Origin: an uncultured virus (IMG/VR IMGVR_UViG_2690315925_000005)
Taxonomy: Duplodnaviria; Heunggongvirae; Uroviricota; Caudoviricetes
DNA length: 64,000 nucleotides
IMG/VR virus record: IMGVR_UViG_2690315925_000005
Strand: one strand, 5' to 3'
In this document: piece after piece, positions 1-64,000 of the stretch
Layout of the letters: every line of letters starts with the position of its first letter
How positions within the stretch are numbered: position 1 is the first letter of the stretch
Notes under the pieces: model-generated
What the model saw: the letters and a program-made list of their open reading frames with translations, nothing else
What the model was told of the DNA's origin: nothing
Databases searched by the model: none
Translations under genes and position numbers: made by a program

Positions 1-504
1 ATGAGCAAGAACAGCGGCAAGGATAAAGCAAAGAGCGCGACGGCCAACAAGACCATCGCGTTGAACAAGCGTGCCCGCCACGAGTACCACATCGAAGAAC
101 GCTTCGAGGCCGGCCTGGCACTGCAGGGCTGGGAGGTGAAGTCGATCCGCGCTGGCCGCGGCAACATCATCGATGCCTACGCCTACGTGAAGCACGGCGA
201 GATCTTCCTGATCGGCGCCCAGATCACCCCGTTGATCCAGGCCTCCACCCACGTGGTGGCCAACGACCGGCGCGAGCGCAAGCTGCTGCTGCACCGGAGC
301 GAGATCGACAAGCTGGTCGGCAAGGTCGAGCGCGATGGCTACACCATCGTGCCCACCGCGATGTACTGGAGCAAGAACAAGATCAAGCTCGAAGTCGCGC
401 TGGCCAAGGGCAAGCAGACCCACGACAAGCGCGATGCCGCCAAGGACCGCGACTGGGCGATCGAGAAGCAGCGCGTGATGCGTCGCGGCAACCGCGACGC
501 GTAA
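1..504 (+). CDS. smpB: SsrA-binding protein SmpB
   Basis: [34 protein letters not shown] and KGKQTHDKR motifs; syntenic with ssrA once the prophage is removed. Confidence 0.98.
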
Positions 505-522
505 GGCCGCTGCGCATCACCC

Positions 523-620
523 TGTAAAGCCGAGCCATGCTCGGCTGTCTTGGTCTTCTGTAGAGCCGAGCCATGCTCGGCTTCGGTAAGAAAAGCAGTC
601 GAGCATGGCTCGACGCTACA
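523..620. repeat. Cluster of three GTAG-type REP (SMAG-like) palindromes
   Basis: TGTA(A/G)AGCCGAGCCATGCTCGGCT at 523 and 559, inverted variant at 597-620, between convergent genes. Confidence 0.85.
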
Positions 621-629
621 AAAGGCGGG

Positions 630-1202
630 TCACCCCGCCAGCATGCCCTGCCCGCGCATGCGCGGCGCCAGCGCCGCGTGCATCACCGCCAGGTGCATCA
701 CCACCGCCAGTTCCGGCGCGTAGCGGTCATCGCCTTCCCGCCACTGCTGGGCCAGCTGCGCGGCATCATCGGGCAGCAACGACAGCAACTGGGCATCATC
801 CAGCGCATCGGCGGCGCCCTGCAGCTGGCGCGCCAACTGCCGCGACTGCCACACGTGCACGCCAATACTGAGACTGGCCAGCGACATCAGGACCACGGCC
901 AGCCCGTGCTCGAACCACTGCGACAGCACTTCCGGGCCCCACAGCAGGGCCGCCAGTACGGCCAGGCCCGGTAGGCGCCAGCCGAGCCAATGGATGCGCC
1001 CGCGCTGCGACCAGTGCACCACCACCGCGCTGGCGACCAGTGCCGCTGCGGCCGTGGCCGGCAACTCCGTCACCCAGGTGGCCGCCAGCAGCACCGCCAG
1101 CACGGCCCAGACCCAGCCGGGCGGCAACGCGCGCCGCCGATAGTCGGCACCGACCGGCCCGATCAGCTGTCGCAGGCTGCGTTGTTGGCTTGCCTCGGTC
1201 AC
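630..1202 (-). CDS. Host hypothetical membrane protein
   Basis: 190-aa ORF with about 4 hydrophobic segments; lies outside attL. Confidence 0.7.
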   Translation of the reverse strand: MTEASQQRSLRQLIGPVGADYRRRALPPGWVWAVLAVLLAATWVTELPATAAAALVASAVVVHWSQRGRIHWLGWRLPGLAVLAALLWGPEVLSQWFEHGLAVVLMSLASLSIGVHVWQSRQLARQLQGAADALDDAQLLSLLPDDAAQLAQQWREGDDRYAPELAVVMHLAVMHAALAPRMRGQGMLAG

Positions 1203-1414
1203 CCACAGTCTCCGTGTCTGTCTTGGCCTGGATCGTGATGGCCAGTGTGTCGCAAATTCGTGCCCATGACGTTACCAATCCGCTATGACGGCGGCTCTAC
1301 AACGTGTTGTGGATTGCAAAGGTGACTGTTCAGCTGCTTTGCCGTAGCATTGCAACCGTTGGGCAGGCCCTGACCGTGGCAACGCGGGATCGGCCCTGTA
1401 CCTTGCAGCACTGT

Positions 1415-1433
1415 AGAAACCGGGGGTGCATTG
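1415..1433 (+). repeat. attL core (19 bp, includes first 12 nt of tmRNA)
   Basis: Exact match to 60408-60426. Confidence 0.9.
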
Positions 1434-1479
1434 TCCCCGTGACGCCATCGGAGCCGGTTTCCAGGAAGCAGAAATAACG

Positions 1480-1513
1480 AAGCCCATCAATGCTTTAGCT
1501 TGATGGGCTTTTT
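1480..1513 (+). terminator. Intrinsic terminator just inside attL
   Basis: AAGCCCATCAA-9 nt-TTGATGGGCTT followed by T run. Confidence 0.75.
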
Positions 1514-1530
1514 CATTCATGACTGCCGAA

Positions 1531-1597
1531 TGGGCAGAAATGGGCATCGATTGGCAGCGTTTGGTCAACTTCTTGGTCAACATTCGGTGTTGACCAA
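1531..1597. promoter_or_regulatory. Putative Xis and integrase arm-binding repeats (left end)
   Basis: T(G/T)GGCA at 10-bp period (1531, 1541, 1551); two direct TTGGTCAAC plus one inverted copy; TTCTTGGTCAACATT also occurs at 60356. Confidence 0.65.
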
Positions 1598-1606
1598 CGC
1601 CACGAG

Positions 1607-2209
1607 TTAGCCTGCCGGCGGGGCGCCGAGAAGCTGGTTCTCATCTTCGAGTGCCTTGATCGAATCGCCTAGCACCTTGTGGAACATTTTGTTTTGAACA
1701 TCCACCTGTTGCCAGCTTTTCGCCGCGCTCCCTTCAAACGTGGCGTCCATGGCATCCATCACTACCTTGATCACCGCGTTCAGCGCGGCAACTACTTGCT
1801 CCGTGTGGATTCTCGCGTGGAAAGGCACTAGCTCAGCGGCGCTGACCCTGAGCTCTTCTTTTGCCTGGTCAGACGCCATCGCCTGCCCCCAGTTGCTCCC
1901 GGCGGCGAACATTGTCTGCCGCTGGTGCATGACGATCGTTGCGGCACGGACGAAGCGAACCATCAGCGGCTGAAGAGCCAGCAGATTCTCGCGCTCGGCT
2001 TCCAACCTTCGCAGTCGTAGAGCGTCATATCGTTGCTCCCATCTATGCCTGTTCTGGTTGCCGACTCGGCGCCGTTCCATGAAATAGTCGAAGCCGGCCT
2101 TCATCCCAAAGCCAAGAATCAGCGTAAGAATCGGGAAGCCGTACTTCCAGAAATCGCCCGCCGACTCTGCCGCTGGCGCCGCGGGCGCAATCAGAATCTC
2201 TATTGGCAT
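1607..2209 (-). CDS. Membrane-anchored accessory (moron) protein
   Basis: 200 aa, single N-terminal TM (YGFPILTLILGFGM) then helical domain; GAGGAG upstream. Confidence 0.7.
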   Translation of the reverse strand: MPIEILIAPAAPAAESAGDFWKYGFPILTLILGFGMKAGFDYFMERRRVGNQNRHRWEQRYDALRLRRLEAERENLLALQPLMVRFVRAATIVMHQRQTMFAAGSNWGQAMASDQAKEELRVSAAELVPFHARIHTEQVVAALNAVIKVVMDAMDATFEGSAAKSWQQVDVQNKMFHKVLGDSIKALEDENQLLGAPPAG

Positions 2210-2312
2210 GCTGTTCTCGTCCTCCTCGGTGAGCGCATATCCCGCCTGAACGGTTTGCCGAATTGATCAAATCGCCGATTTGAGGAAACCGGCGCCACAG
2301 CGGACGCGAAGA

Positions 2313-2750
2313 CTACTCGCCTTCCATTCCCGGAAACGGTGGCTTCAGGTGGCCCTTGGCCAGCCGATTGCCTCGGATCGCTTCTCGCCACCCGACGATC
2401 TTTGCCACGTCGTCCCGCAGCCTCGCCTCGTGCTTGGTCACCCAGAGCTCGGCGCCGGCGCACCCCATTGACGGACTGCCATGCGCACAAACTCCTTTGC
2501 GTCCATAGCATCCACCGGAGAGGTCTCGCTGTGAACGTAGTAGTCCCCCACCCTTACTCGCCCAAGGGTTCCACATCACAGGACAGGTGTAGCAGGAATT
2601 CTGCGTCCTCCTGCTCGTCATCAACAGGCTCGATCCCGAGCTCTTCCCGCAACTCCTGGGACAACCACTTGGCATGCGACCTGACAGTGTCAACGACGAC
2701 ACTCCCGTAAGCCATTACGTCCTCGGCAATCAAGGACGTTGAACACGAGG
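2313..2750 (-). pseudogene. Decayed gene fragments
   Basis: Protein-like text (..IAEDVMAY/GVVVDTVRSHAKWLSQELREELGIEP..) broken by a frameshift and a stop; the tail AGAELWVTKHEARLRDDVAKI resembles a small Stenotrophomonas prophage protein. Confidence 0.4.
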
Positions 2751-3172
2751 TGCCTATAACGGGAATTCACATGCGACCGCCAGTGCCGGAGAGGGGGTGA
2801 CCGTGCCGCGATCCTATCTCACCGACTGAGACACCGGTAGGCCGGCACAGCCTGTCCAACCAGGTTCGGTGGCTCCGAGTCAAGCCAAAGGCGACTCTGT
2901 GCCGGCGCTGCGCTGCCCAGGCGCCCCTGGGTTGAGCTGCCTGCGCCAGAACGTAATGCCTCATCAGATCTGGCTGAGAGGGGTGGCTGCAGCTATAGAC
3001 AGGCCGAGATACTGGCGCTATAACTACCTCAAATGTTAACGATAAATGAACATTCAATTCATAAATTATTGACATTGGCATTGAACGCCAAGCCACGAAA
3101 TCGATACCGCGAGCTTCCCTCGTTCCACCTGTTTAAAGCGCACACCGACAAAGACAGCACAAGGTAAGAGAA

Positions 3173-4087
3173 ATGACTAGAAGATCTTGGCGAGCCACTG
3201 CAATTGTCATAGCAGGCCTCCTGACTGTGATGCTGCTGTACAGAATCAATGTCGGCAACAATGCAGACCCTGAATCTGGATCGACCAGTAGAGCGGGTGC
3301 AGGCGACATCACACCTGCACATTCAGGTGGATCGGCACACCTCAATGCCGAGGTCAAGAATGACCGAAACCAGCTCAAACCAGTGGCTAGAGTCCCTGGC
3401 AGCTTTCAATCCCACTTCATGGATGTAAAACGAAGAGCAGAGCATGGCTCTCCAGAAGCACAAAGAGAGCTATCCGAGATCTATGGAAGATGCATGGCGA
3501 TCGGCACATCGCCAACGAAGTTTCTCGCCGGAATTGATGCAATCAGCAAGCAATCCCGCGACGCCAGATCATCAGCGCTGCTTATAGATGCAGCCAACGA
3601 CCTGGTAACAACATGCGCCGAGGTGGATGGCGGAGCTCCAGTCCCTGTCGATGCCAACAAGCTATGGCTCGAAGCAGCAGCAAGCGGAGGCGACCTAGCG
3701 GCGCAGGTCCGTCTGAAAATGATGTATCCATATGACTCGGTCAACTACGAGATCGAGACTTTGTATAAGAACGCAGTCGCCGCAGGAGACGAACGAGCTC
3801 TATTCGACCTAGGGCAGTTACTTCTGCAGAAGAATGACATTCCAGAAACGAAGTATTCCGGAGCCCTTTCAGGGAAGCTGGGACCGTACGCACTCCAGAT
3901 TGCAGCGTGCAGATATGGACTCGACTGCAGCGCCAAATCCGAAGTAATGAAATCGCTATGCCTCAACACGACTGCGTGCAATTTCACCGATTACGAGAGC
4001 TTCATCCGATCAATGATCATCCCAAAGAGCGAGACAGAACAACTAAACGATAAGATAAATAGAATAATCACAACACTACCCAACTGA
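3173..4087 (+). CDS. Exported Cys-rich protein with Sel1-like helices (moron)
   Basis: N-terminal signal/anchor, AEHGSPEAQREL and WLEAAASGGDLAAQ repeats, C-terminal Cys cluster; lower GC than flanks. Confidence 0.8.
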   Translation: MTRRSWRATAIVIAGLLTVMLLYRINVGNNADPESGSTSRAGAGDITPAHSGGSAHLNAEVKNDRNQLKPVARVPGSFQSHFMDVKRRAEHGSPEAQRELSEIYGRCMAIGTSPTKFLAGIDAISKQSRDARSSALLIDAANDLVTTCAEVDGGAPVPVDANKLWLEAAASGGDLAAQVRLKMMYPYDSVNYEIETLYKNAVAAGDERALFDLGQLLLQKNDIPETKYSGALSGKLGPYALQIAACRYGLDCSAKSEVMKSLCLNTTACNFTDYESFIRSMIIPKSETEQLNDKINRIITTLPN

Positions 4088-4102
4088 GAATAAGGAAATT
4101 TC

Positions 4103-4594
4103 ATGGAAAAGCAAAGTAAAAGGCGCAGAAGAATTGGAATTATTCTGGCAATGATGGCATTCGCAGCAATTGCAAAATCCATCTCCATTGACGCCACAAA
4201 GCTACCCTACAGCCAAGTGGCTCCCGCTGAAGAAGTAGGCGTTTCCGACATGGTGGAACACCGACTTGCCGCTCTCTTGGGGCTGGTCAGCATGTATCGG
4301 ACTGTGAATGGCTTTGCATCAGTCCCCGTCGGCACAACAGTCAAAGTGACCTACTATGACGGCAGCAAGGAGGAGGCATTGGTCACATGCCTGGCCGGAT
4401 CGCCCTGTGTTCAACCTGTTCCTGGAACGCAGAAAGCAGCTCCGGATGAAAATGGTGGCGGGATGGCCGGCGGCGGCGGAGACATGGGCGATTGGGGCGG
4501 TCATGGCGGAGGGATTGGCGGACCGAGCTTGGGCGGTGGTTGCGTAGGCAGATGCAACGGCGATGTAGAGGTCGGACCGATTCAGCAGATCTGA
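4103..4594 (+). CDS. Secreted protein with Gly-rich C-terminus (moron)
   Basis: Basic+hydrophobic signal peptide, two Cys pairs, poly-Gly tail; TAAGGA SD. Confidence 0.8.
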   Translation: MEKQSKRRRRIGIILAMMAFAAIAKSISIDATKLPYSQVAPAEEVGVSDMVEHRLAALLGLVSMYRTVNGFASVPVGTTVKVTYYDGSKEEALVTCLAGSPCVQPVPGTQKAAPDENGGGMAGGGGDMGDWGGHGGGIGGPSLGGGCVGRCNGDVEVGPIQQI

Positions 4595-4608
4595 TACAGT
4601 TGTGACAG

Positions 4609-4637
4609 ACCCAGCCCCAACAGGAGCTGGGTTTTTT
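4609..4637 (+). terminator. Intrinsic terminator of moron operon
   Basis: ACCCAGC-loop-GCTGGGT then T run. Confidence 0.8.
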
Positions 4638-4793
4638 ATTGATGCACTAAAATCTTAGGTCTCGCGAACCGTACTCTAATAGACAGCGGTGATCTGGGCG
4701 GAATAGCGAATGGCCGGATTACATCGTGCTGGCCTAATGGCTCCGTGAGCGCCCAGGGCAGTTGAAGGGGCCGCCGAAGCGGTCCCTGGGACC

Positions 4794-4982
4794 TCACAAG
4801 TCCGGCAAGCCCAATCGTCTCCGCATGGCCGCGAGGAGCACGAATGAGGTCCGCACCAGCGCGTGCTGGTCACGTGTCAGCTGGTCATACATATCCAGCA
4901 CCTCCGGCGGGATCTGCCCTAGCCGGCCTGCTTTGAAGGCCTCCATCGAGACCACCTGAGCCTTGTGGCGCTCATCTTCCAT
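4794..4982 (-). CDS. Small hypothetical protein (62 aa)
   Basis: GGAG SD before MEDERHKAQVV; start uncertain. Confidence 0.5.
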   Translation of the reverse strand: MEDERHKAQVVSMEAFKAGRLGQIPPEVLDMYDQLTRDQHALVRTSFVLLAAMRRRLGLPDL

Positions 4983-5245
4983 GCCCTTCTCCAGCGTCTG
5001 GCGGCGGGAGTGCCGCCCCCTCGATGCCTTGGACCCCACCTCCAAGCCTGTTGCAGGCGAAAGAAAGCCAGCACCACTGTCCCTCGACTGGGCTTTCTCC
5101 TGCGATCCCTTTCCACTGGCCACCACCTGCAAGTCCTTCTTGTCCATCAACCAATGCCCCTGTATCGATAGGGCCGGCACCATCGCCGGCGTCTTCACAT
5201 TGGTTTCATCCAAGCAGATCCGATGGCGGCGCAAAGTTGCAGCAA

Positions 5246-8200
5246 CTACTCCGTCACGGCTTTGTTCAGACGCGCGGCCAGCTTCGGGTTGAGGATGACG
5301 CCGGCCTCGGCCCTGGCGCTATAGCGGGCGCGGTTCTTGATGGACTGCTGCAGACCGCTCGAGGTGATCGCCAGCTCCGGGTTGGCCTTGTTGAAGGCGC
5401 CGATCTTGCTGAGCACCGAAGCCCGGTCGCTGGCGTCGCCGTTGCGCAGGGCCATGGCGAAGGCGTTCACCAGCGACTTGCGGCGGTCGAGAATGTGCTG
5501 CTCGTAGTTCTTCAGCGCGCGCGTCGTCTCGTACTGCCTGGACACCTTCTCCGGCGCAAAGCCGTTGGCCTGGAGCAGGATCTCCCAGGGCGACAGATCA
5601 GCCACGACGGGGTCGCCGCGCAGGGTGTTCACGCCTTGGGTGGCGTAGCGGCCCGCCTTGATCATGTCCTTCAGGCCCTTCGGCAGCATGGTCTCGACGC
5701 CGCGCATGATGTGGCCCTCGTCGACCTGCTGCTTGCCGACCAGCACGTTCTTCAGCACGCCACCCATCGGGCCCGCCGCCTGCTCGAGCAGGTTGTTGAA
5801 CATGCCGCGGCCGTCGAGCTCGCGATCAGCATCACGGATCCACAGGCTGTCGAGCCCGACGCGGCCGGAAATGTTCGCTCCGGTCAGCTTATCGGCCGGG
5901 CCATGTAGCAGCAGATCCGCGCCGCTCTGCCCCAGCATGCCGGTGAGGAATGCCCGCAGTTCCGTTTCGGCATCCCAGGGCTCGTCGTCATCGCCGAAGG
6001 TGGCCTGGATCCCGTTCAACGCCCCCATGATCATGCCCATCATTGGCAGGCCCATCGCGCCCGAGAACAACGCGCTCATGCCCAGCAGGCCGGTCAAGTT
6101 GCGACGGGCGACCTGGCGCACCTGCGGATCCTGCCCCTTGGTCGCCTGCCACACCATGCGCCCGAGCGCCCAGGTCATGTTCAGGCTGTACTGCCGGAAC
6201 ATCAGCAGCACCTTGGCGGTGCCGCTCTGCATGAAGCGGGCACGGTTGGCGTTGCTGTAGTCGAAGTGGGTGTCGAAGATGGCGTCCCGGGCGAATTTCA
6301 CCGCCTCGTCGAACGACTTGCCATCCGCGCGCGCCAGACGGTAGGCGGCCATACCCGTCGCCTCGCGGTTGATGACCTCGGTCTTGTGGAAGCCCCAGCC
6401 GATGATCTCCATGGCCTTGCTCCAGGCCGGGTTGTAGCCCGTCATGCCGCCTTCGGCGATGCCGGCCAGGTTGTGGGCCTGCGTCTTCTCGATCGCGCCG
6501 GCGACTTCCAGCGCCTGGTAGGCACGGAGCTCGTCGGGGTCGGTCAGGGTCTTCTGGATGTTGCCCACCGTGCGCACAGCATCACGGCTGGCGGCCAGCA
6601 GGTAGTTCATGGCCTTGACCCCGCCGTGGCGGGCGGCCAGGTAGGGGTAGCTGACCAGGGCCGTCTGGGTCACGTTCACCAGCGCCGCGGCTGGCGTGGC
6701 GCCCAGGTAGTAGGTGAAGCCGAACGACGAGATCAGGTTGGTCAGCGCCGAGTCGGTCGGGTTCATGATCCATTCGTGCCGCTTGCCCAGCTCTTCCAGG
6801 AGGGCGTCGCCGGCCACGATCTTTCGTGTGTCGACGCTGGGAGATGCCTGGATCTCCTTTTGTGCCTCCTTGAGGTCGATCAGCACACCCTGCAGCTTGT
6901 GGGCGTATCGCAGTCGGGCCAGCTGGTGCGACCCGTGCTGCATGTTATAGGCGAAGGCACGCACGGCGTCAGGGTCGAAGCCAGGCACCGACTTGCGGTG
7001 GATCTGGTGCTTGCGCATCGACAGTTCCGGCATGGTCTGCAGGTACAGCTGGTACACCTGATCCTGGACAGCGTCGGAGACGTGGGACGTCCGCAGTTGA
7101 TCGATCACATCGGCAACGAAGGTGCCGCTCGGTGCGTCGGTCGCCTTGCCCTCCATCTTCTGCCCTCGAGCGGTAATAGCCCACTCCCTGCGCTCGAGAT
7201 CCTTCACGGCGCGGTCCAGCTCATTCAGCGATTCGAACATCAGGAATGTGTTGGTACCGTCCTTCTCCGCTGCAACGAAGAACTTGCCGAAGCGCTGCAG
7301 GGGGAAGTAGACACCCTGCAGGCGGGCGGACTCGAACTGCTCTCGGATCTTGATCACCAGCATGCGGCGGCTACTGTCGCTGAGGACCTGTCCCCCGACC
7401 AGGTCGCTGCCCTTCAAGTCCTCGATGCGTTGGACCAACGCCTCTTCGACCGCCTCGGACCTTGCTCGATACGCATCACGGAACTGCAGGTAGAACGACT
7501 TCGCTTCTGGCGACAGCTGAGACCACTGCTCAACCAACGGAGCGTACTGCCGGCGCCGGCGCGGCTCCGCCTTCAGCATGGCCTTCAGTGCTTTGACCTC
7601 ATTCATGATGTTCGTCTTGGTGTCACCGCTGCGCTCCCGCATCTGCTGTTGCTTCACCTTGATGGCGTGCAGCACATTCTTGCGATTGACCTCCTGCAGG
7701 CCTTTCTCACCCGGCATCCGGAACTGCAGCGCCTGGTACTCACGTGAGGGGTCAACGCCGTCCATGGTGGCTTGGTGCATGAGATCGAACAGGCGCCGGC
7801 TTTCGGCCTTGTTCTTGCTGGCCCACTGGCGCGCCGCCTCCGCAATCGTGTCGGCCTCTGCCTGCAGCTTGTTCCGGTCCGCCTGCATCTCGGCCAGGTA
7901 GTCCGAATAGCGATCGATGGTTGGAAAGTAATCGCGCCCAAGCTCGGTCAGGTGTCGGGTTGCCAAAGCACCGAGCCAGGTGGGCCGCAACGTGTCTTTC
8001 ACCTTGCTAGGGGAGAGGCCTTCCAAATTCTGCCGGGCACGCGCCAGCACTTCTTCTCCCTCAACACCCTGCTGGATAGCATCGATGTCCGCGAGAGCGT
8101 CCGCCGGCGGCATGCTGAAGAGGCGGCCGCGGGCGGCCCGTGTCACCTCGGCGCCGTTGGGCAGCACCACGCTCCAGGTGCGCGGCCCACGCTCAACCGG

Positions 8201-11200
8201 ATCGGCCAGCACCTGGCCGCCGGTGCGCTCTGCCTCAGCGCGCGCGGCGCCAAGGGTCAGGAAGTCGGCCGGTCGGCCGCGCTCGTCGGCGAGATACCAC
8301 TGATCATCGCGGCGGAGAAATCGACCGCCGTTCTGCTCGAGGAAGGCTTCGCCGCGGGCATCGATCTGCGGCTGCGCGAACGAGTAGGACCGGACCATTT
8401 CCCGCTGGGCCTGCGCTGACATGCCGGCGCGCAGGAAACCGTCGGCCTGGCTCAACAGGTCCCGAACCTCGGTCTCGGACCACTTGAGCGAGGGCATCAC
8501 GCGGCGCAGGAAGCGGCGCACCGCTGAAGCGACACGGCTGGTGAAGCTGTTCCTGATCCCCCGCTCGGCCATGACGGCGATCGCTTCCTTGGCGAAGGTC
8601 TCACGATCGACAGTGCCGTAGCGCCTGGTCACATCAGCCAGCACCGACTTCAATGCAGCGGTACCGGTTCCGTCAGCGGCGAGCTTGTCGATCGCGTCAA
8701 CGATCTGGGTCCAATCCTTGGCCCCCACCACGGACTCAACGCCGTAGTGCCCGATTGCCTCGTGGGCCAGCACCTGAGCAAAGCGCTGCTCGGTGGCGAT
8801 GTTGCCGGCGTTGATCCAGACGGTGGGCCGCCCGTCGTACACACCTTCGGCCCGGCGATAGCCCGGATCGACCTTGGCGCTGGCTGGGAAGTCCTCGGCC
8901 GAGCGCACAACGACCACGCTGGGCGCGTTCTCGCCCCAGTGCTGGGTCAGGTCGGCTTTGAGCTGCAGCGCGCGGTCAAAGTCCAGGCCGCTGCCGGCAG
9001 CGGGTGCAGCGGGTGCAGCGGATCGATTTACCCGCCCGGCGGGCCCAGGTGCTTCAGCTCCGGATCCTTCGCCAGCTGCTCCTTCGCCCACTGGCCGGAG
9101 GCCCGATACTCGGCCTTCAGCGACTCGATCTCGGAGGGCGTCAGCATCGACACGTCCCTTGTCGAGGGTGAGGATGGTGCGGGCTTCGGACTCGGTGAGG
9201 CCTTCGAAGCCGTAGCCGAACTGGTCGCGCCACCAGGGTTCGATTGATCCGAAACGTTCACGGACGTCGGCCAGGCTCTGGGAGTTGAGGGCGATTTTCC
9301 GCGAATAGTCCTTGCCGGTCAAAGCGGTGGCCAGCACAACCTTCCCGCCGTTGTCCTCGATGTGGGTTTTCAGCTGGGCCAGCGTGCCGCCCTGGGTCAG
9401 GGTGTCATCGATCAGGACATAGTCGCGGCCCTTCTCCACCTTGCCGGTGAACGGGGGCTGGTTGGCCAGCCGGTGCAGGGCGTCGCCGGCACTACGGTTG
9501 ACCTTCGCGGCCTGGACGATGTCTTCGGACACCTGCAGTCCCAGCCGCTGGGCCAGCACTTCGGCAGCCATCCGCGGAATCCGGTTGTTGCCCGTGGCTT
9601 CCTGGGACTGCACGGCCACCACCAGGGGCTTGCTGCCCTCCGGCAGCACAGCACGCACGTCCTCGACGAACTCCGGTGTGACGACGTCGCGCGCCACACG
9701 CAGCGCCGCCGCATCGTCGCCGGCCTTGGCTGCATCGTAGTCTGCATGCGCGCTCAGGCGCCCCGGACGATGTGCCGTGACAACGTCCGGGAAGTTGGCC
9801 TCCCACCCTCGCCGCGAGAAGAGAGGATCGGACGATCCCGCCGCGCTGTCCGCTGCTGCGGAGTCACCGCCCTGCCGGCCGGCCTCACCCGGCACAGACT
9901 TCGAAGTCTCAGAGTTCGATGCCGGTTTCGCCTTGGCGTCCCTCTTCACCACTGCCGCCTTGGCCGTCTTGGCGTCCCTTCTCGCCTTACGCTCAGGCTT
10001 CCCAAGCACGGAATCCAGATCGCGCGGAGCCGGGACAGTGCTATGCCAGCGTGGCACCTCATCCGGAAGAGCATTCCCTTCCTTGTCCACCATCTGCACC
10101 TTCACCTGCCAGCGCGGATCCTTCCCGGGCGGCCGGAACTCGATCACCCGATCCCGAGTGTTGCCATACGCGTTCACGATTCTTCCCGGCCGGAAGTAGG
10201 CACCAAGCGTGCCGATGTCATCCCGAACGTACTCGGGGGAGCCTGCCTTGATGCGGACCTTGGGCGTGTAGACCGGGCCGGGTTCATCTGCGGCTGGTGC
10301 TGCAGCAGCTGCAGGTTCACTTCCGCCCGTGGCCGGAACACTACCGGTTTCCGTCGGCACACCTGCGCTTTCGACAGGAGCGCTGACGCTCTGCCCCGTT
10401 TCACCTGCGTTCGGAACTGCCTGCGGCGCTGGCACTGCCTCCGCCGGCTTGCTCCTGGTGACGCGGCGAGTGGTCTTCTTCGGGTCGCGGACCCAAGACT
10501 TGAACTGCTCCTGCGACATTTCCTTGATGCCGCCGAGGCCGGTCCAGCCCTTCGAATAGTTGGCCAGGTAGGTGTCCCGCGCTTCCTGCTCCGAGGCGGT
10601 ACCCATGATCACCTTGTGCTCGTCGAAGGATCCATCCTTGTTCACCTGGTCCACCACGTATACCGGCAGGGCCGGATCCTCAGCGCGGTCGGTCATGAAT
10701 ACGTCGACGTGGTCCTTGTCCTTGCCGACCGTGCCCTTGAAGTAGCCGTAGTGGTTCTTCAGCGCCGGCCAGCGAGGATCCCGCTGGCTACCTGCAGGGT
10801 TCTCGATGCTGATGTCGTGGCCGTTGATGCGGACATGGCCTTTCTTATAGTTACCAGCTTGCTTCTGCGCATCCGACGGGAGCGGCAGATCATTCACAGG
10901 GTTGGTCGCGGCTTCTGCTGCCGCGGTGGCCACCTTCGGCGCATCCGCGGGCACGGCGGCGCTGTCCTGAGCAGGCGTCGCCTCGGCAAGGGGCTGCGCC
11001 GGAGCAGTCTCGGCCAGGCTGGGTGCCTCCGTCGTGCCAACGGCGCCCGGCTCCGAAACCGGTTCGCCAGACACACCGGTGCCCGATTGCAGCGGTGCAT
11101 CATTCGGTGCGAGCTGCAGGCCGCTGGCCAGCGGCGCCGACGCAGAGCGATCGGCAGGCGCTGCATCATCAAGCTGCAGGTCCGCAACCGGTGCCGCTTC

Positions 11201-13171
11201 CCTCAGCGGGTGCTGCGCCGGCGATGCCGGGCCTGCGGCCTCACTCCCAACCGAGCCGTCGGCATCCGTGGGCGGCTCGGTGAGGCCGCGTCGGCGCTCG
11301 CCCTTGACCTCGTCCAGCAGCGGGCGCACGCGGGCGCTGGGCAGGCCGTACTGGTCACGCATGGTGCGCAGCAGAGTCGGCGTGTTGATGCCTCCATGCG
11401 CCTCCACCTGGTACTGCAGACCGTTGTGCAGCAGTTGCTTGATGTCCGTCGAAGTCGGCTCGCGCAGGGCTTCGCCGGTCTGTGCATCGACCCACGGTGG
11501 CGCGGCTGGGGGCGGCAGCGGCGGTGCCGACGCCGCCGGCACTTCGGGAGTAGCCAGGCCTGCCTGGTCGCCCTGGACTTGCGGAGGCACGGGCTCGGCG
11601 ATTGCCGCGGCAGCCGGTGCGATGGCAGTAGGTTCGTTGAGCCGCCGAGCCTGGGACACCAGGTTGGCGATACCTGCGATCGAGCTGGGCGCGGCGTCGG
11701 GGAAAGGCACTGTCGGCTGCGGGCGGGCAGCAACCCGGCGCCCATCGAAGGGCGCGGACATGCCGCGGCCCTGCGGGAACCGCATTTCGGGTTCAGCCAT
11801 CACCTCCGGCCGGACACCACCGCGCGTGATGGTCCCATCCGGCGCCGCGGTCATCACTTCGGGCGGCGGGAGCGCGAGCATCTGTGGGATCGGGGGCGGC
11901 GGCAGCGATGGCGGCGTGGGAGCCGGCCTACGTGCCAAGCGCTCGCGCTCTGCATCGGCCTGCACAGCGGCCTGATTGTCGCCACGACTCGCGATGGCAC
12001 CGCCGGCGGCCATTCCGCCGCCCAGCAAGCCGCCGATCGCCGCGCCGGTACCCGCGGCCTCGGGCACGCCCTCCCATGCCGCCTGGGTCGGGTCGACCTG
12101 CCGCTGACCGAGATTGCCGGCCAACTGCGACCCGCCTTCCTGGAGGCCTTCTTCGACAGTCTCGCGCGCGGCACCGGCCAGCATCGCCTTCGGCTTGCGT
12201 GCCAGACCGCGGGTGAAGACGTCAGCCTCGAACGGCGCCGCGATGCGGCCGGCAATCGCAGCGATTGGTGCCGTAATGGCTTGCGCTTCCATCGACGCGC
12301 CACGCGCGATCGTTTCCTTCACTGTTTGCGGGTCGCCGCCGGCGGCAACCATGCGCTTGTACTCCGGATTCGCGTCCCACACCGATTGCGGCTGTGCCAT
12401 TGCCTGCTGGTACGTCTGCTGGCCTGCCGAACCGGTCTCCATCACCGTCGTCATGCCAGTGGCAGCGGCGGTCGCTGCCCGGTGTCCAGCGGCAGTCGCA
12501 GCCATTTCCGCGGCCTCGGTACCGAGGCCCTTGGCCAGCGCCCCGGCCATGGCCCGCTCGCCTGCCTGAGCCGCTGCAGCGCGCGTGCCAGCGCCCATCG
12601 TGGCGATGTTGGGCACCTGCTCGGCAAGGAAGTTTCCGATCAGCCGCGGCGAGGACAGCACCTTGCCAGCGCTGGCGAAGAAGCCCTTGGTGTCCTGCAG
12701 CTCCTGCTTTTCCTGCTTGAGCGCGTCCGACTGGCTCTCCCCGAGGTAGTCGGTTGCCATCTGCGTCGCCTTGGAGAGGCCAGCGCTGTCGGACCCAGCA
12801 CGACGTCCACCCAAGATTTCCGACGGCGTACCCGGCACCAGAGCGGCCGTCTCCGACGCCCCCTTTACGCCCAAGCGATCCAAGCCGCGCAGGCCCTGCC
12901 GCACCAGGTTCGTCGGCTCCAGAGAGTTTCGTTGCTCGATGGCGCCACCAATGATGTTCGCAGCGCCGGTGGCGATGCCGAGACCGGTGTCCTTGATGGC
13001 CTCGCCCCAGGTACGTTCAGGGCGCTTGGCCACCTTCTGGAAAGGGTCTCCCTGGACAGGTGAAAGCGTCGGACGGCGCGCGATCTTATTGGTGCCTGCC
13101 GGTGCTGGTGCCTGAGTCGGCGCCTGGCCTGCGCCGAAAGGATTCCCATCGACCTTCTCGAACGTTGCCAT
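5246..13171 (-). CDS. Giant polyvalent internal virion protein (InPase-like, PRTase, zincin HExxH and PLxRFG domains)
   Basis: 2641 aa; ISIENPAGSQR..HYGYFKGTVGKDKDHVDVF; VLIDDTLTQGGTL; LAHEAIGH; YFPLQRFG. Confidence 0.88.
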   Translation of the reverse strand: MATFEKVDGNPFGAGQAPTQAPAPAGTNKIARRPTLSPVQGDPFQKVAKRPERTWGEAIKDTGLGIATGAANIIGGAIEQRNSLEPTNLVRQGLRGLDRLGVKGASETAALVPGTPSEILGGRRAGSDSAGLSKATQMATDYLGESQSDALKQEKQELQDTKGFFASAGKVLSSPRLIGNFLAEQVPNIATMGAGTRAAAAQAGERAMAGALAKGLGTEAAEMAATAAGHRAATAAATGMTTVMETGSAGQQTYQQAMAQPQSVWDANPEYKRMVAAGGDPQTVKETIARGASMEAQAITAPIAAIAGRIAAPFEADVFTRGLARKPKAMLAGAARETVEEGLQEGGSQLAGNLGQRQVDPTQAAWEGVPEAAGTGAAIGGLLGGGMAAGGAIASRGDNQAAVQADAERERLARRPAPTPPSLPPPPIPQMLALPPPEVMTAAPDGTITRGGVRPEVMAEPEMRFPQGRGMSAPFDGRRVAARPQPTVPFPDAAPSSIAGIANLVSQARRLNEPTAIAPAAAAIAEPVPPQVQGDQAGLATPEVPAASAPPLPPPAAPPWVDAQTGEALREPTSTDIKQLLHNGLQYQVEAHGGINTPTLLRTMRDQYGLPSARVRPLLDEVKGERRRGLTEPPTDADGSVGSEAAGPASPAQHPLREAAPVADLQLDDAAPADRSASAPLASGLQLAPNDAPLQSGTGVSGEPVSEPGAVGTTEAPSLAETAPAQPLAEATPAQDSAAVPADAPKVATAAAEAATNPVNDLPLPSDAQKQAGNYKKGHVRINGHDISIENPAGSQRDPRWPALKNHYGYFKGTVGKDKDHVDVFMTDRAEDPALPVYVVDQVNKDGSFDEHKVIMGTASEQEARDTYLANYSKGWTGLGGIKEMSQEQFKSWVRDPKKTTRRVTRSKPAEAVPAPQAVPNAGETGQSVSAPVESAGVPTETGSVPATGGSEPAAAAAPAADEPGPVYTPKVRIKAGSPEYVRDDIGTLGAYFRPGRIVNAYGNTRDRVIEFRPPGKDPRWQVKVQMVDKEGNALPDEVPRWHSTVPAPRDLDSVLGKPERKARRDAKTAKAAVVKRDAKAKPASNSETSKSVPGEAGRQGGDSAAADSAAGSSDPLFSRRGWEANFPDVVTAHRPGRLSAHADYDAAKAGDDAAALRVARDVVTPEFVEDVRAVLPEGSKPLVVAVQSQEATGNNRIPRMAAEVLAQRLGLQVSEDIVQAAKVNRSAGDALHRLANQPPFTGKVEKGRDYVLIDDTLTQGGTLAQLKTHIEDNGGKVVLATALTGKDYSRKIALNSQSLADVRERFGSIEPWWRDQFGYGFEGLTESEARTILTLDKGRVDADALRDRVAEGRVSGLRPVGEGAAGEGSGAEAPGPAGRVNRSAAPAAPAAGSGLDFDRALQLKADLTQHWGENAPSVVVVRSAEDFPASAKVDPGYRRAEGVYDGRPTVWINAGNIATEQRFAQVLAHEAIGHYGVESVVGAKDWTQIVDAIDKLAADGTGTAALKSVLADVTRRYGTVDRETFAKEAIAVMAERGIRNSFTSRVASAVRRFLRRVMPSLKWSETEVRDLLSQADGFLRAGMSAQAQREMVRSYSFAQPQIDARGEAFLEQNGGRFLRRDDQWYLADERGRPADFLTLGAARAEAERTGGQVLADPVERGPRTWSVVLPNGAEVTRAARGRLFSMPPADALADIDAIQQGVEGEEVLARARQNLEGLSPSKVKDTLRPTWLGALATRHLTELGRDYFPTIDRYSDYLAEMQADRNKLQAEADTIAEAARQWASKNKAESRRLFDLMHQATMDGVDPSREYQALQFRMPGEKGLQEVNRKNVLHAIKVKQQQMRERSGDTKTNIMNEVKALKAMLKAEPRRRRQYAPLVEQWSQLSPEAKSFYLQFRDAYRARSEAVEEALVQRIEDLKGSDLVGGQVLSDSSRRMLVIKIREQFESARLQGVYFPLQRFGKFFVAAEKDGTNTFLMFESLNELDRAVKDLERREWAITARGQKMEGKATDAPSGTFVADVIDQLRTSHVSDAVQDQVYQLYLQTMPELSMRKHQIHRKSVPGFDPDAVRAFAYNMQHGSHQLARLRYAHKLQGVLIDLKEAQKEIQASPSVDTRKIVAGDALLEELGKRHEWIMNPTDSALTNLISSFGFTYYLGATPAAALVNVTQTALVSYPYLAARHGGVKAMNYLLAASRDAVRTVGNIQKTLTDPDELRAYQALEVAGAIEKTQAHNLAGIAEGGMTGYNPAWSKAMEIIGWGFHKTEVINREATGMAAYRLARADGKSFDEAVKFARDAIFDTHFDYSNANRARFMQSGTAKVLLMFRQYSLNMTWALGRMVWQATKGQDPQVRQVARRNLTGLLGMSALFSGAMGLPMMGMIMGALNGIQATFGDDDEPWDAETELRAFLTGMLGQSGADLLLHGPADKLTGANISGRVGLDSLWIRDADRELDGRGMFNNLLEQAAGPMGGVLKNVLVGKQQVDEGHIMRGVETMLPKGLKDMIKAGRYATQGVNTLRGDPVVADLSPWEILLQANGFAPEKVSRQYETTRALKNYEQHILDRRKSLVNAFAMALRNGDASDRASVLSKIGAFNKANPELAITSSGLQQSIKNRARYSARAEAGVILNPKLAARLNKAVTE

Positions 13172-14667
13172 CAGAGATTCACCTTCGAGTAGCTTCCATC
13201 GTTGTTCTGCACGTACCAGTTGCCATCGGGTGCCCTACGCGCACCGGTCACCGGCGGGGCTTCTTGTGGGCGCAGGCCGGCATAGAGCGGATCCGCATCG
13301 AGCTGGGCCAGAGCGGCGGTCTTCGCGGCTTCGTCCATCGTGACGTTCCCGGAAATGGCGTTGAATCGTTCGGTGTAGGACTTCAGGCGGTCGGCATCGG
13401 TGAGTTCGCCCGTCTGGCGCGGCGCCTGGGCCGCCCGCACGTTCTGTCCGTCGGCAGCAGTCACGGGGCGCCAGCCGCCGTCACTGCCCACAACCCCCAT
13501 GCTTCCATCCGCCGCAATCGAGATCTCAGGCCGTCGGGCGATGCGGGCCGTCTCCAGCGACGCCTGGCGATTGGCGGCGTTGTCCTGCATCTGCGCATTG
13601 AACTGGCCTGCCTGCAGCGCGCGGTTCGCGTCGCCCTGGGCAGCGACGGCGTTGACCTGACCGGCAGCAAGATCGGCTTCGTCCTGCGTGCGGAGCGCAG
13701 ATGCGCGCTCTGCCTGGCGCGCGCCGGCCTCGCCCAAGATCGCTTGCGCTACCGCGGCGCGACCACTCGGGCTGCCCTTCAGGCTGGCGCTGCCCATTGC
13801 GCGCGTGAGCTTGTCCACCGTGGTGTCGGCCGGATTCTCGATGATCCCGCCCTGACGTCCGCGCTGCGCAATCTGCGGAGTGGGCCGCGGAGCCACCACT
13901 GCCGGCGTTGCCGGCGCGGCAGCAAGGGGCGACACCAGGGGAGCCAGGGAGCCACTTGCCGGAGCGGCTGAGGCCGCCCCGCCGGCGGCTGCGATGGTGG
14001 CAGCGGACCCGGTGAACACCGAATTGCCGTTGGCATCTACGGTGCGGGTAACGCCCGCCGGCAACGCGGCGGTGCGGCCGTCCTGGGTCATGTAGGTGCT
14101 CGGCGCCGCTGCGGTGGTTGCCGCAGCCCGGGGAGCTACAGCACCTGCCGCACCCGCAAGTGGCGCTGTGGAGCTCACGCTGGAACTGACACCGGTGAAG
14201 TCCGCCCCGATCGACGGTCGCCCGGCCAGCCGGGAACCGCTGAGGGGCGCGGTCGAATCGACGCTGGCCGAGACCCCAGAGAAAGTGGGCTTAGGCCTCG
14301 GGGCTGACGGGAGGCGCAGTGGCGACAAGCGGCTCAGCGCTGCGGTGGCGCCGCCGACGGGATCCAGCTGGGTCGGCGCACGCAGTGGTTGCCCCTGCTC
14401 CGATGATGGTGCTGCACCCGCAACGGCCCTGCCGGCATCCCGTACGAACCCGCCGGCCTCACGCCCTGGCGCCGTGACGGCGTCGGCCACGGTGCCAGCA
14501 GCGCGCAAACCAGCGCCTGCGGCCCGCCGTGCCAACGCAGCGCCGCCGGCTACGCCGCTGCGTAGCGCGGAGCCGGCCGCTGTGCCGGCACTCGGCCTGG
14601 GCGCAATGCGGAGCTGCCCGGGGGCGACGCCGACGGGATTCAGTTCGTCTCGATCATTGATGGCCAT
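13171..14667 (-). CDS. Ala-rich putative internal virion/ejection protein
   Basis: Stop overlaps start of the giant protein; low-complexity composition. Confidence 0.65.
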   Translation of the reverse strand: MAINDRDELNPVGVAPGQLRIAPRPSAGTAAGSALRSGVAGGAALARRAAGAGLRAAGTVADAVTAPGREAGGFVRDAGRAVAGAAPSSEQGQPLRAPTQLDPVGGATAALSRLSPLRLPSAPRPKPTFSGVSASVDSTAPLSGSRLAGRPSIGADFTGVSSSVSSTAPLAGAAGAVAPRAAATTAAAPSTYMTQDGRTAALPAGVTRTVDANGNSVFTGSAATIAAAGGAASAAPASGSLAPLVSPLAAAPATPAVVAPRPTPQIAQRGRQGGIIENPADTTVDKLTRAMGSASLKGSPSGRAAVAQAILGEAGARQAERASALRTQDEADLAAGQVNAVAAQGDANRALQAGQFNAQMQDNAANRQASLETARIARRPEISIAADGSMGVVGSDGGWRPVTAADGQNVRAAQAPRQTGELTDADRLKSYTERFNAISGNVTMDEAAKTAALAQLDADPLYAGLRPQEAPPVTGARRAPDGNWYVQNNDGSYSKVNL

Positions 14668-14695
14668 GAGGTTCCCCTTTTGTGGTTGAGGCTGA

Positions 14696-16585
14696 TCACG
14701 CGTCCGCGATCTCGCCCTGGAAGCTGAAGTTCTGAGAACAGGAACTGGATTTACTGCGGCCACTGGAGACAGACGCGCCGTAGTTGACGGCGCTCATCGT
14801 GCTGGCAGCCAACTGGCTCGAGATCTGCGCCTTCGCGCGCTGGATCTCGCCCGACTGGGACAGCAAGCCGAGCATCTGCTGGATCCGCATCTGCGCGTGC
14901 TGCAGCTGGGCCTCGACCGAGGCTCGCTCTCGCGCGAGGCCGAGCTCGAAACTGCGGTCGGCAGCCGCGGACGCCACTTGCTCCACGCCGGCATCGGCGC
15001 TGTAGATGCGAGCCTTCGCATCGAAGGCTTGGCCCACGGCTGCCAGGCGAGCACGTTCACCGCTCAGTGTGGCGTCCCAGCGGGCGATGCCGGCGCGCCA
15101 GACGTCCAGGTTCACACCGTGCTGCGCCATGCGAAGGCGCTCCGCCTCGAACTGCATGTTGTTGCTCGCCGCCCAGGCATCGACGCGCTTGGCATTGGCA
15201 TCGACCAAAGTGCGATACAGGTCCGCCCGCTTTCCCTCCCCCTCTACGCTTGCTGTGTAGCCTTGCCATTCGGCGACGTGGGCACGCCAGCGCGCCTCGT
15301 AGGCGTCGACCTGGGCGCGGTACTTGTCGATGCCGAACCGATTGATGTCGGCTTGCACCTTCACCGCCTCCACACGGGTGCGGTAGAAGTCGGCCAGGGT
15401 GGTCACGCCACGAAGCTGGGACTCATACAGGCGCACCCGCTGCTCGTTGATTTCACCCCGAGCGCGTTCGCCTTCGATCTGGGCGCGGAACACCTCGACC
15501 TTGGCCAGCTCTGCCTGGATGCGGTCCCGCAGCACCTGGGCATCGGTCTGGTAGGCCTGCAGGCGCGCGTTGAAGACCGAGATCCTGGCATTCAGCACTG
15601 CGATGACGGTCTCGCGTTGGAAAGTCGCAGCCTGCAGCAGCACCTTCTGCTCTTCGGTGTGCAGCTGCGCCAGCGTCCCCTCGAGGGCGGCGCCCTGGGC
15701 GATGGCCATGCGCTGGTTGGCCAGCGATTCCTCGAACTGCTTAATCGCAGTATCCCGGGAAGCTTCGGCAACGGCGCTTTGGCCGGTCTGGCGGATCTCC
15801 AGGACCCGGCCGGCAAGCATGCCCTGGGGCTCAGCAAAGCCCCGGGCACCAAATTCTGCGACCGCCTGCTCAACGTTCCGATGTGTCTCGAGCTCGATGC
15901 GGCTGCGAGCCCGCTGGAAGATGGCGTCCTCAATGATCTTGGGCAGTGCCTGGCTACCAACGATCATGGGCTTGAGCGTCGAGGTCAGCGTGTCGACCAA
16001 CGTGCTGACGTACGGTGTCGCCTCGAACTGCCAGGTGTCGTTGAATGGCGGCTCGATGAAAATCGGCTTCTCGGCGTCGAACTCTGGCAGGGAGATGTTC
16101 GGCACCGCCGGCAGGTTCAACGCCTCAAACGTCGGTACCTGCGGCAATACATAGGTCGGTTCCAGCGGTAGCACGATCTCCGCCGGGTCGATCGGGAGCG
16201 TCGGCTCCACGACATTGGGTGTGGTCGGCTTGGCGCCGAACGCCAACGTCGGTGTTTGAGCATCGAGCTCAGGTGCTTCGCTGATCCAGATCGGCGCGGC
16301 CGCAAATCCCGGCGCACTAGGCAGCGGAACATCGGGAGCGCGAAACTCCAATGCCCCGTCGTCCAGGTCCGGACGCCGTGGCCGCTGGAACGTGGCCTGG
16401 GGATCAGCGAAGCGAAAGTCGACATTGAAGTCGACCGGGTCCAGGCGAACACTGTTGAGACCGTCGAGGTTGGAAATCGCCAAACTGTACGTTTGGGCCC
16501 CCAACTCCATGAACTTGTCGTGGGCGCTGCCCACGAGTGTGACCGCGGCATCCGCCGACAGGTCAGGACACCAGGTCGAAGCCAT
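14696..16585 (-). CDS. Coiled-coil putative virion protein
   Basis: 629 aa in late operon, long helical C-terminal half. Confidence 0.7.
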   Translation of the reverse strand: MASTWCPDLSADAAVTLVGSAHDKFMELGAQTYSLAISNLDGLNSVRLDPVDFNVDFRFADPQATFQRPRRPDLDDGALEFRAPDVPLPSAPGFAAAPIWISEAPELDAQTPTLAFGAKPTTPNVVEPTLPIDPAEIVLPLEPTYVLPQVPTFEALNLPAVPNISLPEFDAEKPIFIEPPFNDTWQFEATPYVSTLVDTLTSTLKPMIVGSQALPKIIEDAIFQRARSRIELETHRNVEQAVAEFGARGFAEPQGMLAGRVLEIRQTGQSAVAEASRDTAIKQFEESLANQRMAIAQGAALEGTLAQLHTEEQKVLLQAATFQRETVIAVLNARISVFNARLQAYQTDAQVLRDRIQAELAKVEVFRAQIEGERARGEINEQRVRLYESQLRGVTTLADFYRTRVEAVKVQADINRFGIDKYRAQVDAYEARWRAHVAEWQGYTASVEGEGKRADLYRTLVDANAKRVDAWAASNNMQFEAERLRMAQHGVNLDVWRAGIARWDATLSGERARLAAVGQAFDAKARIYSADAGVEQVASAAADRSFELGLARERASVEAQLQHAQMRIQQMLGLLSQSGEIQRAKAQISSQLAASTMSAVNYGASVSSGRSKSSSCSQNFSFQGEIADA

Positions 16586-16598
16586 ATTTCTTCTCCAA

Positions 16599-16931
16599 TC
16601 AAGACCACTGCAGCAAGATGAAGACGTTCCATTGATTGCCGCCTTGGACCACTATGCCCGGCGTGGCATCAACGGGTACGTACCCATCCAGGAGGTACCG
16701 GCCTTCCGCTTCGAAAACCATCGGAATGACAGCGGGCCCGTCCGGAAGGTCGATCCTTAGCTCGAAGTCGATGCCGTACTCAAAGCCTGCGGCGCCATTG
16801 AAGAACTCCGGATTCCTCCACGGATATGCGTATCCGTTGGTGACCAGAAGCTGGTATTCCTCGGGCTCCGGATCATCACCGCATTGCTGCACCACACCAC
16901 TGAGCTCGCGCCAAAAACAAGGCCCCGCCAT
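16599..16931 (-). CDS. Phage hypothetical protein
   Basis: 110 aa, fits late operon spacing. Confidence 0.6.
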   Translation of the reverse strand: MAGPCFWRELSGVVQQCGDDPEPEEYQLLVTNGYAYPWRNPEFFNGAAGFEYGIDFELRIDLPDGPAVIPMVFEAEGRYLLDGYVPVDATPGIVVQGGNQWNVFILLQWS

Positions 16932-16933
16932 AC

Positions 16934-18415
16934 CTACCCCCTTGTACGTCGTTCGAGATAGACCTGCCGGAACTCGATCGCCGCCAGATCAAAGTCGGCT
17001 CCATCCACGTTCTCGATGATGAAGTCGAAGTCCACTGCCTTGATTCCCTTGCCCAGCTTCCAGCGCGTCTCGCGCGTGCTTGTCGCCGGTCGCTCCAGAA
17101 TCTTGTATATGGCGGCTTCCTTATGGCCAGATTCCTCGTTCACCGTGATCACATGCAGCAGTAAGGTGCCGGTGCTGGTGTACCCGACGAACGCCTCTGG
17201 CACCCGCTTCAGCCGGCGCGTCCCAAGCGCGGAAAGCCCGAGCCTGATGCGTGCGGCGATCGGCTGGCCATCGTCGTCATCGCCGTCAAGTCGGTGAAGT
17301 CCGTCGCTCGCCGCACCGTAGTATCGGTTGCCGATCTTGGCGAAGCTGTTGAACGGATACTCCGTGTACCGCGACAGACCGCGGCTCTCGGTGTTCAGAA
17401 CCCATGCAATGTACTCACCCGTGTCCAGTGCCAAGCGCGTGACGAACCCCAGCCCGTCGCCCAGACGCTGCAGGGCCTCGGCACTATTCACTTCACCGGC
17501 CCTCGCCAGCGCGCGCTCATTGACCAGTACGACGCCGGTACCCGATCCGAAGGCGTCTGCGTTGATCAGCAGCGCTTCTGCGAGACGGTCCGCCGCACGC
17601 TGCAGGCTCCCAACCACCTCCGAAGCGACCAGGCTATCGGCGACACGCTCGGACTTGAGGACTTCGGTCAAAGCACCAAACCACAAGCCGCCGGCAATCG
17701 CATTGACCGCGTCCGCATAGGACCGGCACGCACCCAGCAGCAGAAGCCTGTCTAGAACTCGCTCCAGCTTTGAGACCGTCGCCTGCGGCGCCGGCGCGAA
17801 CACGACACCCTCCTCCACCAGGAGCTGGTAGACGATCGCGACAGTGTCCTCCAGGCTCAACACATCAGCGGCAGCGCCGTTGCCTGACTGGGTGCTTCGC
17901 CGCCCAGCTGCGACGGCCAAGGCCTCGCCCAGCACGTGGGTCGGCAATGTCGACTCCGACTGTCCCATGTCCAACGCAGCCCGTGGGCTCACAAACCACA
18001 ACCCACCGAAGGACGACACCATGCGAGGAATGGCCTCGAGCCCCGCATAGGCCATGGGCTCTGTGAGCTGGCGTCCACGCGCGTGGATCGCAAGCCTCGC
18101 CGCACCACCACCATGACCAGGGGCGGTCTGGAAGCCAGCCGCTACGACCAGGACCGATGCACCTCCCTCCCCGACCAGGTGTAGCGATGCCACCCCATCC
18201 GTGCTGAGCTGCAGAGCCGCAGCACCGTGCGCTGGCACAACGGGATCCACACCGCCGCCGAATCGAACCTGCGCGACGCCAGCGCCGCGAAGCCTCAGCA
18301 CGGCGGCGCCGCTGCCAGCAAGTCCACGGCCAGCACCTCGCGCTCGGACTACCAGCGCGCAGCTGGCGCTTCCCTCAATCGAAACGGCGTCAAGGGGAAC
18401 GAACTCAATGGTCAT
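16934..18415 (-). CDS. Putative tail/virion protein
   Basis: Start MTIEFVP overlaps upstream stop (ATGA). Confidence 0.7.
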   Translation of the reverse strand: MTIEFVPLDAVSIEGSASCALVVRARGAGRGLAGSGAAVLRLRGAGVAQVRFGGGVDPVVPAHGAAALQLSTDGVASLHLVGEGGASVLVVAAGFQTAPGHGGGAARLAIHARGRQLTEPMAYAGLEAIPRMVSSFGGLWFVSPRAALDMGQSESTLPTHVLGEALAVAAGRRSTQSGNGAAADVLSLEDTVAIVYQLLVEEGVVFAPAPQATVSKLERVLDRLLLLGACRSYADAVNAIAGGLWFGALTEVLKSERVADSLVASEVVGSLQRAADRLAEALLINADAFGSGTGVVLVNERALARAGEVNSAEALQRLGDGLGFVTRLALDTGEYIAWVLNTESRGLSRYTEYPFNSFAKIGNRYYGAASDGLHRLDGDDDDGQPIAARIRLGLSALGTRRLKRVPEAFVGYTSTGTLLLHVITVNEESGHKEAAIYKILERPATSTRETRWKLGKGIKAVDFDFIIENVDGADFDLAAIEFRQVYLERRTRG

Positions 18416-19149
18416 TCGATGACGTCTCCGGTGGCAAACATGGCGCAGCCGACCAGCAGCGGACCTTCGCTCAGGTGCAGCGAACGGTAGAAGCGATCGC
18501 CGTTGCAGACGTACTCGACAACGCCCCCCACCCGGCGGACCTGCCAGACATCCTCCGCACTGTAGGTTCGAACTTCGCTGACCCTTGCCCCAGACTCGAT
18601 CGCACAGACCTGCATCAAGCCGCCGGGGCTCTGGTGGAAGTAGAGCCCATGAAGAATGGCTGCAGGATCCTCCAGCCTGTCCCGATCGGTGCACAGCCCC
18701 ACCACAACCCCAACCACCCGACTCATTGTCAGCTTCATAACCAGATCACCATCGAGCTCGGCGTCACTCCGAGCTCCGGCGTCCCACGCGAACACGCTCG
18801 CATACTCGAAGCGGCCAGGAACTCGAGGCGATGCGGGCCGTGCCTTCTGCTCCGGATAGCTGGTGCACGTGATAGGCCCTGGCGGTGCCGTCTGGACGAA
18901 CACGCTGCGACAAACCTGGTAACGCACGTAGCTGGTGCCACCGGACTGCTCGTAGCCCAGGATCGTCGCGTTCTGCGGCAACTGCACTGCGCCATTGTTC
19001 GGGACAGCCATCGTCCCTTCGCTGCATGACTGCCGCCAGTAGCCCTTCGCGGGCTCCCCGCCGCAAAACGTATAGGCCGCACTGTACGGCTGTGCTTCAC
19101 GCGCAGGCTGCGGGGGAATGAATCTTGCGGTCGGCGGCTTCGACAACAT
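18412..19149 (-). CDS. Putative virion protein
   Basis: Start MLSKPP abuts upstream stop. Confidence 0.65.
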   Translation of the reverse strand: MLSKPPTARFIPPQPAREAQPYSAAYTFCGGEPAKGYWRQSCSEGTMAVPNNGAVQLPQNATILGYEQSGGTSYVRYQVCRSVFVQTAPPGPITCTSYPEQKARPASPRVPGRFEYASVFAWDAGARSDAELDGDLVMKLTMSRVVGVVVGLCTDRDRLEDPAAILHGLYFHQSPGGLMQVCAIESGARVSEVRTYSAEDVWQVRRVGGVVEYVCNGDRFYRSLHLSEGPLLVGCAMFATGDVIE

Positions 19150-19150
19150 G

Positions 19151-19621
19151 TCAGCTGGCCTGATCGGCGACCACGTTGAAGATGCTGATGCCGGTGCTGT
19201 TGGTGCCATTGGCAACGACGGTATCGGAGCTGAAGAGCACGGCCGCATTCGATGCAGGCCCACCGGCGGTGCCTTGCAGGCGGATGCCAGTGGTTGCCCC
19301 TCTTCCATCATCACCAGCCGCACAGAAGCGATAGAAGGACGGCGAAAGGTTCGGTGCGGCAGCATTGGCGCCGTCGAAGGCGATCAGGCCCTGCCAGTCT
19401 TCCGACGGGTTCTTCGGCAGAACGTTCCCCACTGGAGCCGCAAAGGTCAGCCCTTGGCCCGCGACCTCAAGCTTGGCGACCTGGGTATGTGCGCCGGCCA
19501 TGTCCAGGGCAGTATCGGCTGTTGCCGGAACCGGCCCGGCATAGATGTAGATGAAGCCACCATCGAGGGCGCCTTTGACTTGCTGCAGCAGCGCCTGAGC
19601 AAGGGGAATCGAGATCGTCAT
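19151..19621 (-). CDS. Putative virion protein (paralog-like to 19638-20111)
   Basis: IYIYAGPVPATADTA versus IEIRSGIQPARADLP in the neighbour; AGGA SD. Confidence 0.7.
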   Translation of the reverse strand: MTISIPLAQALLQQVKGALDGGFIYIYAGPVPATADTALDMAGAHTQVAKLEVAGQGLTFAAPVGNVLPKNPSEDWQGLIAFDGANAAAPNLSPSFYRFCAAGDDGRGATTGIRLQGTAGGPASNAAVLFSSDTVVANGTNSTGISIFNVVADQAS

Positions 19622-19637
19622 GGTTCGTGGTCCTGGT

Positions 19638-20111
19638 TCAGAGGGGGGGAATCGCGTACCACCAGTCACCCAGTTCGATGCTGGTGTCGGGGGTAACAGC
19701 AAGGGTCGGAAGCCGCATCTGGAAGTCGCCAGCGGACCCGTCATCCAGTCCGATTGCTCCGTCGATGCGCGGGGCGGTGAAAGAGATCTGCCCGAGGTCA
19801 GGCTCGTTGCCCACAAGCCGGAACCACCCGGCCAGGCCGTTCGCGACGCCTCGCAAAAGCCAGCGTTGCACTGGATCCTTGTAGACATAGCGACCGTTGC
19901 GGACGAAATGCAGGCCGTTGGCCGTCCCGCCCGCCTGCCACGGTCCGCCGTCGCGAGTAATGCGCGCCAGGAGCTGTCCCGTAGGCGGCAGGTCTGCACG
20001 CGCGGGCTGGATCCCCGAGCGAATCTCGATGCAGCCGTTCCGGAAGATCCCGTCGAACGAGGTGGGCCCGAGCAGCAGCGTTTCGAACCCGGTGGAAGTG
20101 ATGACCGCCAT
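19638..20111 (-). CDS. Putative virion protein
   Basis: 157 aa, AGGAG SD. Confidence 0.7.
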   Translation of the reverse strand: MAVITSTGFETLLLGPTSFDGIFRNGCIEIRSGIQPARADLPPTGQLLARITRDGGPWQAGGTANGLHFVRNGRYVYKDPVQRWLLRGVANGLAGWFRLVGNEPDLGQISFTAPRIDGAIGLDDGSAGDFQMRLPTLAVTPDTSIELGDWWYAIPPL

Positions 20112-20119
20112 TGAGGCTC

Positions 20120-22021
20120 CTATATGGGTTTGGGCAGCGATGTCAGCGGGTAGAAGCGACGGTCATCGGCAATCACGCCGGTGACCGCGCCGAGCTCGTA
20201 GCCCGTCAGGTAGTTGAGCGTGCCGGTGTAGGGCCCGGGGATCGACACGCAGTAGCGGCCCTTGCAGTAGTTCCAGCCCCCGCTCCAATCGAAGCCGAGG
20301 AAATCGGTCACGCCTTGGCGTTGGACCATGGCTGTTCTGAGGCTTGCGGCGGCCGAGAAGAAGACCAGGCCCTCGCGCGGGTGTTTGCGCCAGATCACGC
20401 CGTGCTGCGTACCGTCGCGCGGCCCCCATCCAGAGCCCGACGCGCCGGTCCAGTAGTTCCCGAAAACGAGACCGTCAACGACACCGCCAGGGGCCCGCGT
20501 GTCGAGCCCGAGGAAAGGGGCTGGCAGGCCACTGGCTGGGTCCCAGTCCACGGCCTCGATCTCGCCGTACAGCAATCGCCCGCCCATGTATGCGAATGGT
20601 TGAATGCTGTGGACACCATTCACGCCCTGGATCCGCCAACCGGAGTAGAGGTTGTGGCGAAGATCCATGTACGCCAGGAGGTGATAGTCCTGGCGATCGT
20701 TGCCGACGGAGAAATCCCTGTCGATCAACGGCAGTTCACCGCCATCAAACTCCAACACGACGAGCACGCGAAGGGTCCCGCGGTACCCAGTCGCCTCGGT
20801 GGCGACCTGCCCCTGGCTCAGGCGCAGCGCAAGGAAGGCATCCCTGCGCTCAGAACCGGCATAGTCGGAAGCCACCAGGCCACGAGTCGGCGCGACCAGC
20901 GCGAAGGCCCCAAGGGCGTTGGTGTAGTCGCCGATCAGGTAGTCGGCCCGGCTCAGTCTATGGTCGATACCGACGCCGGAGATTTCCACCTCCTGCGTCA
21001 TCGTATTGACCAGGCCGAACACCGTGGTCGGTTCACTGCTCACCGTGCGAATTGCCTTGGTCCCATCAGCATTGAAGAACCAGGGCAGCGCAGCGTCGTT
21101 GAAACCGTTCGCGGACGATTCGTCCTGTGGATTGATCCTGCCCGGTGTCATTCCAAGGAGGCGGTGGCTGCCCTGCACCACTTCCCAATCACCCTTTTCG
21201 GGCGTTCCCTCGCTCCGAGTGACCCTGAACACAACGAACGCCGATTGAGCTGTGGTCGGTTGGTTGATCACATAGTGGGTGAACGTCACCACCAGCTCAT
21301 GATGTCCATCCGCCCCCCTGCGCAGGCAACCGGACGTCAGCCGCCAGGACAGATAGTCCGGAGGTGTATCGACCATCGCATCCCGATAGGCAATGCGATC
21401 GAACAGGATCTGGCCCTGCTGGAAGATCCAGCGCGCGCCGTCGTCGATCAGGGTCAGGTCGCGGAGGTACCGGACGCCATACCCATAGAAGGACAGAGCC
21501 AGATCCCGACCGTCCTTCCAGTCGACGTTGCCGAAGAAGTGGAGACCGGCGGGATAGCGGTCTGGCTGGTTGTAGCTCTCGTAGCGAGCCCCGGTGATGC
21601 TGTCGACAACGTCCCAGCGTTTCCAGTAGCGCGTGATCAGGCGTCGGCCGCTCAACTCGAGCCAGGCCGACGGGTTCTCACCGGTGGGGTCCACTTGTGA
21701 GCCGCGGTCGGCCGGATCACCCGTGTGCACATTCCAGCGAGGCCACAGGATGAAGCCGCCCATGGGTTCAAGTGGCTCGAGCGGCGGTTCCGGCTCCGGC
21801 GTGATGATCGTCAACCGCGTCAGTTCACCGATCTTCTCGGCCACGATAAGGGTTCCGTCATCCGCTTCCTGCCTTGCACTGGCGATCCCCAGCCCATTGC
21901 GAGCGGCCTCCTGCGTTACGAATCCCAGTAGCTTCCTTCCCGCCGGCATATGCAGCGAGGCGGCCGCCCGATCGCCAACCACCACGATCGGCGTCCAGCC
22001 GGTATGCCGCCCGCCGCTCAT
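20120..22021 (-). CDS. Putative tail protein
   Basis: 633 aa, coupled to upstream gene. Confidence 0.7.
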   Translation of the reverse strand: MSGGRHTGWTPIVVVGDRAAASLHMPAGRKLLGFVTQEAARNGLGIASARQEADDGTLIVAEKIGELTRLTIITPEPEPPLEPLEPMGGFILWPRWNVHTGDPADRGSQVDPTGENPSAWLELSGRRLITRYWKRWDVVDSITGARYESYNQPDRYPAGLHFFGNVDWKDGRDLALSFYGYGVRYLRDLTLIDDGARWIFQQGQILFDRIAYRDAMVDTPPDYLSWRLTSGCLRRGADGHHELVVTFTHYVINQPTTAQSAFVVFRVTRSEGTPEKGDWEVVQGSHRLLGMTPGRINPQDESSANGFNDAALPWFFNADGTKAIRTVSSEPTTVFGLVNTMTQEVEISGVGIDHRLSRADYLIGDYTNALGAFALVAPTRGLVASDYAGSERRDAFLALRLSQGQVATEATGYRGTLRVLVVLEFDGGELPLIDRDFSVGNDRQDYHLLAYMDLRHNLYSGWRIQGVNGVHSIQPFAYMGGRLLYGEIEAVDWDPASGLPAPFLGLDTRAPGGVVDGLVFGNYWTGASGSGWGPRDGTQHGVIWRKHPREGLVFFSAAASLRTAMVQRQGVTDFLGFDWSGGWNYCKGRYCVSIPGPYTGTLNYLTGYELGAVTGVIADDRRFYPLTSLPKPI

Positions 22022-22653
22022 TACGAGACGTCACCCCCATCCTTGGCAGAGAGCACGTACTCGATCGCCAGCTTGTCGCCGGCGAGCTGGTTGGTGCGCG
22101 GGGTCGCGAACCGGGTCGCTGCAATCAGGATGTTCGCGGTTGCGCCCTTTGCCGATCCGGTCAGCAGCCCGATGCCGTACAGGTTGTAGGGACCGCCTGC
22201 GGAATAGGTCAAAGTCGCTGCAGCCAGTGCAGCCGTGTTGCCGATGGCTTCTGCCGTGGACGGCGTGGTAGTCCAGGGCAGTCGGGTCGCCGGGGCGTAG
22301 GCCGTGAATTCGGAGGCCACGTCCTTGAACGTACTGCCCTTCCAGTCGGCTGCAGGGGTGACATTTCCCGTGAAGGGGGCCAGGTAGAAAGCGGTCTGCT
22401 GACTGCCACCACCCATTCCGGCGTTCAGCAGATAGTTCAGGCCTTCGTTGACCAGGCGGTTCGGGTCGATCTGCCATGGACCGAGCTCGCCACCAGCAGG
22501 CGCGTGCGCGTGCCGGAAGATGCCGCCGATGCTGACGCGCGCGCCGGGAATGTAGATACCCGATTCGCACCGTTCGTACTTGTGCTGGCGGATCGCGCGA
22601 ATTGCATCGCGCCCCACCGCGCCCAGGGATTGCAGGGCCTTCATGACGTTCAT
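22021..22653 (-). CDS. Putative virion structural protein
   Basis: NRLVNEGLNYLL motif seen in phage tail-associated proteins; AAGGAG SD. Confidence 0.7.
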   Translation of the reverse strand: MNVMKALQSLGAVGRDAIRAIRQHKYERCESGIYIPGARVSIGGIFRHAHAPAGGELGPWQIDPNRLVNEGLNYLLNAGMGGGSQQTAFYLAPFTGNVTPAADWKGSTFKDVASEFTAYAPATRLPWTTTPSTAEAIGNTAALAAATLTYSAGGPYNLYGIGLLTGSAKGATANILIAATRFATPRTNQLAGDKLAIEYVLSAKDGGDVS

Positions 22654-22672
22654 CGATTTGCTCCTTCGGTGG

Positions 22673-22846
22673 TTACCATTTGCCCGCGGGGCAGGAGGCC
22701 CCTTGGAATCGGGTCTTGCTTGCCAGGGGGCAGCTGCAGAGGCTGCAGCGCAGGAAGAGGCGACGTCCTACACGCTCGGCGTTCGGACAGGCGCGGCAGA
22801 TCTCCAGGCGACGCTTCACGTCGTCCGGTTTGGCCAACAGAGTCAT
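22673..22846 (-). CDS. Small Cys-rich protein (57 aa), absent from the ORF track
   Basis: MTLLAKPDDVKRRLEICRACPNAERVGRRLFLRCSLCSCPLASKTRFQGASCPAGKW; fills the operon gap exactly. Confidence 0.8.
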   Translation of the reverse strand: MTLLAKPDDVKRRLEICRACPNAERVGRRLFLRCSLCSCPLASKTRFQGASCPAGKW

Positions 22847-22849
22847 GGG

Positions 22850-24163
22850 TCAGGGATCCCGGTGGATGACGTGGGCGACGGCCCGATCGGTCACGGCCAG
22901 CGACTGGCCTTGCGGTGCCCGCAGCGCGGCAACCAGCTGGCTGAGTCCGTCCTGCTGACGCAGCAGCACTGCGGCATGGTCTGCGTCATCGATGACCGCC
23001 TCCCCCTTCTTCAGCACCTGAACCTGACCGCCAGGCAGACCGATGCAGAAATAGCCGTCACGCGCGAGCCAGATCAGAACGGGTGCTGCGGACTGCAGAC
23101 CGATCACGTCGCCGTTGACGACCACGGCCGATCCGGGAACCGCGCCGCTGCCGCGCGCCACCGTCTGACTGAAGTCCTTGGGATCGGCGCCGGCATACCA
23201 ATAGGTACGCGCGCCGGCGGCGACGTAGAGGCCCGCTCCATCGGGAGACCCATCGCCAATAGGCTCCATCAAGTCGATCGGAGCATTGAACCGCATGCGG
23301 TTGGCCGACGGTCGGAACAAGCCGTAGCGCAGTGCTTCCGACCACAGGACTTCTTGGCCGCATGCGACGAACTGCCGGCCGTGCCCACCGCGCACGATGT
23401 GGCCTGCCGGTAGGGGCCGCAGGAACTGAGTAGTGAGCGCCCTGCCCTCACCGGGCGACAGCACCGGTGCCGAGCGGGTACCGGCCGGAAGAATGGCGTA
23501 CTGCCGCATCACCTGGTCGTTCGGACCGGAGACGTAGATCGCAGCCGACACCGTGCCCGGTGCCAACGGCAGCGGTATGTCAGTCAGCACCAGGCCGCCG
23601 CCTTCGGCAACGTCGATCGCCGCGGCCAGCGTGCTGCCGGACTCGCGGCCGAGCCGGTCCAAGAACGTCACCGCGACCTGGTACTGCCCTGGTGCGAGGG
23701 CACTGCCGGCCGCCGACACGAGGACGGGCTGTCCCGCTGGGTGCTCAGGCGCCCAGGGATGCCCCTGCAGGTCGATGTCCAGGAATCCACTTGCCGTGCT
23801 GTTGCTGAAGAAAACGCGGTCGCCGATCAGCGCGTAGCTCAAGGGGTCCAAGCCCACCGCGATGCCCAGCGGCTCTACACGCTCGTCCTCGTGCAGAGCA
23901 TGGAGCCGGCCACCGTCGACAAAAAGCCCGTACTGCAGCAGCTCGTGGCCCCACAACGAGTGAGTCAGCGTCCCGGGGTGAAAGCGCTGATGCCCGCGCC
24001 GGCGCTGCGGCCGGCCTGCGGCGTCCAGGTCGACATTGTCGGCCTCGCGTAGCGCGCGCGGGATGCCGTCGTCATCGGTCGGTAGCGCCCCCTCTCCGGC
24101 CACGTTGTTGATGCCCAGTGGCCACGGGCCACCAGGGCGGAGATCTTCATCGCGAACGGGCAT
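22850..24163 (-). CDS. Putative tail tube/stabilisation protein
   Basis: Start MPVRDED; beta-rich; follows the adaptor gene. Confidence 0.65.
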   Translation of the reverse strand: MPVRDEDLRPGGPWPLGINNVAGEGALPTDDDGIPRALREADNVDLDAAGRPQRRRGHQRFHPGTLTHSLWGHELLQYGLFVDGGRLHALHEDERVEPLGIAVGLDPLSYALIGDRVFFSNSTASGFLDIDLQGHPWAPEHPAGQPVLVSAAGSALAPGQYQVAVTFLDRLGRESGSTLAAAIDVAEGGGLVLTDIPLPLAPGTVSAAIYVSGPNDQVMRQYAILPAGTRSAPVLSPGEGRALTTQFLRPLPAGHIVRGGHGRQFVACGQEVLWSEALRYGLFRPSANRMRFNAPIDLMEPIGDGSPDGAGLYVAAGARTYWYAGADPKDFSQTVARGSGAVPGSAVVVNGDVIGLQSAAPVLIWLARDGYFCIGLPGGQVQVLKKGEAVIDDADHAAVLLRQQDGLSQLVAALRAPQGQSLAVTDRAVAHVIHRDP

Positions 24164-24164
24164 G

Positions 24165-24845
24165 TCAGAACCACATGGGTTGGGTGCCGGTGGTCGGGTC
24201 GATCGACAGCTGCTGCAGCGCGCGCGCGGTGGGCCGCTCACCGAAGTAGCTCTCGAACAGTGCGAGGTGGCGATCGGCGTCCGCAGTGCTCCGCTGCTCG
24301 GAATCGCGCTTGTTCAGGGCCCGCCAGCAGGCCCAGTGCACCAGCTTCCGGTGGTGGATGGCATCGATCACCGGCTCGTCCTCGCTGTCTTCCATCGCCT
24401 CTGCAGCCTCCGGCACGCGCCAGAGAGTGAGCTGCAACACGTCCGACTCCGCCGGTACCGGACTGACAGATACCTCACGGGCCTGCCGATCGCGCACCAG
24501 GTACTCCGGGCGCCCTGCCTCGGTGCGCCAGTGGCAGTGCCGTCCGTCGAGAGCGGTGCTGGTGGTCCTGCAGAGCGGGTCGGACAGGTTGCTGGCCAGC
24601 ACCGCGCGCCGAACCACGTACACGGTCGGATGAAGCGTGTAGTCAGCCCGACCGGGCTCAAGGTTGATGTGGCAAATATCGGGGCGGCCGCTCTCCACGA
24701 GCAGCCGCGCCCGAATGCACGCCTCTTCCACAGCTTCGTTGAGATGGCGGGTCAGCGCGGCGTCACTCCACAGGTAAGGAGCCACGTCGTCGTCGAGCTC
24801 TTCCCGGCATTCCTCGATCAACTGGCTGAGGGTGCGCGCCTCCAC
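24165..24845 (-). CDS. Putative head-tail adaptor
   Basis: LDDDVAPYLWSDAALTRHLNEA motif. Confidence 0.7.
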   Translation of the reverse strand: MEARTLSQLIEECREELDDDVAPYLWSDAALTRHLNEAVEEACIRARLLVESGRPDICHINLEPGRADYTLHPTVYVVRRAVLASNLSDPLCRTTSTALDGRHCHWRTEAGRPEYLVRDRQAREVSVSPVPAESDVLQLTLWRVPEAAEAMEDSEDEPVIDAIHHRKLVHWACWRALNKRDSEQRSTADADRHLALFESYFGERPTARALQQLSIDPTTGTQPMWF

Positions 24846-24846
24846 G

Positions 24847-25410
24847 TCAGGCTTCCTCGAGCGCCTGGCTCAGCACCTTCAGGGTGGTGCCGCGCTGGTC
24901 GGGCTCCGGCTTGGCCAGCTCCAGATCGAGGGCGGCTTTGATCACGACCTTGGCGATGCCGCCCTTGGCCAACTCCGCCTTCAGCTTCTGCCAGCTCAGG
25001 CCGTTCAGTTGGGCTGCCGCTTCGACGATCTCCGGCGGCAGCGTAGCTGCGACGTTCGCGCCTGCCGGCGGCTCACTGCTGCCGGTGTTGGAGCTCGTGG
25101 TGGTGCTGGCGCCTGAGCCATCGCCGCCGGCATCGGTACCGGTGCTGCTGACAACCGGCGCCGTTGGCGGTTCCCGGCCTGCGGCCGAGTCGACCGGCGC
25201 TACCGGCTTGCTGGTGGTCTGCAGGCTCTGGGCCCTGGCGATGTAGTAGGCCTCCGGAATGCCCAGCAGCCGCTGGATGTGGTCGGAGTTTTCGACGTCG
25301 GCGACGTGCTCCGAATCGGCATTGGCCGGGTCGATCGGCACGAAGAAGTAGACAGTGCCGTCCAGCTCAACGGGCGCTTTCGGGCGCTTGAACTTGCATG
25401 CAATCAGCAT
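24847..25410 (-). CDS. Phage hypothetical protein
   Basis: 187 aa with AGGAG SD. Confidence 0.7.
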   Translation of the reverse strand: MLIACKFKRPKAPVELDGTVYFFVPIDPANADSEHVADVENSDHIQRLLGIPEAYYIARAQSLQTTSKPVAPVDSAAGREPPTAPVVSSTGTDAGGDGSGASTTTSSNTGSSEPPAGANVAATLPPEIVEAAAQLNGLSWQKLKAELAKGGIAKVVIKAALDLELAKPEPDQRGTTLKVLSQALEEA

Positions 25411-25464
25411 GGGATGCTCCTGGTAGGCGGGGCTGCAGCTGCAGCCCCGCTACGGTTGGGTGGC

Positions 25465-25911
25465 TCAGGCCGGGAACGCGGCCAGGCGCAGGATCAGCTC
25501 GCCCTGCTGGGCGCCCGGGGCGGTGTTGAGCTTCACGTACACCGGACGATTCACCGGCTTGGAGCCCAAGGCCTCCGCGACCAGGTGCAGGGACATCGGA
25601 ATGAACGCAGCGGTGTCCGCCACCACTGCGGTCGGAGCAATGACGGTGTTGCCAGCCGCCGAGGTGCCGTCGATCGCGTCCGGGATGAAGACAGTGATGT
25701 TCTGCGCAGCCAACTTGCCGGCGGCGTCCAGCTTGGCGAACAGGCCCGAGGCCTGGCTGTGCAGCTTGTGATTGGCCGGCAGCTCGCCGATCAGGACCAG
25801 ATCGCCATCCGCTCCGGCCTCGACCGGCCAGCTGTAGTCGTTGACCACCAGCAGGCCGGCGGCAGGCGACGATGCGCCGCTGTTGCGGCCAATTGCGAGT
25901 TTCGTGGACAT
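25465..25911 (-). CDS. Putative capsid decoration/virion protein
   Basis: 148 aa directly after major capsid; AGGAG SD. Confidence 0.65.
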   Translation of the reverse strand: MSTKLAIGRNSGASSPAAGLLVVNDYSWPVEAGADGDLVLIGELPANHKLHSQASGLFAKLDAAGKLAAQNITVFIPDAIDGTSAAGNTVIAPTAVVADTAAFIPMSLHLVAEALGSKPVNRPVYVKLNTAPGAQQGELILRLAAFPA

Positions 25912-25945
25912 GGATTTCTCCTGTTAAGAACTTGGTTTCTGAACG

Positions 25946-25973
25946 CAAGAGCCCCGGCATGCCGGGGCTCTTG
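25946..25973 (-). terminator. Hairpin after major capsid gene
   Basis: Perfect palindrome CAAGAGCCCCGGCATGCCGGGGCTCTTG. Confidence 0.7.
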
Positions 25974-25982
25974 GTTTGCGGC

Positions 25983-27092
25983 TTACTGCGGGTTCGGATC
26001 GGCCGCGGCGGTATCCAGGGCGATCGTGCCGAAGTCCTTGCCGTTGAAGCGCGTCTTCTTGATGCCGAAGATCGCACCGGCGCAGATCTCGATGTCGTTG
26101 CCGTGGTCGAGCGGAACCTCGGACCAGTCGAAGCGCAGGCCGTTGCCCGGCGAACCGAAGGCCAGTACCAGGGCCTGACGGCCCAGGTACAGCGCGCGAG
26201 CCGCGGCAACGTTTCCGCCGGCACCGTAGTCCCCGAAGCGCACCACGGACTTGTGCTTGTGCAGGATCGTGTTGCCGATCATGCCCAGGTTGTCCTTGAA
26301 GATCGGGTTGCTGGCACCTTCGGCGGCGGCTGCCGCCTTCTGGATGTCCAGCCAGTTGCCCGGATCCGTGGAGGTCTTCAGGTCATGCGCCTGGAACGGG
26401 TGCATGACGGTGACGAAGTGCTCGCCGCCGGCGATGGTGATCGGCTGGATCTCGGCCACCTGGGTCGAACCACCGCCCTGCGAAGCGGCCTTGGTGTTGG
26501 CGCGCTCGATCAGGACACGGCTCATCTTGCCGGCCGAGGTGAGCGATGCCTTGCTGGCGCCGTCGCCGAACAGGATGTGCGAGCTGTCCGGTGTTTCGAA
26601 CGGGTTGCCAGCACGACCGGCGTAGTTCAGCGGGACGTTGTAGTCCTCGTTGATGCCGCGGGCGCCCGAGCCGTACATGAAGAACAGCTCGTCGTAGAAG
26701 CGCGCCCAGAACTCGGTCAGCCGGTTGCGGCCGACCTTGCGCAGGTCGTGGACGGTGCGCTTGCGGCTCATGCGGCCGCCGCAGCTGACCGGCTTACGGG
26801 CCTGGTCGATGAAGACCTTGTCGGTGAAGAAGTCGAGCTTCTCGCCCTTGCCCTCGGCCTTCTGGTCGCCTTCGATGACGCCACCGGACAGCTGCACGGA
26901 CAGGTCGTAGCTGATGGTGTCGCCAGCTTCCTGCTCCAGGTCGGTCTGCAGCATGACCGGCATCGAGGTCTCCGACCCCTTGCCCATCATCTTGCGCGTC
27001 CAGTAGGACTGTTTGGATACCGAAACCATGAGGTCCGCAGACCACAGCTTCCGGGCCTTGGGGTCGTTCAGACCCACGATCGTCTGTGCCAT
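25983..27092 (-). CDS. Major capsid protein, N4-gp56 family
   Basis: TDLEQEAGDTISYDL, IDQARKPV, GRMSRKRTVHDLR and KKTRFNGKDFG motifs. Confidence 0.9.
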   Translation of the reverse strand: MAQTIVGLNDPKARKLWSADLMVSVSKQSYWTRKMMGKGSETSMPVMLQTDLEQEAGDTISYDLSVQLSGGVIEGDQKAEGKGEKLDFFTDKVFIDQARKPVSCGGRMSRKRTVHDLRKVGRNRLTEFWARFYDELFFMYGSGARGINEDYNVPLNYAGRAGNPFETPDSSHILFGDGASKASLTSAGKMSRVLIERANTKAASQGGGSTQVAEIQPITIAGGEHFVTVMHPFQAHDLKTSTDPGNWLDIQKAAAAAEGASNPIFKDNLGMIGNTILHKHKSVVRFGDYGAGGNVAAARALYLGRQALVLAFGSPGNGLRFDWSEVPLDHGNDIEICAGAIFGIKKTRFNGKDFGTIALDTAAADPNPQ

Positions 27093-27169
27093 GTTGCTTC
27101 TCCAGGGAGATCACGGCACTTCTGCGCCTCTGTCGTTGACCCGCACTACTGCGCAGGTTTTGAGGATGT

Positions 27170-27385
27170 TCAGCCCATCGCGGGCGTTGGCCGGCGCGCC
27201 ACTCGCTGTAGCGCACCGCCAGTGGGTTGCTGCTCACCGGCTCGGGTGATCGTCACCGGGGTGTTGGATTCGATGATCACACGGGAGCGCTTGCCGCTCT
27301 TCTCGGTGAACGTGATCGATGCGCCTGAGCCCGACGGGATCAGGACCACGTCGCCGGGCTCCAGGGTGGTGTGCAGCTTGGGCAT
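27170..27385 (-). CDS. Small CsrA-fold-like protein
   Basis: LEPGDVVLI..SITFTEKSGKRSRVIIESNTPVTITR follows the CsrA beta-strand pattern. Confidence 0.55.
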   Translation of the reverse strand: MPKLHTTLEPGDVVLIPSGSGASITFTEKSGKRSRVIIESNTPVTITRAGEQQPTGGALQRVARRPTPAMG

Positions 27386-27390
27386 GAGGC

Positions 27391-28392
27391 TCAGTTGTCC
27401 GCCACGAAGGAGCCCGGCACATCCCGCAGGATGCGATCGCGCTCGCTCTCCGACTTCCCGGCCAGGAACGACTCGATGTCCTCGATGTTGTCCATGCCGG
27501 CGGCAGCGTCAGCGGTCGATCGGGAGGTCGGGTCAGCTGCAGCCGGTACCGTGCTCAGTGTGGCCGGCACATCACCCAGCGGCGCGCTACGGTCCGGCTT
27601 CGTCGGGGGCGGCGCCACGGGGGGCGCGGTCGCGGCAGCTGATGCCGGCAGCAGACCCTCGGCCGCCAGCAGATCGCGCGCGCCGGCCAGGATGTCCCAG
27701 TCGGTGAGCTGTCGGCCAGCGGCTGCGGCTTCGTTGACCACCGACTGCATCGCCTGCTCCCATGCAGCGAAGCGGATCGGGCTTGCGGCGATCGCGGCAT
27801 TCTCCGGTCGGGAGAGGAACTGGCGCTGCAGGTACGCCCAGGACTGGTCGGCATTCTGCTGGCTGAGCTGCTGCTGCAGGGCGGCGATGTCCTGGGCGCG
27901 CTCGACGCGGCCGCGCTCGTCGCGCAGATCCTCGTACTGCTGCTCATACACCTCATCCTCGACGTCGCCGGCCTTGTACTTCTCCTTCAGGGCCTGCAGC
28001 TTGCCGTTGATCTCGCCGATCTCCTTGCCATAGTCGCGCTCGTCGGCCGCGTAGGTCGGCACGAAGGGCGTGGCCGGCGGCGGCTCGGACGTTGCTGGCG
28101 GCGCATGGGCCGTCCCATCTGCAGCAACTGCCGCGGCAGCGGCGGCCGCTGCATCAGGCTGTGCCGCACCGTCCGCCGGAGCGCCCGCCGCTGGCGCAGC
28201 TGAGCCTTCGGCCGGCGGCGTGGCAGTCGCGGTGGCGGTGGCGGCTGCCGACGCATCGGTGGTGCCAGTAGCTGCAGCGGCATCGCCAGGGGCGGCACCA
28301 TCAGCGCTGGCCAGCGCAGCGCGCTCACCCTCGGTCATTTCCAGTTCGTTCGCGGCCAGCGAATGCTGGCCCGCGTTGTCAGGCTGCTGCAT
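27391..28392 (-). CDS. Scaffolding protein
   Basis: Acidic, Ala-rich, coiled-coil; lies between portal and capsid. Confidence 0.7.
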   Translation of the reverse strand: MQQPDNAGQHSLAANELEMTEGERAALASADGAAPGDAAAATGTTDASAAATATATATPPAEGSAAPAAGAPADGAAQPDAAAAAAAAVAADGTAHAPPATSEPPPATPFVPTYAADERDYGKEIGEINGKLQALKEKYKAGDVEDEVYEQQYEDLRDERGRVERAQDIAALQQQLSQQNADQSWAYLQRQFLSRPENAAIAASPIRFAAWEQAMQSVVNEAAAAGRQLTDWDILAGARDLLAAEGLLPASAAATAPPVAPPPTKPDRSAPLGDVPATLSTVPAAADPTSRSTADAAAGMDNIEDIESFLAGKSESERDRILRDVPGSFVADN

Positions 28393-30550
28393 GAGCGGTT
28401 TCCTCGGGGGTCTGTTGGGTGCTCAGGAGGCGGTCTGCCGCCGGAGCGAGGGGGAGCAGGATCTCGATCAGCTCGGCAACGTTGAGCGCGTCACCCTTGG
28501 TCTTGATCTGCAATGCCTTGGCCTTGGCCATGATCTCTTCGCGCTTGGCCTCGTCCAGTCCGACCTTGGCCATGCGCTCGCGCAGGGCGACCTCGCGGTC
28601 CTGGGCTTCCTGCTGCTGACGCGCCTGCGCCTCGGGGCTCTCGACGTCCTGGTCGTTGTCCGATTGGCCGGTGATCTTGCGGATGCGCTGCACCACCTCG
28701 TCCTTGCCCGGCATATCGATCATGTCGAAGGCCAGGTCCAGCAGCTGGATGGACATCTCCGGTGGCAGCTTGCCCAGCATGTCGAAGAACTGCTCGGCGA
28801 AGGCCTGGCGCATGGACTCGCGGAAGTCCTGCTGGTCGACGATGAAGTCGGCCTGGTTGCGGCTGATGTCGTTGTCGACCACCCAAACGTTGTTGAGCGT
28901 GTCCAGGCGCAGCTGGTTGATGACCCGCCAGTCCAGACCCTTGCGCTCGCCAACGATCCGGAACTGCCGTTCCTCGGTCATGAACTGCTCGGTGAGCGAC
29001 AGCTGCTTCTCGCCGCTGAGCTGGATGCCCAGACGGTAGTTGTCGAACAGTTCCGCCGTACTCACGGCGCCTTCCTGCTGCTTGGCCAGGATCGCCCGGC
29101 CACTGGCCGCGTTGGTCTCGCGTCCCAGGAGCTCGCGGTTCACGCCGGTGCCGTCATGGATGTGCGCCGCATCGAGCTCCAGCAGCTTGATCTGCGCCTC
29201 TGCCACGTCGAGGTTGCGCTCCACCTTGATCCTGCCCAGTCCGTTGTTCTTAAGCGGGATAACGCCATTGGGCTTGGCGATCTCGCGCTTCACTTCCTCG
29301 ATGCGGTCCTCATCGATGGCGCCGTCCTCGTAGAACAGCTGATTGGTGCTCAGGGCCCAAAGCAGCTTGCTCATGCGCTTGTTCAGGTCTTCCTGCGAGT
29401 CGCGCACGCCGCGGACCAGGCCGTACTCCATCCCGTCGCGATTGCGGCGATAGCACCAGTACGGCGTGTAGGGGAACCGCCCGTGTCGGAAGGGGCTGCG
29501 TTTGAGCTGCAGAAGGCCGCCTTCGGTGAAGATCGCGCACCACATTTCCTCGACCACCGCGTCGGACAGCGAGTACACCGGGGAGGCCTCGCTCTTCATC
29601 GCCGCCAGCGCTACCTGGTGCTTCACGTTGTTCGGATCGAAGCGATCACCACGGAACTCGCCGCCCCAGAGCCGCTTGTGGGCGACCGGGCGCTTGAACC
29701 AGCACTCGATCAGGCGGACCCGCAGTCGACAGCGGCTGTCCAGGGAGGCCCTGCCGGTGATACGCCGCCCGGTCACGGTGTGCCCGCGGCTGTCGTAGCG
29801 ACGGAAGACCTGGGGGAGATCCAGCTCTTCGTCGAAGGCGCCATTGTCGCCGTCGTAGTGGTCCTGTGCAGCGCGGTTCACCAGCTCGATGCGGTCCGGG
29901 AACATTGCCTCCGCATAGTCCAGATCGGCGAATTTCTCCCGCAGCAGGAAGCGACAGTCGCTCAGGTCCAGCGCGCGACTGACCGGGTCCCGGCGCATCT
30001 GCCGCCAGGGAATGTGGCCCACCATCACCGGTTCGTCAGCGCGGTCGGTCCGGATGGACTCTTCGGTCCAACCGCAGCCCGCGATCGCGGCATCCTTGAA
30101 CGCCTGGCTGCGCGCCCACGGCACGCGGTTGGTGTCGCTGAGGTACTTCATCAGCTCCGACTTCACCGCGGCGATGTCGACGTCATCCTCGGCCCGCGGA
30201 TGCACGACGCCATCGATGCGGGTGCGGCGCTCGGTGCCGATGACCCAGTCGATGGCCATCTTGATCTTGTTGTAGGTCAGTGGCGCCTGGTGGCGGGCCG
30301 CCAGCACGGCACGGTCTTCCTCTGACCACTGGATGTGGTCGTAGAAGTCGTAGTCGAGCATCTGCTCGATGCGATTGTCGTAGAACGCATCGAGGGCCGT
30401 GTACCAGTAGTCCAGCACCTTCGCATGGAGACGGCGGTTCTCCAGACTGTCCAGCGGGTGGCCTTCCACGTCGGGCGGCGCCGCGGTGGCCACGTCGGCA
30501 GCGCCTGGGTCGTAGGCCGGCTCGCTGCGCAAGTTCTCGATCGTCTGCAT
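28379..30550 (-). CDS. Portal protein (P22-like)
   Basis: DFYDHIQW..PLTYNKIKMAIDWVIGTE, YGLVRGVRDSQEDLNKR and AASGRAI motifs. Confidence 0.9.
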   Translation of the reverse strand: MQTIENLRSEPAYDPGAADVATAAPPDVEGHPLDSLENRRLHAKVLDYWYTALDAFYDNRIEQMLDYDFYDHIQWSEEDRAVLAARHQAPLTYNKIKMAIDWVIGTERRTRIDGVVHPRAEDDVDIAAVKSELMKYLSDTNRVPWARSQAFKDAAIAGCGWTEESIRTDRADEPVMVGHIPWRQMRRDPVSRALDLSDCRFLLREKFADLDYAEAMFPDRIELVNRAAQDHYDGDNGAFDEELDLPQVFRRYDSRGHTVTGRRITGRASLDSRCRLRVRLIECWFKRPVAHKRLWGGEFRGDRFDPNNVKHQVALAAMKSEASPVYSLSDAVVEEMWCAIFTEGGLLQLKRSPFRHGRFPYTPYWCYRRNRDGMEYGLVRGVRDSQEDLNKRMSKLLWALSTNQLFYEDGAIDEDRIEEVKREIAKPNGVIPLKNNGLGRIKVERNLDVAEAQIKLLELDAAHIHDGTGVNRELLGRETNAASGRAILAKQQEGAVSTAELFDNYRLGIQLSGEKQLSLTEQFMTEERQFRIVGERKGLDWRVINQLRLDTLNNVWVVDNDISRNQADFIVDQQDFRESMRQAFAEQFFDMLGKLPPEMSIQLLDLAFDMIDMPGKDEVVQRIRKITGQSDNDQDVESPEAQARQQQEAQDREVALRERMAKVGLDEAKREEIMAKAKALQIKTKGDALNVAELIEILLPLAPAADRLLSTQQTPEETAHAAA

Positions 30551-31023
30551 CAGTTCACCTTCTGCCCGTTGATCTTGATCTGGATCCCCATCCGCGCCAT
30601 CTCGCCGAGCCATTGCTCCCGGGTCTGCTCAGCCGGCGGGCGCAGGTTCTTCACGTCGTCGCAGAACTCGAGGATGGCGTCATGGATGCGGTGGCGGTAG
30701 GCCGGGACGTCCAAGCCGTAGAGGGCGACCGAGGCGTTCTGCAGGCGAGCAACCATGTCGCCGATGGTGTGGTGGCGACCACGGTCCTTGTCCTCCGGAC
30801 GGAAGATCCAGAAGTCGCGGAACGGCACCACATAGGCTGGGCTGCCGTAAGCGATCATCCCGGTAATCGGGTTCATTCCTTCGACCCGGCGGTTCCCGTT
30901 GCGGATGTAGAGCGCTGCATCGTCGTCGCCATCACGCACGATGTGGGTCAGGTACAGGGTCAGATCGCCCTTCTTGCCACACCACACGAAGCCATCCGGG
31001 GCGAGCTCGACCTCGGTGCTCAT
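30550..31023 (-). CDS. Phage hypothetical protein
   Basis: Coupled to neighbours. Confidence 0.7.
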   Translation of the reverse strand: MSTEVELAPDGFVWCGKKGDLTLYLTHIVRDGDDDAALYIRNGNRRVEGMNPITGMIAYGSPAYVVPFRDFWIFRPEDKDRGRHHTIGDMVARLQNASVALYGLDVPAYRHRIHDAILEFCDDVKNLRPPAEQTREQWLGEMARMGIQIKINGQKVN

Positions 31024-31208
31024 GCCTCAGCTCCCAGCAGCTCCAACGCGGCATTCAGCTCTTCCACCACCGCCGCTGCAGCCTGATCCGGTGACAGGAC
31101 GTGGTCCTCTACCAGGGTGCCGTGGTTCTCGCCCCCCGGCAGGTAGCGTGCGTAGGCGCGGGCCTGCTGCAGATGGATGGCCAGCTGCTGGACCGTGGTC
31201 TCGTCCAC
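31020..31208 (-). CDS. Phage hypothetical protein
   Basis: 62 aa, coupled. Confidence 0.6.
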   Translation of the reverse strand: MDETTVQQLAIHLQQARAYARYLPGGENHGTLVEDHVLSPDQAAAAVVEELNAALELLGAEA

Positions 31209-31209
31209 G

Positions 31210-31488
31210 TCAGTTCGCCTTCCTGGTGAGATCCGACTCGATCCGTGCGGCGATCGCCGGATGGGTCACGGCAATGTCCTGGGCGATGCGCTGCAGGACG
31301 GTCCTGGCGGTGAGCTCGCTCAGCTCGTGGCTGCCACGGTAGTCGACCATGGTGTCGCCCTCCGGCGATCGCAACATGAAAGCAACGCTTACCAGTTGCC
31401 CTTCATCTGCTGCGGCCACCAGCATCGACAGCAGGTCGACCAGTTCGACCGAGGTAGGCGTGTTCCGCTCGCGCGGGGAAACGTTCAT
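31210..31488 (-). CDS. Phage hypothetical protein
   Basis: 92 aa, ATGA overlap with terL. Confidence 0.65.
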   Translation of the reverse strand: MNVSPRERNTPTSVELVDLLSMLVAAADEGQLVSVAFMLRSPEGDTMVDYRGSHELSELTARTVLQRIAQDIAVTHPAIAARIESDLTRKAN

Positions 31489-33038
31489 GCAGTTCTCCAG
31501 TTGTCGTTGGCCATGCCGCGCGACTCGCCGACACGGCGGCCGCTGCTGCTGACATAGCCCTGGGCCGCCTGCCGGAACGCGTCGGCAGGATTACTGGCCC
31601 AGTTGTGGAATGGGAGGTCGGAATACGTTTCGGTCTTCTCGTTCCAGACCTTGGTGTAGCGCCGCAGGGCTTCCAGCCCTCCGCGGCCCTCGCCTGCCTT
31701 GGGTGGGCCGCACCGGACCCTGTCGAACCGGCAGCGCGGCAGCATGTTGCGCACCATGTCGATGCCCTCGGTGATGTCGTTGATCCTGGGCACCACGACA
31801 ACCGGCTTGACCCCCAGCTTGGCGGCGACCTGCACGCGGTTCTCGTTGGCCGACCAGTCCTCGTTGGCACCGTCGTGCGGCCAGTAATGCTTGCCGTACA
31901 GGTAGCCCCGCTCCTTCAGCACCTTGGCGTAGTGCGCAACGCCGAAGCCAGAGTTCTCGTAGAAGTCGACGAAATCCAGCCATGGGCCGTTCTCCTGCAT
32001 GAACCAGATGCTCGTCGCATCGCTGCGCCCGATGTCCCAGAAGGTGTGAATGGGCACCTGCGGGTTGATCGGAAGATCGGTGATCCGCCCGCTGCTGTCG
32101 GCGGCGGCCATTTCCTTGCCGTAGTACGCACCCTCGGTGCTCGCCTGGAAGGCCTCCTCCGGCGTGCTGGGGTGCTCCCGCTTCATCTTGTCGCGCTGCT
32201 CGGCCGCCTTCTTGACGTACCAGGCCTTCTGCTCGGGCCGCAGCGTGTAGTTCATCTCCGCCTCGACCTTGGCGAAGTAGGCCTCGTCCTCGGCGGTGAG
32301 CGTGACTCCGTCCGGATCGAGCTCGTTGATGGGATCCCGGAACCACGGATAGAAGTGGAAGCGGTAGTCCATCGCCGTCAGCTTGGCTGTGCCGGCGCGG
32401 ATCTGCCGGTCCAGCTCAATCGCCGTCTGGCAACGCTCGTAGAAGTCGCCGGCGGCGCCATAGGCGGTCGACTCGATCACCACGATGTTGCCGGAGGCGA
32501 TCGCGTTCAGTGCGCCCGAAGCCACCTCCCCGGCCCGCTCCGGGTACATGGCGCACATCGGCCCGTACTCGGAGATATGCAGAAAGGTCAGCGTGCCGCC
32601 GCGGTGTGACACCGACACTTCGATGCTTGAGCCGTTGGCCAGCTCCAGCACGCCGTCGCGCATGTCCCGACGGACTGCCGGCCGGATCTTCTTCAACCAG
32701 TCCGGCAGGTTGTCGTAGGCATACAGCACCTTGCTGCGGAAGAACTTCGCGGCATCGCCTGCGGTATGGGCGACTACACCGGCCTTGGTGTTCTTCTTGA
32801 ACAGCGCCATGTCCAGAGCGCGGATACAGGCCCAGGTCGTGATGCCGTGCTGGCGCGACTTCAGCGCCAGATTCAACGTGTGCAGGTTGTCATCGAGGTC
32901 GGCCTGCACCTCATTCAGCTTGAACTGCACCCGCCGACCGAACTTGTCGGTGATGTAGTACAGGTTGTTCAGCCGCCACCACCGATCCCCCAGCTTCTCA
33001 ATGATCCTGCTGGCGTCCTGGTCGCTCAGTTCTTCCAC
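31485..33038 (-). CDS. terL: Terminase large subunit
   Basis: LKSRQHGITT Walker A, LHISE Walker B, FWDIGRSD nuclease motif, HNWASNPADAFR. Confidence 0.93.
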   Translation of the reverse strand: MEELSDQDASRIIEKLGDRWWRLNNLYYITDKFGRRVQFKLNEVQADLDDNLHTLNLALKSRQHGITTWACIRALDMALFKKNTKAGVVAHTAGDAAKFFRSKVLYAYDNLPDWLKKIRPAVRRDMRDGVLELANGSSIEVSVSHRGGTLTFLHISEYGPMCAMYPERAGEVASGALNAIASGNIVVIESTAYGAAGDFYERCQTAIELDRQIRAGTAKLTAMDYRFHFYPWFRDPINELDPDGVTLTAEDEAYFAKVEAEMNYTLRPEQKAWYVKKAAEQRDKMKREHPSTPEEAFQASTEGAYYGKEMAAADSSGRITDLPINPQVPIHTFWDIGRSDATSIWFMQENGPWLDFVDFYENSGFGVAHYAKVLKERGYLYGKHYWPHDGANEDWSANENRVQVAAKLGVKPVVVVPRINDITEGIDMVRNMLPRCRFDRVRCGPPKAGEGRGGLEALRRYTKVWNEKTETYSDLPFHNWASNPADAFRQAAQGYVSSSGRRVGESRGMANDNWRTA

Positions 33039-33041
33039 GGC

Positions 33042-33650
33042 CTACTTGCTCCGTGACGCCGACGGCCCGGGGCCCGTATCGGATCCGTCGATCAGATCCA
33101 TCACATCGCCCAGGATCCGGGTCTGGGTTTCGATCGGGCCGCCATCCTTGCCGGTGTGCTCGACCTTCTTGGCGAACATCCCGAAGTGCGTGCCGAGGGT
33201 CTTCACCGCATCCAGACGGCTGACCAGCTTGATCTTCTTGGTCAGGCCGACCGCCCGGCGTTCGTCGCCACGCCCCTCCCACTCCTCGAACACCTCAACG
33301 CCCTGGACGAGGCTGGCCTCTTCGACCGTGAGCTCACTCATCGGCTTGAGGTTGCCGTGCTGGTCGAACAGGGTCCGGATGTCGCCCAACGCCATGAAAG
33401 CCAGCCGGGCCAAAACCGCTTCCTGATCGACGCGCTGAGACAGCAGCAGCTCTTCCTTCCGGCCGGCCAAGTAGGCCTGCACCTTGACGTTGGCCAGCAG
33501 CCTCGCGGCAGCGGCGCTGGCCGCGGCGCCGGTGGCCTTGTAACCGGCGCGCATGTAGGCGGCGGTGCCATTGAAGTCAACCAGGTACTCGTCCGCGAAC
33601 CGCCGTTGCTGGTCCTGCAGGCCCGTCGCCGGGTCGATCTTTCCGGCCAC
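33042..33650 (-). CDS. terS: Terminase small subunit
   Basis: QQRRFADEYLVDFNGTAAYMRAGY..AARLL motif. Confidence 0.9.
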   Translation of the reverse strand: MAGKIDPATGLQDQQRRFADEYLVDFNGTAAYMRAGYKATGAAASAAAARLLANVKVQAYLAGRKEELLLSQRVDQEAVLARLAFMALGDIRTLFDQHGNLKPMSELTVEEASLVQGVEVFEEWEGRGDERRAVGLTKKIKLVSRLDAVKTLGTHFGMFAKKVEHTGKDGGPIETQTRILGDVMDLIDGSDTGPGPSASRSK

Positions 33651-33673
33651 TGGCTGGGTTCCTCTCAGATTGA

Positions 33674-34138
33674 TCAAAGTTGAGCAGTGGGGCCGTCACC
33701 AGCCTCCAGCGGGAGCTCTACACTCGCCGGCCATGGGAACGCCTCAGGCTGCGGGAGGAGCGGACGCACCTGCTCCCAGGTCTCGATGCCGGCAGGCGGA
33801 TTCAACACTAGGGTCTCAAGGGCCTGATTTACTGCATCGCGCCAGGCTACCAGTGCACGGGCCTCCAGACGGTACCGCTCAACACCGCTGTTGAAGTAGC
33901 CCACACACGTCTCGATGCTGTCGTACTGCCGGGCGTTTACCTCGGCATTCATCCATGCCCAGGCGGCCGCTCGAATTGCGCGGCAGTGCTCTGGTGAGTG
34001 AAGGGTGTATGCGGCCGGAAGCGGGAGGGGTGCATGCGATTCCAGCCATTTGGAGGGCCACATCCAATGCCCGCGGGGAATGAACGCGCCGGTTTCGATG
34101 CAGAGGAGTACGTCCGGGTTCTCCGTGAGCCGGTACAT
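33674..34138 (-). CDS. Tail-fibre assembly-like protein
   Basis: GAFIP and RQYDSIETCVGY..EARALVAWRD; follows fibre gene. Confidence 0.6.
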   Translation of the reverse strand: MYRLTENPDVLLCIETGAFIPRGHWMWPSKWLESHAPLPLPAAYTLHSPEHCRAIRAAAWAWMNAEVNARQYDSIETCVGYFNSGVERYRLEARALVAWRDAVNQALETLVLNPPAGIETWEQVRPLLPQPEAFPWPASVELPLEAGDGPTAQL

Positions 34139-34140
34139 AG

Positions 34141-35214
34141 CTATATCTCCGCGTCGGCAGTGAAGTGATACCAGCCGCCGTAGCGTCCGGCGGAATTGGA
34201 CCACTGCAGCTCGAACGAAGAAACACCTTGATTGGCCACAGTAACAGTACGCGCGCTGCCGTCGTCTTGGGCAACGCTCCCGGGCACCCCGCCTGGAGCC
34301 GTATAGACAGTAATACTTGGAGTCACTCGCTTCTGCACAAGGAAACCCTGTGTGCAAAAGAGGAAGCCTCCGGCAGCAGGCTGCACCGCGAAAGCACGTC
34401 TACCTTGGTTATCAATCGTGCCGGGACTGACCTCCGGCATGTAGCTTTTCTCGTAGTAGCGCTGGCAGAGCATCAGTTCCAAAGCCAGAGGTCGGCGTTC
34501 GAAGCTGGTGGCAGTGGCGCCCCTCTCAAGCTGGACCTGCGTGAACTCAAAAAGTCCGGTTTGGCCCACCAGTTGGTTGCCGTAGCCGCTGGCTGCGGCA
34601 AAGTCAAAGATGATCTGCAAGCAATCATTTACCGCTGAGGCACCTACGGTCTTGCCCGCCAGAGAAGGTACATCAAAGGTTGCGGTGTACTTCTGGAATG
34701 CGGTGGTTAGAGTGAAAACCGGGCCTTCGATGAAGATCGCTGGCGACGCGCCGCTACCGCCGCCAAAGTCCTGAACAAGGCGGACACCGACCTTCTTTCC
34801 TGCGACAGCGGAGCGCATCCAGAAAGAAAGTGTGGCCTTGCCGCCGGCGTAGGACCACACGTTCTCGATTTTCTGGCGGACCCAAGCCGAGTTGGTGCCT
34901 GCCGCGACGTTCACACCCTGGAAGAAGCGAGGCGGATGCGGTACCGGTAGCGCGTCGCCAATAGCGAACGTCCCTACACCCCAATTTGAGGTACCGGTAC
35001 CGAGAGAGGCAAAGAGCCACCGGTCCAACGTGAAGCTCTCCCCGTCTGGCCGCGTCCCTGCTGAACCACGCTGGAAGAAGTCCATGTTTCCGTTGATCAG
35101 AAGGTTCCGACCGATGTAGCCCTCGATCAGGTTGCCGTCGATCGTATCGCCGATGGCAAGCTCGACGATACGCGCAGCGAGCTGGTCAAGAATGAGGGGT
35201 GGGCGAATGGTCAT
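34141..35214 (-). CDS. Tail fibre/receptor-binding-like protein
   Basis: RNLLINGNMDFFQRG..DRW..VQLERGATATSFERRPLALELMLCQRYYEKS. Confidence 0.75.
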   Translation of the reverse strand: MTIRPPLILDQLAARIVELAIGDTIDGNLIEGYIGRNLLINGNMDFFQRGSAGTRPDGESFTLDRWLFASLGTGTSNWGVGTFAIGDALPVPHPPRFFQGVNVAAGTNSAWVRQKIENVWSYAGGKATLSFWMRSAVAGKKVGVRLVQDFGGGSGASPAIFIEGPVFTLTTAFQKYTATFDVPSLAGKTVGASAVNDCLQIIFDFAAASGYGNQLVGQTGLFEFTQVQLERGATATSFERRPLALELMLCQRYYEKSYMPEVSPGTIDNQGRRAFAVQPAAGGFLFCTQGFLVQKRVTPSITVYTAPGGVPGSVAQDDGSARTVTVANQGVSSFELQWSNSAGRYGGWYHFTADAEI

Positions 35215-35417
35215 TACGCAGTCGCCTGCACGTCGAACGTGCCTCCGGCCCGGAGCCCGATCGTGAGCGTGAACGTGGTCGAGAGCGGCAAGGAGACAAT
35301 GCCGCCGCTGCGCAGACCAACGGGCAGATAGAGCGGAACACCTATCAGGATGTCGCCGGCCGGAAGCTCCCTGGTGCGATTGCTCGCGTCCAGGACAAGC
35401 GGACGTCGTGCTGCCAT
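35214..35417 (-). CDS. Small virion-associated protein
   Basis: MAARRPLVLD..ELPAGD, similar to N-terminus of the fibre gene. Confidence 0.6.
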   Translation of the reverse strand: MAARRPLVLDASNRTRELPAGDILIGVPLYLPVGLRSGGIVSLPLSTTFTLTIGLRAGGTFDVQATA

Positions 35418-35418
35418 A

Positions 35419-35946
35419 TCAGGCTCGGACCACCGGATTGCCGATCTCGGCGTTGATTTCCCCCACGGCGGTGGCCACTCCCACGATCTGCAGAATGTGG
35501 CCGGCCGTGGCGGTGCCTGACGCCAGCGGCACGACACCTCCCGGGGAGGTATGGCTCAGCACGTACGTCGCCCCCGGGGCAAGGCCCGAAAGCGAGCTGT
35601 TCGGCCCCTCGAAGTACACAGTGGCGTCGCCGCCGATAGAACCGACCCCGGCGCGCACGAAACCATGGGCCCGCTTGCCTGCGTTGGCGGCACTGGCATC
35701 AGCCTTGCGCACCTTGGCCGTGCCGGCGTCATCCCAGATGTTCACGTAGTCGCCAGCCGCGAGCACCTCGCTGGCCGGATAGATCTTGGTGTCCGCGCCA
35801 ATGCCGGCCGGCAGCAGCGAGTCGTCGAAGCGGCCATCAGGGCCGAGTGCCGCGATCTTGCCGGCATCTGGGGCGCCGGCTGACGCGGTGACGCCTTCGA
35901 CCTCGGTGGTGATGTTGTTCTTGAGCTGCAGGGTCTTGTCGGCCAT
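35419..35946 (-). CDS. Virion (cement/decoration-like) protein
   Basis: E.LAAGDYVNI..KADAS..AHGFV..GLAPGATYVLS. Confidence 0.65.
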   Translation of the reverse strand: MADKTLQLKNNITTEVEGVTASAGAPDAGKIAALGPDGRFDDSLLPAGIGADTKIYPASEVLAAGDYVNIWDDAGTAKVRKADASAANAGKRAHGFVRAGVGSIGGDATVYFEGPNSSLSGLAPGATYVLSHTSPGGVVPLASGTATAGHILQIVGVATAVGEINAEIGNPVVRA

Positions 35947-35950
35947 GGGT

Positions 35951-36499
35951 TCAGATCCGCGCAATAGGTGAGTCGAAGTCGATCATCAGGGTGGTGGCGT
36001 TGAGCGCCCGGCCGATGCACAGCAGCCAGCCGGTATCGCCCGGGCTCTGGGTAAGAGCGCCATCTGCTCCGCACCACACCGCGCCGTCGCGCCAAGTCCA
36101 GCTGGCTTCCTCGATCGTGCCGGCCAGGCGCACAGCGACCTCGCCTGTGATGGCCGACTGCAGGGCGATGCCGATGCAGGCCTGCGCGTGTTCCAGCACC
36201 GCCGTGTCCGGGTGATAGGCCTTGCCACTGTCCAGGCGTACGACGCGATGACCATGGATCGGCTCACCGACCGGGTACGTCGCTTCTGGCGAGGTGCCGT
36301 CGCGGCCGGCCGGACCTGTTGGGCCCTGCGCACCGCGCGCTGCAACCTCAACCGACCGCGTGTCTGCCTGGATTGCCTCGACCCTGGTCGGTCGGGCCGT
36401 AGCGACGATAGGTGTGCGGGGATCTCGGATGGCAACGGCGCCGCGGCGCTCAACCACGATCACCCGTGCTGCTCCCTCGCTGGCTCGGATCACAGGCAT
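35951..36499 (-). CDS. Virion protein with short collagen-like stretch
   Basis: GAQGPTGPAGRDG. Confidence 0.65.
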   Translation of the reverse strand: MPVIRASEGAARVIVVERRGAVAIRDPRTPIVATARPTRVEAIQADTRSVEVAARGAQGPTGPAGRDGTSPEATYPVGEPIHGHRVVRLDSGKAYHPDTAVLEHAQACIGIALQSAITGEVAVRLAGTIEEASWTWRDGAVWCGADGALTQSPGDTGWLLCIGRALNATTLMIDFDSPIARI

Positions 36500-36903
36500 C
36501 AGCGTGTTGTCTCGCCCTGGACAGTGACCTTGCCGGCCACCAGCGGGATCACGTACTCCGGATCTGCGCCAGCCGGCTTGAACAGCTCCAGGCTGTAGCA
36601 GTGCTTCACCTTGCGCGCGTTCGCTGGGTTCAGCACCTCGGTGGCCACCGCTGGCACGGTGATCGCGACCACCCCGTCCAACGGGTCGGCGATGACCAGC
36701 GAAGCGGCCGCGGTACTGAGCTCCATGACCAGGGTGTCAGCCTCGGTCAGCCCGAACTGGCCCGCCAGCGTCCGCACCTGCATCCGTGCCTGGTAGCCGG
36801 TCAGGTCGAACGGGCTCCCATCCGGATTGGTGTAGGTGAAGTCGTCCTCCCACGTCGCGCCACGCACGACCGTGAGGCTGAAGCTGGCGGGCGTCCGGCT
36901 CAC
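36499..36903 (-). CDS. Fibre/baseplate adaptor-like protein
   Basis: RGATW..PFDLTGYQARMQVR motif. Confidence 0.65.
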   Translation of the reverse strand: MSRTPASFSLTVVRGATWEDDFTYTNPDGSPFDLTGYQARMQVRTLAGQFGLTEADTLVMELSTAAASLVIADPLDGVVAITVPAVATEVLNPANARKVKHCYSLELFKPAGADPEYVIPLVAGKVTVQGETTR

Positions 36904-37184
36904 AGAGTCAGCTGAGCATGCAGCTCGGTGATGATGTCCAGGGTGGCTGCCGCAGAGTCGCGCCGCTGGAACAGGTCTTCGAGCAACGGCGAGACACCGA
37001 GTGCACGGCCCGTGGACGGTGCGGCATCCGCTTTGCTTGCGACCAGCACCGGTGCGAGGCGAAGTGCCAGCTGCTCGACGGCGATATGCAGCTCCTGCTG
37101 AGTTCGCGCCAGGTCCTTCACGGCGGATTCGATCGGGGTCTGCGGGTCCGCCAGTGGACTTGTACCGGCTTGCTGGTTCGACAT
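36900..37184 (-). CDS. Phage hypothetical protein
   Basis: 94 aa, AGGAG SD. Confidence 0.6.
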   Translation of the reverse strand: MSNQQAGTSPLADPQTPIESAVKDLARTQQELHIAVEQLALRLAPVLVASKADAAPSTGRALGVSPLLEDLFQRRDSAAATLDIITELHAQLTL

Positions 37185-37213
37185 GCTGCTCTCCTATGGC
37201 GCCGGGATGGCGC

Positions 37214-37510
37214 TCAAAGCTGGATTACGTTCTTGGCGTCGAGCCGGCGCAGGCACTGTTCGCAGGCCTTACGTCGCACGTCGCAGGTGCGGAGCTTGTC
37301 GGCCAACTGGCCGACCACGTCCCCGCCGATGTTGTCCCAGGCGTCCGCGGCAGCAGGATCGGCCGTCACACGCACGCCGGTGTCTTCGCCGGCATCGACG
37401 CACGGGCGGAAGCACATCGCGTCGCACTGCGCCGGCACACGCTGCAGGTGCTGCGTGCAGCCGGCCAGCAGCATCAGTGCCGCGATCGGGAGAGCCTGGC
37501 GCAGCTGCAT
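37214..37510 (-). CDS. o-spanin-like lipoprotein
   Basis: Lipobox LLAGC, Cys-rich, in lysis cassette. Confidence 0.7.
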   Translation of the reverse strand: MQLRQALPIAALMLLAGCTQHLQRVPAQCDAMCFRPCVDAGEDTGVRVTADPAAADAWDNIGGDVVGQLADKLRTCDVRRKACEQCLRRLDAKNVIQL

Positions 37511-37514
37511 GGTG

Positions 37515-37844
37515 TCAGCGCTGCGGCCAATGCCAGCGACCCGGGTGGCTGCCGGATTCCTCGCTGGCCTCGTCCCGGCTGGTGACCCACAGCACGTCGT
37601 TGCCGTCCAGGAACACTTGGGCGTTGATCTGGCCGTTCGGCTGTACCGCAACGATCATGGCCGGCAGCACGTCGCCAGCGGCGACCTTGTTGCCGATGTG
37701 TGCCTGGGCGCCGACGGGCCAGGCGTCTTCCAGCAGCCGCTCCTGGATGGACGGGCCATCGGTCCTGCGTGCGTTGATACGGGTCGCGTCGGTATCGCTC
37801 AGGGCGTAGTGGATGATCCGTCCGATCGAGGGTTTCTGGGTCAC
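37515..37844 (-). CDS. Phage hypothetical protein
   Basis: KPSIGRIIHY..PAMIVAV..GRWHWP. Confidence 0.7.
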   Translation of the reverse strand: MTQKPSIGRIIHYALSDTDATRINARRTDGPSIQERLLEDAWPVGAQAHIGNKVAAGDVLPAMIVAVQPNGQINAQVFLDGNDVLWVTSRDEASEESGSHPGRWHWPQR

Positions 37845-38215
37845 TTCGCAGTCCTGCTGGTCGGCCCGAGGGCCTGGTTGATGGCGTCGACCCGGGCCTG
37901 ACCCGGGGCGCAGTTGGCTGGCAGCGGCTGCGCTGCAGCTGCTGCTCGATAGATGGTTCGGGTTCGCTCTCCGCGCGCGGCGATCGCCTCCAGGCGCTGC
38001 AGCAGCTGGCCACTGTCGGACTGGGCTTGACGTGCGATTTCTGCCGTCACCTCAAGGGTGTCCGCGAGAGTGGCCGCCCGTGATGCAGCTGCAGCCTCAC
38101 GGCGATCGCCGTACTGCCTGACGTTGAGCCAGAGCGACAGGGTCAGCAGGCCGGTCAGGATGGCAACCCACTTCCAGGCTGCCCACCAGGCAGAGACGGC
38201 CGCCCTGGTGATCAC
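37841..38215 (-). CDS. i-spanin-like protein
   Basis: N-terminal TM plus coiled coil; GTGA overlap with endolysin stop. Confidence 0.7.
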   Translation of the reverse strand: MITRAAVSAWWAAWKWVAILTGLLTLSLWLNVRQYGDRREAAAASRAATLADTLEVTAEIARQAQSDSGQLLQRLEAIAARGERTRTIYRAAAAAQPLPANCAPGQARVDAINQALGPTSRTAK

Positions 38216-38754
38216 TGCAAGCGGCCTTGGCAGGTGGCCATTTCCCACTGCCGGCGATCGATGATGCCGCCGCACTTCGCACTCCACTGTGGCAGTGCGC
38301 AGTCGCGTTTCGCGCCGCCGATCGTGACGTAACGCCACTTCCACATTTCGGCGCATGCAGCCTGGCGCTCGCCGGCGTTGAGTCGCCGCGCCGCTGTGCT
38401 GGCGCAGAAAGCCGGCGTGCCGATGTTGTAGGCGAAGTGGCCCCAGGCCTTGATCTCGTGGAACTCGAACTCGCCGCGGACGCACTGCCCCATGTGGCCC
38501 AGCATGGTCTGCACGTAGGTCGTTTCCAGCCTGGTGCACTCGGCGTCGGTGTACCTCTTGCCCTTCACGACTGCCGGGCCCGTGATGCCGGCGCAGACAG
38601 TCAGGATGCCGGCCGAGTCGTAGTACGGGGTGTAGCGCCGCCCTTCATGAGCCGAGTCGTTCGTGCCCAAGGCGGCGACCAAGGCACCGATCAGCGCCAG
38701 CGGTGCTGCGGCGAAGCCGACGCGTTGCTTGGTGCTGAGCTTGGCGTCAGCCAC
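38212..38754 (-). CDS. SAR-type endolysin (GH24 lysozyme)
   Basis: Ala/Gly-rich N-terminal anchor then HEGRRYTPYYDSAGILTVCAGIT (E-x8-D-x5 catalytic region); FAYNIG. Confidence 0.88.
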   Translation of the reverse strand: MADAKLSTKQRVGFAAAPLALIGALVAALGTNDSAHEGRRYTPYYDSAGILTVCAGITGPAVVKGKRYTDAECTRLETTYVQTMLGHMGQCVRGEFEFHEIKAWGHFAYNIGTPAFCASTAARRLNAGERQAACAEMWKWRYVTIGGAKRDCALPQWSAKCGGIIDRRQWEMATCQGRLQ

Positions 38755-39001
38755 GGCGGCGGATCCACGCCCAGAGTCGCCTGGCGTTGCCCATGCGAGC
38801 GGTCCACCAGGCCGACCAGTCACCCCAGTTCTTCACCATGACGGTGAACGTCTGGACGATGGTGAAGATGATCGTGCCGATCAGCGCCCAGTCGCTCAGG
38901 GTGTAGCCCGGCGAGTAGGTCGCAGCGGTGACGCTCACGGCCGCCCCGATCTTCGAACCTGCGACCGCCAGGTCCGTTGTGATCTGCTCTTTGATGCTCA
39001 C
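38747..39001 (-). CDS. Holin
   Basis: 84 aa, TM segment(s), basic C-terminus, directly upstream of endolysin. Confidence 0.75.
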   Translation of the reverse strand: MSIKEQITTDLAVAGSKIGAAVSVTAATYSPGYTLSDWALIGTIIFTIVQTFTVMVKNWGDWSAWWTARMGNARRLWAWIRRRG

Positions 39002-39132
39002 CGCGGTTCCCCCAATGAAAGGAGGCCGGCATGCCCACCACTACCGCGGTTGCAAGGTCGCGCGGACACCAGCGGCGCGTCTCACGACGGCCTATGTGCT
39101 GGCTTGAGTGGTGGCCATGACTACCGGCCGTT

Positions 39133-39209
39133 TGGTAGCGGGAGGTGGATTCGAACCACCGACCTCGTGGTTATGAGCCACGCGAGCTGCCGGACTGCTC
39201 TACCCCGCA
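39133..39209 (-). tRNA. tRNA-Met(CAT), initiator-like
   Basis: 77-nt cloverleaf TGCGGGG..GAGC..GCTC..CGTGG-CTCATAA-CCACG..GGTGG-TTCGAAT-CCACC..TCCCGCT-A-CCA. Confidence 0.92.
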
Positions 39210-39339
39210 AACAAGAAGGCCGCTGATCAACCAGCGGACTCCCACGTCCTGGTCAACCAACGGCCTTTGAACTGAGGCGCCCATAAGAACGCCCACTGTA
39301 GGAATTCAAACCTACTTTCGGTTCCCGAGGCAACTGCGG

Positions 39340-39373
39340 TTCCTCATGAGGAAGAAATCTTCCTCATGAGGAA
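39340..39373. promoter_or_regulatory. Two perfect 14-bp palindromes upstream of the late operon
   Basis: TTCCTCATGAGGAA at 39340 and 39360. Confidence 0.7.
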
Positions 39374-39413
39374 CAAGTGAGGTCAGCTATGTGAACGTCT
39401 TGCCTGCTGCTAG

Positions 39414-39845
39414 TCAGTCTCCGAAGTCCGGCGTGTAGGCGTACGAAGGCTGTTGATAGAGCCAGCTGGCGTCGAACGTGAATCCTTCTTCTTTGCCCTG
39501 ATTGATTGGGTACATCGTGTCATGGACAGCTGCGAGCAGCGCATCAAGGATCGTGTTCGCTCCGTCATTACCAGGGTATGGATGCTGCATGTTAGGTGCC
39601 TTGGCATGGACGCTACGAGCCATGCGGTACCTATTTGTAGAGATCTTTGAGGGCCAGATTTTCACGCGCAGATCAAACTGCGCCCCGCCACCAGCATTCA
39701 GCCTCAGAACGTATTCCCAGGCCACACGACCCTTGGTGATTCCAGCCTTCGAATCGAGATCTGTTTCGATGAAGCTCGCAGCGGCTCGAAGCGCCTCTTC
39801 GGCCGTCACAATGTTCCCGCTCAAGTCAAAAAACTGTCCCGTCAC
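39414..39845 (-). CDS. Accessory hypothetical protein
   Basis: AAGGAG SD, GTG start, lower GC. Confidence 0.7.
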   Translation of the reverse strand: MTGQFFDLSGNIVTAEEALRAAASFIETDLDSKAGITKGRVAWEYVLRLNAGGGAQFDLRVKIWPSKISTNRYRMARSVHAKAPNMQHPYPGNDGANTILDALLAAVHDTMYPINQGKEEGFTFDASWLYQQPSYAYTPDFGD

Positions 39846-39928
39846 TGCTGCTCCTTTTCCCGGCCGAGATGGCCCTAACAAACCTTAACAAATGTGATAA
39901 TCCCGGCCAATACAGGGAGGGTGTTGCA

Positions 39929-40501
39929 ATGGTTGAGACCGTACTAGGCTTGACAGATCTACAGATCAAGTTGGTCACTGCAGCGGGGCAGCTGGCGCTG
40001 GCCGCGATGGTTGCGTATGTGGCATGGCAGCAGTGGCGCACGGCGCGCAACAAGCTCAAGGCAGACCTCTTTGATCGTCGTTTGGCTCTGATGAAATCAC
40101 TGCAGGCATGCGCCGACAAAACGTATCTCGACAATCTCACCGATGCAGAGCTGGCGGCACTACCAGGGCTGGCGAAAGAGGCTGGGTATCTTTTCGGGAA
40201 GCCGGTGCGTACCGCTGCCTATGGGCTAAGTGAGGCGCTGCATGCGCGACACCGAAGCAAAGTGGCAATCGTCGAGGCCAGGGCTCTGCTCCGCACTCAG
40301 TGGGACGCTCTCGGTTTCATGTCAGCATTGCCACATGATCGGATAAGCAATGAGGTCGAGCTCCTTGAGACGCGAATTGCTGAGACAGAGTCTAGGATCA
40401 AGGCACACGAGAATGAACTGATCACCACCACAGGCGCGCTTTCGGGGTTGCTAATCACGCTGCAGATTGCGGCCTCTGATGCGCTTACGTTGAAGCATTA
40501 A
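39929..40501 (+). CDS. Membrane-anchored moron protein
   Basis: TM then AWQQWRTARNKLKADLFDRR; GGAGG SD; extended -10 TGTGATAAT at 39893. Confidence 0.8.
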   Translation: MVETVLGLTDLQIKLVTAAGQLALAAMVAYVAWQQWRTARNKLKADLFDRRLALMKSLQACADKTYLDNLTDAELAALPGLAKEAGYLFGKPVRTAAYGLSEALHARHRSKVAIVEARALLRTQWDALGFMSALPHDRISNEVELLETRIAETESRIKAHENELITTTGALSGLLITLQIAASDALTLKH

Positions 40502-40504
40502 CTG

Positions 40505-41479
40505 CTAGGGATGCCGGCCAGCTGCATCGCACTCTTCCGCGCGGTCACGCAAGGGCTGACCGAACCACAGCGCCTTCCGAAACCCCTTCCTGCCACCGTG
40601 AAGCGCTTCATGCAGGACTGCACTGGCACACTTGTGCGCCTTGATGTAGTTGCCCTTGCGCATCTTCGCGGACTTGGCCAAGCCGGCGAACGGCTGCCGC
40701 CGTTCTGGCCAAACCAGTTCATGGGCTGCGTCATAGATCACCAGGCGAAGGCGCCACCGATCGGCCGGCTTTCCGAGATCCAGCGGCCGCGGGCGCATTG
40801 CGCGCACGTCCTTGGCCACCTGCCGGTAGGCAGCAAGGGATAGCCTAGCGATCGCCGCTGGGCCCATGCGCGTCGCCACCGCGAGGGCGGTGTGCTTCTC
40901 GAGTGGGTTGCGCATGTAGCCGACCGCGCCGGCGATGTCGCTGCTCCCCAGCGGCGCCAATGTGCTGCGCCCCTCAACTGGCATGCGGTAGCTCCCGCCG
41001 ACCAGCAGTCGCGACAGCAGCTCCAGGACGTCGCCCTTGCCCTCGTCGTCGAATCCATCCGGAGCTGCGCCCCGGCGCCGCTTGCCTGCACTGTCGTCGC
41101 CCGCCGTAGCAAGCACCGGCGCACGTCGACACCAGGCATCCAGCGCCGCGGCAAGAGCGCCGGCGGGATCCGGACCAACGAACACGGCTGAGGATGCCCC
41201 GCAGCTGCAGCACTGGATCTGTGCGCCCCTCGGGAACAGACCAGTCGGGGCGGTACCACAGCGGCCACACTGGACCGGCGCGCTGATGTCGAAGATGGCT
41301 CCACGTGGCCCGCAGTGCCGGCACTGGAGCTGTACCAGCTGCGACTCGCGGCCAGGCCAGCACACCCTCGCCTTGCCGTTGCAGTTGGCGCAGGAGGGGA
41401 TCTTCTTCCCCTTGAGGAAAGCCACCTCGAGGTCGCGCGCGGCTGCGAGCGCGTTGGTACCGACTGCAGTTTCGTTCAT
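40505..41479 (-). CDS. Putative late-gene regulator (four CxxC motifs plus Q-like C-terminal domain)
   Basis: Last gene of the cro operon before the late promoter region; DIAGAVG motif and C-terminal HTH-like segment. Confidence 0.55.
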   Translation of the reverse strand: MNETAVGTNALAAARDLEVAFLKGKKIPSCANCNGKARVCWPGRESQLVQLQCRHCGPRGAIFDISAPVQCGRCGTAPTGLFPRGAQIQCCSCGASSAVFVGPDPAGALAAALDAWCRRAPVLATAGDDSAGKRRRGAAPDGFDDEGKGDVLELLSRLLVGGSYRMPVEGRSTLAPLGSSDIAGAVGYMRNPLEKHTALAVATRMGPAAIARLSLAAYRQVAKDVRAMRPRPLDLGKPADRWRLRLVIYDAAHELVWPERRQPFAGLAKSAKMRKGNYIKAHKCASAVLHEALHGGRKGFRKALWFGQPLRDRAEECDAAGRHP

Positions 41480-42303
41480 GACGTCTGTTCCTGGGTCTTC
41501 TTTGCTGCCGCTGCAGCGCGCGCGGCGCGCGCCTGGGCCAGTACCTGAGCGTAGGCCTCGGGGTGCTGGTCCTCGAAAGCCGGGAGTCTCCCGCGCGCCC
41601 ACATCCCCTCGCCCAGTTGCCTCAGCCACCCATCGGAAGCACAGAAGCGGCGCGGATCCACGCCATGGGCCCGGACACCCTTCGCCGTCGTGAAACCATC
41701 GAGCTCGAGATCGGCCAACACCTTGAGAGCGCCCACCTTCCAGGGAGTCAACTGCAGCGGCGCCGGCACGCCCGCGGCAACTTTCGGCACAAACTCAGGC
41801 AATTCACAGCGCTTGGTTGGGTTCCAGTCGAACCATGCTGTAGGTCCCCACTCGCGGAGATCGCCGGATGCGCGATCCCATGGGGCGGCCTGATGCAGGC
41901 CATGCCGATGCACCTCGCGCTGAACCTGCTGCCCAGGCTCCGTCTTCCAACGGGCAGTACAGCTGTCCGGGACCAGAACCTGCACGCCCAGCGCATCGAG
42001 CATCCGTGCAATGCCGTAGTTCGCCGCTGTCGTGCACGGAACCAGCACCGCCCTGAAGTCTGGCCCCCGCTGGTCGCCGTTGCTCCAGTGCGCCGGCAGG
42101 ATCTGATCGGCCACTTTGGCGTTGAGCTGCAGCTTCGCCTCGATGCCGAGCTGATGCCCAGTCGCCTTCCACACAGCCAGAATGTCGAAGCCGGCTGTCT
42201 CGGGGTAGATCTCCCAGCCGCCGGCCTCGGTCAGACAGTCGATCAGGCACGTGCACAGGGCAGCCTCCGTCGGGAACCGCGCCTTGAGCTCTGCAGGCTT
42301 CAT
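41476..42303 (-). CDS. PD-(D/E)xK-like hypothetical protein
   Basis: YPETAGFDILAV..GIEAKL. Confidence 0.6.
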   Translation of the reverse strand: MKPAELKARFPTEAALCTCLIDCLTEAGGWEIYPETAGFDILAVWKATGHQLGIEAKLQLNAKVADQILPAHWSNGDQRGPDFRAVLVPCTTAANYGIARMLDALGVQVLVPDSCTARWKTEPGQQVQREVHRHGLHQAAPWDRASGDLREWGPTAWFDWNPTKRCELPEFVPKVAAGVPAPLQLTPWKVGALKVLADLELDGFTTAKGVRAHGVDPRRFCASDGWLRQLGEGMWARGRLPAFEDQHPEAYAQVLAQARAARAAAAAKKTQEQTS

Positions 42304-42638
42304 TGACCCTTCCTCGCGAAGGCCTTGGCCATGCCGTCGTACTTGACGATATCGGTGACCAGTTGGGAGTCCTGAGCGGCGCGAGCGGCCCGCTCAGCCT
42401 CGCAGGCCGGCACCGGCAGCGCGCGGAGATCTGCGAGCTTGGCTCGTGCCTGATGGACCTTGTCCTCGGCCCAGAGCGCCTTGGTCGCGAATGGCCGCTC
42501 CTTCGCGGGGCGGGCGACCTTGGGCGGCCCTGCCGTCGAACAACGGCGCTCGATCTCCCTCAGCAGATCGGTGGTGGCCACCGTACTGAGATCGACTCGG
42601 GTGCCCGCCGTGTGACCGCTGGATCTCCAGCCGCTCAT
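42300..42638 (-). CDS. Phage hypothetical protein
   Basis: ATGA overlaps on both sides. Confidence 0.65.
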   Translation of the reverse strand: MSGWRSSGHTAGTRVDLSTVATTDLLREIERRCSTAGPPKVARPAKERPFATKALWAEDKVHQARAKLADLRALPVPACEAERAARAAQDSQLVTDIVKYDGMAKAFARKGQ

Positions 42639-43066
42639 GCCAGCAGCACCTTGATCGGATAGTGATGCTCAACTTCACGCTTCTTGATGCGGAATTCCTT
42701 CGTCTCCCGCCCCTTCACGTCCACGAAATCGACACTGCCGTCGCGCAGGAACACCAGGAAGTCCAGGACGTACTTGGTGCCGCCTGGCAGGTGCATGGGT
42801 ACTTGGCGCAACCAGAAGTGCACCTCACCGGCTTGCTGCCGCAGCTTCAGCTGCTCGTAGTAGCGCGCCTCGCGTTTGGAGTCGAAGCGGATCCCGTCCA
42901 CGGTGGTGATCACGTTGCCGTACTTCGGCCGCTTCTCCACTGGTGCGGGCTGGTGGTGCTCAACTGGCCCGCGATGGGGTACACCTTGGCCAGCCTTGTG
43001 CACCAGCTGCTGCATGCCCTGCGGCATGTCCTCGATGCGGTTGTAGCGAAGGCCCCGGTTACTCAT
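42635..43066 (-). CDS. DUF1064-like endonuclease
   Basis: KYGNVITTVDGIRFDSKREARYY..YVLDF..VDVKG. Confidence 0.8.
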   Translation of the reverse strand: MSNRGLRYNRIEDMPQGMQQLVHKAGQGVPHRGPVEHHQPAPVEKRPKYGNVITTVDGIRFDSKREARYYEQLKLRQQAGEVHFWLRQVPMHLPGGTKYVLDFLVFLRDGSVDFVDVKGRETKEFRIKKREVEHHYPIKVLLA

Positions 43067-43602
43067 TGGCCACCGTCCTGCGGCAGACCCAGCAACCGTG
43101 CAGCGCGCGCCTCGAACGCCTCCATCTGGCTCCGAACCCTGAGCTCGAATGCAGCATGTTCCTTGGTCACGTCCGCCAGCAGTGCGGCGCACTCGGCCTG
43201 CAGGAATGCTAGGCGCTGATCCATGGTGATCTGACGGAGCTGGGTGCCCTGCCCGGCCGCCATTGGGGCACCCACTGGTGCTGCTGCAATGCGTCCCGGT
43301 GCGGTTGGTTGAGACACCTGTGCGTGGCCAGCAGCGGCCGACCAGGTCGGCTCGGCGCGACCGTAGCGGCGATTGGCCTTGTCCTCGCCCTGGATGACCA
43401 GCTGCTCGCCGAGCATGCCGCGAAGGATGCCGGCGACCGCGGCCGGAGTGATGGCAGCGCATTCCCTGGGATGGCCCATGGCCAAGGCCAGGGTCGTCAT
43501 GCCCTCGTGCACTTCCGAAGCGGTCATCGGCTCACTCGCCTGCTGCAGGGCGTACAGCACCTGTTGCCGGTGATAGATGCGCAGCTGGTCCTGGTCGATC
43601 AT
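43063..43602 (-). CDS. Phage hypothetical protein (wHTH-like)
   Basis: ATGA overlaps on both sides. Confidence 0.65.
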   Translation of the reverse strand: MIDQDQLRIYHRQQVLYALQQASEPMTASEVHEGMTTLALAMGHPRECAAITPAAVAGILRGMLGEQLVIQGEDKANRRYGRAEPTWSAAAGHAQVSQPTAPGRIAAAPVGAPMAAGQGTQLRQITMDQRLAFLQAECAALLADVTKEHAAFELRVRSQMEAFEARAARLLGLPQDGGQ

Positions 43603-44300
43603 CGGTCCAATCCTGCTGCTGCCATCTTGCCCGTCGCCGGCGGGTGGTCGTCATTGCCGGACTCCGCGGCGCCGCTACCGAAGATCTCCGCTATCTCGCG
43701 CTCCGCACGGCGCAACGCTTCAGGGCTGGCCGCTACCGGTGGGTACGCCGCAGCCTGACCCAGCACGGCCACAGGCTCTTCCGGCAACCTCCCGCCACGC
43801 ATCACGTATTCGCGGGCCTGGTCATAGGCCTCGCGCAACAGGCGATCGCTCTTGTCGGCGCTCGAGGTCCGGTACCGGTGGCCATCCAGGTACTGCCATA
43901 CCAGGCGCGTGAACCCGTCTCGGCGGCCGGTGTCGTTGCGTACTGCAGCGAAACTCGGCACACCGAGGCAACGTAGACGGAATTCCGGCAGGGTCGGTGG
44001 CCACGGATCAGCCGAGGCGATGCTCGACCCCAGGCCGGCGGCCAGCTGCTCACCGGTGAGGCCGGCAAGGCCTTTTGCCCAGGTCGCCGCAGCGCCGCCG
44101 CTGGGATCCTCGCCGTAGGCGCTGGTCCAGCGGTAGCCATAGATCTCAGCCATGCGCACCCACAGCGTTCGCGTAGCCCGGGCCGTCAAGGGCGCCTGCT
44201 GCGCCGGCGGCTGCGTCTGCCTCTGCAGCGGCGTCACGGAGCTCGTCTTCTTCTGCTCGACGTCGGACTCGTTCGGCAGCAGAGCCTGAATTGTTGGCAT
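43599..44300 (-). CDS. Replication protein P-like (putative helicase loader)
   Basis: LWVRMAEIYGYRWTSAYG..WPPTLPEFRLRC. Confidence 0.7.
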   Translation of the reverse strand: MPTIQALLPNESDVEQKKTSSVTPLQRQTQPPAQQAPLTARATRTLWVRMAEIYGYRWTSAYGEDPSGGAAATWAKGLAGLTGEQLAAGLGSSIASADPWPPTLPEFRLRCLGVPSFAAVRNDTGRRDGFTRLVWQYLDGHRYRTSSADKSDRLLREAYDQAREYVMRGGRLPEEPVAVLGQAAAYPPVAASPEALRRAEREIAEIFGSGAAESGNDDHPPATGKMAAAGLDR

Positions 44301-45192
44301 GGTCGGTCCCCTCGGGTTTCGGTGTTACGGGCAGTGCCAGGCCTGCAGCCATCGTCTGGCGCAGGGAGCGGTTGAGGTCGTGGCCATCGGCCGTGAGCTG
44401 GCGGAATCGCGGCTGCAGCTCCAGCCAGCTGCTGATCGTCATCGGCTTTCCCAGCACACGGCGATGACGCACGAACCTGGCCAGGACTTGCGGGTCCAGA
44501 CCCGCCGGCAAACGTGGGATGCCCATCAGCTCGCGATTGACCTCGTCGGCGGTGAGCTGCGGCATCGCCGCATCGTCGTCGCGCGCCTGCGCGTTTGACG
44601 ATTCAATGACCTTTACTGACCTTTCATGACCTTTAGGGTCCGTCTCGCGGACCGGTTGAGTACGCGAGACGGACCGGTCAGGTCCGCCAGACGTACCGGT
44701 CGAGTTCGCGAGACGCACCGGTCGTTCTTGCGTACCGGTATCTCCCGCGTACCGGTCGGCGCCTTCAGTCTCTTCCGACCCGTCCGTGACGCGCACCGGT
44801 TCGGCATCCACACCGGTACTCGTGGCGGACCGGTCAACCCCTTCGCCGCTCTCGGACCGGTCCGTCTGGCGCACCGGTTTGGACGCGCGCCGCGGCTTCG
44901 ATGCGAACACTTCGGGGTCCAGGCGGCCAAGGTTGAGGCTGTACCGGTTGCTGTACTTGGTGCCGCCGGCATCACTGCCGCCACGTCGAATGGTCAGCAC
45001 CTGGTTGTCTTCCAGCCACGCGATCGCGCTGAGCAGTGCTGTCTTGCTCAGGCAGGTCTTCTCGATCAATGTGGTGAAGCCCGGGAAAGCCATTCCGAAG
45101 TCGTCTGCGTGCCACGCGATCGCCATCAGCACCGCCTTTGCGGGCGGCGGCATCTGCAGTGGCCAGCAGAGCTTCGTGATTTCGTTGCTCAT
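44146..45192 (-). CDS. Replication initiator (O-like, N-terminal HTH)
   Basis: AKAVLMAIAWHADDFG.AFPG..L; internal iteron array. Confidence 0.8.
   Translation of the reverse strand: MSNEITKLCWPLQMPPPAKAVLMAIAWHADDFGMAFPGFTTLIEKTCLSKTALLSAIAWLEDNQVLTIRRGGSDAGGTKYSNRYSLNLGRLDPEVFASKPRRASKPVRQTDRSESGEGVDRSATSTGVDAEPVRVTDGSEETEGADRYAGDTGTQERPVRLANSTGTSGGPDRSVSRTQPVRETDPKGHERSVKVIESSNAQARDDDAAMPQLTADEVNRELMGIPRLPAGLDPQVLARFVRHRRVLGKPMTISSWLELQPRFRQLTADGHDLNRSLRQTMAAGLALPVTPKPEGTDHANNSGSAAERVRRRAEEDELRDAAAEADAAAGAAGALDGPGYANAVGAHG
44651..44878. repeat. Iteron array, probable phage origin
   Basis: 11 perfect ACCGGT plus one ACCCGT at 17/22/27-bp spacing. Confidence 0.8.
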
Positions 45193-45209
45193 TACGCAGG
45201 CCTATCCCG

Positions 45210-45734
45210 TTACGGGCAGCCCACCACGACGACGGGGTTTGCCCTGCCAGGCGCGCTCCATTCGTTGGGGCTGCTGAACTGCGCGCGACCCTGTCCATGG
45301 ACGACACCCTGGCGCGGCTCCGGCGCGGGCGTGCTGAGGCGTTCTAACTGGCTCGCAACGCGCTCGGAGGCAGCCGCGCATTGCGCCTGCACGTCGAGCA
45401 GCTGCTGCATCAACGCCTGCCGGCGATGCTCGGTGGGAATGGGACGGACCTCATAGCCGAGATCTGCGGCCATGGCCAGGAAGAGCTGGTGCCGGCCAAA
45501 GCGGCGCATCAGCGCCCACAGCTCACCGATCTTGAAGAACTCGGCCTTGTTGGGGTTGAGGCAGCTGTTGAACTTGGCCACAGCGCTGGCCCAGTCCTTC
45601 AGCTTCTCCTGATCCCAGAAGCCGTTGTCCAGCAGGAACTGGATCATTTCATTGCGGGTATGGGCATCGACGTCGCAGGTGGCCTTCAGGGCCGCCAGGG
45701 CGTCCTGCAGCCAGGTTTCTTCGATCCAGGGCAT
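45210..45734 (-). CDS. CII-like regulatory protein
   Basis: GAGGA SD; NSCLNPNKAEFFKIGELWALM..LFLAMAADLGYE; lies between cro region and O-like gene. Confidence 0.6.
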   Translation of the reverse strand: MPWIEETWLQDALAALKATCDVDAHTRNEMIQFLLDNGFWDQEKLKDWASAVAKFNSCLNPNKAEFFKIGELWALMRRFGRHQLFLAMAADLGYEVRPIPTEHRRQALMQQLLDVQAQCAAASERVASQLERLSTPAPEPRQGVVHGQGRAQFSSPNEWSAPGRANPVVVVGCP

Positions 45735-45815
45735 GGGAGTCCTCGGGGTTTGGGCGGGTCCTCCGGCTGGCAGAATGGCGGTGCGACCCAACCCAACCAC
45801 CACCTGGAGAGACCC

Positions 45816-46136
45816 ATGGATGCAATTGCGGAACTGGAACTGCGGCAGCTGCTGGCGGGCTGCCAGGCTCAAATCAAGGCGTTGCACGAGCAACTGGAAA
45901 TCACCGCCGGCAGTGCACTGGCGACAAACGTCGCCCTGCATGGGCTCATTTCGGTCCTTCCAGATCTCGACCTCGCAGGAAGAGCGCTCGCAACCGTGCG
46001 ACGAGACTTCGAAGGCGCATCGGACCCCGCGACCGCTGAGCGGGCGATGTCGTTCGAGGCGACTTTTGACAACCTGCAGAAGACCATCGAGAACCGGAAG
46101 GCCGTGCTGGCGCGTCAGGCTCAATCTCTCCGCTGA
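45816..46136 (+). CDS. Antisense cassette gene A1 (106 aa, helical)
   Basis: Motif CCTCCGGCTGGCAGAAT at 45760, CCAACCAC leader, GGAGA SD. Confidence 0.75.
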   Translation: MDAIAELELRQLLAGCQAQIKALHEQLEITAGSALATNVALHGLISVLPDLDLAGRALATVRRDFEGASDPATAERAMSFEATFDNLQKTIENRKAVLARQAQSLR

Positions 46137-46215
46137 AGCAGAAGCCCGGCCGCTGCTCGGCGGCCGGGTGATCTACGCCGGCGGCGAAGCTCGGCTTTTC
46201 AGATTCGTCAGTCAT
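45946..46215 (-). CDS. Lytic-strand partner ORF B1
   Basis: GGAG SD; ATGA-coupled at both ends; 191-nt 3' overlap with A1. Confidence 0.5.
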   Translation of the reverse strand: MTDESEKPSFAAGVDHPAAEQRPGFCFSGEIEPDAPARPSGSRWSSAGCQKSPRTTSPAQRSRGPMRLRSLVARLRALFLRGRDLEGPK

Positions 46216-46296
46216 TCAGCGCTCCGTAGGTGCTGGGTACGCATCTGTGTTGGTCGGCTGGCAGAATCGGCGTTCCCCCAGTAATTGACGTTCCTC

Positions 46297-46638
46297 ATGA
46301 CCCCATCCGAACTCGAAGCCCGATTCGCCCAATACGACGAACGAATCGCCGCGTTGGAGGCTGAAAAACAGGCGAACAGCTGGTTCACGCTGGCCGTCAT
46401 TGGCAGTCATCCCGACACAGAGATGCTGCTGGAGGTAGTTCGCGCCGCCATCCAAACACTGCGCGGCAAAACCTCGCCCGAAGCCCCGGCCGGCGTGGCC
46501 GCTGCAACCGTGCTTCGCCTGTTGGAGATCGAGCGTCAGATCCTGAAGGCGCAGCAGAGCCGACAGGAGCTGGCGGAAGCGGCGGAGGCGGAGCGGCTGT
46601 TGGAACAGCAACGCGCTGGATCTGAGCAGGAACACTAG
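46297..46638 (+). CDS. Antisense cassette gene A2 (113 aa, helical)
   Basis: Motif TCGGCTGGCAGAAT at 46254; protein-like composition; weak SD. Confidence 0.7.
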   Translation: MTPSELEARFAQYDERIAALEAEKQANSWFTLAVIGSHPDTEMLLEVVRAAIQTLRGKTSPEAPAGVAAATVLRLLEIERQILKAQQSRQELAEAAEAERLLEQQRAGSEQEH

Positions 46639-46747
46639 AAGCTGGCTGCCGCTGCTCCAGCGCGCGCACCCGGCGCTCAAGCGCGCCGATGCGCTGCAGC
46701 GCCGCGGTCATGACCGTCGGAGTCGATTGGGGCAGGCCCTTAGTCAT
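46397..46747 (-). CDS. Lytic-strand partner ORF B2
   Basis: AAAGGAG SD; coiled coil RIGALERRVRALEQ; 242-nt overlap with A2. Confidence 0.6.
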   Translation of the reverse strand: MTKGLPQSTPTVMTAALQRIGALERRVRALEQRQPASSVPAQIQRVAVPTAAPPPPLPPAPVGSAAPSGSDARSPTGEARLQRPRRPGLRARFCRAVFGWRRELPPAASLCRDDCQ

Positions 46748-46843
46748 GGGCGACTCCTTTCTCCACAACCGATGCTGGCAGTGGCGGCGATCTCCGGGCA
46801 GGCTTGGTGGTACCACCCAACCACACCAACCACGGAGATCACC

Positions 46844-47197
46844 ATGGAAGCGAGCACTCGCTTGGACACCCTCGAGAGGGCCGTTATCGCGCTGCAGACC
46901 CAGAACTCGCAGATCGTTGCTTCTTTGACGGACGTCACCGAAGCCATCAACATCGCGTTCAAGGACCTGTACCTGAGCGAGCAGAAGAAGGACGGCATGT
47001 GGGCTGCCCAGCGCGCCATCATCGAGTCCCTCCTGGCGCACGCCGACGCAGCCACGCGTCAATATGCGCAAGCAAAGCTGCAAGTCGCATACGAGGTGTG
47101 GGACGCGAAGAACCGGGATCCCGAATTCCTTGAAGAGTTTGCGGCGGCCGCGCGTTCAGTATTTCCTGACATTCGGCTAGAGCCCGCCGCTGAGTAA
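46844..47197 (+). CDS. Antisense cassette gene A3 (117 aa, helical)
   Basis: Motif CTCCGGGCAGGCT at 46792, CCAACCAC twice, GGAGA SD. Confidence 0.75.
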   Translation: MEASTRLDTLERAVIALQTQNSQIVASLTDVTEAINIAFKDLYLSEQKKDGMWAAQRAIIESLLAHADAATRQYAQAKLQVAYEVWDAKNRDPEFLEEFAAAARSVFPDIRLEPAAE

Positions 47198-47408
47198 GCA
47201 GCTGCAAACCCTGGTCTTCCAGTGCCGCGATGCCTGCATGGACTTGGGCCATCGCGGTGTCAAACGGCTCGGTGTCGAATTGTTGGTAGAACGCGACCTG
47301 GGCCTCCAGCTCGCGGACCCTCTGCCGCAGCGCGCGCAGCTCCCTGCGATCCCGGCCGTGGCCTCGATCCTCCCCTTCGCGAGGATTGCTGAGGTGTCGA
47401 CGGGCCAT
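47019..47408 (-). CDS. Lytic-strand partner ORF B3
   Basis: GGAG SD; coiled coil ELRALRQRVRELEAQ; 179-nt overlap with A3. Confidence 0.6.
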   Translation of the reverse strand: MARRHLSNPREGEDRGHGRDRRELRALRQRVRELEAQVAFYQQFDTEPFDTAMAQVHAGIAALEDQGLQLLTQRRALAECQEILNARPPQTLQGIRDPGSSRPTPRMRLAALLAHIDAWLRRRAPGGTR

Positions 47409-47489
47409 CAGCATTTACTCCAAGAGGCGGCGCCCTCCGGCTGGTAGGCTGGGATTTCCACACCACCAACCACGAACCGGAGAAGCGCC

Positions 47490-47867
47490 ATGGCATTGCC
47501 AGCTGACGTCCGCATAGACCAGCTGCACGAACTGCTGGGGGAACAGGAAAAGCAGCGCGAAGCGCTGAACATTCGAATCCACGACCTAGAGCGGATCCAA
47601 GCCGACCACGCAAAAGTCATCGAGCGACTGGTGTGGCTTTTGGATGGCGCGCGTGGAAAGACTGCGGTAATGGAAACCGTCATCCCTCTTCTCCTGGAAT
47701 CAAGCGATCAACGGACCCGGGATCGCGTACAGACGGCGCTGGAGCTGCGCTGGCGCCAGGACCGAGCTCTGGGCGCAGGTGCGACTCCCCGCTATGAGGC
47801 GAAGTTCGAGAAAGCAGCTCTCGAAGTTGCCCCGCAAGCATCGCTTCCCCGACAGCACAGTCGCTGA
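47490..47867 (+). CDS. Antisense cassette gene A4 (125 aa, helical)
   Basis: Motif CCTCCGGCTGGTAGGCT at 47434, CCAACCAC leader, GGAGA SD. Confidence 0.75.
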   Translation: MALPADVRIDQLHELLGEQEKQREALNIRIHDLERIQADHAKVIERLVWLLDGARGKTAVMETVIPLLLESSDQRTRDRVQTALELRWRQDRALGAGATPRYEAKFEKAALEVAPQASLPRQHSR

Positions 47868-48114
47868 TACCTGCAAGCGACTGGTCAAAGCGTTGCTGGG
47901 AAGCGGTGATTTCCTCCGACAGGCGAGTCCTGTCCGCCGCCTCGCGCTGCGCTCGAGCGCGGATGCGGGCAAGGACGGCCTGGTGGCGCTCCTCTGCCGC
48001 GGCTGTTTCCATTACGGTCTGCTTGTTCAGCCAGTTGCGGAGCCAGACCCGGGGGTTGAGGCGATCCGGAAGGTGCAGGGGCCAACGGCTGCCCCGAGGG
48101 GTCTCAGCGACCAT
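47680..48114 (-). CDS. Lytic-strand partner ORF B4
   Basis: GGAGG SD; helical N-terminal half; 188-nt overlap with A4. Confidence 0.6.
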   Translation of the reverse strand: MVAETPRGSRWPLHLPDRLNPRVWLRNWLNKQTVMETAAAEERHQAVLARIRARAQREAADRTRLSEEITASQQRFDQSLAGISDCAVGEAMLAGQLRELLSRTSPHSGESHLRPELGPGASAAPAPSVRDPGSVDRLIPGEEG

Positions 48115-48192
48115 AGCGGCCTCCCCACGTATGCCCAGCAATGGCTACCATTGGCCGTGCGGAATCCACCGCACAGTTCAAGGAACGTCGAA

Positions 48193-48333
48193 ATGGCAAA
48201 GAACGAACAGACCGGCAAGAAGGTCGCAACCACTGCGTCCAAGCTGTTGAGCAATCCGAGCTCATCGAAGGCAGTGAAGTCGGTCGCGGCATCCGCGCTG
48301 ACCCAGGCCCCGAACAAGCCGAAGAAGAAGTAA
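48193..48333 (+). CDS. Antisense cassette gene A5, 46-aa basic protein
   Basis: MAKNEQTGKKVATTASKLLSNPSSSKAVKSVAASALTQAPNKPKKK; AAGGA SD; TACCAT -10 at 48146. Confidence 0.7.
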   Translation: MAKNEQTGKKVATTASKLLSNPSSSKAVKSVAASALTQAPNKPKKK

Positions 48334-48339
48334 TCAGCG

Positions 48340-48630
48340 TCATTCCAAGGCCCTCAGCGCAATGAGGGCCTTGGTCGGAATCGTCATAGCGCCGCAGCGC
48401 TGAGGTTCCTTTTCCCTGGACCAGCTACCAGCCACCACCACCGCCTCGGCCGATGCAGCGACCAGCAGACCTGCCGACCGGCAGGCCAGCGGCGAGGCAT
48501 CCACGTCGCCGTGATGCCACCCATCGGCCCGGTGGGAGTCCACCCAGTCGGCCAAGACGACCCGCCCAACGAGAGCCTGATGCCCGTTGAGCTCCCCATC
48601 CTGAGGATTGGCAAGGCTTCGCGTGTCCAT
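48340..48630 (-). CDS. Phage hypothetical protein
   Basis: DWVDSH..GW..CRSAGLL..TIP; TGATG-coupled to cro. Confidence 0.7.
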   Translation of the reverse strand: MDTRSLANPQDGELNGHQALVGRVVLADWVDSHRADGWHHGDVDASPLACRSAGLLVAASAEAVVVAGSWSREKEPQRCGAMTIPTKALIALRALE

Positions 48631-48950
48631 CAGGCTGTCTCCAGCGGCACGATGCGGCCGGCGTCCACATCGCCGCTCGGTTCGGCGCGCCGTTCCATAA
48701 CCGGATCCATAACCGGATCCGCCTGCGCCACCACTTCGGCCAGGCCGCCCCGCTCCAGGCCCTCGAAAGCGTTCAGCGCCTCGATCAGCTGCTGAAGGCT
48801 GGCAATCGTCGGATTCGTGATCTGCCCGTGCGCCAGCTTCGTCAGCCACGAATAGCCGATGTCCGGGCTCTGCCGGGCGATCTCGGCGTACTTCCCTTCA
48901 TGCGCACGCAGGCGCACCACGGTTTGATGCAAGAGGGTATCGGCGTCCAT
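48630..48950 (-). CDS. Cro-like HTH regulator
   Basis: YAEIARQ..IGYSWLTKLAHGQITNPTIASLQQL; divergent from repressor. Confidence 0.8.
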   Translation of the reverse strand: MDADTLLHQTVVRLRAHEGKYAEIARQSPDIGYSWLTKLAHGQITNPTIASLQQLIEALNAFEGLERGGLAEVVAQADPVMDPVMERRAEPSGDVDAGRIVPLETA

Positions 48951-48956
48951 GACACC

Positions 48957-49016
48957 AACCTATCATTCTAATGCTAGGCAATCAAGCATCGAAGAGCGTT
49001 CAGCCATCACTAGCAT
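48957..49016. promoter_or_regulatory. Divergent pR/pRM-like promoters with operator
   Basis: Minus strand TTGATT-N17-TAGGTT; plus strand TCGAAG-N16-TAGCAT; operator TATCA-N6-TGCT at 48961. Confidence 0.7.
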
Positions 49017-49023
49017 GGTAGGT

Positions 49024-49413
49024 ATGGCTAAACGTCCCTCGAGTGCAGATGTCATCGCCGCCAATGTGCGCCGATTGATGAAGCACCTGAACCTCTCGCA
49101 GGCCGAACTCGGCCGCAAAGCCGGGGTTGCGCAAACTCTCCTGTCGGGGCTCCTGAGCCCGGACGGCGCCTCCAAGAACCCGACATCTTCGACCGTCGAC
49201 AAGCTTGCCGACGCTTTCAAAATCACCCCTTGGAAGCTGCTGGTTCAGGACATCACGCTGGACAACCTCATGGACGAGGAAATCGAGCGCCTGGTGGACG
49301 CTTTCGCCACCGTGCCAGCAGAGGGGCGCCGAACAATTCTGCGGGTGGCGGATGCTGAAGTTCGCTATGCCCAGGTTCCCGCGACCGTTCCGATCAAGAA
49401 CACAGGGACATGA
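49024..49413 (+). CDS. CI-like XRE repressor without S24 peptidase domain
   Basis: NVRRLMKHLNLSQAELGRKAGVAQTLLS..NPTSSTVDKLADAF. Confidence 0.85.
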   Translation: MAKRPSSADVIAANVRRLMKHLNLSQAELGRKAGVAQTLLSGLLSPDGASKNPTSSTVDKLADAFKITPWKLLVQDITLDNLMDEEIERLVDAFATVPAEGRRTILRVADAEVRYAQVPATVPIKNTGT

Positions 49414-49419
49414 GCAGCC

Positions 49420-49764
49420 ATGGGAATACTCGACTTTCTTGGCAGTGCGGCGGGCGTTGTGACAATGCAGACGGGCGCGGATGTGTTCATCCATCGTCAT
49501 ACACGCGTGGTTACCTTCAACCTTCCATCCCATTGGCGTGACCACGCCAACAAGCTCGTCAAAGAACGCTTTCAACAGCAGCTCGTTCAGTCCGAATTTG
49601 ATGCGGCACTGCTGAAACTCGCAGTGTTCTGGACCTGCGCTATGCAAAGTGACCGAGTCCGCGCCGAGCACTTCGCCGACGCCATGTTTGACCTACGCAC
49701 CGCGGCAGGCGGCCAGATCACGCCCGGTCTGTCCCTCGAAGTGATGCGGCTGACCAACCACTAA
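49420..49764 (+). CDS. Hypothetical protein co-transcribed with repressor
   Basis: 114 aa, starts 6 bp after cI stop. Confidence 0.65.
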   Translation: MGILDFLGSAAGVVTMQTGADVFIHRHTRVVTFNLPSHWRDHANKLVKERFQQQLVQSEFDAALLKLAVFWTCAMQSDRVRAEHFADAMFDLRTAAGGQITPGLSLEVMRLTNH

Positions 49765-49805
49765 AGCTCGATCAATCAGCTGCTTAGCATCACATCACAT
49801 CAATC

Positions 49806-49851
49806 TATCATTTTAGTGCTTGACTGACGGATGATCTATCACTATGTTGCT
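49806..49851 (+). promoter_or_regulatory. pL-like promoter with two operators
   Basis: TTGACT-N17-TATGTT (49820-49848); TATCA-N6-TGCT at 49806 and 49837. Confidence 0.8.
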
Positions 49852-49880
49852 AGCCATCCCAAGCACGGATGGTTGAGCAC

Positions 49881-50372
49881 ATGTCTGCACTGTCTTCGTC
49901 GCTGTACCTGGCACTGGGGGCTCTCGGGGCCACCGGCCTTGGCGCACTCTTCTCCCCATCGTCCCCTTCCACAGACGAACCCGGCCAGGCCGTCCGGGCA
50001 CCAGCTGCACTGGTGATCACCAGCCCGCGCATCTGCGCGGCGCTGGAGGTCTATACCCTGGCCAGCGAGAACGACTGGGGCCTGCGCACCACCATTGCCC
50101 AGGCGATGCTCAACGGCTTCAACGACACCGGCCGTGTGCCGGACTGCGCCGCCGGCGTGTCCGCCGCGCTGGCCAAGGACTTCTCTCCCTACCGCTGGCA
50201 GCTTGCGCTCGATGCCGTCGACGCGGTTGTCGCCGGCACCTACTCCGTTTCCCCCGACGCGTGCGCCCGGGCCAATACCGTCGTCCCCCTGTCGACGGAA
50301 AAAGCCACCTCCCCCGTGGTGGCCCGGGCGCGGTGCGTCATCTATGACCTGGCTTTCGTGGAGGTGCACTGA
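49881..50372 (+). CDS. Exported SleB/Hydrolase_2-like protein, possibly inactive
   Basis: Signal/anchor; CAALEVYTLASE..TIAQAMLN resembles CLA..IY.EARGE..AVA.V.LNR. Confidence 0.5.
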   Translation: MSALSSSLYLALGALGATGLGALFSPSSPSTDEPGQAVRAPAALVITSPRICAALEVYTLASENDWGLRTTIAQAMLNGFNDTGRVPDCAAGVSAALAKDFSPYRWQLALDAVDAVVAGTYSVSPDACARANTVVPLSTEKATSPVVARARCVIYDLAFVEVH

Positions 50373-50803
50373 TGGCCGCCACCGAACGTCACTGCCGCGT
50401 CTGCAGCTGCACTGAGCTGCAGGCCTGCCCCGGTGGTTGCTCCTGGGCCGGGGCCGACCTTTGCAGCAGCTGCGCCGCAGCTGCAGGCCCTAACGCCGAA
50501 GGCGCCATGGCGGTCGTCGCGCGCCAGCGCCTGCTGATCGCCGGCAAGGCCATCAAGCTGAGCCGCACCGAGGCCGTCGTGATGAAGGCCCTTGTCGCGA
50601 CCCCCGATCGCCTCGTGGAAATCGATGCGCTGCATGCGGCGATGTACCCAGACAGCAAGCCGCCGTCGCGCGAGTCCAACGTCCTTCAGGTGCTGGTCTC
50701 GCGCGTGCGCCGCAAGCTCTCAGCTGCTGGCCATAAGCACGCAATCGAGACCATCCGCCTGCGCGGCTACCGCTTCGTGATGCCCCAAGGCGGTGCTGCA
50801 TGA
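50372..50803 (+). CDS. Cys-rich domain plus OmpR-type winged-helix protein
   Basis: CRVCSCT..C..GCSW..CSSC; LSRTE..NVLQVLVSRVRRKL..IETIRLRGYRF. Confidence 0.8.
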   Translation: MAATERHCRVCSCTELQACPGGCSWAGADLCSSCAAAAGPNAEGAMAVVARQRLLIAGKAIKLSRTEAVVMKALVATPDRLVEIDALHAAMYPDSKPPSRESNVLQVLVSRVRRKLSAAGHKHAIETIRLRGYRFVMPQGGAA

Positions 50804-51099
50804 GCGCCCAAGTTGAATTCACCGCCAAATGCTTCGGCGCGAACCTCGGCCTCACCCGAAATCCTGACGGAAGCTGGTGCATGTCGCTCTACACCTTCGT
50901 CGGCAAGAACAGGAATCACCGCGGAATTGCCTTCGCAACCGCGGTCCCCGGCCAGCTGCCGCGAGTGGATCCGGCTGACGGCGATACCTTTCCCTCTGCA
51001 GCCCTGTGGGTCGGGTCGGCATCCTTCGACATACCCGATGCCCTGGTGCCGAAGCTGCAGGCCTTCCTCGCCGAACACGCCCAAGGCGGTGCCGCATGA
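50800..51099 (+). CDS. Phage hypothetical protein
   Basis: ATGA-coupled. Confidence 0.65.
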   Translation: MSAQVEFTAKCFGANLGLTRNPDGSWCMSLYTFVGKNRNHRGIAFATAVPGQLPRVDPADGDTFPSAALWVGSASFDIPDALVPKLQAFLAEHAQGGAA

Positions 51100-51224
51100 G
51101 GACGGAAGAGATCATTGCGGAGGCCACCGCCGTGCTGTTCCGGCGAGTCCTGGCCATCGGCGGCGCGGCGGGCTTCGTGCTGGGTGTCGTGGCAACGCTT
51201 GGATCCCGGGCGGTGCTGTCATGA
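51096..51224 (+). CDS. Small membrane peptide (42 aa)
   Basis: ATGA-coupled both sides, one TM. Confidence 0.55.
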   Translation: MRTEEIIAEATAVLFRRVLAIGGAAGFVLGVVATLGSRAVLS

Positions 51225-51469
51225 ACTCGGTGACCATGACCGTCGACGCGGAGATCGACCTCGATGACCTGGTCGGGAATCTGGGCTCCGCCAGCAAGGA
51301 CTACCTTGCCCGCCTCCTGAAGGTTGAAGGCGAGACCGCGCGCGCCCCTGACGGCCGCACCTTCGAGCAGATCATCGAAGCCGCCTTCTACGAGGCGCGC
51401 GCCATGTCCCCCGTGCCGCCGGCACTGGCCGACCTGCTCTGGGTAGTGCACGGGAGGGCGATGTCATGA
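51221..51469 (+). CDS. Phage hypothetical protein
   Basis: ATGA-coupled. Confidence 0.6.
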   Translation: MNSVTMTVDAEIDLDDLVGNLGSASKDYLARLLKVEGETARAPDGRTFEQIIEAAFYEARAMSPVPPALADLLWVVHGRAMS

Positions 51470-51729
51470 CGACAGACCTGCACCTCCTAGGCCATGGCGT
51501 CGACGCCATCGTGCAGCACGACCTGGACCGCATGCCGCCGGCGATCACTGCCGCAGCGCGCGTGCAGCGCTACCAGCGCGCGGTGTGTATCGCACCACCG
51601 GACCAGTGGCGCGCGCTGCGGATCCGCTTCGGCTCGATCTTCCAGATCGCCTGGAGCGCAGGACTGAAGCCGGACCTGGCCACCTGGGCCCGGAAGTTCC
51701 AGCGCATCGCCGAGGCCTGCCGACCATGA
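51466..51729 (+). CDS. Phage hypothetical protein
   Basis: ATGA-coupled, GGAGG SD. Confidence 0.6.
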   Translation: MTTDLHLLGHGVDAIVQHDLDRMPPAITAAARVQRYQRAVCIAPPDQWRALRIRFGSIFQIAWSAGLKPDLATWARKFQRIAEACRP

Positions 51730-51884
51730 GGCTCTTCCACGTCCACATCCCGGGCGTGGCCAGACCGCACAGCGTCAACGCCGAATCCGAATCGGCCGCG
51801 ATCGACGACGCGCTCTACACCCTGGGCCTTTCCGAGCTGCCCGAAGGCAGCAGCGTCACTTCTGAACAGACCGGAGACACCTGA
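51726..51884 (+). CDS. Small phage hypothetical protein
   Basis: ATGA/TGATG-coupled. Confidence 0.55.
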   Translation: MRLFHVHIPGVARPHSVNAESESAAIDDALYTLGLSELPEGSSVTSEQTGDT

Positions 51885-52786
51885 TGTTCTTCCGCAACCT
51901 CACGATGTTCACCTATCCGCAGCTGCAGATGTTCGACTGGCAGGACGGCCTGCAGGCGAGCGCCCTGAAACCGGTAGGCCCGCTGGAAATGTGCTCCGCC
52001 GGCTTCATTTCGCCATTCGGCCGCGAAGAGAAGGAGCTGCTGTCGCACGAGATCGGCCGCTGCGTGTGGATGGCCATCGGCGCCGAAGACAAGATCCTGC
52101 CGCCGGCCGTGGTGAGCAACCTGCTCGAACTCAAGCTGCTGGAGATCGAAGAAAAAGAGGGGCGCCGCCCCGGCGGCCGCGAGCGGAAGCGCATCAAGGA
52201 CGATCTGCTGCACGAGCTGCTGCCGCGGGCCTTCATCCGCCCTACCCGCACGGATCTCTACCTGGACCACCAGCGCGGTGTCGTGTTCGTCGACACCAGC
52301 AGCCGCAAGACCGGCGAGAGCGCCATGAGCCAGTTGCGCAACGTGGTCGGTAGCTTCCCCGCCCTCCCCCTGAACGCTGAGGTGTCGCCGCGGGCGATCT
52401 TGACCGGCTGGCTCGCCGGCGAGTCCTTGCCCGAAGGCCTCAGCCTGGGCGAGGAATGCGAGCTTCGCGACCCGGTCGAAGGCGGCGCCATCGTCCGCTG
52501 CCAGCACCACGAACTGCGCTGCGACGAGGTCGATCTCCACCTGGAGACCGGCAAGCAGGTCACCAAGCTCGCCCTGGTGCTGGAGGACCACCTGTCCTTC
52601 GTTCTTGGCGACGACCTGATCGTCCGAAAGCTCCGCTTCTTGGACGGTGCCGTCGAGCAGCTGCAGTACGGGGACGAAGACGGCCGGCGCGCCGAGCTCG
52701 ATGCCCGCTTCGCTCTGCAGATCGCCGAGGTCGGCCGGCTGTACGACCTGGTCCGCGAGCAATTCCACCTCACCACCTACGCCTGA
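51884..52786 (+). CDS. rdgC: Recombination-associated protein RdgC
   Basis: MFFRNLTMF..EDKILP..ELLPRAF..GKQVTKLAL. Confidence 0.92.
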   Translation: MFFRNLTMFTYPQLQMFDWQDGLQASALKPVGPLEMCSAGFISPFGREEKELLSHEIGRCVWMAIGAEDKILPPAVVSNLLELKLLEIEEKEGRRPGGRERKRIKDDLLHELLPRAFIRPTRTDLYLDHQRGVVFVDTSSRKTGESAMSQLRNVVGSFPALPLNAEVSPRAILTGWLAGESLPEGLSLGEECELRDPVEGGAIVRCQHHELRCDEVDLHLETGKQVTKLALVLEDHLSFVLGDDLIVRKLRFLDGAVEQLQYGDEDGRRAELDARFALQIAEVGRLYDLVREQFHLTTYA

Positions 52787-52793
52787 GGCCCCA

Positions 52794-53045
52794 ATGCATT
52801 CGATCCTCGTGACCAGCCACCGTCCATTCCTCAACATGCTCTTGGCCAGCCTGCTGAGCCAGCCGCGGGCGCACCCCGTAGCACCCGCAGCACCTGTGCG
52901 CCGCATGCCGCAACGACACCGCACCACCTGGGCACCGGCCGGCGGCGGCCGTGCCGAGCGCGCCCGCCGCATGCGCCAGATCCAGGCTGGCACCCTGAAC
53001 GCATCCAGCGGGCTGACCCCGATCCACAAGGGTGAGCGGCCGTGA
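52794..53045 (+). CDS. Phage hypothetical protein
   Basis: GAGG SD; coupled to next gene. Confidence 0.55.
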   Translation: MHSILVTSHRPFLNMLLASLLSQPRAHPVAPAAPVRRMPQRHRTTWAPAGGGRAERARRMRQIQAGTLNASSGLTPIHKGERP

Positions 53046-53758
53046 GCCGCTTGCGCGCCTTCATCTGCGCCCTGTTCGGGTGCGCCCGTGACTGGCCGGA
53101 TATGGAGTCGTGCGGCCGCTGCGGCAACTACATTGATCTGCAGGCGGCGCCGCGCACGTTGGGGCGCCGCCTCCTGGATCGCCTTGCCACCGCACTGATA
53201 CAGCGTGGGGCCCGCACGCCGTACTTCCACCTGGTCAACGCGGACGGCACGCCGTACATGGATCGCTTCTGGCTGCTGCGCATTGGCCGCGCCGGCGTCG
53301 ACGACCGCGGCCAGCCCCGCCCCTGGCTGGCCCTGCGCCTTCATCACATCCGCAGCAGCGACCAAGGCGGCGTCTTCCATGATCACCCCTGGTCGTTCTT
53401 CAGCCTGATTCTGCGCGGCGGGTACTTCGAGCACCGGCCCTTCGATGGGCCGCTGCCGGCGATACCGGATGCGGTGCCGTCGGCGATCGCTGAGGAACCC
53501 TACTCGTCGACCTGGTACGGCGCTGGCCAACTGCTGTTCCGCCGCGCCGAGGGCTGGCACCGCATTGCGCTGGCCGAGGACCTGCAGCACGAGGGCACCT
53601 GGACCGTGGTGCTGACCCTGCCGCCCCGCGCCTGCAGCTGGGGCTTCCGCGTCCGTGGGCAGAAGATCGAACACCGCGCGTACTTCCGGAAGGAAGCAGT
53701 CCGGCAGCGCGCGCGGCAGCAGATCCAGGTCCCGAACAGCTCGGATTGGACCCCGTGA
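53042..53758 (+). CDS. Cupin-like phage protein
   Basis: LHHIRSSD..HDHPW..GGYFE..WHRI. Confidence 0.7.
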   Translation: MSRLRAFICALFGCARDWPDMESCGRCGNYIDLQAAPRTLGRRLLDRLATALIQRGARTPYFHLVNADGTPYMDRFWLLRIGRAGVDDRGQPRPWLALRLHHIRSSDQGGVFHDHPWSFFSLILRGGYFEHRPFDGPLPAIPDAVPSAIAEEPYSSTWYGAGQLLFRRAEGWHRIALAEDLQHEGTWTVVLTLPPRACSWGFRVRGQKIEHRAYFRKEAVRQRARQQIQVPNSSDWTP

Positions 53759-53761
53759 GCC

Positions 53762-54484
53762 ATGGTGCGCAAGTCACACCCCAACGCGCGCCGACCATGG
53801 ACCGCCGACGAGGACGAGACGCTGCGGCTCAACTGGCCGCGCTTCCCTGCTTTCCTGATCGCCCACGTGCTGGAAAGGCCCAGTGCGGCGGTGTACCGAC
53901 GGGCAGCGACGCTGGGGCTGAAGAAAGCCGACGACTTCCACACCCAGCCGCTGGCCGCGCTCTGGAACGGGACACAGGAGCCGGGCTCGATTGCCTCGCG
54001 CTTCAAGCCCGGCACCACACCACCCAACAAGGGACTGCGCAGGCCGGGCTGGCACGCCGGCCGAATGCGGGAAACCCAGTTCAAGAAGGGGCGGCCGGCC
54101 AGCGAGGCACGCAACTACGTGCCGATCGGGACCGAGAAGGTGGATCCCAAGCGCAAGGTGCTGATGCGCAAGGTCACAGACGACCCCGGCGTGTTCCCGG
54201 TCAATCGCTGGCGTCCGGTGCACGTGATGGTCTGGGAGGCAGCGAACGGCCCGGTACCGGAAGGACACATCGTGGTGTTCCGGCCCGGCCTGAAGACACT
54301 CGTCGCCGCCGAGATCACTGCTGATCGCCTCGAGACCGTGACCCTCGCCGAGAACATGCGGCGCAACAGCTACCACAACCGGTTCCCTCCGGAACTGAAA
54401 GAACTGGTCCACCTGAAGGCGCGAATCACCCGCCGTGTCAGGAGGCGAATCAAGGAGCAAGAAGATGAAGAACAAGGTCAGTGA
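53762..54484 (+). CDS. HNH-like endonuclease domain protein
   Basis: WTADEDETL N-terminus; WRPVHVMVWEAANGPVPEGH..LAENMRRN. Confidence 0.75.
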   Translation: MVRKSHPNARRPWTADEDETLRLNWPRFPAFLIAHVLERPSAAVYRRAATLGLKKADDFHTQPLAALWNGTQEPGSIASRFKPGTTPPNKGLRRPGWHAGRMRETQFKKGRPASEARNYVPIGTEKVDPKRKVLMRKVTDDPGVFPVNRWRPVHVMVWEAANGPVPEGHIVVFRPGLKTLVAAEITADRLETVTLAENMRRNSYHNRFPPELKELVHLKARITRRVRRRIKEQEDEEQGQ

Positions 54485-54722
54485 TGTCCGCGACCACCTG
54501 GTGGCCATGCTCGAACGCCTGGGCGACGACGATCTGAACGCCGAGCAGATGGGCCAGGTCATCGAGCGCGCCAAGGCCACCACCATCGTGGCCACCACCT
54601 ACATCGGCGCGGTGAAGGTGGAGCTCGACGCGATCCGGTTGGCGCACGAAACCGGGAACCTGACGGCCGCAGTTGCCGAGCCGCAGCAGATCCCCTCGCT
54701 GCCTGTCGGCCAGAGGCGCTGA
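54465..54722 (+). CDS. Phage hypothetical protein
   Basis: MKNKVSDVRDHLVAMLERL; AAGGAG SD. Confidence 0.7.
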   Translation: MKNKVSDVRDHLVAMLERLGDDDLNAEQMGQVIERAKATTIVATTYIGAVKVELDAIRLAHETGNLTAAVAEPQQIPSLPVGQRR

Positions 54723-54724
54723 CC

Positions 54725-54952
54725 ATGGCAAAGAAACTCCTGTCCTTGCACGTCAAGGGCAAGCACAAATCCTGGAGCTTCGAGTTCATGGGCGACCCCA
54801 AGCACATCCCCGACTGGGAGGCGGATGGCCTGGAGGTGTGGGAGGTCTGCAACGTCGTCCCCGCATGGATTGCTGACCTCGGCCTTACTCGACCCTGGGT
54901 CTTTCTCCAGGACGTCTTCAACTTCAAGAACCCTTGGGGTCGCAATGGCTGA
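54725..54952 (+). CDS. Phage hypothetical protein
   Basis: 75 aa in operon. Confidence 0.65.
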   Translation: MAKKLLSLHVKGKHKSWSFEFMGDPKHIPDWEADGLEVWEVCNVVPAWIADLGLTRPWVFLQDVFNFKNPWGRNG

Positions 54953-55184
54953 CCGCAAACGCAACTTCGCGCTCGAGCAGCGCCTGCGCTTCATCGACTT
55001 CCTGCTGGACCACTACGGCCGGCTCAACCGCGGCGCCCTCGTGGACTACTTCGGCATCAGCGTGCCGCAGGCAAGCATTGACATCCGAACCTACCAGGAG
55101 CACGCAGGCGCCGAGCAGATGCGGTACGACCTTTCTGAGAGGTGCTACCTGGCTGAGAAGGGGTTCAAACGATGCTGGCCATGA
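54945..55184 (+). CDS. Stand-alone CapW/BrxR-type winged-helix protein
   Basis: EQRLRFIDFLL..GRLNRGALVDYFGISVPQASIDIRTY..RYD..CY. Confidence 0.7.
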   Translation: MADRKRNFALEQRLRFIDFLLDHYGRLNRGALVDYFGISVPQASIDIRTYQEHAGAEQMRYDLSERCYLAEKGFKRCWP

Positions 55185-55393
55185 CCTCGAACCATCTGCG
55201 AACGGTACCCCTGACCAAGAAGTCCCAGGTATCGGACGTGCTACACGCCGGCGGCCGCATCGTCGCTGGCCACCGGCCTGGCCTGCTGCAGTTGCTCGAC
55301 GCCGAGGGCCGCCCAGTCCCTGCCTGGCAAACCGCCCTGAAGGCCGCTCAGCTCTCGGCCGCACCCTCCGGAGATCCGCATGAACCGCAGTGA
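55181..55393 (+). CDS. Phage hypothetical protein
   Basis: ATGA-coupled. Confidence 0.55.
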   Translation: MTSNHLRTVPLTKKSQVSDVLHAGGRIVAGHRPGLLQLLDAEGRPVPAWQTALKAAQLSAAPSGDPHEPQ

Positions 55394-56120
55394 CGTCCTC
55401 CCCCGTTTCCTCGCCGATACGGCCACCCACGAGCTACGGATCGTGGTCGACGACGGCGTGCACCGCCACCTGCAGTTCCGTCGCCCCGGAACCTACTGCT
55501 ACGGTTTCGACATCGTGACCTGGCCCGGGCACCTGGCGATCTCCGGCGACATGGGCACTGCCGTTTTCAGCCGCCTGCACGACATGTTCGAGTTCTTCCG
55601 TGCCAAGCCCGCCGAGCACGAAAAGGCCGGCGGCCTGTTCGTGAACGATGGCTACTGGGCAGAGAAGTGCGTGGCCAACGACGGCGAGAAGAAGGAATTC
55701 AGCGCGGCACTCTTCCGCGCGCTGGTGACCCGCCTGTTCAAAGAGCACGTTGAGGAACGTGTGGACCCCGACGATCTGGCGGATCCGGACACGTCGACGC
55801 CGGAGTGGGTGGCCAGGTTGTGGCAGGAGCTCGAGGTCGAAGTGCTGAACGACTCGGAGGATCACGACGCCCTGTGCAACGCGATCAAGGCGATGTCGGA
55901 CTTCGCGCCGAGCGACCCCGACTACAGCGACTTTCGCATCACTGACGCCTGGGAATACGCATCCTCGCTGCAGCAGTACACCTTCCACTTCCTCTGGCGC
56001 CTGTACGCGATCGCCCGCGCGATCCGCGCCTACGACGATGCCGCCGACACTGCCGAGCCGTCAGGACTGCCAGCCGACATCGCCATACCTATCCAACTGA
56101 CCGAGGTCACCAATGCGTGA
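55380..56120 (+). CDS. Phage hypothetical protein
   Basis: FDIVTWPGHLAISGDMG..FSRLHDMFEFFR; GGAG SD. Confidence 0.8.
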   Translation: MNRSDVLPRFLADTATHELRIVVDDGVHRHLQFRRPGTYCYGFDIVTWPGHLAISGDMGTAVFSRLHDMFEFFRAKPAEHEKAGGLFVNDGYWAEKCVANDGEKKEFSAALFRALVTRLFKEHVEERVDPDDLADPDTSTPEWVARLWQELEVEVLNDSEDHDALCNAIKAMSDFAPSDPDYSDFRITDAWEYASSLQQYTFHFLWRLYAIARAIRAYDDAADTAEPSGLPADIAIPIQLTEVTNA

Positions 56121-56166
56121 GGACCGCAACGACCTCAATACTGGCTTAATCGCCAACAACGCGCAC

Positions 56167-56955
56167 CTATGGGCGCTCTCCCCTCCCCGCGCGGAGATCG
56201 AACTTGGAGAAATCGTAGGGTTCTGCCCCAGAGAACGCTCGAACGTTTGCAGCTGTTTCCATGCAATAGGCAGAGAAAACTTCGACGTACTCCTTGAGAC
56301 TTCTTACCTGCTCCATCGAGCCTGCAAACACCCTTATCTCTGCAGGGAAGTGATTAGTGCGAGTGTGCGTCTTCACCTGCGAAAGCAACGTCTTGCAGTT
56401 TGCGCTCAATGTGCGGCCGTACCCAATCAACACTGCGAGATCATTCCCAATGTTCTCTGGCAAGTAGTGAAGTCTATCTTCCGATTTCTCGGTACCAGGC
56501 AGAAGCGATTGCTCCCCCAACCGGAATGTGCGCTCCAAGAAACCGACCTCCTCTTCGGTTGTTGGAGCACCTCGATTCAGAGCCCTGATGCAGTGCTGAT
56601 GCAGGATATACAGCTGCGTCGGCAATTCCGAGACCTCGTGTACCAGCACTCGAGCGACGATCCGAGCGTTGCCGTCCCTCGCCCCAACGATTTCCAGGTG
56701 CTGCTGCTTGGCGATTCTTGTCGCCTCGGCAGCAATCGACGTCGCTTTGCGAGACGTCCGATAGGCAAGGACTGCAACGACTGTTGTGGCCAACACCGCA
56801 AAGACACCAACCCAAACCGATGCCCAGGCCGCGACCATGGATAGCAAAGCCATCAGGACACCTGCCCAATCGGCCAAGTTGCCTAGATCAGCAGCCACCA
56901 AACATGTGCTCACCCGCATCCCCTTTCTGCGCTTAGACCTGAGTGATTCTCCCAT
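56167..56955 (-). CDS. Antisense membrane-anchored moron protein (start may be 56919)
   Basis: Lower GC; long TM segment then helical domain; opposite to operon direction. Confidence 0.7.
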   Translation of the reverse strand: MGESLRSKRRKGMRVSTCLVAADLGNLADWAGVLMALLSMVAAWASVWVGVFAVLATTVVAVLAYRTSRKATSIAAEATRIAKQQHLEIVGARDGNARIVARVLVHEVSELPTQLYILHQHCIRALNRGAPTTEEEVGFLERTFRLGEQSLLPGTEKSEDRLHYLPENIGNDLAVLIGYGRTLSANCKTLLSQVKTHTRTNHFPAEIRVFAGSMEQVRSLKEYVEVFSAYCMETAANVRAFSGAEPYDFSKFDLRAGRGERP

Positions 56956-56999
56956 GACTTCGCTCGAGAGCTCCACAGCTTGGCTACCAGAGATCCCTC

Positions 57000-57278
57000 G
57001 TGAGTAACTACGACGCCCCCGCACGAGGATTGCCGAGGCCCGGATCCCCCGCGAACCTGCGCCCGGTCCGGTTCGTCACGCTCAAACAGTTCGAGACGCT
57101 GACCGGCTACACGGTCGACGCGGTCAACTCGAAGATCAAGCGTGGCGATTGGCTGGAGGGCGCCGTCTTCATCAAGGCGCCAGATGGAAGAAACCTGATC
57201 GACCTGGAGGGGTACGAAGAGTGGGTAATGCACGGCAAGGCGGCGTCAGGCCAGCTACACAGAGCAGCATCGCAATAG
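57000..57278 (+). CDS. xis: Excisionase
   Basis: FETLTGYTVDAVNSKIKRGDWLEG..KAPDGRNLIDLEGYEEW; overlaps int start. Confidence 0.85.
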   Translation: MSNYDAPARGLPRPGSPANLRPVRFVTLKQFETLTGYTVDAVNSKIKRGDWLEGAVFIKAPDGRNLIDLEGYEEWVMHGKAASGQLHRAASQ

Positions 57279-58396
57279 ACTTCTACTATAGGGGCAAGCG
57301 TTGCCGTGAGCGGATCAAGCTCGCCCCGACCGCTCGGAATCTGCGCTACTGCGAAAATCTGCTGGGGCAGATCAAGGTCGAGATCGAGAAAGGCACCTTC
57401 GACTATGCCACCCACTTCCCCGGCAGCAAGCGCGCGGTGCAGGTGGCAGAGAAGCCAGCGGCCCTCGACACCCTGGAGCAGGTGCTGACTCGGTGGCTGG
57501 CACAGAAGGAGCCTGAGCTCGAGCACAGCAGCCTGATTGGCTACCGGCGCATCGTCGAGAACATCCTGGTGCCGCGCTGCGGAGCGATTGCGTTGCGTGA
57601 CTTCAACCGTATCGCCCTGAAGGAGCTGGTGGCCACATTCGACGAGTCGACGTCGGCCAAGCGCATCAACAACGTTCTGGGCCCGCTCCGCGGCGCCCTC
57701 GATGAGGCCGTAGCCGACGACTTGATCCCCAGCAATCCCCTCGACGGGTTCCGGGTGAAGCGGCGCGCCAAGGCCAACGCGCGCGAGGAGGTCGACCCCT
57801 TCACGCCGGAGGAAGTCCAGGCGATCCTGGCCGCCTGTCGCGAGGACCAGGTCCGCAATTACTGCCAGTTCAACTTTGCCACGGGCCTGCGCACCTCGGA
57901 AATGATCGGTCTCTGCTGGTCGGACATCGATTGGCGCAAGGGCACAGTCAAGATCCGGCGCGCCTGGGTCATGGGCAAGATGAAGGCCCCCAAGACCGAG
58001 TCCGGCGTGCGCGAAGTGCAGCTGCTGCAGCCGGCGATCGACGCCCTGAAGGCTCAGCGGGCCCACACCGCCACCGCCGGCGAGTTCGTCTTCCACGATC
58101 CCAGGACGAATGCCCGATGGGGGTCCGACCAAAGCATCCGCGCTGGCGAATGGCAGCGCGCGCTGCGCAAGGCCGGGGTGAGGTACCGGTACCCGTATCA
58201 GATGCGCCACACCTTCGCCTCACAAGCGCTCAGCGCTGGCGAGAACGTCATGTGGGTGGCCCGGCAGATGGGGCATCGGGACTGGACGATCACAGCGAAA
58301 AAGTACGGCCGTTGGATCCCGTCGATGGTCCCCGATGCGGGCGCGAAGGCCGCGGCTGTCTGGAAGCCCGAGCTTATGCATTCGGGCATCAAGTAG
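57221..58396 (+). CDS. int: Tyrosine integrase with arm-binding domain
   Basis: SIAIDFYYRGKRCRE; TGLRTSE, PKT, YQMRHT, QMGH, KKYG. Confidence 0.93.
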   Translation: MGNARQGGVRPATQSSIAIDFYYRGKRCRERIKLAPTARNLRYCENLLGQIKVEIEKGTFDYATHFPGSKRAVQVAEKPAALDTLEQVLTRWLAQKEPELEHSSLIGYRRIVENILVPRCGAIALRDFNRIALKELVATFDESTSAKRINNVLGPLRGALDEAVADDLIPSNPLDGFRVKRRAKANAREEVDPFTPEEVQAILAACREDQVRNYCQFNFATGLRTSEMIGLCWSDIDWRKGTVKIRRAWVMGKMKAPKTESGVREVQLLQPAIDALKAQRAHTATAGEFVFHDPRTNARWGSDQSIRAGEWQRALRKAGVRYRYPYQMRHTFASQALSAGENVMWVARQMGHRDWTITAKKYGRWIPSMVPDAGAKAAAVWKPELMHSGIK

Positions 58397-58433
58397 CCCG
58401 CATAGTCATACGTTAAGAAAACGACGCAGAGTG

Positions 58434-58453
58434 CCCCGCTGAAACGCGGGGCT
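58434..58453. terminator. Hairpin between convergent int and TA-like genes
   Basis: GCCCCGC-TGAAAC-GCGGGGC. Confidence 0.6.
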
Positions 58454-58456
58454 TCC

Positions 58457-58702
58457 TCAATGCCTTCGCACTAGATCCGTGATCTCAAACTCGTGAATGG
58501 AACCGTAGCGCTCCCAGATCTTCACCACCATGTCTGGAAACACCGGGTTCGTGATCAGCAGCACCTCAGGATCGCCATCAGCATCGACCAGTTCGTACCA
58601 GTCGTTTCCTTGCGCAATCACCTCAACCCCGTGCGTTCTCAACACATTTAACACATGTGTCCTGGGTTGAGCGCCGTCCCATGGCCCTTTACGAATCCTC
58701 AT
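58457..58702 (-). CDS. HicA-like small protein
   Basis: VLNVLRTHGVEVIAQG pattern; coupled to HicB-like gene; lacks the usual GSH motif. Confidence 0.45.
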   Translation of the reverse strand: MRIRKGPWDGAQPRTHVLNVLRTHGVEVIAQGNDWYELVDADGDPEVLLITNPVFPDMVVKIWERYGSIHEFEITDLVRRH

Positions 58703-59106
58703 GCAGCGTGAGCCACCTCAGCCTCGCGGAAAGCGAGTGATGTAAAGAATCCAGTGTCCTGAGGGATGTCAAGCTCAACAACAGTCCCGCAGGTCAGCAC
58801 ATCGTGGTTGTCACTTTGAAGCCAAAGGTTCCACGCCTCTGGCGGCGTTTTGCCCTTCGCAAAGAGAGCCGTCAGCGGCCTATTACGCCTCAAGTAGGCT
58901 TCGATGGTTCGAAGAAGGCCATCGGCAAAGTTCTGACGAACTTCGTCGACAGTGCGGCCTGTACTCAAGTAGTCGATCTCCAAGCCCTGAGCAACGTACC
59001 CACCGTCCTCAGACGGGAGGATGAGCACGCGTAGCGAGGCGTCGACTGCATGTCGGCCATCCTCAGACTTTCGATGACGTAGCACGGGGAAATTGTCTCT
59101 CTTCAT
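58699..59106 (-). CDS. HicB-like protein
   Basis: VLILPSEDGGYVAQGLEID..TGRTVDEVRQNFADGL. Confidence 0.6.
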   Translation of the reverse strand: MKRDNFPVLRHRKSEDGRHAVDASLRVLILPSEDGGYVAQGLEIDYLSTGRTVDEVRQNFADGLLRTIEAYLRRNRPLTALFAKGKTPPEAWNLWLQSDNHDVLTCGTVVELDIPQDTGFFTSLAFREAEVAHAA

Positions 59107-59504
59107 ATGCGTAACCTCGTCTCACTATCCTTAGTCTTCGAGACAAAAAAGGGCCGATCACTTTGACCGGCCGCCAGATCAGTTCGGCCACCACAGCCTC
59201 TGGATCTGGGGAAATCTTAGTCTCCCGGAGGCCGCTAGCACAAGTGCACAAGCGCTTCAACGTACAACTCTGTGGAAAACATTCAGAAAGGCTGAAATCT
59301 GTTAGTAAGTTCAACAACCCCTTATTTTTCAAATACATATTTATGAACAAAATTCCCATTCGGACGCGCATGCCTGAACGCAAGCCGCGTATTCACTTTG
59401 AATTAACTAGTGACGCTCGTCACACATTCGGAGTTTGGTGCAAAGTGTGTTCGCGCTAGCACTTCGGTGACCCTCCAGCGAAGCGCACTGATCGACCGCT
59501 TCGG

Positions 59505-59697
59505 CATCTGTATTAGATGCGCCACACCTTCGCCTCCCAGGCGCTTATCGCGGGCGAGAACGCTATGCGGGTGACGTGGGAGGGGCATAGGGACGGGACG
59601 ACGGGCGCCCCAAAGTACGGCCGCTGGCCCCCATCGACGATCCCTGGTGCCGGCGCCCAGGCCGCTGCAGTGTGGGTGCCGAAGTCTGCCATCTAGT
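59505..59697 (+). pseudogene. Degenerate copy of integrase 3' end
   Basis: 22-bp identity AGATGCGCCACACCTTCGCCTC with 58200-58221; similarity continues ~190 bp with a CAG>TAG stop and indels. Confidence 0.85.
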
Positions 59698-59702
59698 GGG
59701 CT

Positions 59703-60305
59703 ATGCTGAAGTGCCTGAACGACTGGAGCATGGGAATGGACGACGATCAGACAGGCACAGGGACCGAACCTGCCGCGCGCCCGCCGGTGGCGGCCGACGA
59801 TTTGCTGTTCATCCGCACTCCTGAAGAGTTCACCTCCGCCTTTTTGGCCGGTTGGATCGTGGACGCTCGCAGTGGGGGCTTGGTCCGTGGACGGCTCCAC
59901 GAGGAAGGCCATATCTCCATGATTCAGCACGCTGAGCCACTGGGCACTTTTGAATTCATGGGGGTGATGGAAGGGGGGGAGTACATCCTTAGCACCGACG
60001 CGACCGCTGCGCATTTTGATCGTTTGATGGAGATCAACAGCGACAAGACGCCTTGTGACACTCCTCTGCCCGAAGCTCCCCCAGGTCGGGTGATCGATGT
60101 GTCAGCCGAGCCCCACGACAAGATGCTCATGATTGATCGGCAATTCATCATCAATCGCGTCTCCACCCGGAGGCACCTAGCCGAACTGGTCGCGCTGAAT
60201 GATCCGCATAGCTACTACCGCGGCCAGTTCTTTGATGACAACGTGGTCGCCTATCTGAACGACCATCCTGAGCTAGGCGACGGTCCGCCGACCAGTGGCG
60301 GCTGA
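59703..60305 (+). CDS. Accessory hypothetical protein
   Basis: ~190-200 aa ORF, GGLVRGRLHEEG..MEGGEYILS; start uncertain. Confidence 0.65.
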   Translation: MLKCLNDWSMGMDDDQTGTGTEPAARPPVAADDLLFIRTPEEFTSAFLAGWIVDARSGGLVRGRLHEEGHISMIQHAEPLGTFEFMGVMEGGEYILSTDATAAHFDRLMEINSDKTPCDTPLPEAPPGRVIDVSAEPHDKMLMIDRQFIINRVSTRRHLAELVALNDPHSYYRGQFFDDNVVAYLNDHPELGDGPPTSGG

Positions 60306-60355
60306 TCGCGTGACTGTTCAGGAAGATTGCCGTAACATTCGCATCGTTAGGCGGG

Positions 60356-60378
60356 TTCTTGGTCAACATTTGGTCAAC
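60356..60378. promoter_or_regulatory. Putative integrase arm sites (right end)
   Basis: Two TTGGTCAAC copies; 15 bp identical to 1570-1584. Confidence 0.65.
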
Positions 60379-60407
60379 CAAGGGCCTGAAAGCCTTGCAA
60401 TACTTGA

Positions 60408-60426
60408 AGAAACCGGGGGTGCATTG
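60408..60426 (+). repeat. attR core
   Basis: Exact match to 1415-1433. Confidence 0.9.
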
Positions 60427-60768
60427 GTTTCGACGGGGGTTGTGAAGTCGCCTGGCGCATGCCGAGGGGGTAGCTTTCCTCGTAAATCCAGCTGCAAAAC
60501 TCTAGTTGCCAACGACGACAACTACGCTCTGGCCGCTTAAGGCCTAAGCCTCGAAACCGCTTGTGTCCATGCTCGCGGTGTAGAGTCACTATCATGGAAT
60601 CGCGCTGGGTGGCTGCCTGTCAGTCCGGCACTAGAACACAACAGGCTGGTTCCCGGATGCGCTTTGCACGCCGTGCTGTTCGGGGACGAGATCCAACGGT
60701 GAGCTAAGCATGTAGTGCTGGGGATGGAGTGCCTTCGGACGGCGGTTCAATTCCGCCCACCTCCACCA
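60415..60768 (+). ncRNA. ssrA: tmRNA
   Basis: 5' GGGGGTG..GGTTTCGAC; tag ANDDNYALAA* at 60508-60540; 3' T-arm GGCGGTTCAATTCCGCC then CACCTCCACCA. Confidence 0.97.
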
Positions 60769-60870
60769 TCTGTAAGCAGTTCAGCTGTATCTTGCTGATT
60801 CTGTTGGGTTTTGGCAGGGCGCGATACCGAAAAACGATCTTTCCAAAAGGATCTTTTGAGGTATCGCCCC

Positions 60871-62493
60871 TTGCCCAAGCCCTATCTTCTACGCCGACCT
60901 AGCGGACTTCATGTCCGCTTTCTTGTTCCTGTAGACCTGCGCGAGGCTATCGGCTCACGCTTCTTGGTCCGCCGCCTTCCCCCATCCGCTGTTGAACTTG
61001 CCCGCCTCGTCGCGGCCCGCATGGCTGTGGCACTCTCCGAAGCATTCGAGCGCTGGAGGGGTAGCCGCATGGATGACAAGGACAGAGAGGACCTACTGAA
61101 AGTCGTCAGCGGCTCCATCAATCAGTGGACCGGAAACATCCAGCTGCCGAATGGGACCAGGCTCACCGGCCTGAACGTCAATGGGCGAGAAGATGCTCAA
61201 GCACTTCTGGATACGATCAGAGGCTTGGCGTTGCCTGGGCTCTCGGATGTGGGACTGCTCAATGGACCCAACCGCGCAGATTTCACGCTATCCGACCGCA
61301 TCGCCCTGTATCTGGCGGACCTGAGGAATGCCAAAACCTCACCCGGCAATCTTCTGGATAGTGAGAACACGCTCATCATCTTCCAGGAAGTCGCAGGACC
61401 TGACCTGCTGATGTCGAAGGTCGGGGAAGCCCAAGTCAGAGCGTTTCTGACTGGACTCCATCACTGGCCAAGCAATGCCAGGAAGAAGAGTGACTACAAA
61501 GAGCTGACTGCGCCACAGATCATGGTCAAGGTCAGGCAACAGAGAGATAAGGGCATCGTTGTCGCCGGTCTCTCAGATCGGACCCTCGGAAAGCACCGAG
61601 ACCGGCTTGCCAGCTTCTTTAACGCACAAGTGGCCAGCGGCATCATCGCGCGCTCGCCCTTGGACGGGATCAAACGGCAAAACTCGGCACAATCCGTGGC
61701 TGCCCTGCCCCGCCGTCAGTTCACCATTGAAGAGATCAACAAGATCTTTGACCCTGAGAATTTCCTGCCTTGGGCTAAAGGGCGACCTGATCGCTACTGG
61801 GGCGTCCTGCTGGCGGCAGGCACCGGGGCGCGAGTCAACGAAGTTGGCCAGCTTTATGCGGAAGATGTTGCAGAAGTGAACGGCATCTGGGGGATCCACA
61901 TCCGCGCCGTCCATCGCGACCAGAAGCTGAAGAACGCCAACTCGCTGCGCTTCATTCCACTACATCCCCGCCTCTTGGATGCTGGGATCCTCACCTATGC
62001 CCGTGATGTCATGGCAGCAGGCCATGAGCGCCTGTTTCCTCACCTGCCTTGGCACAAGAAGGCAGGCTACGGGGATGCCCTCGGAGATCAGTTCCGCGCC
62101 TATCTTGTAGGATTGGGCATGATGCAGCCCGGCATGGGCTTCCACTCGTTCCGACATACTGCGAGCACCCGGCTTCTCTATGCAGGGGTGCTTAGCTCTA
62201 TTGCCGCAGCCATTACGGGGCACAAGGCGCACATGCCCGGCGAGCTCGGAACCTATGTAGATGTGCCCACACTCCAATCGCGCGCAGACGCCGTGGCGCT
62301 TCTCCCCGTTCCCGAAGGTTTGCCGGTCTATCAGCCTGGAGAGGCAGCGCAGTCTCTCAGGCAAGCGCAACTGAGGGCGAAGCGGAGGGCAGTCAATGCA
62401 GCTGCACGTGAACGAAAAGCGTTCGCTCTCGCAAAAAGCGCGCGCGCCAAGGCGCCAGCAAAGCGCGTGAGTAAGCCGCCGAAGGCGTCGTAG
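60871..62493 (+). CDS. Tyrosine integrase (DUF6538-like N-terminus)
   Basis: GARVNE, KLKN, FHSFRHT, ITGH, GTY catalytic set; GAGG SD, TTG start. Confidence 0.88.
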   Translation: MPKPYLLRRPSGLHVRFLVPVDLREAIGSRFLVRRLPPSAVELARLVAARMAVALSEAFERWRGSRMDDKDREDLLKVVSGSINQWTGNIQLPNGTRLTGLNVNGREDAQALLDTIRGLALPGLSDVGLLNGPNRADFTLSDRIALYLADLRNAKTSPGNLLDSENTLIIFQEVAGPDLLMSKVGEAQVRAFLTGLHHWPSNARKKSDYKELTAPQIMVKVRQQRDKGIVVAGLSDRTLGKHRDRLASFFNAQVASGIIARSPLDGIKRQNSAQSVAALPRRQFTIEEINKIFDPENFLPWAKGRPDRYWGVLLAAGTGARVNEVGQLYAEDVAEVNGIWGIHIRAVHRDQKLKNANSLRFIPLHPRLLDAGILTYARDVMAAGHERLFPHLPWHKKAGYGDALGDQFRAYLVGLGMMQPGMGFHSFRHTASTRLLYAGVLSSIAAAITGHKAHMPGELGTYVDVPTLQSRADAVALLPVPEGLPVYQPGEAAQSLRQAQLRAKRRAVNAAARERKAFALAKSARAKAPAKRVSKPPKAS

Positions 62494-62626
62494 CGCCCGG
62501 GGAATCTCGGTGACAATGATTAGGCAACGCCATCAACCACTCTAGGCGCTCAAGATTCGGGGTCGGAGCCTTGCGATCAACGCAAATAATGTTTTTATGA
62601 GAGCTCCCAAACGTTAGGAGCTCCAT

Positions 62627-62923
62627 ATGCCGTTAGAAAGAAAGCTGGCTATCGCTAGTCGAGTGCTATGCCCTTTGATTGCCCAAGACCGGACACGAGA
62701 CACGCAAGAGCGGATCGAGGACATCATCCACGCCCTCGAAATCGCGGACGAATTGATCAACCGATGCATGGCTCCAAAGCCCCCGGCTGACGACCACACT
62801 CTGAAACCTGCCGTTAGGGTTAGAGAAGCCGTGGTAGAACGCGATCAGGTGCAGCTTAGTGACATGATCTCAGAGCGTCGTGGCGCGGTGTCCAAGCCAA
62901 CTCGCGGACCTACCTACCACTGA
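62627..62923 (+). CDS. Hypothetical protein
   Basis: AGGAG SD, 98 aa. Confidence 0.55.
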   Translation: MPLERKLAIASRVLCPLIAQDRTRDTQERIEDIIHALEIADELINRCMAPKPPADDHTLKPAVRVREAVVERDQVQLSDMISERRGAVSKPTRGPTYH

Positions 62924-62944
62924 GTTTTCGAAACGAGGTTAGCT

Positions 62945-62968
62945 AAAGCCCCGGCTCGCCGGGGCCTT
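62945..62968. terminator. Hairpin between convergent genes
   Basis: GCCCCGGC-TC-GCCGGGGC. Confidence 0.6.
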
Positions 62969-62978
62969 CGCCTGTATA

Positions 62979-64000
62979 TCAGTGCAACCGTGCTCCAGGA
63001 TCTCTGACAGGATTCATTACGAGCAAGGGGTCCGCTGGAATAGGGGCTTCAGGAGCGTCAATGGGCGCATCCTCCACCCGGTATCTACGCAACAGCACTT
63101 CACTCCAATTCTCCAGCTGCGACAACGACTCGCCTGTTCGACGGTTGTAGTCTTCCTGGGCCTTGGGTCCGGTGGCTTCGTGAGCGCGTTGATACTCCTT
63201 GCGTCCCAGCTCAACAGCCCGAACCCGGCGCGCCCGACGACGCGACCAGTCTGAGCGATTCAAGAGGCCCGGCCTTGGGTTCTGGCTTTCGAAGTTCTCC
63301 AAGGCAAATTCTGCTTGAGCCAATACGTGCTGGGCACGATCTTCAGCTTTCAGCCTACGCTTGAAGCGAAGAGAGTCCCGCTTCAGCTTCTTCAGCCGCA
63401 AAAGCAGTTCTTCCAAGTCGCCACGGAGCCTAGGCGCCGCGACATGAGTAGATATCAAGGCAGCACTGTTGCGCAGCAACCTTCGCGTGAATTTGAGCCT
63501 ATCTCGCAGCGCCTCTATCCACGCCTCGGCCCACATCTCCAACACTTCCTTCAGGGCCTGCTTGGATGCTGTGGCCTGCGGTTGCCGCGCCCCTTCATCG
63601 GCAACCGCCCCAACCGGCATGACTTCCCTCGCCACGCTACCCAGACGAGTCTCTCCACCAGGAGACAGCATTGGTTGCGTGACAGGGCGCAGTGGAACCT
63701 GGCGCGAGCCAACCGGCACGGCTTGATCGGATGCGGCTTCCATCAACCTGCCCTCTTCTGCCATCTGAGCCACGGCGCGATCCCAAGCAGCGTTGTTGGC
63801 CTGATCAATCTCCTCATTGCCTTGGTTCAAATCGGTATCCACGCCTCGGCGGTGTAAGGCAGTGGCATCTTTTCCCATATGAATCCCAGGAATGCGGGAA
63901 AGCTCCGCCGCTGTGAGCTCATCTCCTCGCTCTGCAGCCTCCGCCGCTTGGTCCCTAAGGCTCCGGTGGTCCACACGGGTCGAAACACCGGCTGCGGCCA
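62979..64000 (-). CDS. MobA/MobL (MOBQ) relaxase, C-terminal part; 5' end outside window
   Basis: RVDHRSL and IHMGKDATALHRRG motifs. Confidence 0.75.
   Translation of the reverse strand, partial: AAAGVSTRVDHRSLRDQAAEAAERGDELTAAELSRIPGIHMGKDATALHRRGVDTDLNQGNEEIDQANNAAWDRAVAQMAEEGRLMEAASDQAVPVGSRQVPLRPVTQPMLSPGGETRLGSVAREVMPVGAVADEGARQPQATASKQALKEVLEMWAEAWIEALRDRLKFTRRLLRNSAALISTHVAAPRLRGDLEELLLRLKKLKRDSLRFKRRLKAEDRAQHVLAQAEFALENFESQNPRPGLLNRSDWSRRRARRVRAVELGRKEYQRAHEATGPKAQEDYNRRTGESLSQLENWSEVLLRRYRVEDAPIDAPEAPIPADPLLVMNPVRDPGARLH

Follow-up and report, generated by a model that had tools for sequence, protein, structure and literature searches.

Between the cro-like and cII-like genes of a Stenotrophomonas prophage, the minus strand, along which the cro -> cII message runs, carries an almost unbroken series of open reading frames in which stops overlap the next starts and which crosses five genes on the opposite strand. 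The ORF chain is conserved in relatives, exceeds chance expectation and depends on the position behind cro. About half of its members are no ordinary genes. We lean towards the view that this chain is a selected path for through-translation and represents a novel type of coupling via ORFs that lack a function.

Organization of the cro-cII interval

The window, a stretch of 64,000 nt of DNA from an uncultured virus, was analysed as a whole; its relevant features are listed in Table 1. The assignment of the region as a lambdoid immunity region is supported. The cI-like repressor gene shares its strand with p1 to p5 and is divergent from the cro-like gene, which shows a GC content of 0.73/0.44/0.80 at the three codon positions and a pN/pS of 0.17 in comparison with L007. 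The cII-like gene has its own ATG at 45734 and its stop codon ends at 45210. The 2.9 kb between cro and cII consist of five cassettes; in each, a short gene of the cro strand (m) is followed by one of the cI strand that converges with it (p). As taken in a sequence-only reading of this DNA, p1 to p5 are real genes; situated between cro and cII on the opposite strand, they produce the gene order of a noncontiguous operon. The p2 gene is entered as 'hypothetical protein' in S. maltophilia NCBI records, and the AlphaFold2 model of its product (pLDDT 90.8) shows three helices. Homologues of p3 in L002 and L003 are 53-54% identical, and p4 is found in NCBI records, strain K279a among them.

A simple scan for sigma-70-like promoters yielded none in 45000-48900 on either strand, and four RNA runs gave two reads in total and no coverage. 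Among 23 scanned ORFs, early or late, there was no match to a PHROG with the label antiterminator, and nine lacked PHROG matches altogether. It is only in this sense that the earlier statement on the lack of a recognizable N-like antiterminator holds.

Table 1 Features of the cro-cII region, ordered by position in the window
Feature	Position	Strand	Remarks
cII	45210..45734	-	cII-like activator; phrog_101 E 1.5e-10; PF06892; own SD GAGGA
Extension of cII	45735..45872	-	TTG-started, in frame with cII; weakest link; no SD
p1	45816..46136	+	antisense gene, 106 aa; chain junction at Leu44-Ile45
m11	45869..45949	-	linker ORF, 26 aa
m10	45946..46215	-	89 aa, runs into p1 3' half; ATGA stop
m9sh	46212..46400	-	linker ORF, 62 aa, antisense to p2 5' part; ATGA end on m10 start
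p2	46297..46638	+	antisense gene, 113 aa; motif LAVIGSHP
m8	46397..46747	-	conserved N-terminal ~40 aa, 80-codon tail antisense to p2
m7sh	46744..47022	-	linker ORF, 92 aa, antisense through p3; ATGA end on m8 start
p3	46844..47197	+	antisense gene, 117 aa; GC2 0.30, GC3 0.88 at 46880
m6	47019..47408	-	real N-terminal part, tail antisense to p3 3' end; GC by codon position
m5sh	47408..47683	-	linker ORF, 91 aa; TGATG end on m6 start
p4 5' UTR hairpin	47429..47489	+	pairs SD GGAG, CA-rich loop (CCAACCAC)
p4	47490..47867	+	antisense gene, 125 aa; own-frame pN/pS 0.13-0.39
m4	47680..48114	-	real N-terminal part, 62-codon tail, stop in ATGA
m3sh	48104..48343	-	linker ORF, 79 aa, antisense through p5; ATGA start
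p5	48193..48333	+	small basic antisense gene, 46 aa; phrog_5079 E 1.4e-11; pN/pS 0.27
m2	48340..48630	-	real short gene, TGATG-coupled to cro; pN/pS 0.31
cro	48630..48950	-	cro-like gene, chain head; phrog_9425 E 9.6e-5
cI	48949..49413	+	cI-like HTH repressor; PF01381 E 4e-7; phrog_8, phrog_3

ORFs and junctions of the chain

All 12 minus-strand ORFs proposed to form the chain are open at exactly the positions listed, and the same is true for all their junctions. In eleven of them, the first codon is ATG and the last TGA; the remaining one shares the cII frame and begins with the TTG at 45872. Junctions of the type TGATG are located at 48630 and 47408, and ATGA is present at 48343, 47683, 47022, 46747, 46400, 46215, and 45949. 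The remaining two are the 11-nt overlap of m3sh with the start of m4 at 48114 and TTGA at 45872. Hence, nine of the eleven junctions belong to the ATGA or TGATG type and have ATG as start codon, the overlap of stop and start typical of translationally coupled operons.

The first ~13 codons of m2 and m6 are repeats of each other (repeat D2), and homologues of the m6 N-terminus directly follow cro in L002, L008, L018, and L022. The real N-terminal part of m4 extends over ~48114-47868, and the m4 tail runs antisense to p4 in its 3' half; m5sh continues antisense through the p4 5' half and 5' UTR hairpin, and its frame is also open in L005, L006, and L007. The stop of m8 lies in an ATGA corresponding to p2 codons Val34-Ile35; its N-terminus is conserved, the tail is not. 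A GC-rich hairpin is present at 46145-46168 inside m10.

The alternate members were correctly described as shadow-like. Their S+R+C+W values are 0.29-0.41 (0.41 for both m3sh and m5sh) versus 0.11-0.25 for cro, cII, m2, m4, m6, m8, and p1 to p5; m10 with 0.29 is the sole non-alternate ORF within the linker range. The exact sequences of m3sh and m7sh are absent from a collection of 15 billion proteins.

Using ATG starts only, the chain in the window ends at 45869, 134 nt short of the cII ATG. A gap-free connection to cII had been claimed. The TTGA link needed for it does exist, but it is without SD and not conserved, the distance at this place ranging from -49 to +550 nt in relatives. Moreover, 15 of 23 representatives leave 134-550 nt uncovered before cII (134-212 nt in 11, 436-550 nt in four). 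Complete coverage up to cII is not supported. Weighing against a coupling path, the m genes and cII have SD sequences of their own.

Comparison with chance expectation

Synonymous shuffling provides a fair null: in 36 control genes, the number of antisense stops observed, divided by that after shuffling, was 1.00, 0.88, and 0.98 for the three frames. When p1 to p5 were shuffled in this way, a check suggested along with the original observation, the full chain (overlap of at most 11 nt, any start codon) was obtained in 1 of 5000 cases, and in 0 of 2000 in a second run on the window. With a loose rule (overlap of at most 20 nt, gap of at most 10 nt), 337 of 5000 shuffles gave a chain. Loosely defined chains arise in 6-50% of shuffles, and crossing a single cassette has a probability of 0.09-0.25, which is only mildly improbable; both values weigh against selection. 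For seven diverged loci, strict ATG chains reaching the observed extent were counted per 2000 shuffles: 18 for L009, 0 for L010, 89 for L011, 11 for L035, 244 for L036, 4 for L018, and 22 for L030. The openness of the linkers in the window has a product of ~0.002 in shuffles.

On both strands of the window, only three chains have at least seven strict ATG links, the one described here and two ordinary operons in the neighbourhood (+49869-52786 and -43899-40505), real operons which use the same coupling. Every remaining chain has at most three links. On the plus strand, no coupled follower was detected for any of p1 to p5, even by the loose rule. The antisense frames taken by the chain are the two stop-rich ones (2.66 and 2.12 stops per 100 codons), not the nearly open codon-aligned frame (0.41 stops per 100 codons), which weighs against a selected path. 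The chain is not due to chance.

Conservation in related prophages and other immunity regions

The expectation that related prophages with different cargo keep the chain was borne out in most relatives. Chains of this kind are present in 22 related architectures of the cro-cII spacer, across which cassettes are present or absent with breakpoints at the repeated boundary (D2); since the cassettes are paralogous, counts derived from them are not fully independent. The interval measures 0.7-2.9 kb and is filled with genes, and ORFs cover nearly all of it. The ATG chain (overlap of at most 11 nt) spans at least 0.83 of the distance from cro to cII in 27 of 32 cro-anchored sequences, and 94 of 106 links among 23 representatives are ATGA or TGATG. 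The full chain (any start, overlap of at most 11 nt) is confined to two of the 32 sequences, the window and a near-identical copy.

The chain was also detected in four prophages with unrelated Cro proteins, L079, L090, L111, and L115, in each of which the p-family gene is crossed by a tail ORF, an ATGA, and then a linker. One p-like gene of L090 is not crossed, which weighs against selection. Among 49 family-wide hits, the TCAT junction occurs in four, precisely those behind the unrelated Cro-like genes.

Junction codons and open tail frames depend on context

The ATGA in the middle of the p genes coincides with a residue pair that the p family conserves, Leu/Val/Ile-Ile, and all p paralogues have the junction at the same motif. 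This constancy could indicate that the chain is a by-product, falling out of the protein motif (Leu/Val/Ile-Ile-x-Ser/Thr-His-Pro), the p 5' UTR hairpin, and antisense openness in a 64% GC genome, and spread later by duplication and shuffling of cassettes. Several further observations point in the same direction. The linker frame over the p 5' half is stop-poor in and out of context (3 stops in 504 versus 13 in 887 codons) and thus in all members of the p family, so that this half of the path is obtained at no cost. The stop-on-start junctions are found in or beside the hairpin of the p 5' UTR, whose conservation has reasons of its own, and the spacer is the most conserved stretch with 3-4 changes in 81 nt. 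Loose chains are frequent in shuffles, and a stop-free tail frame is also present in 13 of 30 out-of-context homologues.

The codons actually used argue otherwise. At the junction, Leu/Val-Ile pairs contain NTC in 13 of 15 families behind cro versus 0 of 8 elsewhere (p 9e-5), where the same motif is encoded with CTG, TTG, or ATG before Ile. When the caveat attached to the sequence-only reading, that NTC-ATY pairs are common, was tested, CTC accounted for only 20% of the Leu codons in these genes. Likewise, tail-frame stops are absent from 1161 codons of 17 p-family genes lying antisense behind cro, but 37 were counted in 2005 codons of 30 homologues elsewhere (Fisher 7.5e-8). Considering also that strict chains are rare in shuffles of the seven diverged loci and that the same path occurs behind four unrelated Cro types, a mere by-product appears unlikely.

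Absence of protein-level constraint

Comparisons of substitution rates agreed with the proposal that linkers are not maintained for their products. The pN/pS of m3sh is 1.93 in its own frame and 4.84 over the p5 span, where p5 itself shows 0.27; m4 has 0.26-0.60 in its non-overlapping part and 0.99-1.40 in the tail. The third codon positions of m5sh are in register with those of p4, so that its values (0.21-0.32) carry no information. True dual coding was rejected for both pairs considered: in p4/m4, selection is purifying in the p4 frame (0.13-0.39) and not in the m4 tail, and in p5/m3sh the two frames differ over the same span as given above.

Alternatively, the m proteins might depend on their long C-terminal tails, which could act as disordered basic extensions; the tails would then be true coding sequence in antisense overlap, and accident would be limited to the short linkers. 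Tail frames are in fact always open in context, gene calls in Logan assemblies include m4 and m6 at full length (m6 from ENA too), and all m8-type proteins end with DDCQ or EDCQ. However, DDCQ of m8 merely mirrors the IGSHP motif of p2, and tails cannot be aligned between homologues whose N-termini are conserved. The tail pN/pS values contradict such a need as well, and the p4 synonymous rate is not lowered in the m4 overlap (0.17/0.36/0.36 versus 0.25/0.36/0.46). Functional tails would also leave the ATGA junctions, the open linkers with their low product in shuffles, and the stop-on-start ends unexplained. We consider this explanation quite improbable. The data support that linker ORFs and tails of the short cro-strand genes are without protein-level constraint, yet open and tightly coupled, in diverged relatives as well as in the four unrelated immunity regions.

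Hairpins preceding the p genes

A hairpin occluding the SD sequence was predicted in front of 24 out of 24 p genes folded. In the window, elements like that of p4, which has no match in Rfam, precede p1 (~45756-45815) and p3 (~46786-46843). The cro-strand complements of the hairpins are stable (-30 to -49 kcal/mol) and lie inside linker ORFs. Cro-strand translation across p might serve the cassette itself and make p expression depend on whether the phage is lytic or lysogenic, instead of protecting transcription downstream; it might do so by setting the pairing of antisense RNA and p mRNA or by unfolding the complement of the hairpin. Besides the hairpins, the fact that the path accompanies p into four other immunity regions would fit, as would the location of p on the cI strand, where the PRE transcript runs in lambda. 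On the other hand, the hairpin nearest to cII is outside the chain in 11 of 23 representatives. Control of this kind, although compatible with a path for through-translation, is regarded as doubtful.

A proposed path for through-translation

According to our preferred explanation, the cro-strand transcript would read every p gene backwards, and a ribosome terminating on one ORF would stand on the next start. The m gene continues as an unconstrained tail through the p 3' half and stops on the conserved Leu/Val/Ile-Ile pair of p, where NTC-AT specifies ATGA on the other strand. There, a junk ORF begins, exits via the p 5' half and the 5' UTR hairpin, and ends where the next m gene starts. We infer that selection keeps this path because it is translated and not for its products. 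The early-right message would keep its ribosome cover across ~1.5 kb of antisense RNA that otherwise codes for nothing. The likeliest benefit would be a shield from Rho-dependent polarity, perhaps also from decay, with expression of cII, O, and P maintained as a result; a second one may be that the m genes are supplied with ribosomes. No marked C-over-G skew was observed in the cro-strand RNA (C/G 0.87-1.14), which weighs against Rho.

Comparison with known systems

In lambda, the cro-cII interval contains tR1 with N antitermination, and untranslated RNA there invites Rho. The place and the kind of operon are the same here. In contrast to lambda, an N-like protein was not recognized among the 23 ORFs, and the interval (0.7-2.9 kb) is filled with genes and nearly all of it is covered by ORFs. 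A review on Rho describes tR1 RNA as the prototype Rho substrate, suppression of antisense transcription inside genes by Rho, and shielding of rut sites by translation (PMC12360218).

Noncontiguous operons and excludons (PMC7154746, PMC11034616) likewise involve an operon read through an opposite-strand gene, an arrangement which is putative here; the abstracts of these papers do not mention translation of the antisense stretch. With termination-reinitiation coupling, as outlined in a review (PMC12548453), the chain shares junction types, the spacing of -4/-1 nt, and the arrangement in series on one strand. Unlike in ordinary coupling, some half of the ORFs in the chain are no genes in their own right; they traverse real genes of the opposite strand in antisense and lack protein-level constraint. 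The same review states that short ORFs may exist solely for driving downstream translation.

It also describes the MIRU elements of mycobacteria, inserted mobile sequences with an ORF coupled at -4 nt to the downstream gene; this coupling renders the insertion non-polar and the product irrelevant (PMC12548453). The cassettes resemble them as mobile inserts with a -4-nt-coupled ORF, coupling being intact wherever they are placed in most relatives and behind the four other Cro types, and the products of the m4 tail and m3sh not being under protein-level selection. While MIRU, as portrayed there, is a short non-coding repeat, the insert here is a protein-coding gene of opposite orientation that brings a regulatory 5' UTR of its own, and its crossing needs two ORFs in two frames with a switch at the conserved codon pair of p.

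Finally, in Rho control by leader peptides and uORFs (PMC12121999, PMC12360218), translation of an ORF with a non-functional product decides on Rho loading, as it would here. These systems are presented as single regulatory switches in 5' leaders, whereas the path proposed here would be constitutive, multi-step, and located inside an operon.

Genes and linker ORFs between cro and the cII-like gene

The region is a lambdoid immunity and replication region in a window of about 64% GC, the relatives of which are Stenotrophomonas prophages and one prophage from a Thermomonas genome bin. Its features are listed in the table below; genes for an exonuclease and an integrase follow farther on in plus orientation, and one for an endolysin farther on in minus orientation. 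A megablast search of 45200-49500 against 50,697 phage records and an Rfam search of 45000-50000 gave no matches. None of the 23 window ORFs scanned matched a PHROG labelled as antiterminator, nine having no PHROG match at all. In each of 24 RNA runs listed, the share was small, and four runs searched at the raw-read level at 88% likeness gave two reads in one and none in three, which is uninformative on expression.

Features of the immunity region and of neighboring parts of the window
Feature	Position	Strand	Remark
cI-like HTH repressor gene	48949-49413	+	divergent from cro
cro	48950-48630	-	divergent from the cI-like repressor gene
cII-like activator gene	45734-45210	-	
O-like gene	45192-44146	-	
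P-like gene	44300-43599	-	
p1 to p4	45816-47867	+	
5' UTR hairpin	47429-47489	+	before p4
5' UTR hairpin	46786-46843	+	before p3
5' UTR hairpin	45756-45815	+	before p1
42-nt repeat, copy at m6	47370-47411		
42-nt repeat, copy at m2	48592-48633		
Hairpin of nine GC pairs	46145-46168		just past the p1 stop, within m10
Gene for 210 aa	39869-40501	+	
Flanking genes of the 210-aa gene	40505-41629; 39414-39881	-	
Early-left gene	50372-50803	+	
Strictly coupled chain	49869-52786	+	includes the early-left gene

The sequence-only reading had described twelve overlapping minus-strand ORFs leading from cro across five antisense genes (here named p1 to p5), and all twelve proved to be open, with the junctions exactly where it had placed them. 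Genuinely coding on this strand are only cro and m2 as a whole and m4, m6 and m8 in their N-terminal parts, with coding-like base composition, conserved N-termini and pN/pS values of 0.17-0.73. The C-terminal tails of these m genes, which run antisense to the p genes over their 3' halves, are unconstrained: pN/pS of the m4 tail is 0.99-1.40, and the tails of homologues could not be aligned. The alternate ORFs (m3sh, m5sh, m7sh, m9sh and m11), here called linkers, continue antisense through the 5' halves and are junk by composition (Ser, Arg, Cys and Trp together 0.29-0.41). For m3sh, pN/pS is 1.93, and the exact sequences of four alternate ORFs were all absent from a collection of 15 billion proteins.

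The plus-strand genes p1 to p5 are real genes. The p5 product matches phrog_5079 (E 1.4e-11; pN/pS 0.27), p2 and p4 are on deposit as hypothetical proteins of S. maltophilia, the p4 frame is under purifying selection (pN/pS 0.13-0.39), and p3 has a GC content of 0.30 at second and 0.88 at third codon positions. Since only parts of the cro-strand ORFs are genes and p1 to p5 are real, the interval consists of five cassettes, each with a short cro-strand gene and a convergent cI-strand gene.

Several other elements were recorded. The two copies of the 42-nt repeat are 71% identical; each spans the TGATG together with the last part of the ORF upstream and about the first 13 codons of m6 or m2 (M-x-x-R-x-L-x-N-P-x-x-G-E). 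Mosaic breakpoints of the relatives coincide with this repeat, which looks like a recombination boundary for cassette swaps that leave coupling intact. The hairpin within m10, followed on the minus strand by a weakly T-rich tail, could be the end of the p1 transcript or a pause site for the cro-strand polymerase. The 210-aa gene, which has a hydrophobic segment and sits in a stretch of lower GC (0.57), may be a moron where two operons meet. It is not crossed by any ATG-coupled chain, and it was dropped as a negative control because its flanking genes may not share a transcript. The early-left gene has a Cys-rich N-terminus and matches phrog_731 (E 4.1e-10) and, weakly, phrog_31800; judged by eye, the C-terminal part of its predicted product looked similar to a winged-helix DNA-binding domain.

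Conservation of the chain in related loci

Searches anchored on cro yielded 31 loci and, including the window, 32 sequences with 22 spacer architectures of 0.7-2.9 kb, assembled from shuffled cassettes. A second viral scan with a Cro alignment returned the same contigs and one more, and a metagenome scan with this alignment a single uninformative 1.6-kb fragment. The genome of L009 is flagged as unpublished; no conclusion hinges on it.

That related prophages keep the chain holds for most of its length: ATG-started chains with overlaps of at most 11 nt covered at least 0.83 of the distance from cro to cII in 27 of the 32 sequences and 0.73-0.77 in five. Complete chains to cII, with any start codon and the same overlap limit, are confined to two, the window and a near-identical copy. 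Among 106 links in 23 representatives, 53 are ATGA and 41 TGATG. The end of the path before cII is ragged, the distance of the last stop from the cII ATG being -49 to +35 nt for eight representatives, 134-212 nt for eleven, the window included, and 436-550 nt for four. The TTGA link of the window, which leads into an N-terminally extended cII, has neither an SD sequence nor a counterpart in the relatives and is regarded as fortuitous.

Comparison with shuffled sequences

In the window, three strict chains of at least seven ATG links (ATGA or TGATG) were detected on the two strands together, the cro-cII chain and two ordinary operons, and the remaining chains have at most three links each. Synonymous-codon shuffling of p1 to p5, by which the sequence-only reading had suggested judging the chain, reproduced the full chain in one of 5000 shuffles when overlaps were limited to 11 nt; with a loose rule, 337 of 5000 did so. 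Thus, the tightness of the links is unusual, not the existence of some path. A single cassette is crossed with a probability of only 0.09-0.25; the signal resides in the conjunction of cassettes. When the antisense genes of relatives were shuffled, strict chains reached the observed extent in 0 (L010), 4 (L018), 11 (L035), 18 (L009), 22 (L030), 89 (L011) and 244 (L036) of 2000 shuffles, and for L022 the reach was not significant.

The shuffle null was checked on 36 control genes with 12,426 codons, for which ratios of observed to mean shuffled antisense stops were 1.00, 0.88 and 0.98 in the three antisense frames. Of these frames, the chain uses the two that are rich in stops (2.66 and 2.12 per 100 codons) and leaves the nearly open, codon-aligned one (0.41 per 100 codons) unused, an observation that speaks against a simple argument from design. 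No coupled ORF follows any of p1 to p5 on the plus strand, and the loose rule does not change this.

The p family and its junction codon

The proteins of p1 to p4 and of most antisense genes of the relatives form one diverse family of helical proteins of 70-130 aa with the motif hydrophobic-(L/V/I)-I-x-(S/T)-H-P-(D/N)-P. Of 300 genomes from the host's family, 52 contained a match to its profile. The 49 ORF hits analysed (L073-L121) mostly sit among ordinary host chromosomal genes, such as those for a TonB receptor, DUF72, cupins, HemN, an ECF sigma factor, a sulfate permease and AraC and LysR regulators. For p2, a fold of three helices is predicted (pLDDT 90.8), the conserved Ser-His-Pro forming the first helix break. 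No Pfam family scored above threshold, PDB sequences gave E values of 0.48 or worse, the ESM Atlas contained unnamed clusters only (scores 0.88-0.89), and Foldseek of the p2 fold against PDB gave a best E of 0.42; p2 matches nothing named by fold or sequence. The family alignment is too diverse for a pattern scan.

The stop of the m tail and the start of the linker invariably share the (Leu/Val/Ile)-Ile codon pair of the p motif. In the arrays, 15 of 16 motif variants spell this pair NTC-AT, which reads ATGA on the opposite strand, although CTC accounts for only 20% of Leu codons in these genes. That the chain is a by-product of conserved motifs is a reading with lower odds: hits among host genes have CTG, TTG or ATG before Ile. 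NTC-AT occurs among the 49 hits only in L079, L090, L111 and L115, precisely the four that follow immediately, in antisense orientation, on a Cro-like gene; these Cro-like genes belong to other families (Pfam HTH_3, Pfam P22_Cro, phrog_6831, and phrog_25161 with weak phrog_6831). In each of the four a tail ORF leads to ATGA at the motif and on to a linker, which reaches the next gene (TTGA, GTGA) or stops 75-90 nt short of it. A farther p-like gene at L090 is uncrossed, with TTG-ATT at the junction and five tail-frame stops.

For the Leu/Val-Ile families, NTC is present at the junction in 13 of 15 families behind cro and in none of eight families elsewhere (Fisher p 9e-5). Tail-frame stops are absent from 1161 codons of 17 genes behind cro, compared with 37 in 2005 codons of 30 sequences elsewhere (Fisher p 7.5e-8), 13 of these 30 having a stop-free tail frame. 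Open tails would also be expected from true dual coding, to which lower odds are assigned, their sequences being unconstrained. The linker frame, with three stops in 504 codons behind cro and 13 in 887 elsewhere, is stop-poor in every context, and this half of the path therefore costs nothing. As the cassettes are paralogous, the context counts are not fully independent; despite this paralogy, amino-acid identity within the p family is just 12-37%.

A hairpin in the 5' UTR of p genes

Nowhere is the region more conserved than in the spacer that separates each m start from the p start after it, 82 nt in three pairs. This spacer encodes a hairpin in the p 5' UTR, and like hairpins were found 24 times in L008-L037 and also in L083 and L079. 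The hairpin pairs the SD sequence GGAG in 24 of 24 cases, has an MFE of -21 to -40 kcal/mol (mean z -3.4) and carries a CA-rich loop (CCAACCAC). Outer stems vary between subfamilies with complementarity kept. These results derive from single-sequence folds and from a count in one subfamily of ten rows, in which 90% of cells pair versus 36-50% in slid controls. Since the hairpin also precedes p-family genes outside phages (L083), it belongs to the p gene. Its role may be that of a translational operator or of a conditional site of Rho entry on the cI-strand transcript. As a sigma-54 or lambda CII box, the spacer motif was rejected by eye for unfit spacing.

The hairpin offers a different explanation of why the stop-on-start junctions are conserved. 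The chain might serve within the cassette, in control of p or in unfolding the hairpin complement; this is considered less probable than selection for continuous translation.

Possible function of the chain

The frames, the junction codon and their context dependence are best explained by selection for unbroken cro-strand translation across antisense genes. Ribosomes would pass along the cro-strand message from tail to linker to the next m gene. In lambda, the Rho-dependent terminator tR1 is located between cro and cII. Translation shields rut sites, its loss results in polarity, and intragenic antisense transcription is suppressed by Rho, according to the review PMC12360218. Together, these points make protection from Rho the most likely putative benefit of through-translation; a rut-type C-over-G skew was sought in the cro-strand RNA and none was found.

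If so, the requirement that the opposite strand be translatable, regardless of the peptide spelled, would shape synonymous sites of p genes; antisense-embedded genes would then be under a constraint of a new kind. This would explain how cargo can be stacked backwards in an essential phage operon without polarity, and it would offer a testable case for the tolerance of operons to bare RNA, as changes silent on one strand are stops on the other. Long, tightly coupled ORFs should not be annotated as genes as a matter of course. The analysis also uncovered an uncharacterised, widespread family of helical Xanthomonadaceae proteins with a conserved regulatory 5' UTR.

A further reading is rather doubtful. 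A p gene and its two crossing frames would form a mobile 'operon-transparent' cassette, sitting backwards in an essential phage operon by virtue of its own through-translation path, with the frame switch in a conserved codon pair. Without translation of p, its CA-rich, SD-occluding 5' UTR would leave the cI-strand transcript open to Rho, and Rho would gate the convergent transcripts oppositely, feeding the lysis-lysogeny choice.

Comparison with known systems

The underlying mechanism is ordinary termination-reinitiation coupling. Among the abstracts searched, none described a multi-step path that runs across coding genes on the opposite strand, changes frame at a codon pair conserved in the crossed genes and moves with them from one immunity region to another; within this scope, the combination appears to be new. 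ORFs existing solely to hand on ribosomes are in print, and MIRU is a mobile insert carrying such an ORF, coupled at -4 nt, as described in PMC12548453. As far as that description goes, the cassettes resemble MIRU as mobile inserts with a coupled, ribosome-passing ORF and differ from it in that the path crosses coding genes of the opposite strand.

Follow-up and report, generated by a model that had tools for sequence, protein, structure and literature searches.

In phage lambda, oop RNA and pRE are associated with antisense control within the pR operon, and pRE lies beside cII and is directed cI-ward. The locus analyzed here, an array of small plus-strand genes (A1 to A5) between cro and cII, is similar in geometry. 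A -10-like element at 45768-45776 stands beside cII, is directed cI-ward and is convergent with pR, and convergent transcripts from the array would overlap the 3′ ends of early genes upstream of cII and O. It differs in that the antisense units encode conserved proteins of 106–125 aa, and in that several units are present, between cro and cII instead of after cII. No Rfam family matches these antisense units.

The array also resembles morons of the lambda rexAB/sieB type and Sie-like genes. It has independent promoter-like signals and faces against the flanking lytic operon, its genes are present or absent among related phages, and it is deeply covered in RNA-seq of presumed lysogens (unstranded data from a relative). 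A Sie-like exclusion gene of the locus L068 occupies a comparable antisense slot after cII. In contrast to morons, the genes here stand in tandem, as many as five of them, with one conserved leader in common, and one family, designated as group I, is found in nearly every slot. The base composition of the array is not atypical (GC 0.630 at 46001-48000 versus 0.654 and 0.608 in the adjoining segments), and its products show no similarity to a named moron product.

The initial annotation compared the locus to opposite-strand prophage defence/anti-defence pairs such as Tab/anti-Tab. In the main text of PMC10884400, Tab of Pseudomonas phage JBD26 is described as located between the terminase genes and targeting the tape measure protein, and anti-Tab as binding Tab. 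The likeness is one of outline, as a constitutive prophage gene with its own promoter adjoins a lytic-operon gene there (PMC10884400, main text). The difference is that no sequence similarity is seen here, and that the "partners" are ordinary early genes whose overlapping tails show no selection of their own. As for the opposite-strand analogy, the words "opposite" and "antisense" have 0 occurrences in the main text of PMC10884400.

Location of the Array in the Prophage

The window, which is the whole stretch of 64,000 nucleotides that was analyzed, is a lambdoid Stenotrophomonas prophage, and the array occupies the interval between the Cro-like and CII-like genes. In the whole-window map, cro, cII, O, terminase, portal and head genes are on the minus strand, and cI, exonuclease and integrase are on the plus strand. 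The CII-like, O-like, Cro-like and cI-like genes were assigned by Pfam and PHROG matches. The left flank of the array is the CII-like activator gene (45210..45734, minus strand; PF06892 Phage_CP76, E 7.3e-6; phrog_101 CII-like, E 8.6e-11), whose identity is 64–100% across 29 viral loci and 87–100% in 26 of these. The right flank is the Cro-like HTH gene (48630..48950, minus strand; phrog_9425, E 9.6e-5), held by 26 viral loci; the identity is 92–99% in 22 of the 26, and 57–82% in L012, L025, L027 and L028. The cI-like HTH repressor gene (48949..49413, plus strand; PF01381 HTH_3, E 4e-7; phrog_8 and phrog_3) probably has its real start later than 48949. It is on the same strand as the A genes, and with these assignments and the window map, the initial annotation was right in placing the A genes against the lytic operon.

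The first gene after cro in this prophage is gX (48340..48627, minus strand, 95 aa, GC3 0.74). This ORF has its start coupled to the cro stop, contains a hairpin (48349-48374) inside its 3′ end, and is also found in L009. Neither PHROG nor PADLOC gave a match for it.

Plus-Strand Genes

The plus-strand genes of 106–125 aa were recognized as initially described, with A1 to A4 encoding 106, 113, 117 and 125 aa, respectively. A1 (45816-46136) encodes a group I helical protein in which the HP motif takes the form LP (group I profile E 3.2e-13). A2 (46297-46638) encodes a group I three-helix protein with the loop motif SHPD, and its homologues from S. maltophilia are all named merely "hypothetical protein". 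A3 (46844-47197) encodes a four-helix protein of the second family, group II, and is homologous to A4 (47490-47867), also of group II. A5 (48193-48333), encoding 46 aa rich in Lys, Ser and Ala, is another kind of gene with another kind of leader; it matches phrog_5079 (unknown function, E 3.7e-12) and is 89% identical in L009.

Variable sites at codon positions 1/2/3 number 29/24/55 of 107 each in A1 (5 unique alleles), 11/10/23 of 114 in A2 (10 unique alleles) and 22/21/48 of 126 in A4, where the overlap with the minus-strand frame B4 has 11/14/22. Third positions of A3 are the most variable inside its overlap with B3 (for example, 1/2/9 of about 60 each), and the A-only part shows 5/8/8 and 7/8/9 of about 60–69 each. 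The GC content by codon position is typical in the A frames (GC2 0.41–0.45). The third-position excess of substitutions confirms the plus-strand genes as real; by this pattern, A1 to A4 are coding, and the A genes are under purifying selection.

Two Families of Helical Proteins

A common layout, a coiled coil followed by a hydrophobic helix, had been proposed for the plus-strand proteins. The layout is seen, but hhalign and alignment separate the proteins into two families rather than one. Group I includes A1 and A2 and has the loop signature I..HP; A2 is linked to A6 and A7, found in relatives, by hhalign with a probability of 89–92%. Group II includes A3 and A4, which are aligned over 104 columns with a hhalign probability of 88.6%. 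The A proteins are 96–132 aa in length with GRAVY from -0.87 to +0.20, and their pI is mostly acidic (4.4–6.9 in 43 of the 47 family members listed). AF2 predicts soluble helical bundles, with pLDDT 92 for A2 and 83 for A3. The A proteins are not hydrophobic, and groups I and II are two uncharacterised, unnamed families of soluble, mostly acidic helical-bundle proteins. Both have homologues elsewhere, with chromosomal genes among them. The conserved chromosomal relatives of group I adjoin hsp20 or usp genes, and the position after hsp20 is operon-like.

Pfam, PHROGs and PADLOC gave no function-bearing match for the A proteins, and no A or B protein matches any Pfam family or named PHROG. The PADLOC search with 12 proteins gave nothing below E 0.0034; its weak matches are of the coiled-coil kind, the best being to JetC. 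Foldseek gave no match at E <= 0.001 for the A proteins, which show no similarity to solved structures.

Three known classes were considered and rejected. A J-domain is not supported, as H and P are nearly invariant in the group I loop while the third residue is D, N, E, Q, R, A or S; there is no DnaJ match in Pfam and no J-domain among the Foldseek matches. Nor are the A proteins the small hydrophobic membrane toxins of type I toxin-antitoxin systems, whose genes are convergent with 3′ overlap, by the length, GRAVY and predicted solubility given above. The IraP-type anti-adaptors (PF10796) are similar in being small coiled-coil helical proteins, and the language-model look-up returned the IraP cluster with scores of 0.88 for A2 and 0.78 for A3, both below 0.9, the tool's own threshold for more than a lead. 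PF10796 is matched by none of the 27 group I members even at E <= 1.

Upstream Elements and Leaders

The four upstream motifs reported earlier are present at 45760, 46254, 46792 and 47434, as are the CCAACCAC..GGAGA leaders of three units, upstream of A1, A3 and A4. The divergent control region before A1 (45735..45815, plus strand) consists of the -10-like TGGCAGAAT at 45768-45776, a CA-rich leader at 45787-45805 and GGAGA at 45806-45810. It is kept at 85–90% in relatives, upstream of A1 or of the different gene A6. The -10-like GGCAGGCT before A3 (46797..46804, plus strand) is followed by a CA-rich leader (46812-46833) and GGAGA, and the -10-like TGGTAGGCT before A4 (47441..47450, plus strand) is likewise followed by a CA-rich leader and GGAGA. 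The A1, A3, A4 and A6 leaders also have a conserved GC-rich block ahead of the -10-like element. Before A2, the -10-like TGGCAGAAT is located at 46259..46267 on the plus strand. The A2 upstream regions have only this -10-like part in common with the other leaders, and GGCAGAAT or GACAGAAT is observed 29–33 nt before the start in all 21 unique regions.

Within the window, the 15-nt motif is weak, with 3 matches versus 1.43 expected, and at least 3 in 13 of 100 shuffles. CCAACCAC has 8 matches versus 2.17 expected, a number reached in 0 of 100 shuffles, and 4 of the 8 are inside the array. Within the 64 kb, A1, A3 and A4 are the only sites at which a -10-like element, a CA-rich leader, GGAG and ATG stand together as a composite. 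The real support for the upstream motif comes from the sequences of relatives rather than from the window alone. Of 44 unique upstream regions, representing six gene families, 43 have the -10-like octamer, ending 29–39 nt ahead of the start codon, against a chance expectation of 0.008–0.019 per 21-nt window, although the 44 regions are related and hence not independent. The same leader stands before different genes in relatives. The conserved element (TGGCAGAAT or GGTAGGCT), usually with a CA-rich leader containing GGAG, is promoter-like, and in this respect the A genes have upstream signals of their own as first suggested. A scan for two-hexamer sigma-70 promoters gave just two calls, both near cI and neither upstream of an A gene, and no -35 element is recognisable upstream of the A genes.

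Minus-Strand Reading Frames

The minus-strand ORFs B1 to B4 overlap the 3′ ends of A1 to A4 by 191, 242, 179 and 188 nt, as described in the initial annotation, and have Shine-Dalgarno-like sequences; long open frames are found on both strands. Composition and substitution patterns support the proposed partner genes for the 5′ parts of B2 to B4, but neither for B1 nor for the tails of B2 to B4 in the overlaps.

B1 (45946-46215, 89 aa) shows GC by codon position of 0.68/0.64/0.57, and its third positions have the fewest variable sites, 24 of 107. Its part outside the A1 overlap is a hairpin of 9 G-C pairs at 46145..46168, directly after the A1 stop (stem CCCGGCCGC, minus-strand tail CTTCTGCTTC), which is terminator-like on the minus strand. 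B1 is an ORF whose gene status is unsupported, and by its sequence it is probably not a gene.

B2 (46397-46747, 116 aa) has a tail antisense to A2. Its 5′ part (46639-46747) has a B2-frame GC3 of 0.84 and probably represents a true gene of the early operon; the B2 start overlaps the B3 stop (ATGA) in 5 unique relatives. In the A2/B2 overlap, variable sites are 18/81 at A2 position 3 versus 10/81 at B2 position 3. The B2 frame is without a proper start in the L016-type relatives.

B3 (47019-47408, 129 aa, or 131 aa from the ATG at 47414), belonging to the "MARRHLSNPREGE" family, is an early-operon gene with a tail antisense to A3. In its B-only part, 24/70 sites are variable at B3 position 3 versus 12/71 and 15/70 at the others. 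Of 29 viral loci, 21 contain its first 38 aa, mostly directly after cro, and non-overlapping forms of 78–99 aa occur in relatives beside other A genes. B4 (47680-48114, 144 aa) belongs to the early operon, and its P/G/S/A-rich tail is antisense to A4. Its B-only part (47868-48012) has 39/48 variable sites at B4 position 3 versus 26/49 and 21/48, and the B4 start lies right at the cro stop in L003 and L011. The B genes are translationally coupled, with their starts joined to cro or to one another through ATGA or TGATG.

In the overlaps, the most variable position is A position 3, which is B position 2. These substitution patterns mark B4, B3 and B2 as genuine members of the cro operon that are coding only in their non-overlapping 5′ parts, and the overlaps as selected in the A frame, with no selection of their own on the B tails. 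The B2 to B4 frames meet no stop codon before running into the A genes. Since B1 is unsupported and B2 to B4 code only in their 5′ parts, the "partners" are ordinary early-operon genes whose frames continue into the A genes. Diverged A3 and A4 alleles likewise leave the B ORFs open, and the tails keep some conserved residues; thus, the B tails may have a function.

Variation and RNA-seq Coverage of the Array in Relatives

The initial annotation had taken invariant content across relatives as evidence against its model; gene number and order were found to vary on near-identical backbones. The 27 unique Cro-CII intervals show 16 gene orders and lengths of 954–2898 nt, while in viral loci their flanks are mostly 87–100% (CII) and 92–99% (Cro) identical. 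Group I genes are present in 25 of the 27 intervals, and all 44 matches are on the cI strand. In two unrelated elements (L065/L068 and L046/L067), group I is found just after the cro-like gene and antisense to it.

Unstranded RNA-seq contigs of an L003-type relative cover the array at 8–20 times the depth of the replication gene. In three such runs, the k-mer depth is 63–166 over the array, cro and cI versus 0.2–20 over the O gene. In run X3, the contig depth shifts from 17 to 166 at about 45796, ~20 nt downstream of the -10-like element, and in runs X6 and X10 the high depth extends over cII as well.

Possible Functions of the Array

The A genes are most likely independently promoted, lysogeny-strand accessory or regulatory genes. 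The explanation favored, with a chance somewhat better than even for the whole, is that the Cro-CII interval is a recombination-prone slot with shuffled small genes, here four or five (A1–A5), each independently promoted towards cI and opposite to the early lytic operon. The A genes would be expressed in the lysogen from their own extended -10 type promoters, and their products would bind a phage or host protein and either tune the lysis-lysogeny switch or exclude other phages. The convergent A transcripts would be antisense to B2 to B4, and may counteract pR read-through in the direction of cII and the replication genes, in the way that lambda oop RNA acts on cII. Given that nearly every slot contains group I and that this family has conserved chromosomal relatives, a regulatory or physiological role fits at least as well as defence. 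On its distribution, group I would fit a core regulator better than a moron.

A more elaborate joint reading is rather unlikely. The A/B modules would constitute a multi-copy antisense gate in the immunity region, and the group I "I..HP" proteins a new class of regulator or exclusion factor. A transcripts of the lysogen would pair with the early-operon RNA, and the pairing, together with the hairpin at 46145-46168, would restrain read-through from pR into cII and the replication genes. Group I would have been recruited from the host family beside hsp20 and retained immediately after cro by several temperate phages unrelated to one another.

An improbable alternative of similar standing is a CII-dependent establishment transcript analogous to pRE, in which a promoter near the cII start fires cI-ward only with active CII, and the A proteins transiently favor lysogeny in the manner of lambda cIII, perhaps through CII stabilisation or a block of lytic functions. 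The element at 45768-45776 is 34 nt from the cII start (45734) and has the cI-ward geometry of lambda pRE; the lack of a recognisable -35 hexamer is as in activator-dependent promoters, and the conserved GC-rich block and the presence of group I in almost every slot across lineages are also consistent with it. However, the deep RNA-seq contig coverage in ordinary cultures fits constitutive expression better, every gene has its own copy of the element, with the -10-like part alone shared by the A2 regions, and CII-binding repeats were not identified in the window.

The model of the initial annotation is still less probable. There, A is a lysogen-expressed exclusion or abortive-infection factor, and B, as protein or antisense RNA, neutralises it on induction, similar to Tab/anti-Tab. 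The model gains from the variable cassette content and from the strands, the B genes belonging to the lytic operon and the A genes to the repressor strand, which parallels the expression of Tab constitutively from its own promoter and of anti-Tab from the lytic operon (PMC10884400, main text). A3 is found with the long B3 type in all 7 unique intervals holding A3, and A4 with B4 in 4 of 4, but this co-occurrence follows from their physical overlap, and the non-overlapping B3 forms beside other A genes indicate that B is not bound to one A. Nothing that was tested speaks in favor of defence/counter-defence pairs: PADLOC gave no defence-family match (best E 0.0034), B1 is probably not a gene, and the conserved chromosomal relatives of group I count against it. 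Counter-defence proteins acting over the paired region are also at odds with overlaps that appear selected in the A frame and not in the B frame.

Less probable again is an anti-defence role of the A genes, anti-CRISPR-like or anti-restriction-like, with strong promoters of their own switching them on at once after infection and in lysogens. Small, acidic, helical products, own promoter-like signals, arrays varying among related phages and fast-evolving N-terminal halves, as in the A-only part of A3, would suit such genes. Against them, Pfam and PHROG revealed no aca-type HTH regulator gene inside the array, group I has chromosomal relatives in an operon-like position after hsp20, and the products resemble no solved structure. 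Finally, the notion that the plus-strand ORFs are mere shadows of minus-strand genes in a GC-rich genome, with the lytic strand alone coding, is hardly tenable despite open frames on both strands and Shine-Dalgarno-like sequences before the B ORFs, as it is contradicted by substitutions accumulating at A third positions, also inside the overlaps, and by the typical A-frame composition, the homologues elsewhere and the high AF2 confidence.

If the A genes are lysogen-expressed, the array is a compact natural expression platform, in which one conserved promoter-leader drives interchangeable small genes inside the decision circuit of a temperate phage. The locus is also a clear example that calls for caution in annotation, since its long open "partner" frames, in a GC-rich genome, combine a real gene at one end with read-through free of selection at the other. 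Two unnamed protein families are added, of which one is kept in the antisense slot after cro in at least three phage backbones and is common in host chromosomes too. Stenotrophomonas prophages are little studied, and therefore this slot is a sensible place to seek exclusion or switch-tuning functions.

Organization of the cro-cII Interval

The window, of high GC content (about 0.63-0.67), is a lambdoid prophage from a Stenotrophomonas-type host. Its CII-like protein has close relatives in S. maltophilia and related genomes, and homologues of the array proteins are named solely "hypothetical protein [Stenotrophomonas maltophilia]". The minus strand encodes a Cro-like HTH protein (48630-48950), the CII-like protein (45210-45734; PF06892, phrog_101), an O-like initiator (44146-45192), and a P-like loader, resolvase, terminase, portal and head proteins. 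The plus strand encodes a cI-like HTH protein (48949-49413), an exonuclease, an HNH protein and an integrase (57221-58393). In the interval, the plus strand is the repressor strand and the minus strand is the early lytic (pR-type) operon. With cro and cII identified as the flanking genes, the array therefore fills the entire cro-cII interval. A phage-collection DNA search with 45200-49450 as the query was without match.

The four upstream motifs and the CCAACCAC..GGAGA leaders of the initial annotation are present, as are its two sets of ORFs: on the plus strand these measure 106, 113, 117 and 125 aa with a fifth of 46 aa (A1-A5), and those on the minus strand (B1-B4) overlap the 3' ends of A1-A4 by 191, 242, 179 and 188 nt. 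Within the window, the 15-nt motif is not significant (3 matches vs 1.43 expected; at least 3 in 13 of 100 shuffles), and CCAACCAC is enriched (8 matches vs 2.17 expected; 8 reached in 0 of 100 shuffles). Only A1, A3 and A4 have the full series of -10-like element, CA-rich stretch, GGAG and start codon in the window.

Several other features of the window were recognized. The longest cI-like and Cro-like ORFs overlap by their start codons (48949-48950), which leaves them without an operator region, so at least one true start lies further in. In many relatives with a Cro-like identity of 92-99%, the cI-like protein reaches only 33-41%, an odd pattern for an immunity pair. A perfect 10-bp hairpin (AAGGCCCTCA..TGAGGGCCTT, 48349-48374) lies between A5 and the convergent gX, the first gene after cro, within the final codons of gX. 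A 2641-aa ORF (5249-13171, minus strand) has PHROG matches to DarB-like antirestriction/helicase, lytic-enzyme-like and virion RNA-polymerase-like regions.

Coding Frames on the Two Strands

Relatives were fetched via the CII-like protein: 29 viral loci, including the window's record (L001), and five genome loci. They yielded 31 cro-CII intervals, 27 of them unique. Variable sites concentrate at the third codon position in A1 (55/107 vs 29 and 24 at the other positions), A2 (23/114 vs 11 and 10) and A4 (48/126 vs 22 and 21). The A-frame pattern holds within the A/B overlaps too. In the A2/B2 overlap, 18/81 sites are variable at A position 3 vs 10/81 at B position 3. In the A3/B3 overlap, A positions 1, 2 and 3 are variable at 1/59, 2/60 and 9/60 sites between the relatives L013 and L024, and at 11/59, 19/60 and 31/60 between the window and L002; the A4/B4 overlap gives 11/62, 14/63 and 22/63. 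A position 3 corresponds to B position 2 in all three pairs, so the B tails are free to change amino acids.

Outside the overlaps, B frames are coding. Variation is highest at B position 3 in the B3-only part (24/70 vs 12/71 and 15/70) and in the B4-only part (39/48 vs 26/49 and 21/48). B1 has a GC3 of 0.57, its third positions carry its fewest changes, and its non-overlapping part is a G-C hairpin. Of the minus-strand partners proposed at first, B1 is without support as a gene, and the overlapping tails of the others follow the A frame.

The B3 family starts with MARRHLSNPREGE, in most relatives right at the cro stop (TGATG). The B2 start overlaps the B3 stop (ATGA) in five unique relatives, and B4 is the first gene after cro in L003 and L011. 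B2-B4 are thus ordinary genes of the early operon, linked by translational coupling. If an A gene abuts one of them, the B frame continues to the first stop, 179-242 nt into the A gene. The B3 family has three C-terminal forms: two (78-99 aa) overlap no A gene, and the third (128-131 aa) is invariably accompanied by A3. The B tails stay open in diverged alleles with a few residues conserved, and those are conserved because the opposite-strand A protein is; a substitution comparison found no sign of selection on the tails themselves. The similar heptads reported for B2 and B3 correspond to a 32-nt stretch that their 5' parts share at 75% identity (46655-46686 and 47304-47335), which encodes ALERRVRALE and LRQRVRELE. 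The conserved B starts and A leaders look like cassette-exchange junctions.

Variation and Placement among Phages

The cro-CII interval ranges from 954 to 2898 nt, between flanks that are 87-100% (CII) and 92-99% (Cro) identical in most viral loci and 64% and 57% identical in the most distant ones. Cassette number and order, a comparison proposed in the initial annotation, proved variable: the 27 unique intervals show 16 distinct orders, which is a floor, as an A1-like gene (L014), an A5 gene (L009) and an A4-like gene (L037) were missed by the search patterns. The largest array among them is that of the window. The order is slot-like, with A1 or A6 beside cII, followed by A2 and then by A3, A4 or A7 (A6 and A7 are array genes of relatives). 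Group I genes, one of the two A-protein families, occur in 25 of the 27 intervals and group II genes in 11, and all matches (44/44 and 12/12) are on the cI strand.

Two unrelated elements show this antisense placement of group I genes after cro again. One of them, L065/L068, has a P22_Cro-type gene, then two group I genes in antisense orientation, a CII-like gene from a different family (phrog_4834) and, also antisense, a Sie-like exclusion gene. In the other, L046/L067, an antisense group I gene comes after an HTH gene and before DksA-like and primase genes. The Sie-like superinfection exclusion gene of L068, a lambdoid prophage (phrog_8545; L068:9175-9807, minus strand), lies directly past the CII-like gene.

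Upstream Elements and Transcription

Among the 44 unique upstream regions of six plus-strand gene families, 43 carry an octamer (GGCAGAAT, GACAGAAT, GGTAGGCT, GGCAGGCT or GGTAGGAT) whose end lies 29-39 nt ahead of the start codon (expected, 0.008-0.019 per 21-nt stretch), and the 44th is one letter off the pattern. In A1, A2, A4 and A6 the octamer is preceded by T; the resulting TGn plus hexamer, with A at position 2 and T at position 6, is an extended -10. Apart from most A2 alleles, all families have a CA-rich, GGAG-containing leader after the octamer. One and the same 85-nt leader adjoins cII in relatives in which the gene after it is A1 and in relatives in which it is A6. Two results count against promoters: a two-hexamer scan called none at the array upstream regions, and a -35 element is not visible. 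Since Rfam returned nothing for 44000-50500 at E <= 1, the leaders do not belong to known RNA genes. TGGCAG was inspected by eye as a sigma-54 element and rejected on its GG/GC spacing.

Four relatives (L002, L006, L013 and L024) carry four tandem 11-nt repeats (GTGCGAAATGC-like), then GGGGTGCAATTTACGCGC, upstream of the TGGCAGAAT element. The repeats sit past the cII start and ahead of the first plus-strand gene, and are absent from the window. Their role might be to bind an activator such as CII.

Three RNA-seq runs of three studies yielded unstranded assembled contigs of an L003-type relative. Contig k-mer depth over the array, cro and the cI side is 166, 63 and 124, vs 16-20, 0.2-4.6 and 3.5-8.9 over the O gene in the same runs. 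Depth would be even if contaminating DNA were the source, so the contrast points to transcription. In run X3, depth switches from 17 to 166 at about 45796, ~20 nt past the -10-like element. Deep contigs in X6 and X10 extend over cII as well; in the raw-read run X21, 2 reads only fell on the locus, giving no information on strand. Because a lysogen has to express cI, and a single contig of one depth reaches from the array through cro to the cI side, the simpler reading is that the array is transcribed in the plus-strand direction.

Families of A Proteins and Their Distribution

The A proteins are soluble and mostly acidic, and profile comparison divides them into two families. A2, A6 and A7 form group I (hhalign probability 89-92%), which A1 joins weakly by hhalign (37-45%) and clearly by a wider profile (E 3.2e-13). 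A3 and A4 form group II (88.6% over 104 columns), with conservation up to the C-terminus. AlphaFold confidently predicts three helices for A2 (pLDDT 92), with the SHPD motif in the first loop, and four for A3 (pLDDT 83). Foldseek found no match at E <= 0.001 for the A2 model in PDB and BFVD or for the A3 model in PDB; the best was an uncharacterised Gordonia phage protein (E 0.24). Pfam, PHROGs and PADLOC searches with A, B, gX and remote group I proteins returned only A5, which belongs to phrog_5079, a family of unknown function, and weak coiled-coil noise. A profile search against PDB sequences gave coiled-coil matches only. An IraP anti-adaptor identity, a language-model lead from the ESM Atlas (0.88), did not hold up: PF10796 matches 0 of 27 group I members. 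A J-domain identity of the HPD loop was rejected on Foldseek, loop-residue and Pfam evidence.

Of 1.84 billion cluster representatives searched exhaustively with the group I profile, only 56 match at E <= 0.001, and all except three are 71-165 aa long. The 26 examined by sequence share the signature ALIAxHPDP, in which I, H and P hardly vary. Remote members (P0035, P0024 and P0029) used as queries found two marginal loci in viral contigs and otherwise none.

Group I profile matches are present in 72 of 301 host-family genomes at E <= 1e-4 (70 of 299 without the unpublished G088 and G201, on which no other claim depends). The phage genes are therefore part of a broad family, so far unnamed, that hosts and phages share. 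Among its chromosomal subtypes, several are well conserved across genomes. Two of the 23 loci examined are the prophage contexts described above. In four (L056, L061, L062 and L066), a chromosomal group I ('..THPDP..') gene lies immediately 3' of an HSP20 gene on the same strand, and a Usp gene adjoins the group I gene in L048 and L050. These neighbors give a hint that the host branch may act in stress or proteostasis. A distant genome with a GC content of 54% has an A5-like ORF (L060:872-976, plus strand; 51% identity, 35 aa) ~500 nt upstream of a group I gene (L060:1501-1731, plus strand), echoing their co-occurrence in the window.

Interpretation of the Array

We lean towards reading the A genes as self-promoted genes of the repressor strand. 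They would be driven by their own promoters in the lysogen, their products would act through protein binding, and the convergent transcripts would also oppose pR read-through. The analysis establishes the coding frames, the families, the conserved upstream element, the variation, the placement and the depth contrast; promoter activity, the transcribed strand, lysogen expression, an antisense effect and any phenotype are inferred. A hairpin at 46145-46168, terminator-like on the minus strand, would add to the block upstream of cII. The tR1 terminator of lambda occupies a comparable position.

A CII-dependent, pRE-type establishment operon is unlikely. More doubtful still are the defence genes with lytic-strand neutralisers of the initial annotation; group I belongs to a broad host-and-phage family, which weakens a pure defence reading. 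It is slightly less credible again that the A genes are anti-defence genes. With their third-position variation, the A ORFs are hardly conceivable as shadow ORFs.

Narrow literature searches, in which Stenotrophomonas prophage cII/cro papers were judged by title and the opening of the abstract, turned up no account of the locus. Accessory genes lying antisense in the early regions of prophages belong to a known kind, as does antisense regulation close to cII. What is new here is the tandem array on a single common leader, the pair of protein families, a group I gene that is nearly universal right after cro, and B tails that arise by read-through. The antisense slots flanking cII seem to be used repeatedly.

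Follow-up and report, generated by a model that had tools for sequence, protein, structure and literature searches.

Introduction

Noncontiguous operons, in which a real gene lies antisense between co-oriented genes of the same operon, are known from S. aureus (menE-menC-MW1733-ytkD) and from the cI operon of phage 80alpha with tha-1/ith-1, and in phages they tie accessory or defence genes to the lysis-lysogeny switch, as set out in the available parts of PMC7154746 and PMC11087260. In those parts of the same two papers the nested antisense gene has its own promoter, and the stretch facing it is described as untranslated. The locus that we describe here, in a window of 64,000 nt (the whole stretch of phage DNA analysed), has the same layout with a real antisense gene between co-oriented operon genes and a promoter that is putative, but the facing stretch is bridged by open reading frames (ORFs). 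In the available descriptions the tha/ith operon is lysogenic and its antisense gene an inhibitor, whereas in the present case a lytic operon carries the antisense gene as cargo.

The sieB gene of P22 is likewise nested antisense in a pL operon, an operon that lambda-like phages read through by means of N antitermination. The P22 sieB/sas/esc system places a superinfection-exclusion gene under antisense RNA control (PMC12197685, available part); that control consists of RNA pairing and the Esc protein, whereas a translated filler frame would act here, and the likeness noted is one of layout. Long ORFs antisense to a real gene are likewise represented by olg1/olg2 of P. aeruginosa and by gene 10 over olg1 in phage Fc02, and stop-codon avoidance is expected of antisense overlapping genes, according to the accessible portions of PMC8850804 and PMC9936078. 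In those cases protein-level selection has been argued or the protein is active, whereas here selection appears to act on the open frame and its end points. The comparison with known systems also cites a preprint (10.1101/2020.02.20.958058), again from the part available.

As far as the accessible passages of the following sources go, common spacings of coupled genes are -8, -4 and -1 (PMC6728339), coupling falls off by about 20 nt and reinitiation needs overlaps or very short gaps (PMC10666635, PMC6728339), and Rho loads on untranslated RNA, causing polarity (PMC12548453). Coupling and polarity are treated in these passages as acting between functional genes; a filler ORF drawn from the antisense strand does not appear in them, and the word 'antisense' occurs 0 times in that of PMC12548453. 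A literature search, thin on subscription journals and older phage genetics, found no description of coupled filler ORFs over antisense phage genes.

The definition of a moron reportedly stems from work on HK97 and HK022. The gene studied here resembles phage morons as a lower-GC accessory gene between conserved phage genes with an apparent promoter and SD of its own, and differs from them in that it is reversed, has replaced resident genes, has no convincing terminator and has codons that are constrained by the opposite strand.

An antisense accessory gene in the early-left operon

The window carries a Stenotrophomonas-type temperate phage of ~58 kb with portal, major head, DarB-like, O-like, CII-like, repressor, rdgC, xis and int genes; annotation places relatives of the antisense gene in Stenotrophomonas and Xanthomonas. 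On the plus strand, the early-left operon runs from 50372 to xis as a continuous chain of overlapping or closely spaced ORFs with 1-, 4- and 8-nt joints, which suggests that the genes flanking the insert may be co-transcribed. The features of the interrupted stretch are:

55380..56120, plus strand: gene A, a conserved early-left phage gene (phrog_4657; relatives at 85-100%), the upstream relay partner
56103..56107, plus strand: SD-like GAGGT before bridge ORF 1, in the diverged tail of gene A (duplex -6.6 kcal/mol)
56113..56844, plus strand: bridge ORF 1, 243 codons in the in-register antisense frame of the insert, no family match
56167..56913, minus strand: antisense accessory gene (moron), 248 aa, N-terminal hydrophobic anchor plus helical bundle, GC3 0.62
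56837..57007, plus strand: bridge ORF 2, 56 codons in another frame, weak SD (-2.5)
56919..56926, minus strand: SD of the antisense gene, -7.1 kcal/mol for GTG 56913
56946..56954, minus strand: putative extended -10 element of the antisense gene, TGGGAGAAT, proposed from conservation only
57000..57278, plus strand: xis (PHROG excisionase), GTG start, weak SD (-2.9 kcal/mol)
57221..58396, plus strand: tyrosine integrase gene (int), probable start at GTG 57221, own SD (-9.8) inside xis

Elsewhere in the window a tmRNA at 60415-60768 (plus strand), 2 kb past int, is a likely attachment site, and a phage-borne tRNA-Met(CAT) lies at 39133-39209 (minus strand). Low-GC genes past int (58457-59106, minus; 59403-59696 and 59703-60305, plus) have no family match; within this region ~59517-59696 is a degenerate copy of the integrase C-terminus, and L017/L047 carry a similar second int fragment. 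A 2641-aa virion protein with a DarB-like antirestriction match is encoded at 5246-13171 (minus strand).

That the minus gene is real follows from its 24 homologues, the conserved N-terminal hydrophobic segment and a confident helical model (pLDDT 79.8). The preliminary description had correctly recognised the gene and had let it begin near 56955; that start was rejected in favour of GTG 56913, which is supported by the family alignment and by its SD (-7.1 against -2.2 kcal/mol). With a GC of 0.56 versus about 0.65, and present among the gene A and int loci on the window-like contig only, the gene is an accessory gene of lower GC that is absent from this site in close relatives, that is, a moron. 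We suspect a role in exclusion or defence. Pfam, PHROG, NCBIfam and PADLOC gave nothing significant for its protein, Foldseek gave no match at E<=0.001, and its Atlas matches are hypothetical throughout; for 18 other antisense cargo proteins the same databases gave no function beyond three weak PADLOC rows. A single-protein search of GTDB contigs with the moron found nothing, and the named phage records searched contained no close relative.

An extended -10-like motif stands 15-32 nt upstream of the antisense start in 14/24 inserts and, by its conservation, suggests that the cargo gene carries its own promoter; a consensus scan found no promoter. No terminator-like site was found at the 3' end of the gene, and 2 such sites occur elsewhere against 1.2 expected. 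Contigs from RNA libraries (two runs of one study), which carry neither strand nor level and cannot reveal a single transcript, are deepest over the insert, at 17.7 and 14.5 versus 0-12 in neighbouring bins. In the raw RNA reads X21 and X24 the prophage is absent, with only a host rdgC-like stretch present. A search of Rfam gave no match, and RNA folds at the junctions were nothing unusual (z between -0.95 and 0.77).

A conserved 14-nt motif (56945-56958 in the window; also in L121, L123-L127, L130, L131 and L134-L149) joins the putative -10 box to the next forward ATG, so that on opposite strands it would serve as promoter of the antisense gene and start codon of the next forward gene. Many of the cargo proteins form a loose superfamily with a common N-terminal C..W...DW.AW membrane anchor and unrelated helical C-terminal parts (L023, L024, L047, L051, L052, L060, L103, L126, L127, L150, L151, L153); its members are candidates for exclusion or defence.

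Two bridge ORFs and three overlaps

Two forward ORFs and three 8-nt overlaps had been reported between gene A and xis, and all are present in the sequence, in the order 55380-56120 / ATGCGTGA / 56113-56844 / ATGGATAG / 56837-57007 / GTGAGTAA / xis 57000-57278. Translationally coupled (TeRe) pairs have spacings of -8 to about +10 nt, and both the three -8 overlaps here and the joints in 24/24 inserts lie in that range. The duplex of the SD-like element before bridge ORF 1 equals those of rdgC and gene A; the weak SDs of bridge ORF 2 and xis are compatible with downstream translation that depends on upstream translation. In the one relative whose xis was scored (L046), the gene starts with ATG and has a stronger SD than the GTG-started xis of the window (-7.1 versus -2.9 kcal/mol).

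The first three codons of bridge ORF 1 are the relic start of an MRERPILF gene (phrog_874), and the final ~55 nt of bridge ORF 2, which overlaps the minus gene in its first 77 nt only, resemble the decayed end of the HTH gene that relatives have ahead of xis. Both bridges had been called Cys/Arg/Ser-rich; bridge ORF 1 is indeed rich in Cys and Arg (C 6.2%, R 11.1%), whereas bridge ORF 2 is Cys-less and Ser/Pro-rich. In the frame of bridge ORF 1, a stop requires a TTA, CTA or TCA codon of the minus gene, which has just two of them, both CTA (codons 10 and 24); codon 24 ends bridge ORF 1, and bridge ORF 2, in another frame, bypasses both.

Inherited junctions and chance at a single locus

The outer overlaps have a history of their own. 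A start codon overlaps the gene A stop by 8 nt in 18/24 other gene A loci, in 9 of which it opens an intact MRERPILF-type gene, and 23/29 other int loci have an ORF, in most cases a small HTH gene, that ends on xis by ATGAGTAR; many rows of these two sets represent the same prophages. Read from its flanks, the insert evidently replaced the DNA from the first three codons of one phage gene to the tail of another. The outer two overlaps are thus ancestral junctions of the replaced genes and therefore not evidence alone, and we rejected the overlaps themselves as evidence of design. What is to be explained is the read-through of foreign DNA between the relic junctions.

Where DNA is GC-rich, the in-register antisense frame is the likeliest to be open by chance, and in the window GC-rich phage genes are shadowed by antisense frames of 1233, 751 and 611 codons. 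A shadow of 243 codons over this lower-GC gene is nevertheless less expected, as had been proposed: GC3-matched controls predict 4.7 stops over codons 25-248, with P(0)=0.009. Null sequences of this locus contain a coupled path of at most two hops in 0.2-0.3% of cases and any path in 3-5%.

Related inserts keep an open, coupled path

Homologous and unrelated inserts in relatives keep the forward frame open and coupled, which is where the relay idea of the preliminary description gains its support, although the outer overlaps are ancestral and not a new design. Five unrelated or distantly related antisense inserts occupy the same site in other loci, each under a coupled forward ORF or a two-step relay, with these bridges:

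L046: 301 codons over two genes
L047/L055: 292 codons
L052: 242 codons
L051: 24 + 264 codons
L060: 300 codons

Homologues of the window gene at 30-68% identity are likewise bridged (L120, L121, L123, L124, L125-L127, L130, L131, L133), in some cases by a bridge that crosses two consecutive genes, and an automated scan for low-GC3 genes and for minus genes upstream of xis added nine loci, all bridged (L068, L103, L106, L023, L024, L089, L091, L092, L102). Single ORFs cross two unrelated genes and their spacers in L046 and L143. Very long single forward ORFs of about 470-560 codons over at least two antisense genes were observed at L133:1788-3260, where the ORF extends past the locus end, L143:1453-2853 and L134:1396-3090. 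Most bridged inserts land on other early genes, so the relay is not specific to xis/int.

Thirty antisense genes of related early operons contain 4 stop-making codons (TTA/CTA/TCA) in 5817 codons against 111.5 expected. Among the 53 control genes, taken from the window and the fetched loci, those of similar GC3 have 1.5-2.7 such codons per 100, and 1/53 has none. The depletion in the thirty genes holds for TCA (0/176 TCN codons, versus 228/1309 for GCA/CCA/ACA) and for CTA (4/484, versus 52/463 for GTA). Two of the four remaining codons are those bypassed in the window, one lies outside the bridge (L124) and one in the decayed locus L129, which is in the codon pool and not in the path test and has its one stop in a decayed flank.

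Resampling of synonymous codons predicts a coupled path in 2.5 of the 24 inserts, and 24/24 have one. When flanks and phase were also randomised, 20/20 had a path against 1.1 expected, four inserts being skipped because the gene overlaps the flank. Relatedness matters for these counts, since 23/32 cargo proteins belong to one loose cluster or superfamily; with the worst-case insert taken per cluster, six unrelated clusters give a joint P of 1.4e-5. Bridges end -8 to +6 nt from the next start, or run into it in frame, in 24/24 inserts, and 20/24 downstream genes have an SD of their own of -5 kcal/mol or better. Backward chains from xis reach the locus start in 16/30 distinct loci. Minus ORFs in L076, L081, L099, L105, L107 and L094-L096 were left out of the test set, being judged shadows of real plus genes or outside an intact early-left operon; among these, two L076 ORFs and one L099 gene have no path, and L081 and L105 have no clean bridge.

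A later set of 20 loci, from 22 matches in 147 genomes, was reduced to 17 by removing two repeats of earlier loci and one of L123. Its 15 genes that lie antisense in phage early operons hold 4 stop-making codons against 77.7 expected, and 12/15 are fully coupled. The others are L147 (1483-2220; three stops, the chain ending about 105 nt short), L149 (1357-2127; frame open, no start at the junction) and L151 (a start with a 16-nt overlap). Four homologues outside such operons (L128, L132, L140, L146) have 17 stop-making codons against 20.7 expected, in a comparison for which context was assigned by eye from neighbouring genes and, in the later set, with the stop counts in view. Since L149 and L129 have truncated neighbours, they may be decaying prophages.

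Conservation of the bridge proteins and the antisense genes

Judged by pairwise identity and at four-fold sites, the bridge proteins have diverged more than the antisense genes, a comparison that the preliminary description had called for. The bridge has the lower identity in 10/11 pairs (0.47 v 0.68 between the window and L120, 0.37 v 0.74 between L131 and L133, and also 0.21-0.28 v 0.34-0.49), and in the remaining pair, which is near-identical, the two values are the same. Four-fold sites differ at 44-77% in nine diverged pairs, third positions of the antisense-gene codons change most in the 11 pairs, and close homologues of bridge ORF 1 stop at 235, 243 or 257 codons. The frame is open across diverged homologues, as in antisense overlapping genes, whereas identities, four-fold sites and variable ends give no sign of the purifying selection on the antisense protein sequence that such genes would show. 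The apparent target of selection is the absence of stops and the end points, not the amino acids.

A chain in the other early operon

The preliminary description spoke of the same design in the other early operon, and a layout of this kind exists there: on the minus strand, from 47683 to 45210, seven ATG-started ORFs cross four plus genes and end in a CII-like gene, with 4-nt and 1-nt overlaps and one 4-nt gap at their joints and in frames that are mostly out-of-register. This all-ATG coupled chain over four antisense genes, read from layout alone, is probably the other relay that was meant. The genes beneath it have no known family:

about 45819-46136, 46297-46638, 46844-47197 and 47490-47867, plus strand: four genes antisense to the chain

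The gene at 39869-40501 was rejected as the first relay, having 8 stop-making codons and no chain. This low-GC membrane-anchored gene lies antisense at the end of the early-right operon (39869-40501, plus strand; 39414-39881, minus strand) and directly follows a putative late-control gene (40505-41629), which is Q-like by position only and has no PHROG match; the unbridged state is consistent with there being no coupled phage gene downstream. Homologues of the 39869-40501 gene are co-oriented in L120 and antisense in L099.

Discussion

We propose a model in which the operon mRNA is kept occupied by ribosomes through selection, as a guard against Rho polarity and to allow reinitiation downstream, and in which inserts are bridged by filler ORFs, and we consider this reading probable. 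A membrane-anchored cargo gene with its own promoter would have replaced phage DNA in reverse orientation, a position that sets the cargo against the lytic transcript and would allow its expression in the lysogen. By established mechanisms, a C-rich stretch of ~880 nt left untranslated would lay the lytic transcript open to Rho and would break termination-reinitiation at xis, so that only inserts with a stop-free chain coupled at both ends would be retained. TTA, CTA and TCA would be purged from the antisense gene wherever the in-register frame is used, a step that the codon counts support. Translation itself would be the function, with the drifting bridge proteins presumably dispensable by-products. 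In the window, the two CTA codons near the insert start would be avoided via handover to the second frame ending on xis, with ribosomes entering at 56113, handing over at 56837 and reinitiating at xis.

Rho protection and coupling probably both act. The SDs of 20/24 downstream genes point to transcript protection, and the exact landing on the next start points to coupling, on which the xis of the window, with its GTG and weak SD, should depend more than most. As int has its own strong SD inside xis, only transcription, and not coupling, could tie it to the relay. Other parts of the operon are also rich in C on the forward strand, so composition gives no particular pointer to Rho, and the weak SD of bridge ORF 2 counts against the relay. 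With an antiterminator, transcription might not need the bridge; PHROG scans found none, which is weak evidence.

The bridges might instead be true overlapping genes with active proteins, either lytic-phase inhibitors of the antisense membrane protein or exclusion proteins. Ith against Tha, Esc against SieB and gene 10 over olg1 in phage Fc02 are precedents, the SD of bridge ORF 1 is good, its product would appear exactly when the moron must be silenced, and gene callers list it on 66 contigs, with three homologous frames. We nevertheless hold this to be improbable, as bridge identity falls below gene identity with four-fold sites near saturation, bridge ends shift among relatives, no family matches, and a bridge may cross unrelated genes with their spacers as a single ORF or be broken up into two or three. 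Selection on bridge translation could also serve control at the RNA level rather than Rho polarity or coupling, by blocking pairing with the moron mRNA and RNase III cutting or by helping elongation to override the convergent moron promoter. RNase III and polymerase collision do regulate noncontiguous operons, the depth of the RNA contigs over the insert is compatible with moron expression, and downstream genes with their own SD (20/24) do not obviously need coupling. Yet landing at -8 to +6 nt in 24/24 inserts is the range of termination-reinitiation, an exactness for which coverage alone has no need, and the contigs give neither strand nor level; we find this account unlikely.

Chance would combine an in-register shadow, open since GC-rich genes rarely use TTA/CTA/TCA, with inherited overlaps. 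The ancestral outer overlaps fit it, as do the xis-side stop within xis codons 2-3, the long shadows common in the window and the occurrence of any path in 3-5% of nulls at this locus. It becomes very improbable once loci are pooled (4 v 111.5 and 4 v 77.7 stop-making codons, paths in 24/24), and controls of the same family outside operons retain their stops.

If filler ORFs do relay ribosomes across such inserts in many temperate phages, they would make up a widespread class of ORFs that matter for being translated rather than for what they encode, and they would constrain the codons of the cargo. The signature of TTA/CTA/TCA loss with coupled ends would mark the strand of the real gene, unannotated defence candidates and prophages probably still under selection. 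It bears on whether long prokaryotic antisense ORFs function, as they could be kept by selection without a useful protein being necessary. The relay lends itself to an unusually clean test, as a bridge stop can be introduced through a single synonymous substitution in the antisense gene, and the incompletely relayed loci L147, L149 and L129 are useful natural controls.

The finding would provide a rule by which phage operons accept reversed cargo while keeping downstream expression. A broader claim, to which we give equal measures of belief and doubt, is that a ribosome relay stands in for N-type antitermination in many temperate phages of Xanthomonadaceae (and beyond), which admit reverse cargo only with a coupled filler ORF. 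On this broader view, reverse cargo genes would probably be defence or exclusion genes expressed in the lysogen, xis and the lytic switch would depend on a protein-less 'gene', and the handover point could let the moron mRNA tune excision.
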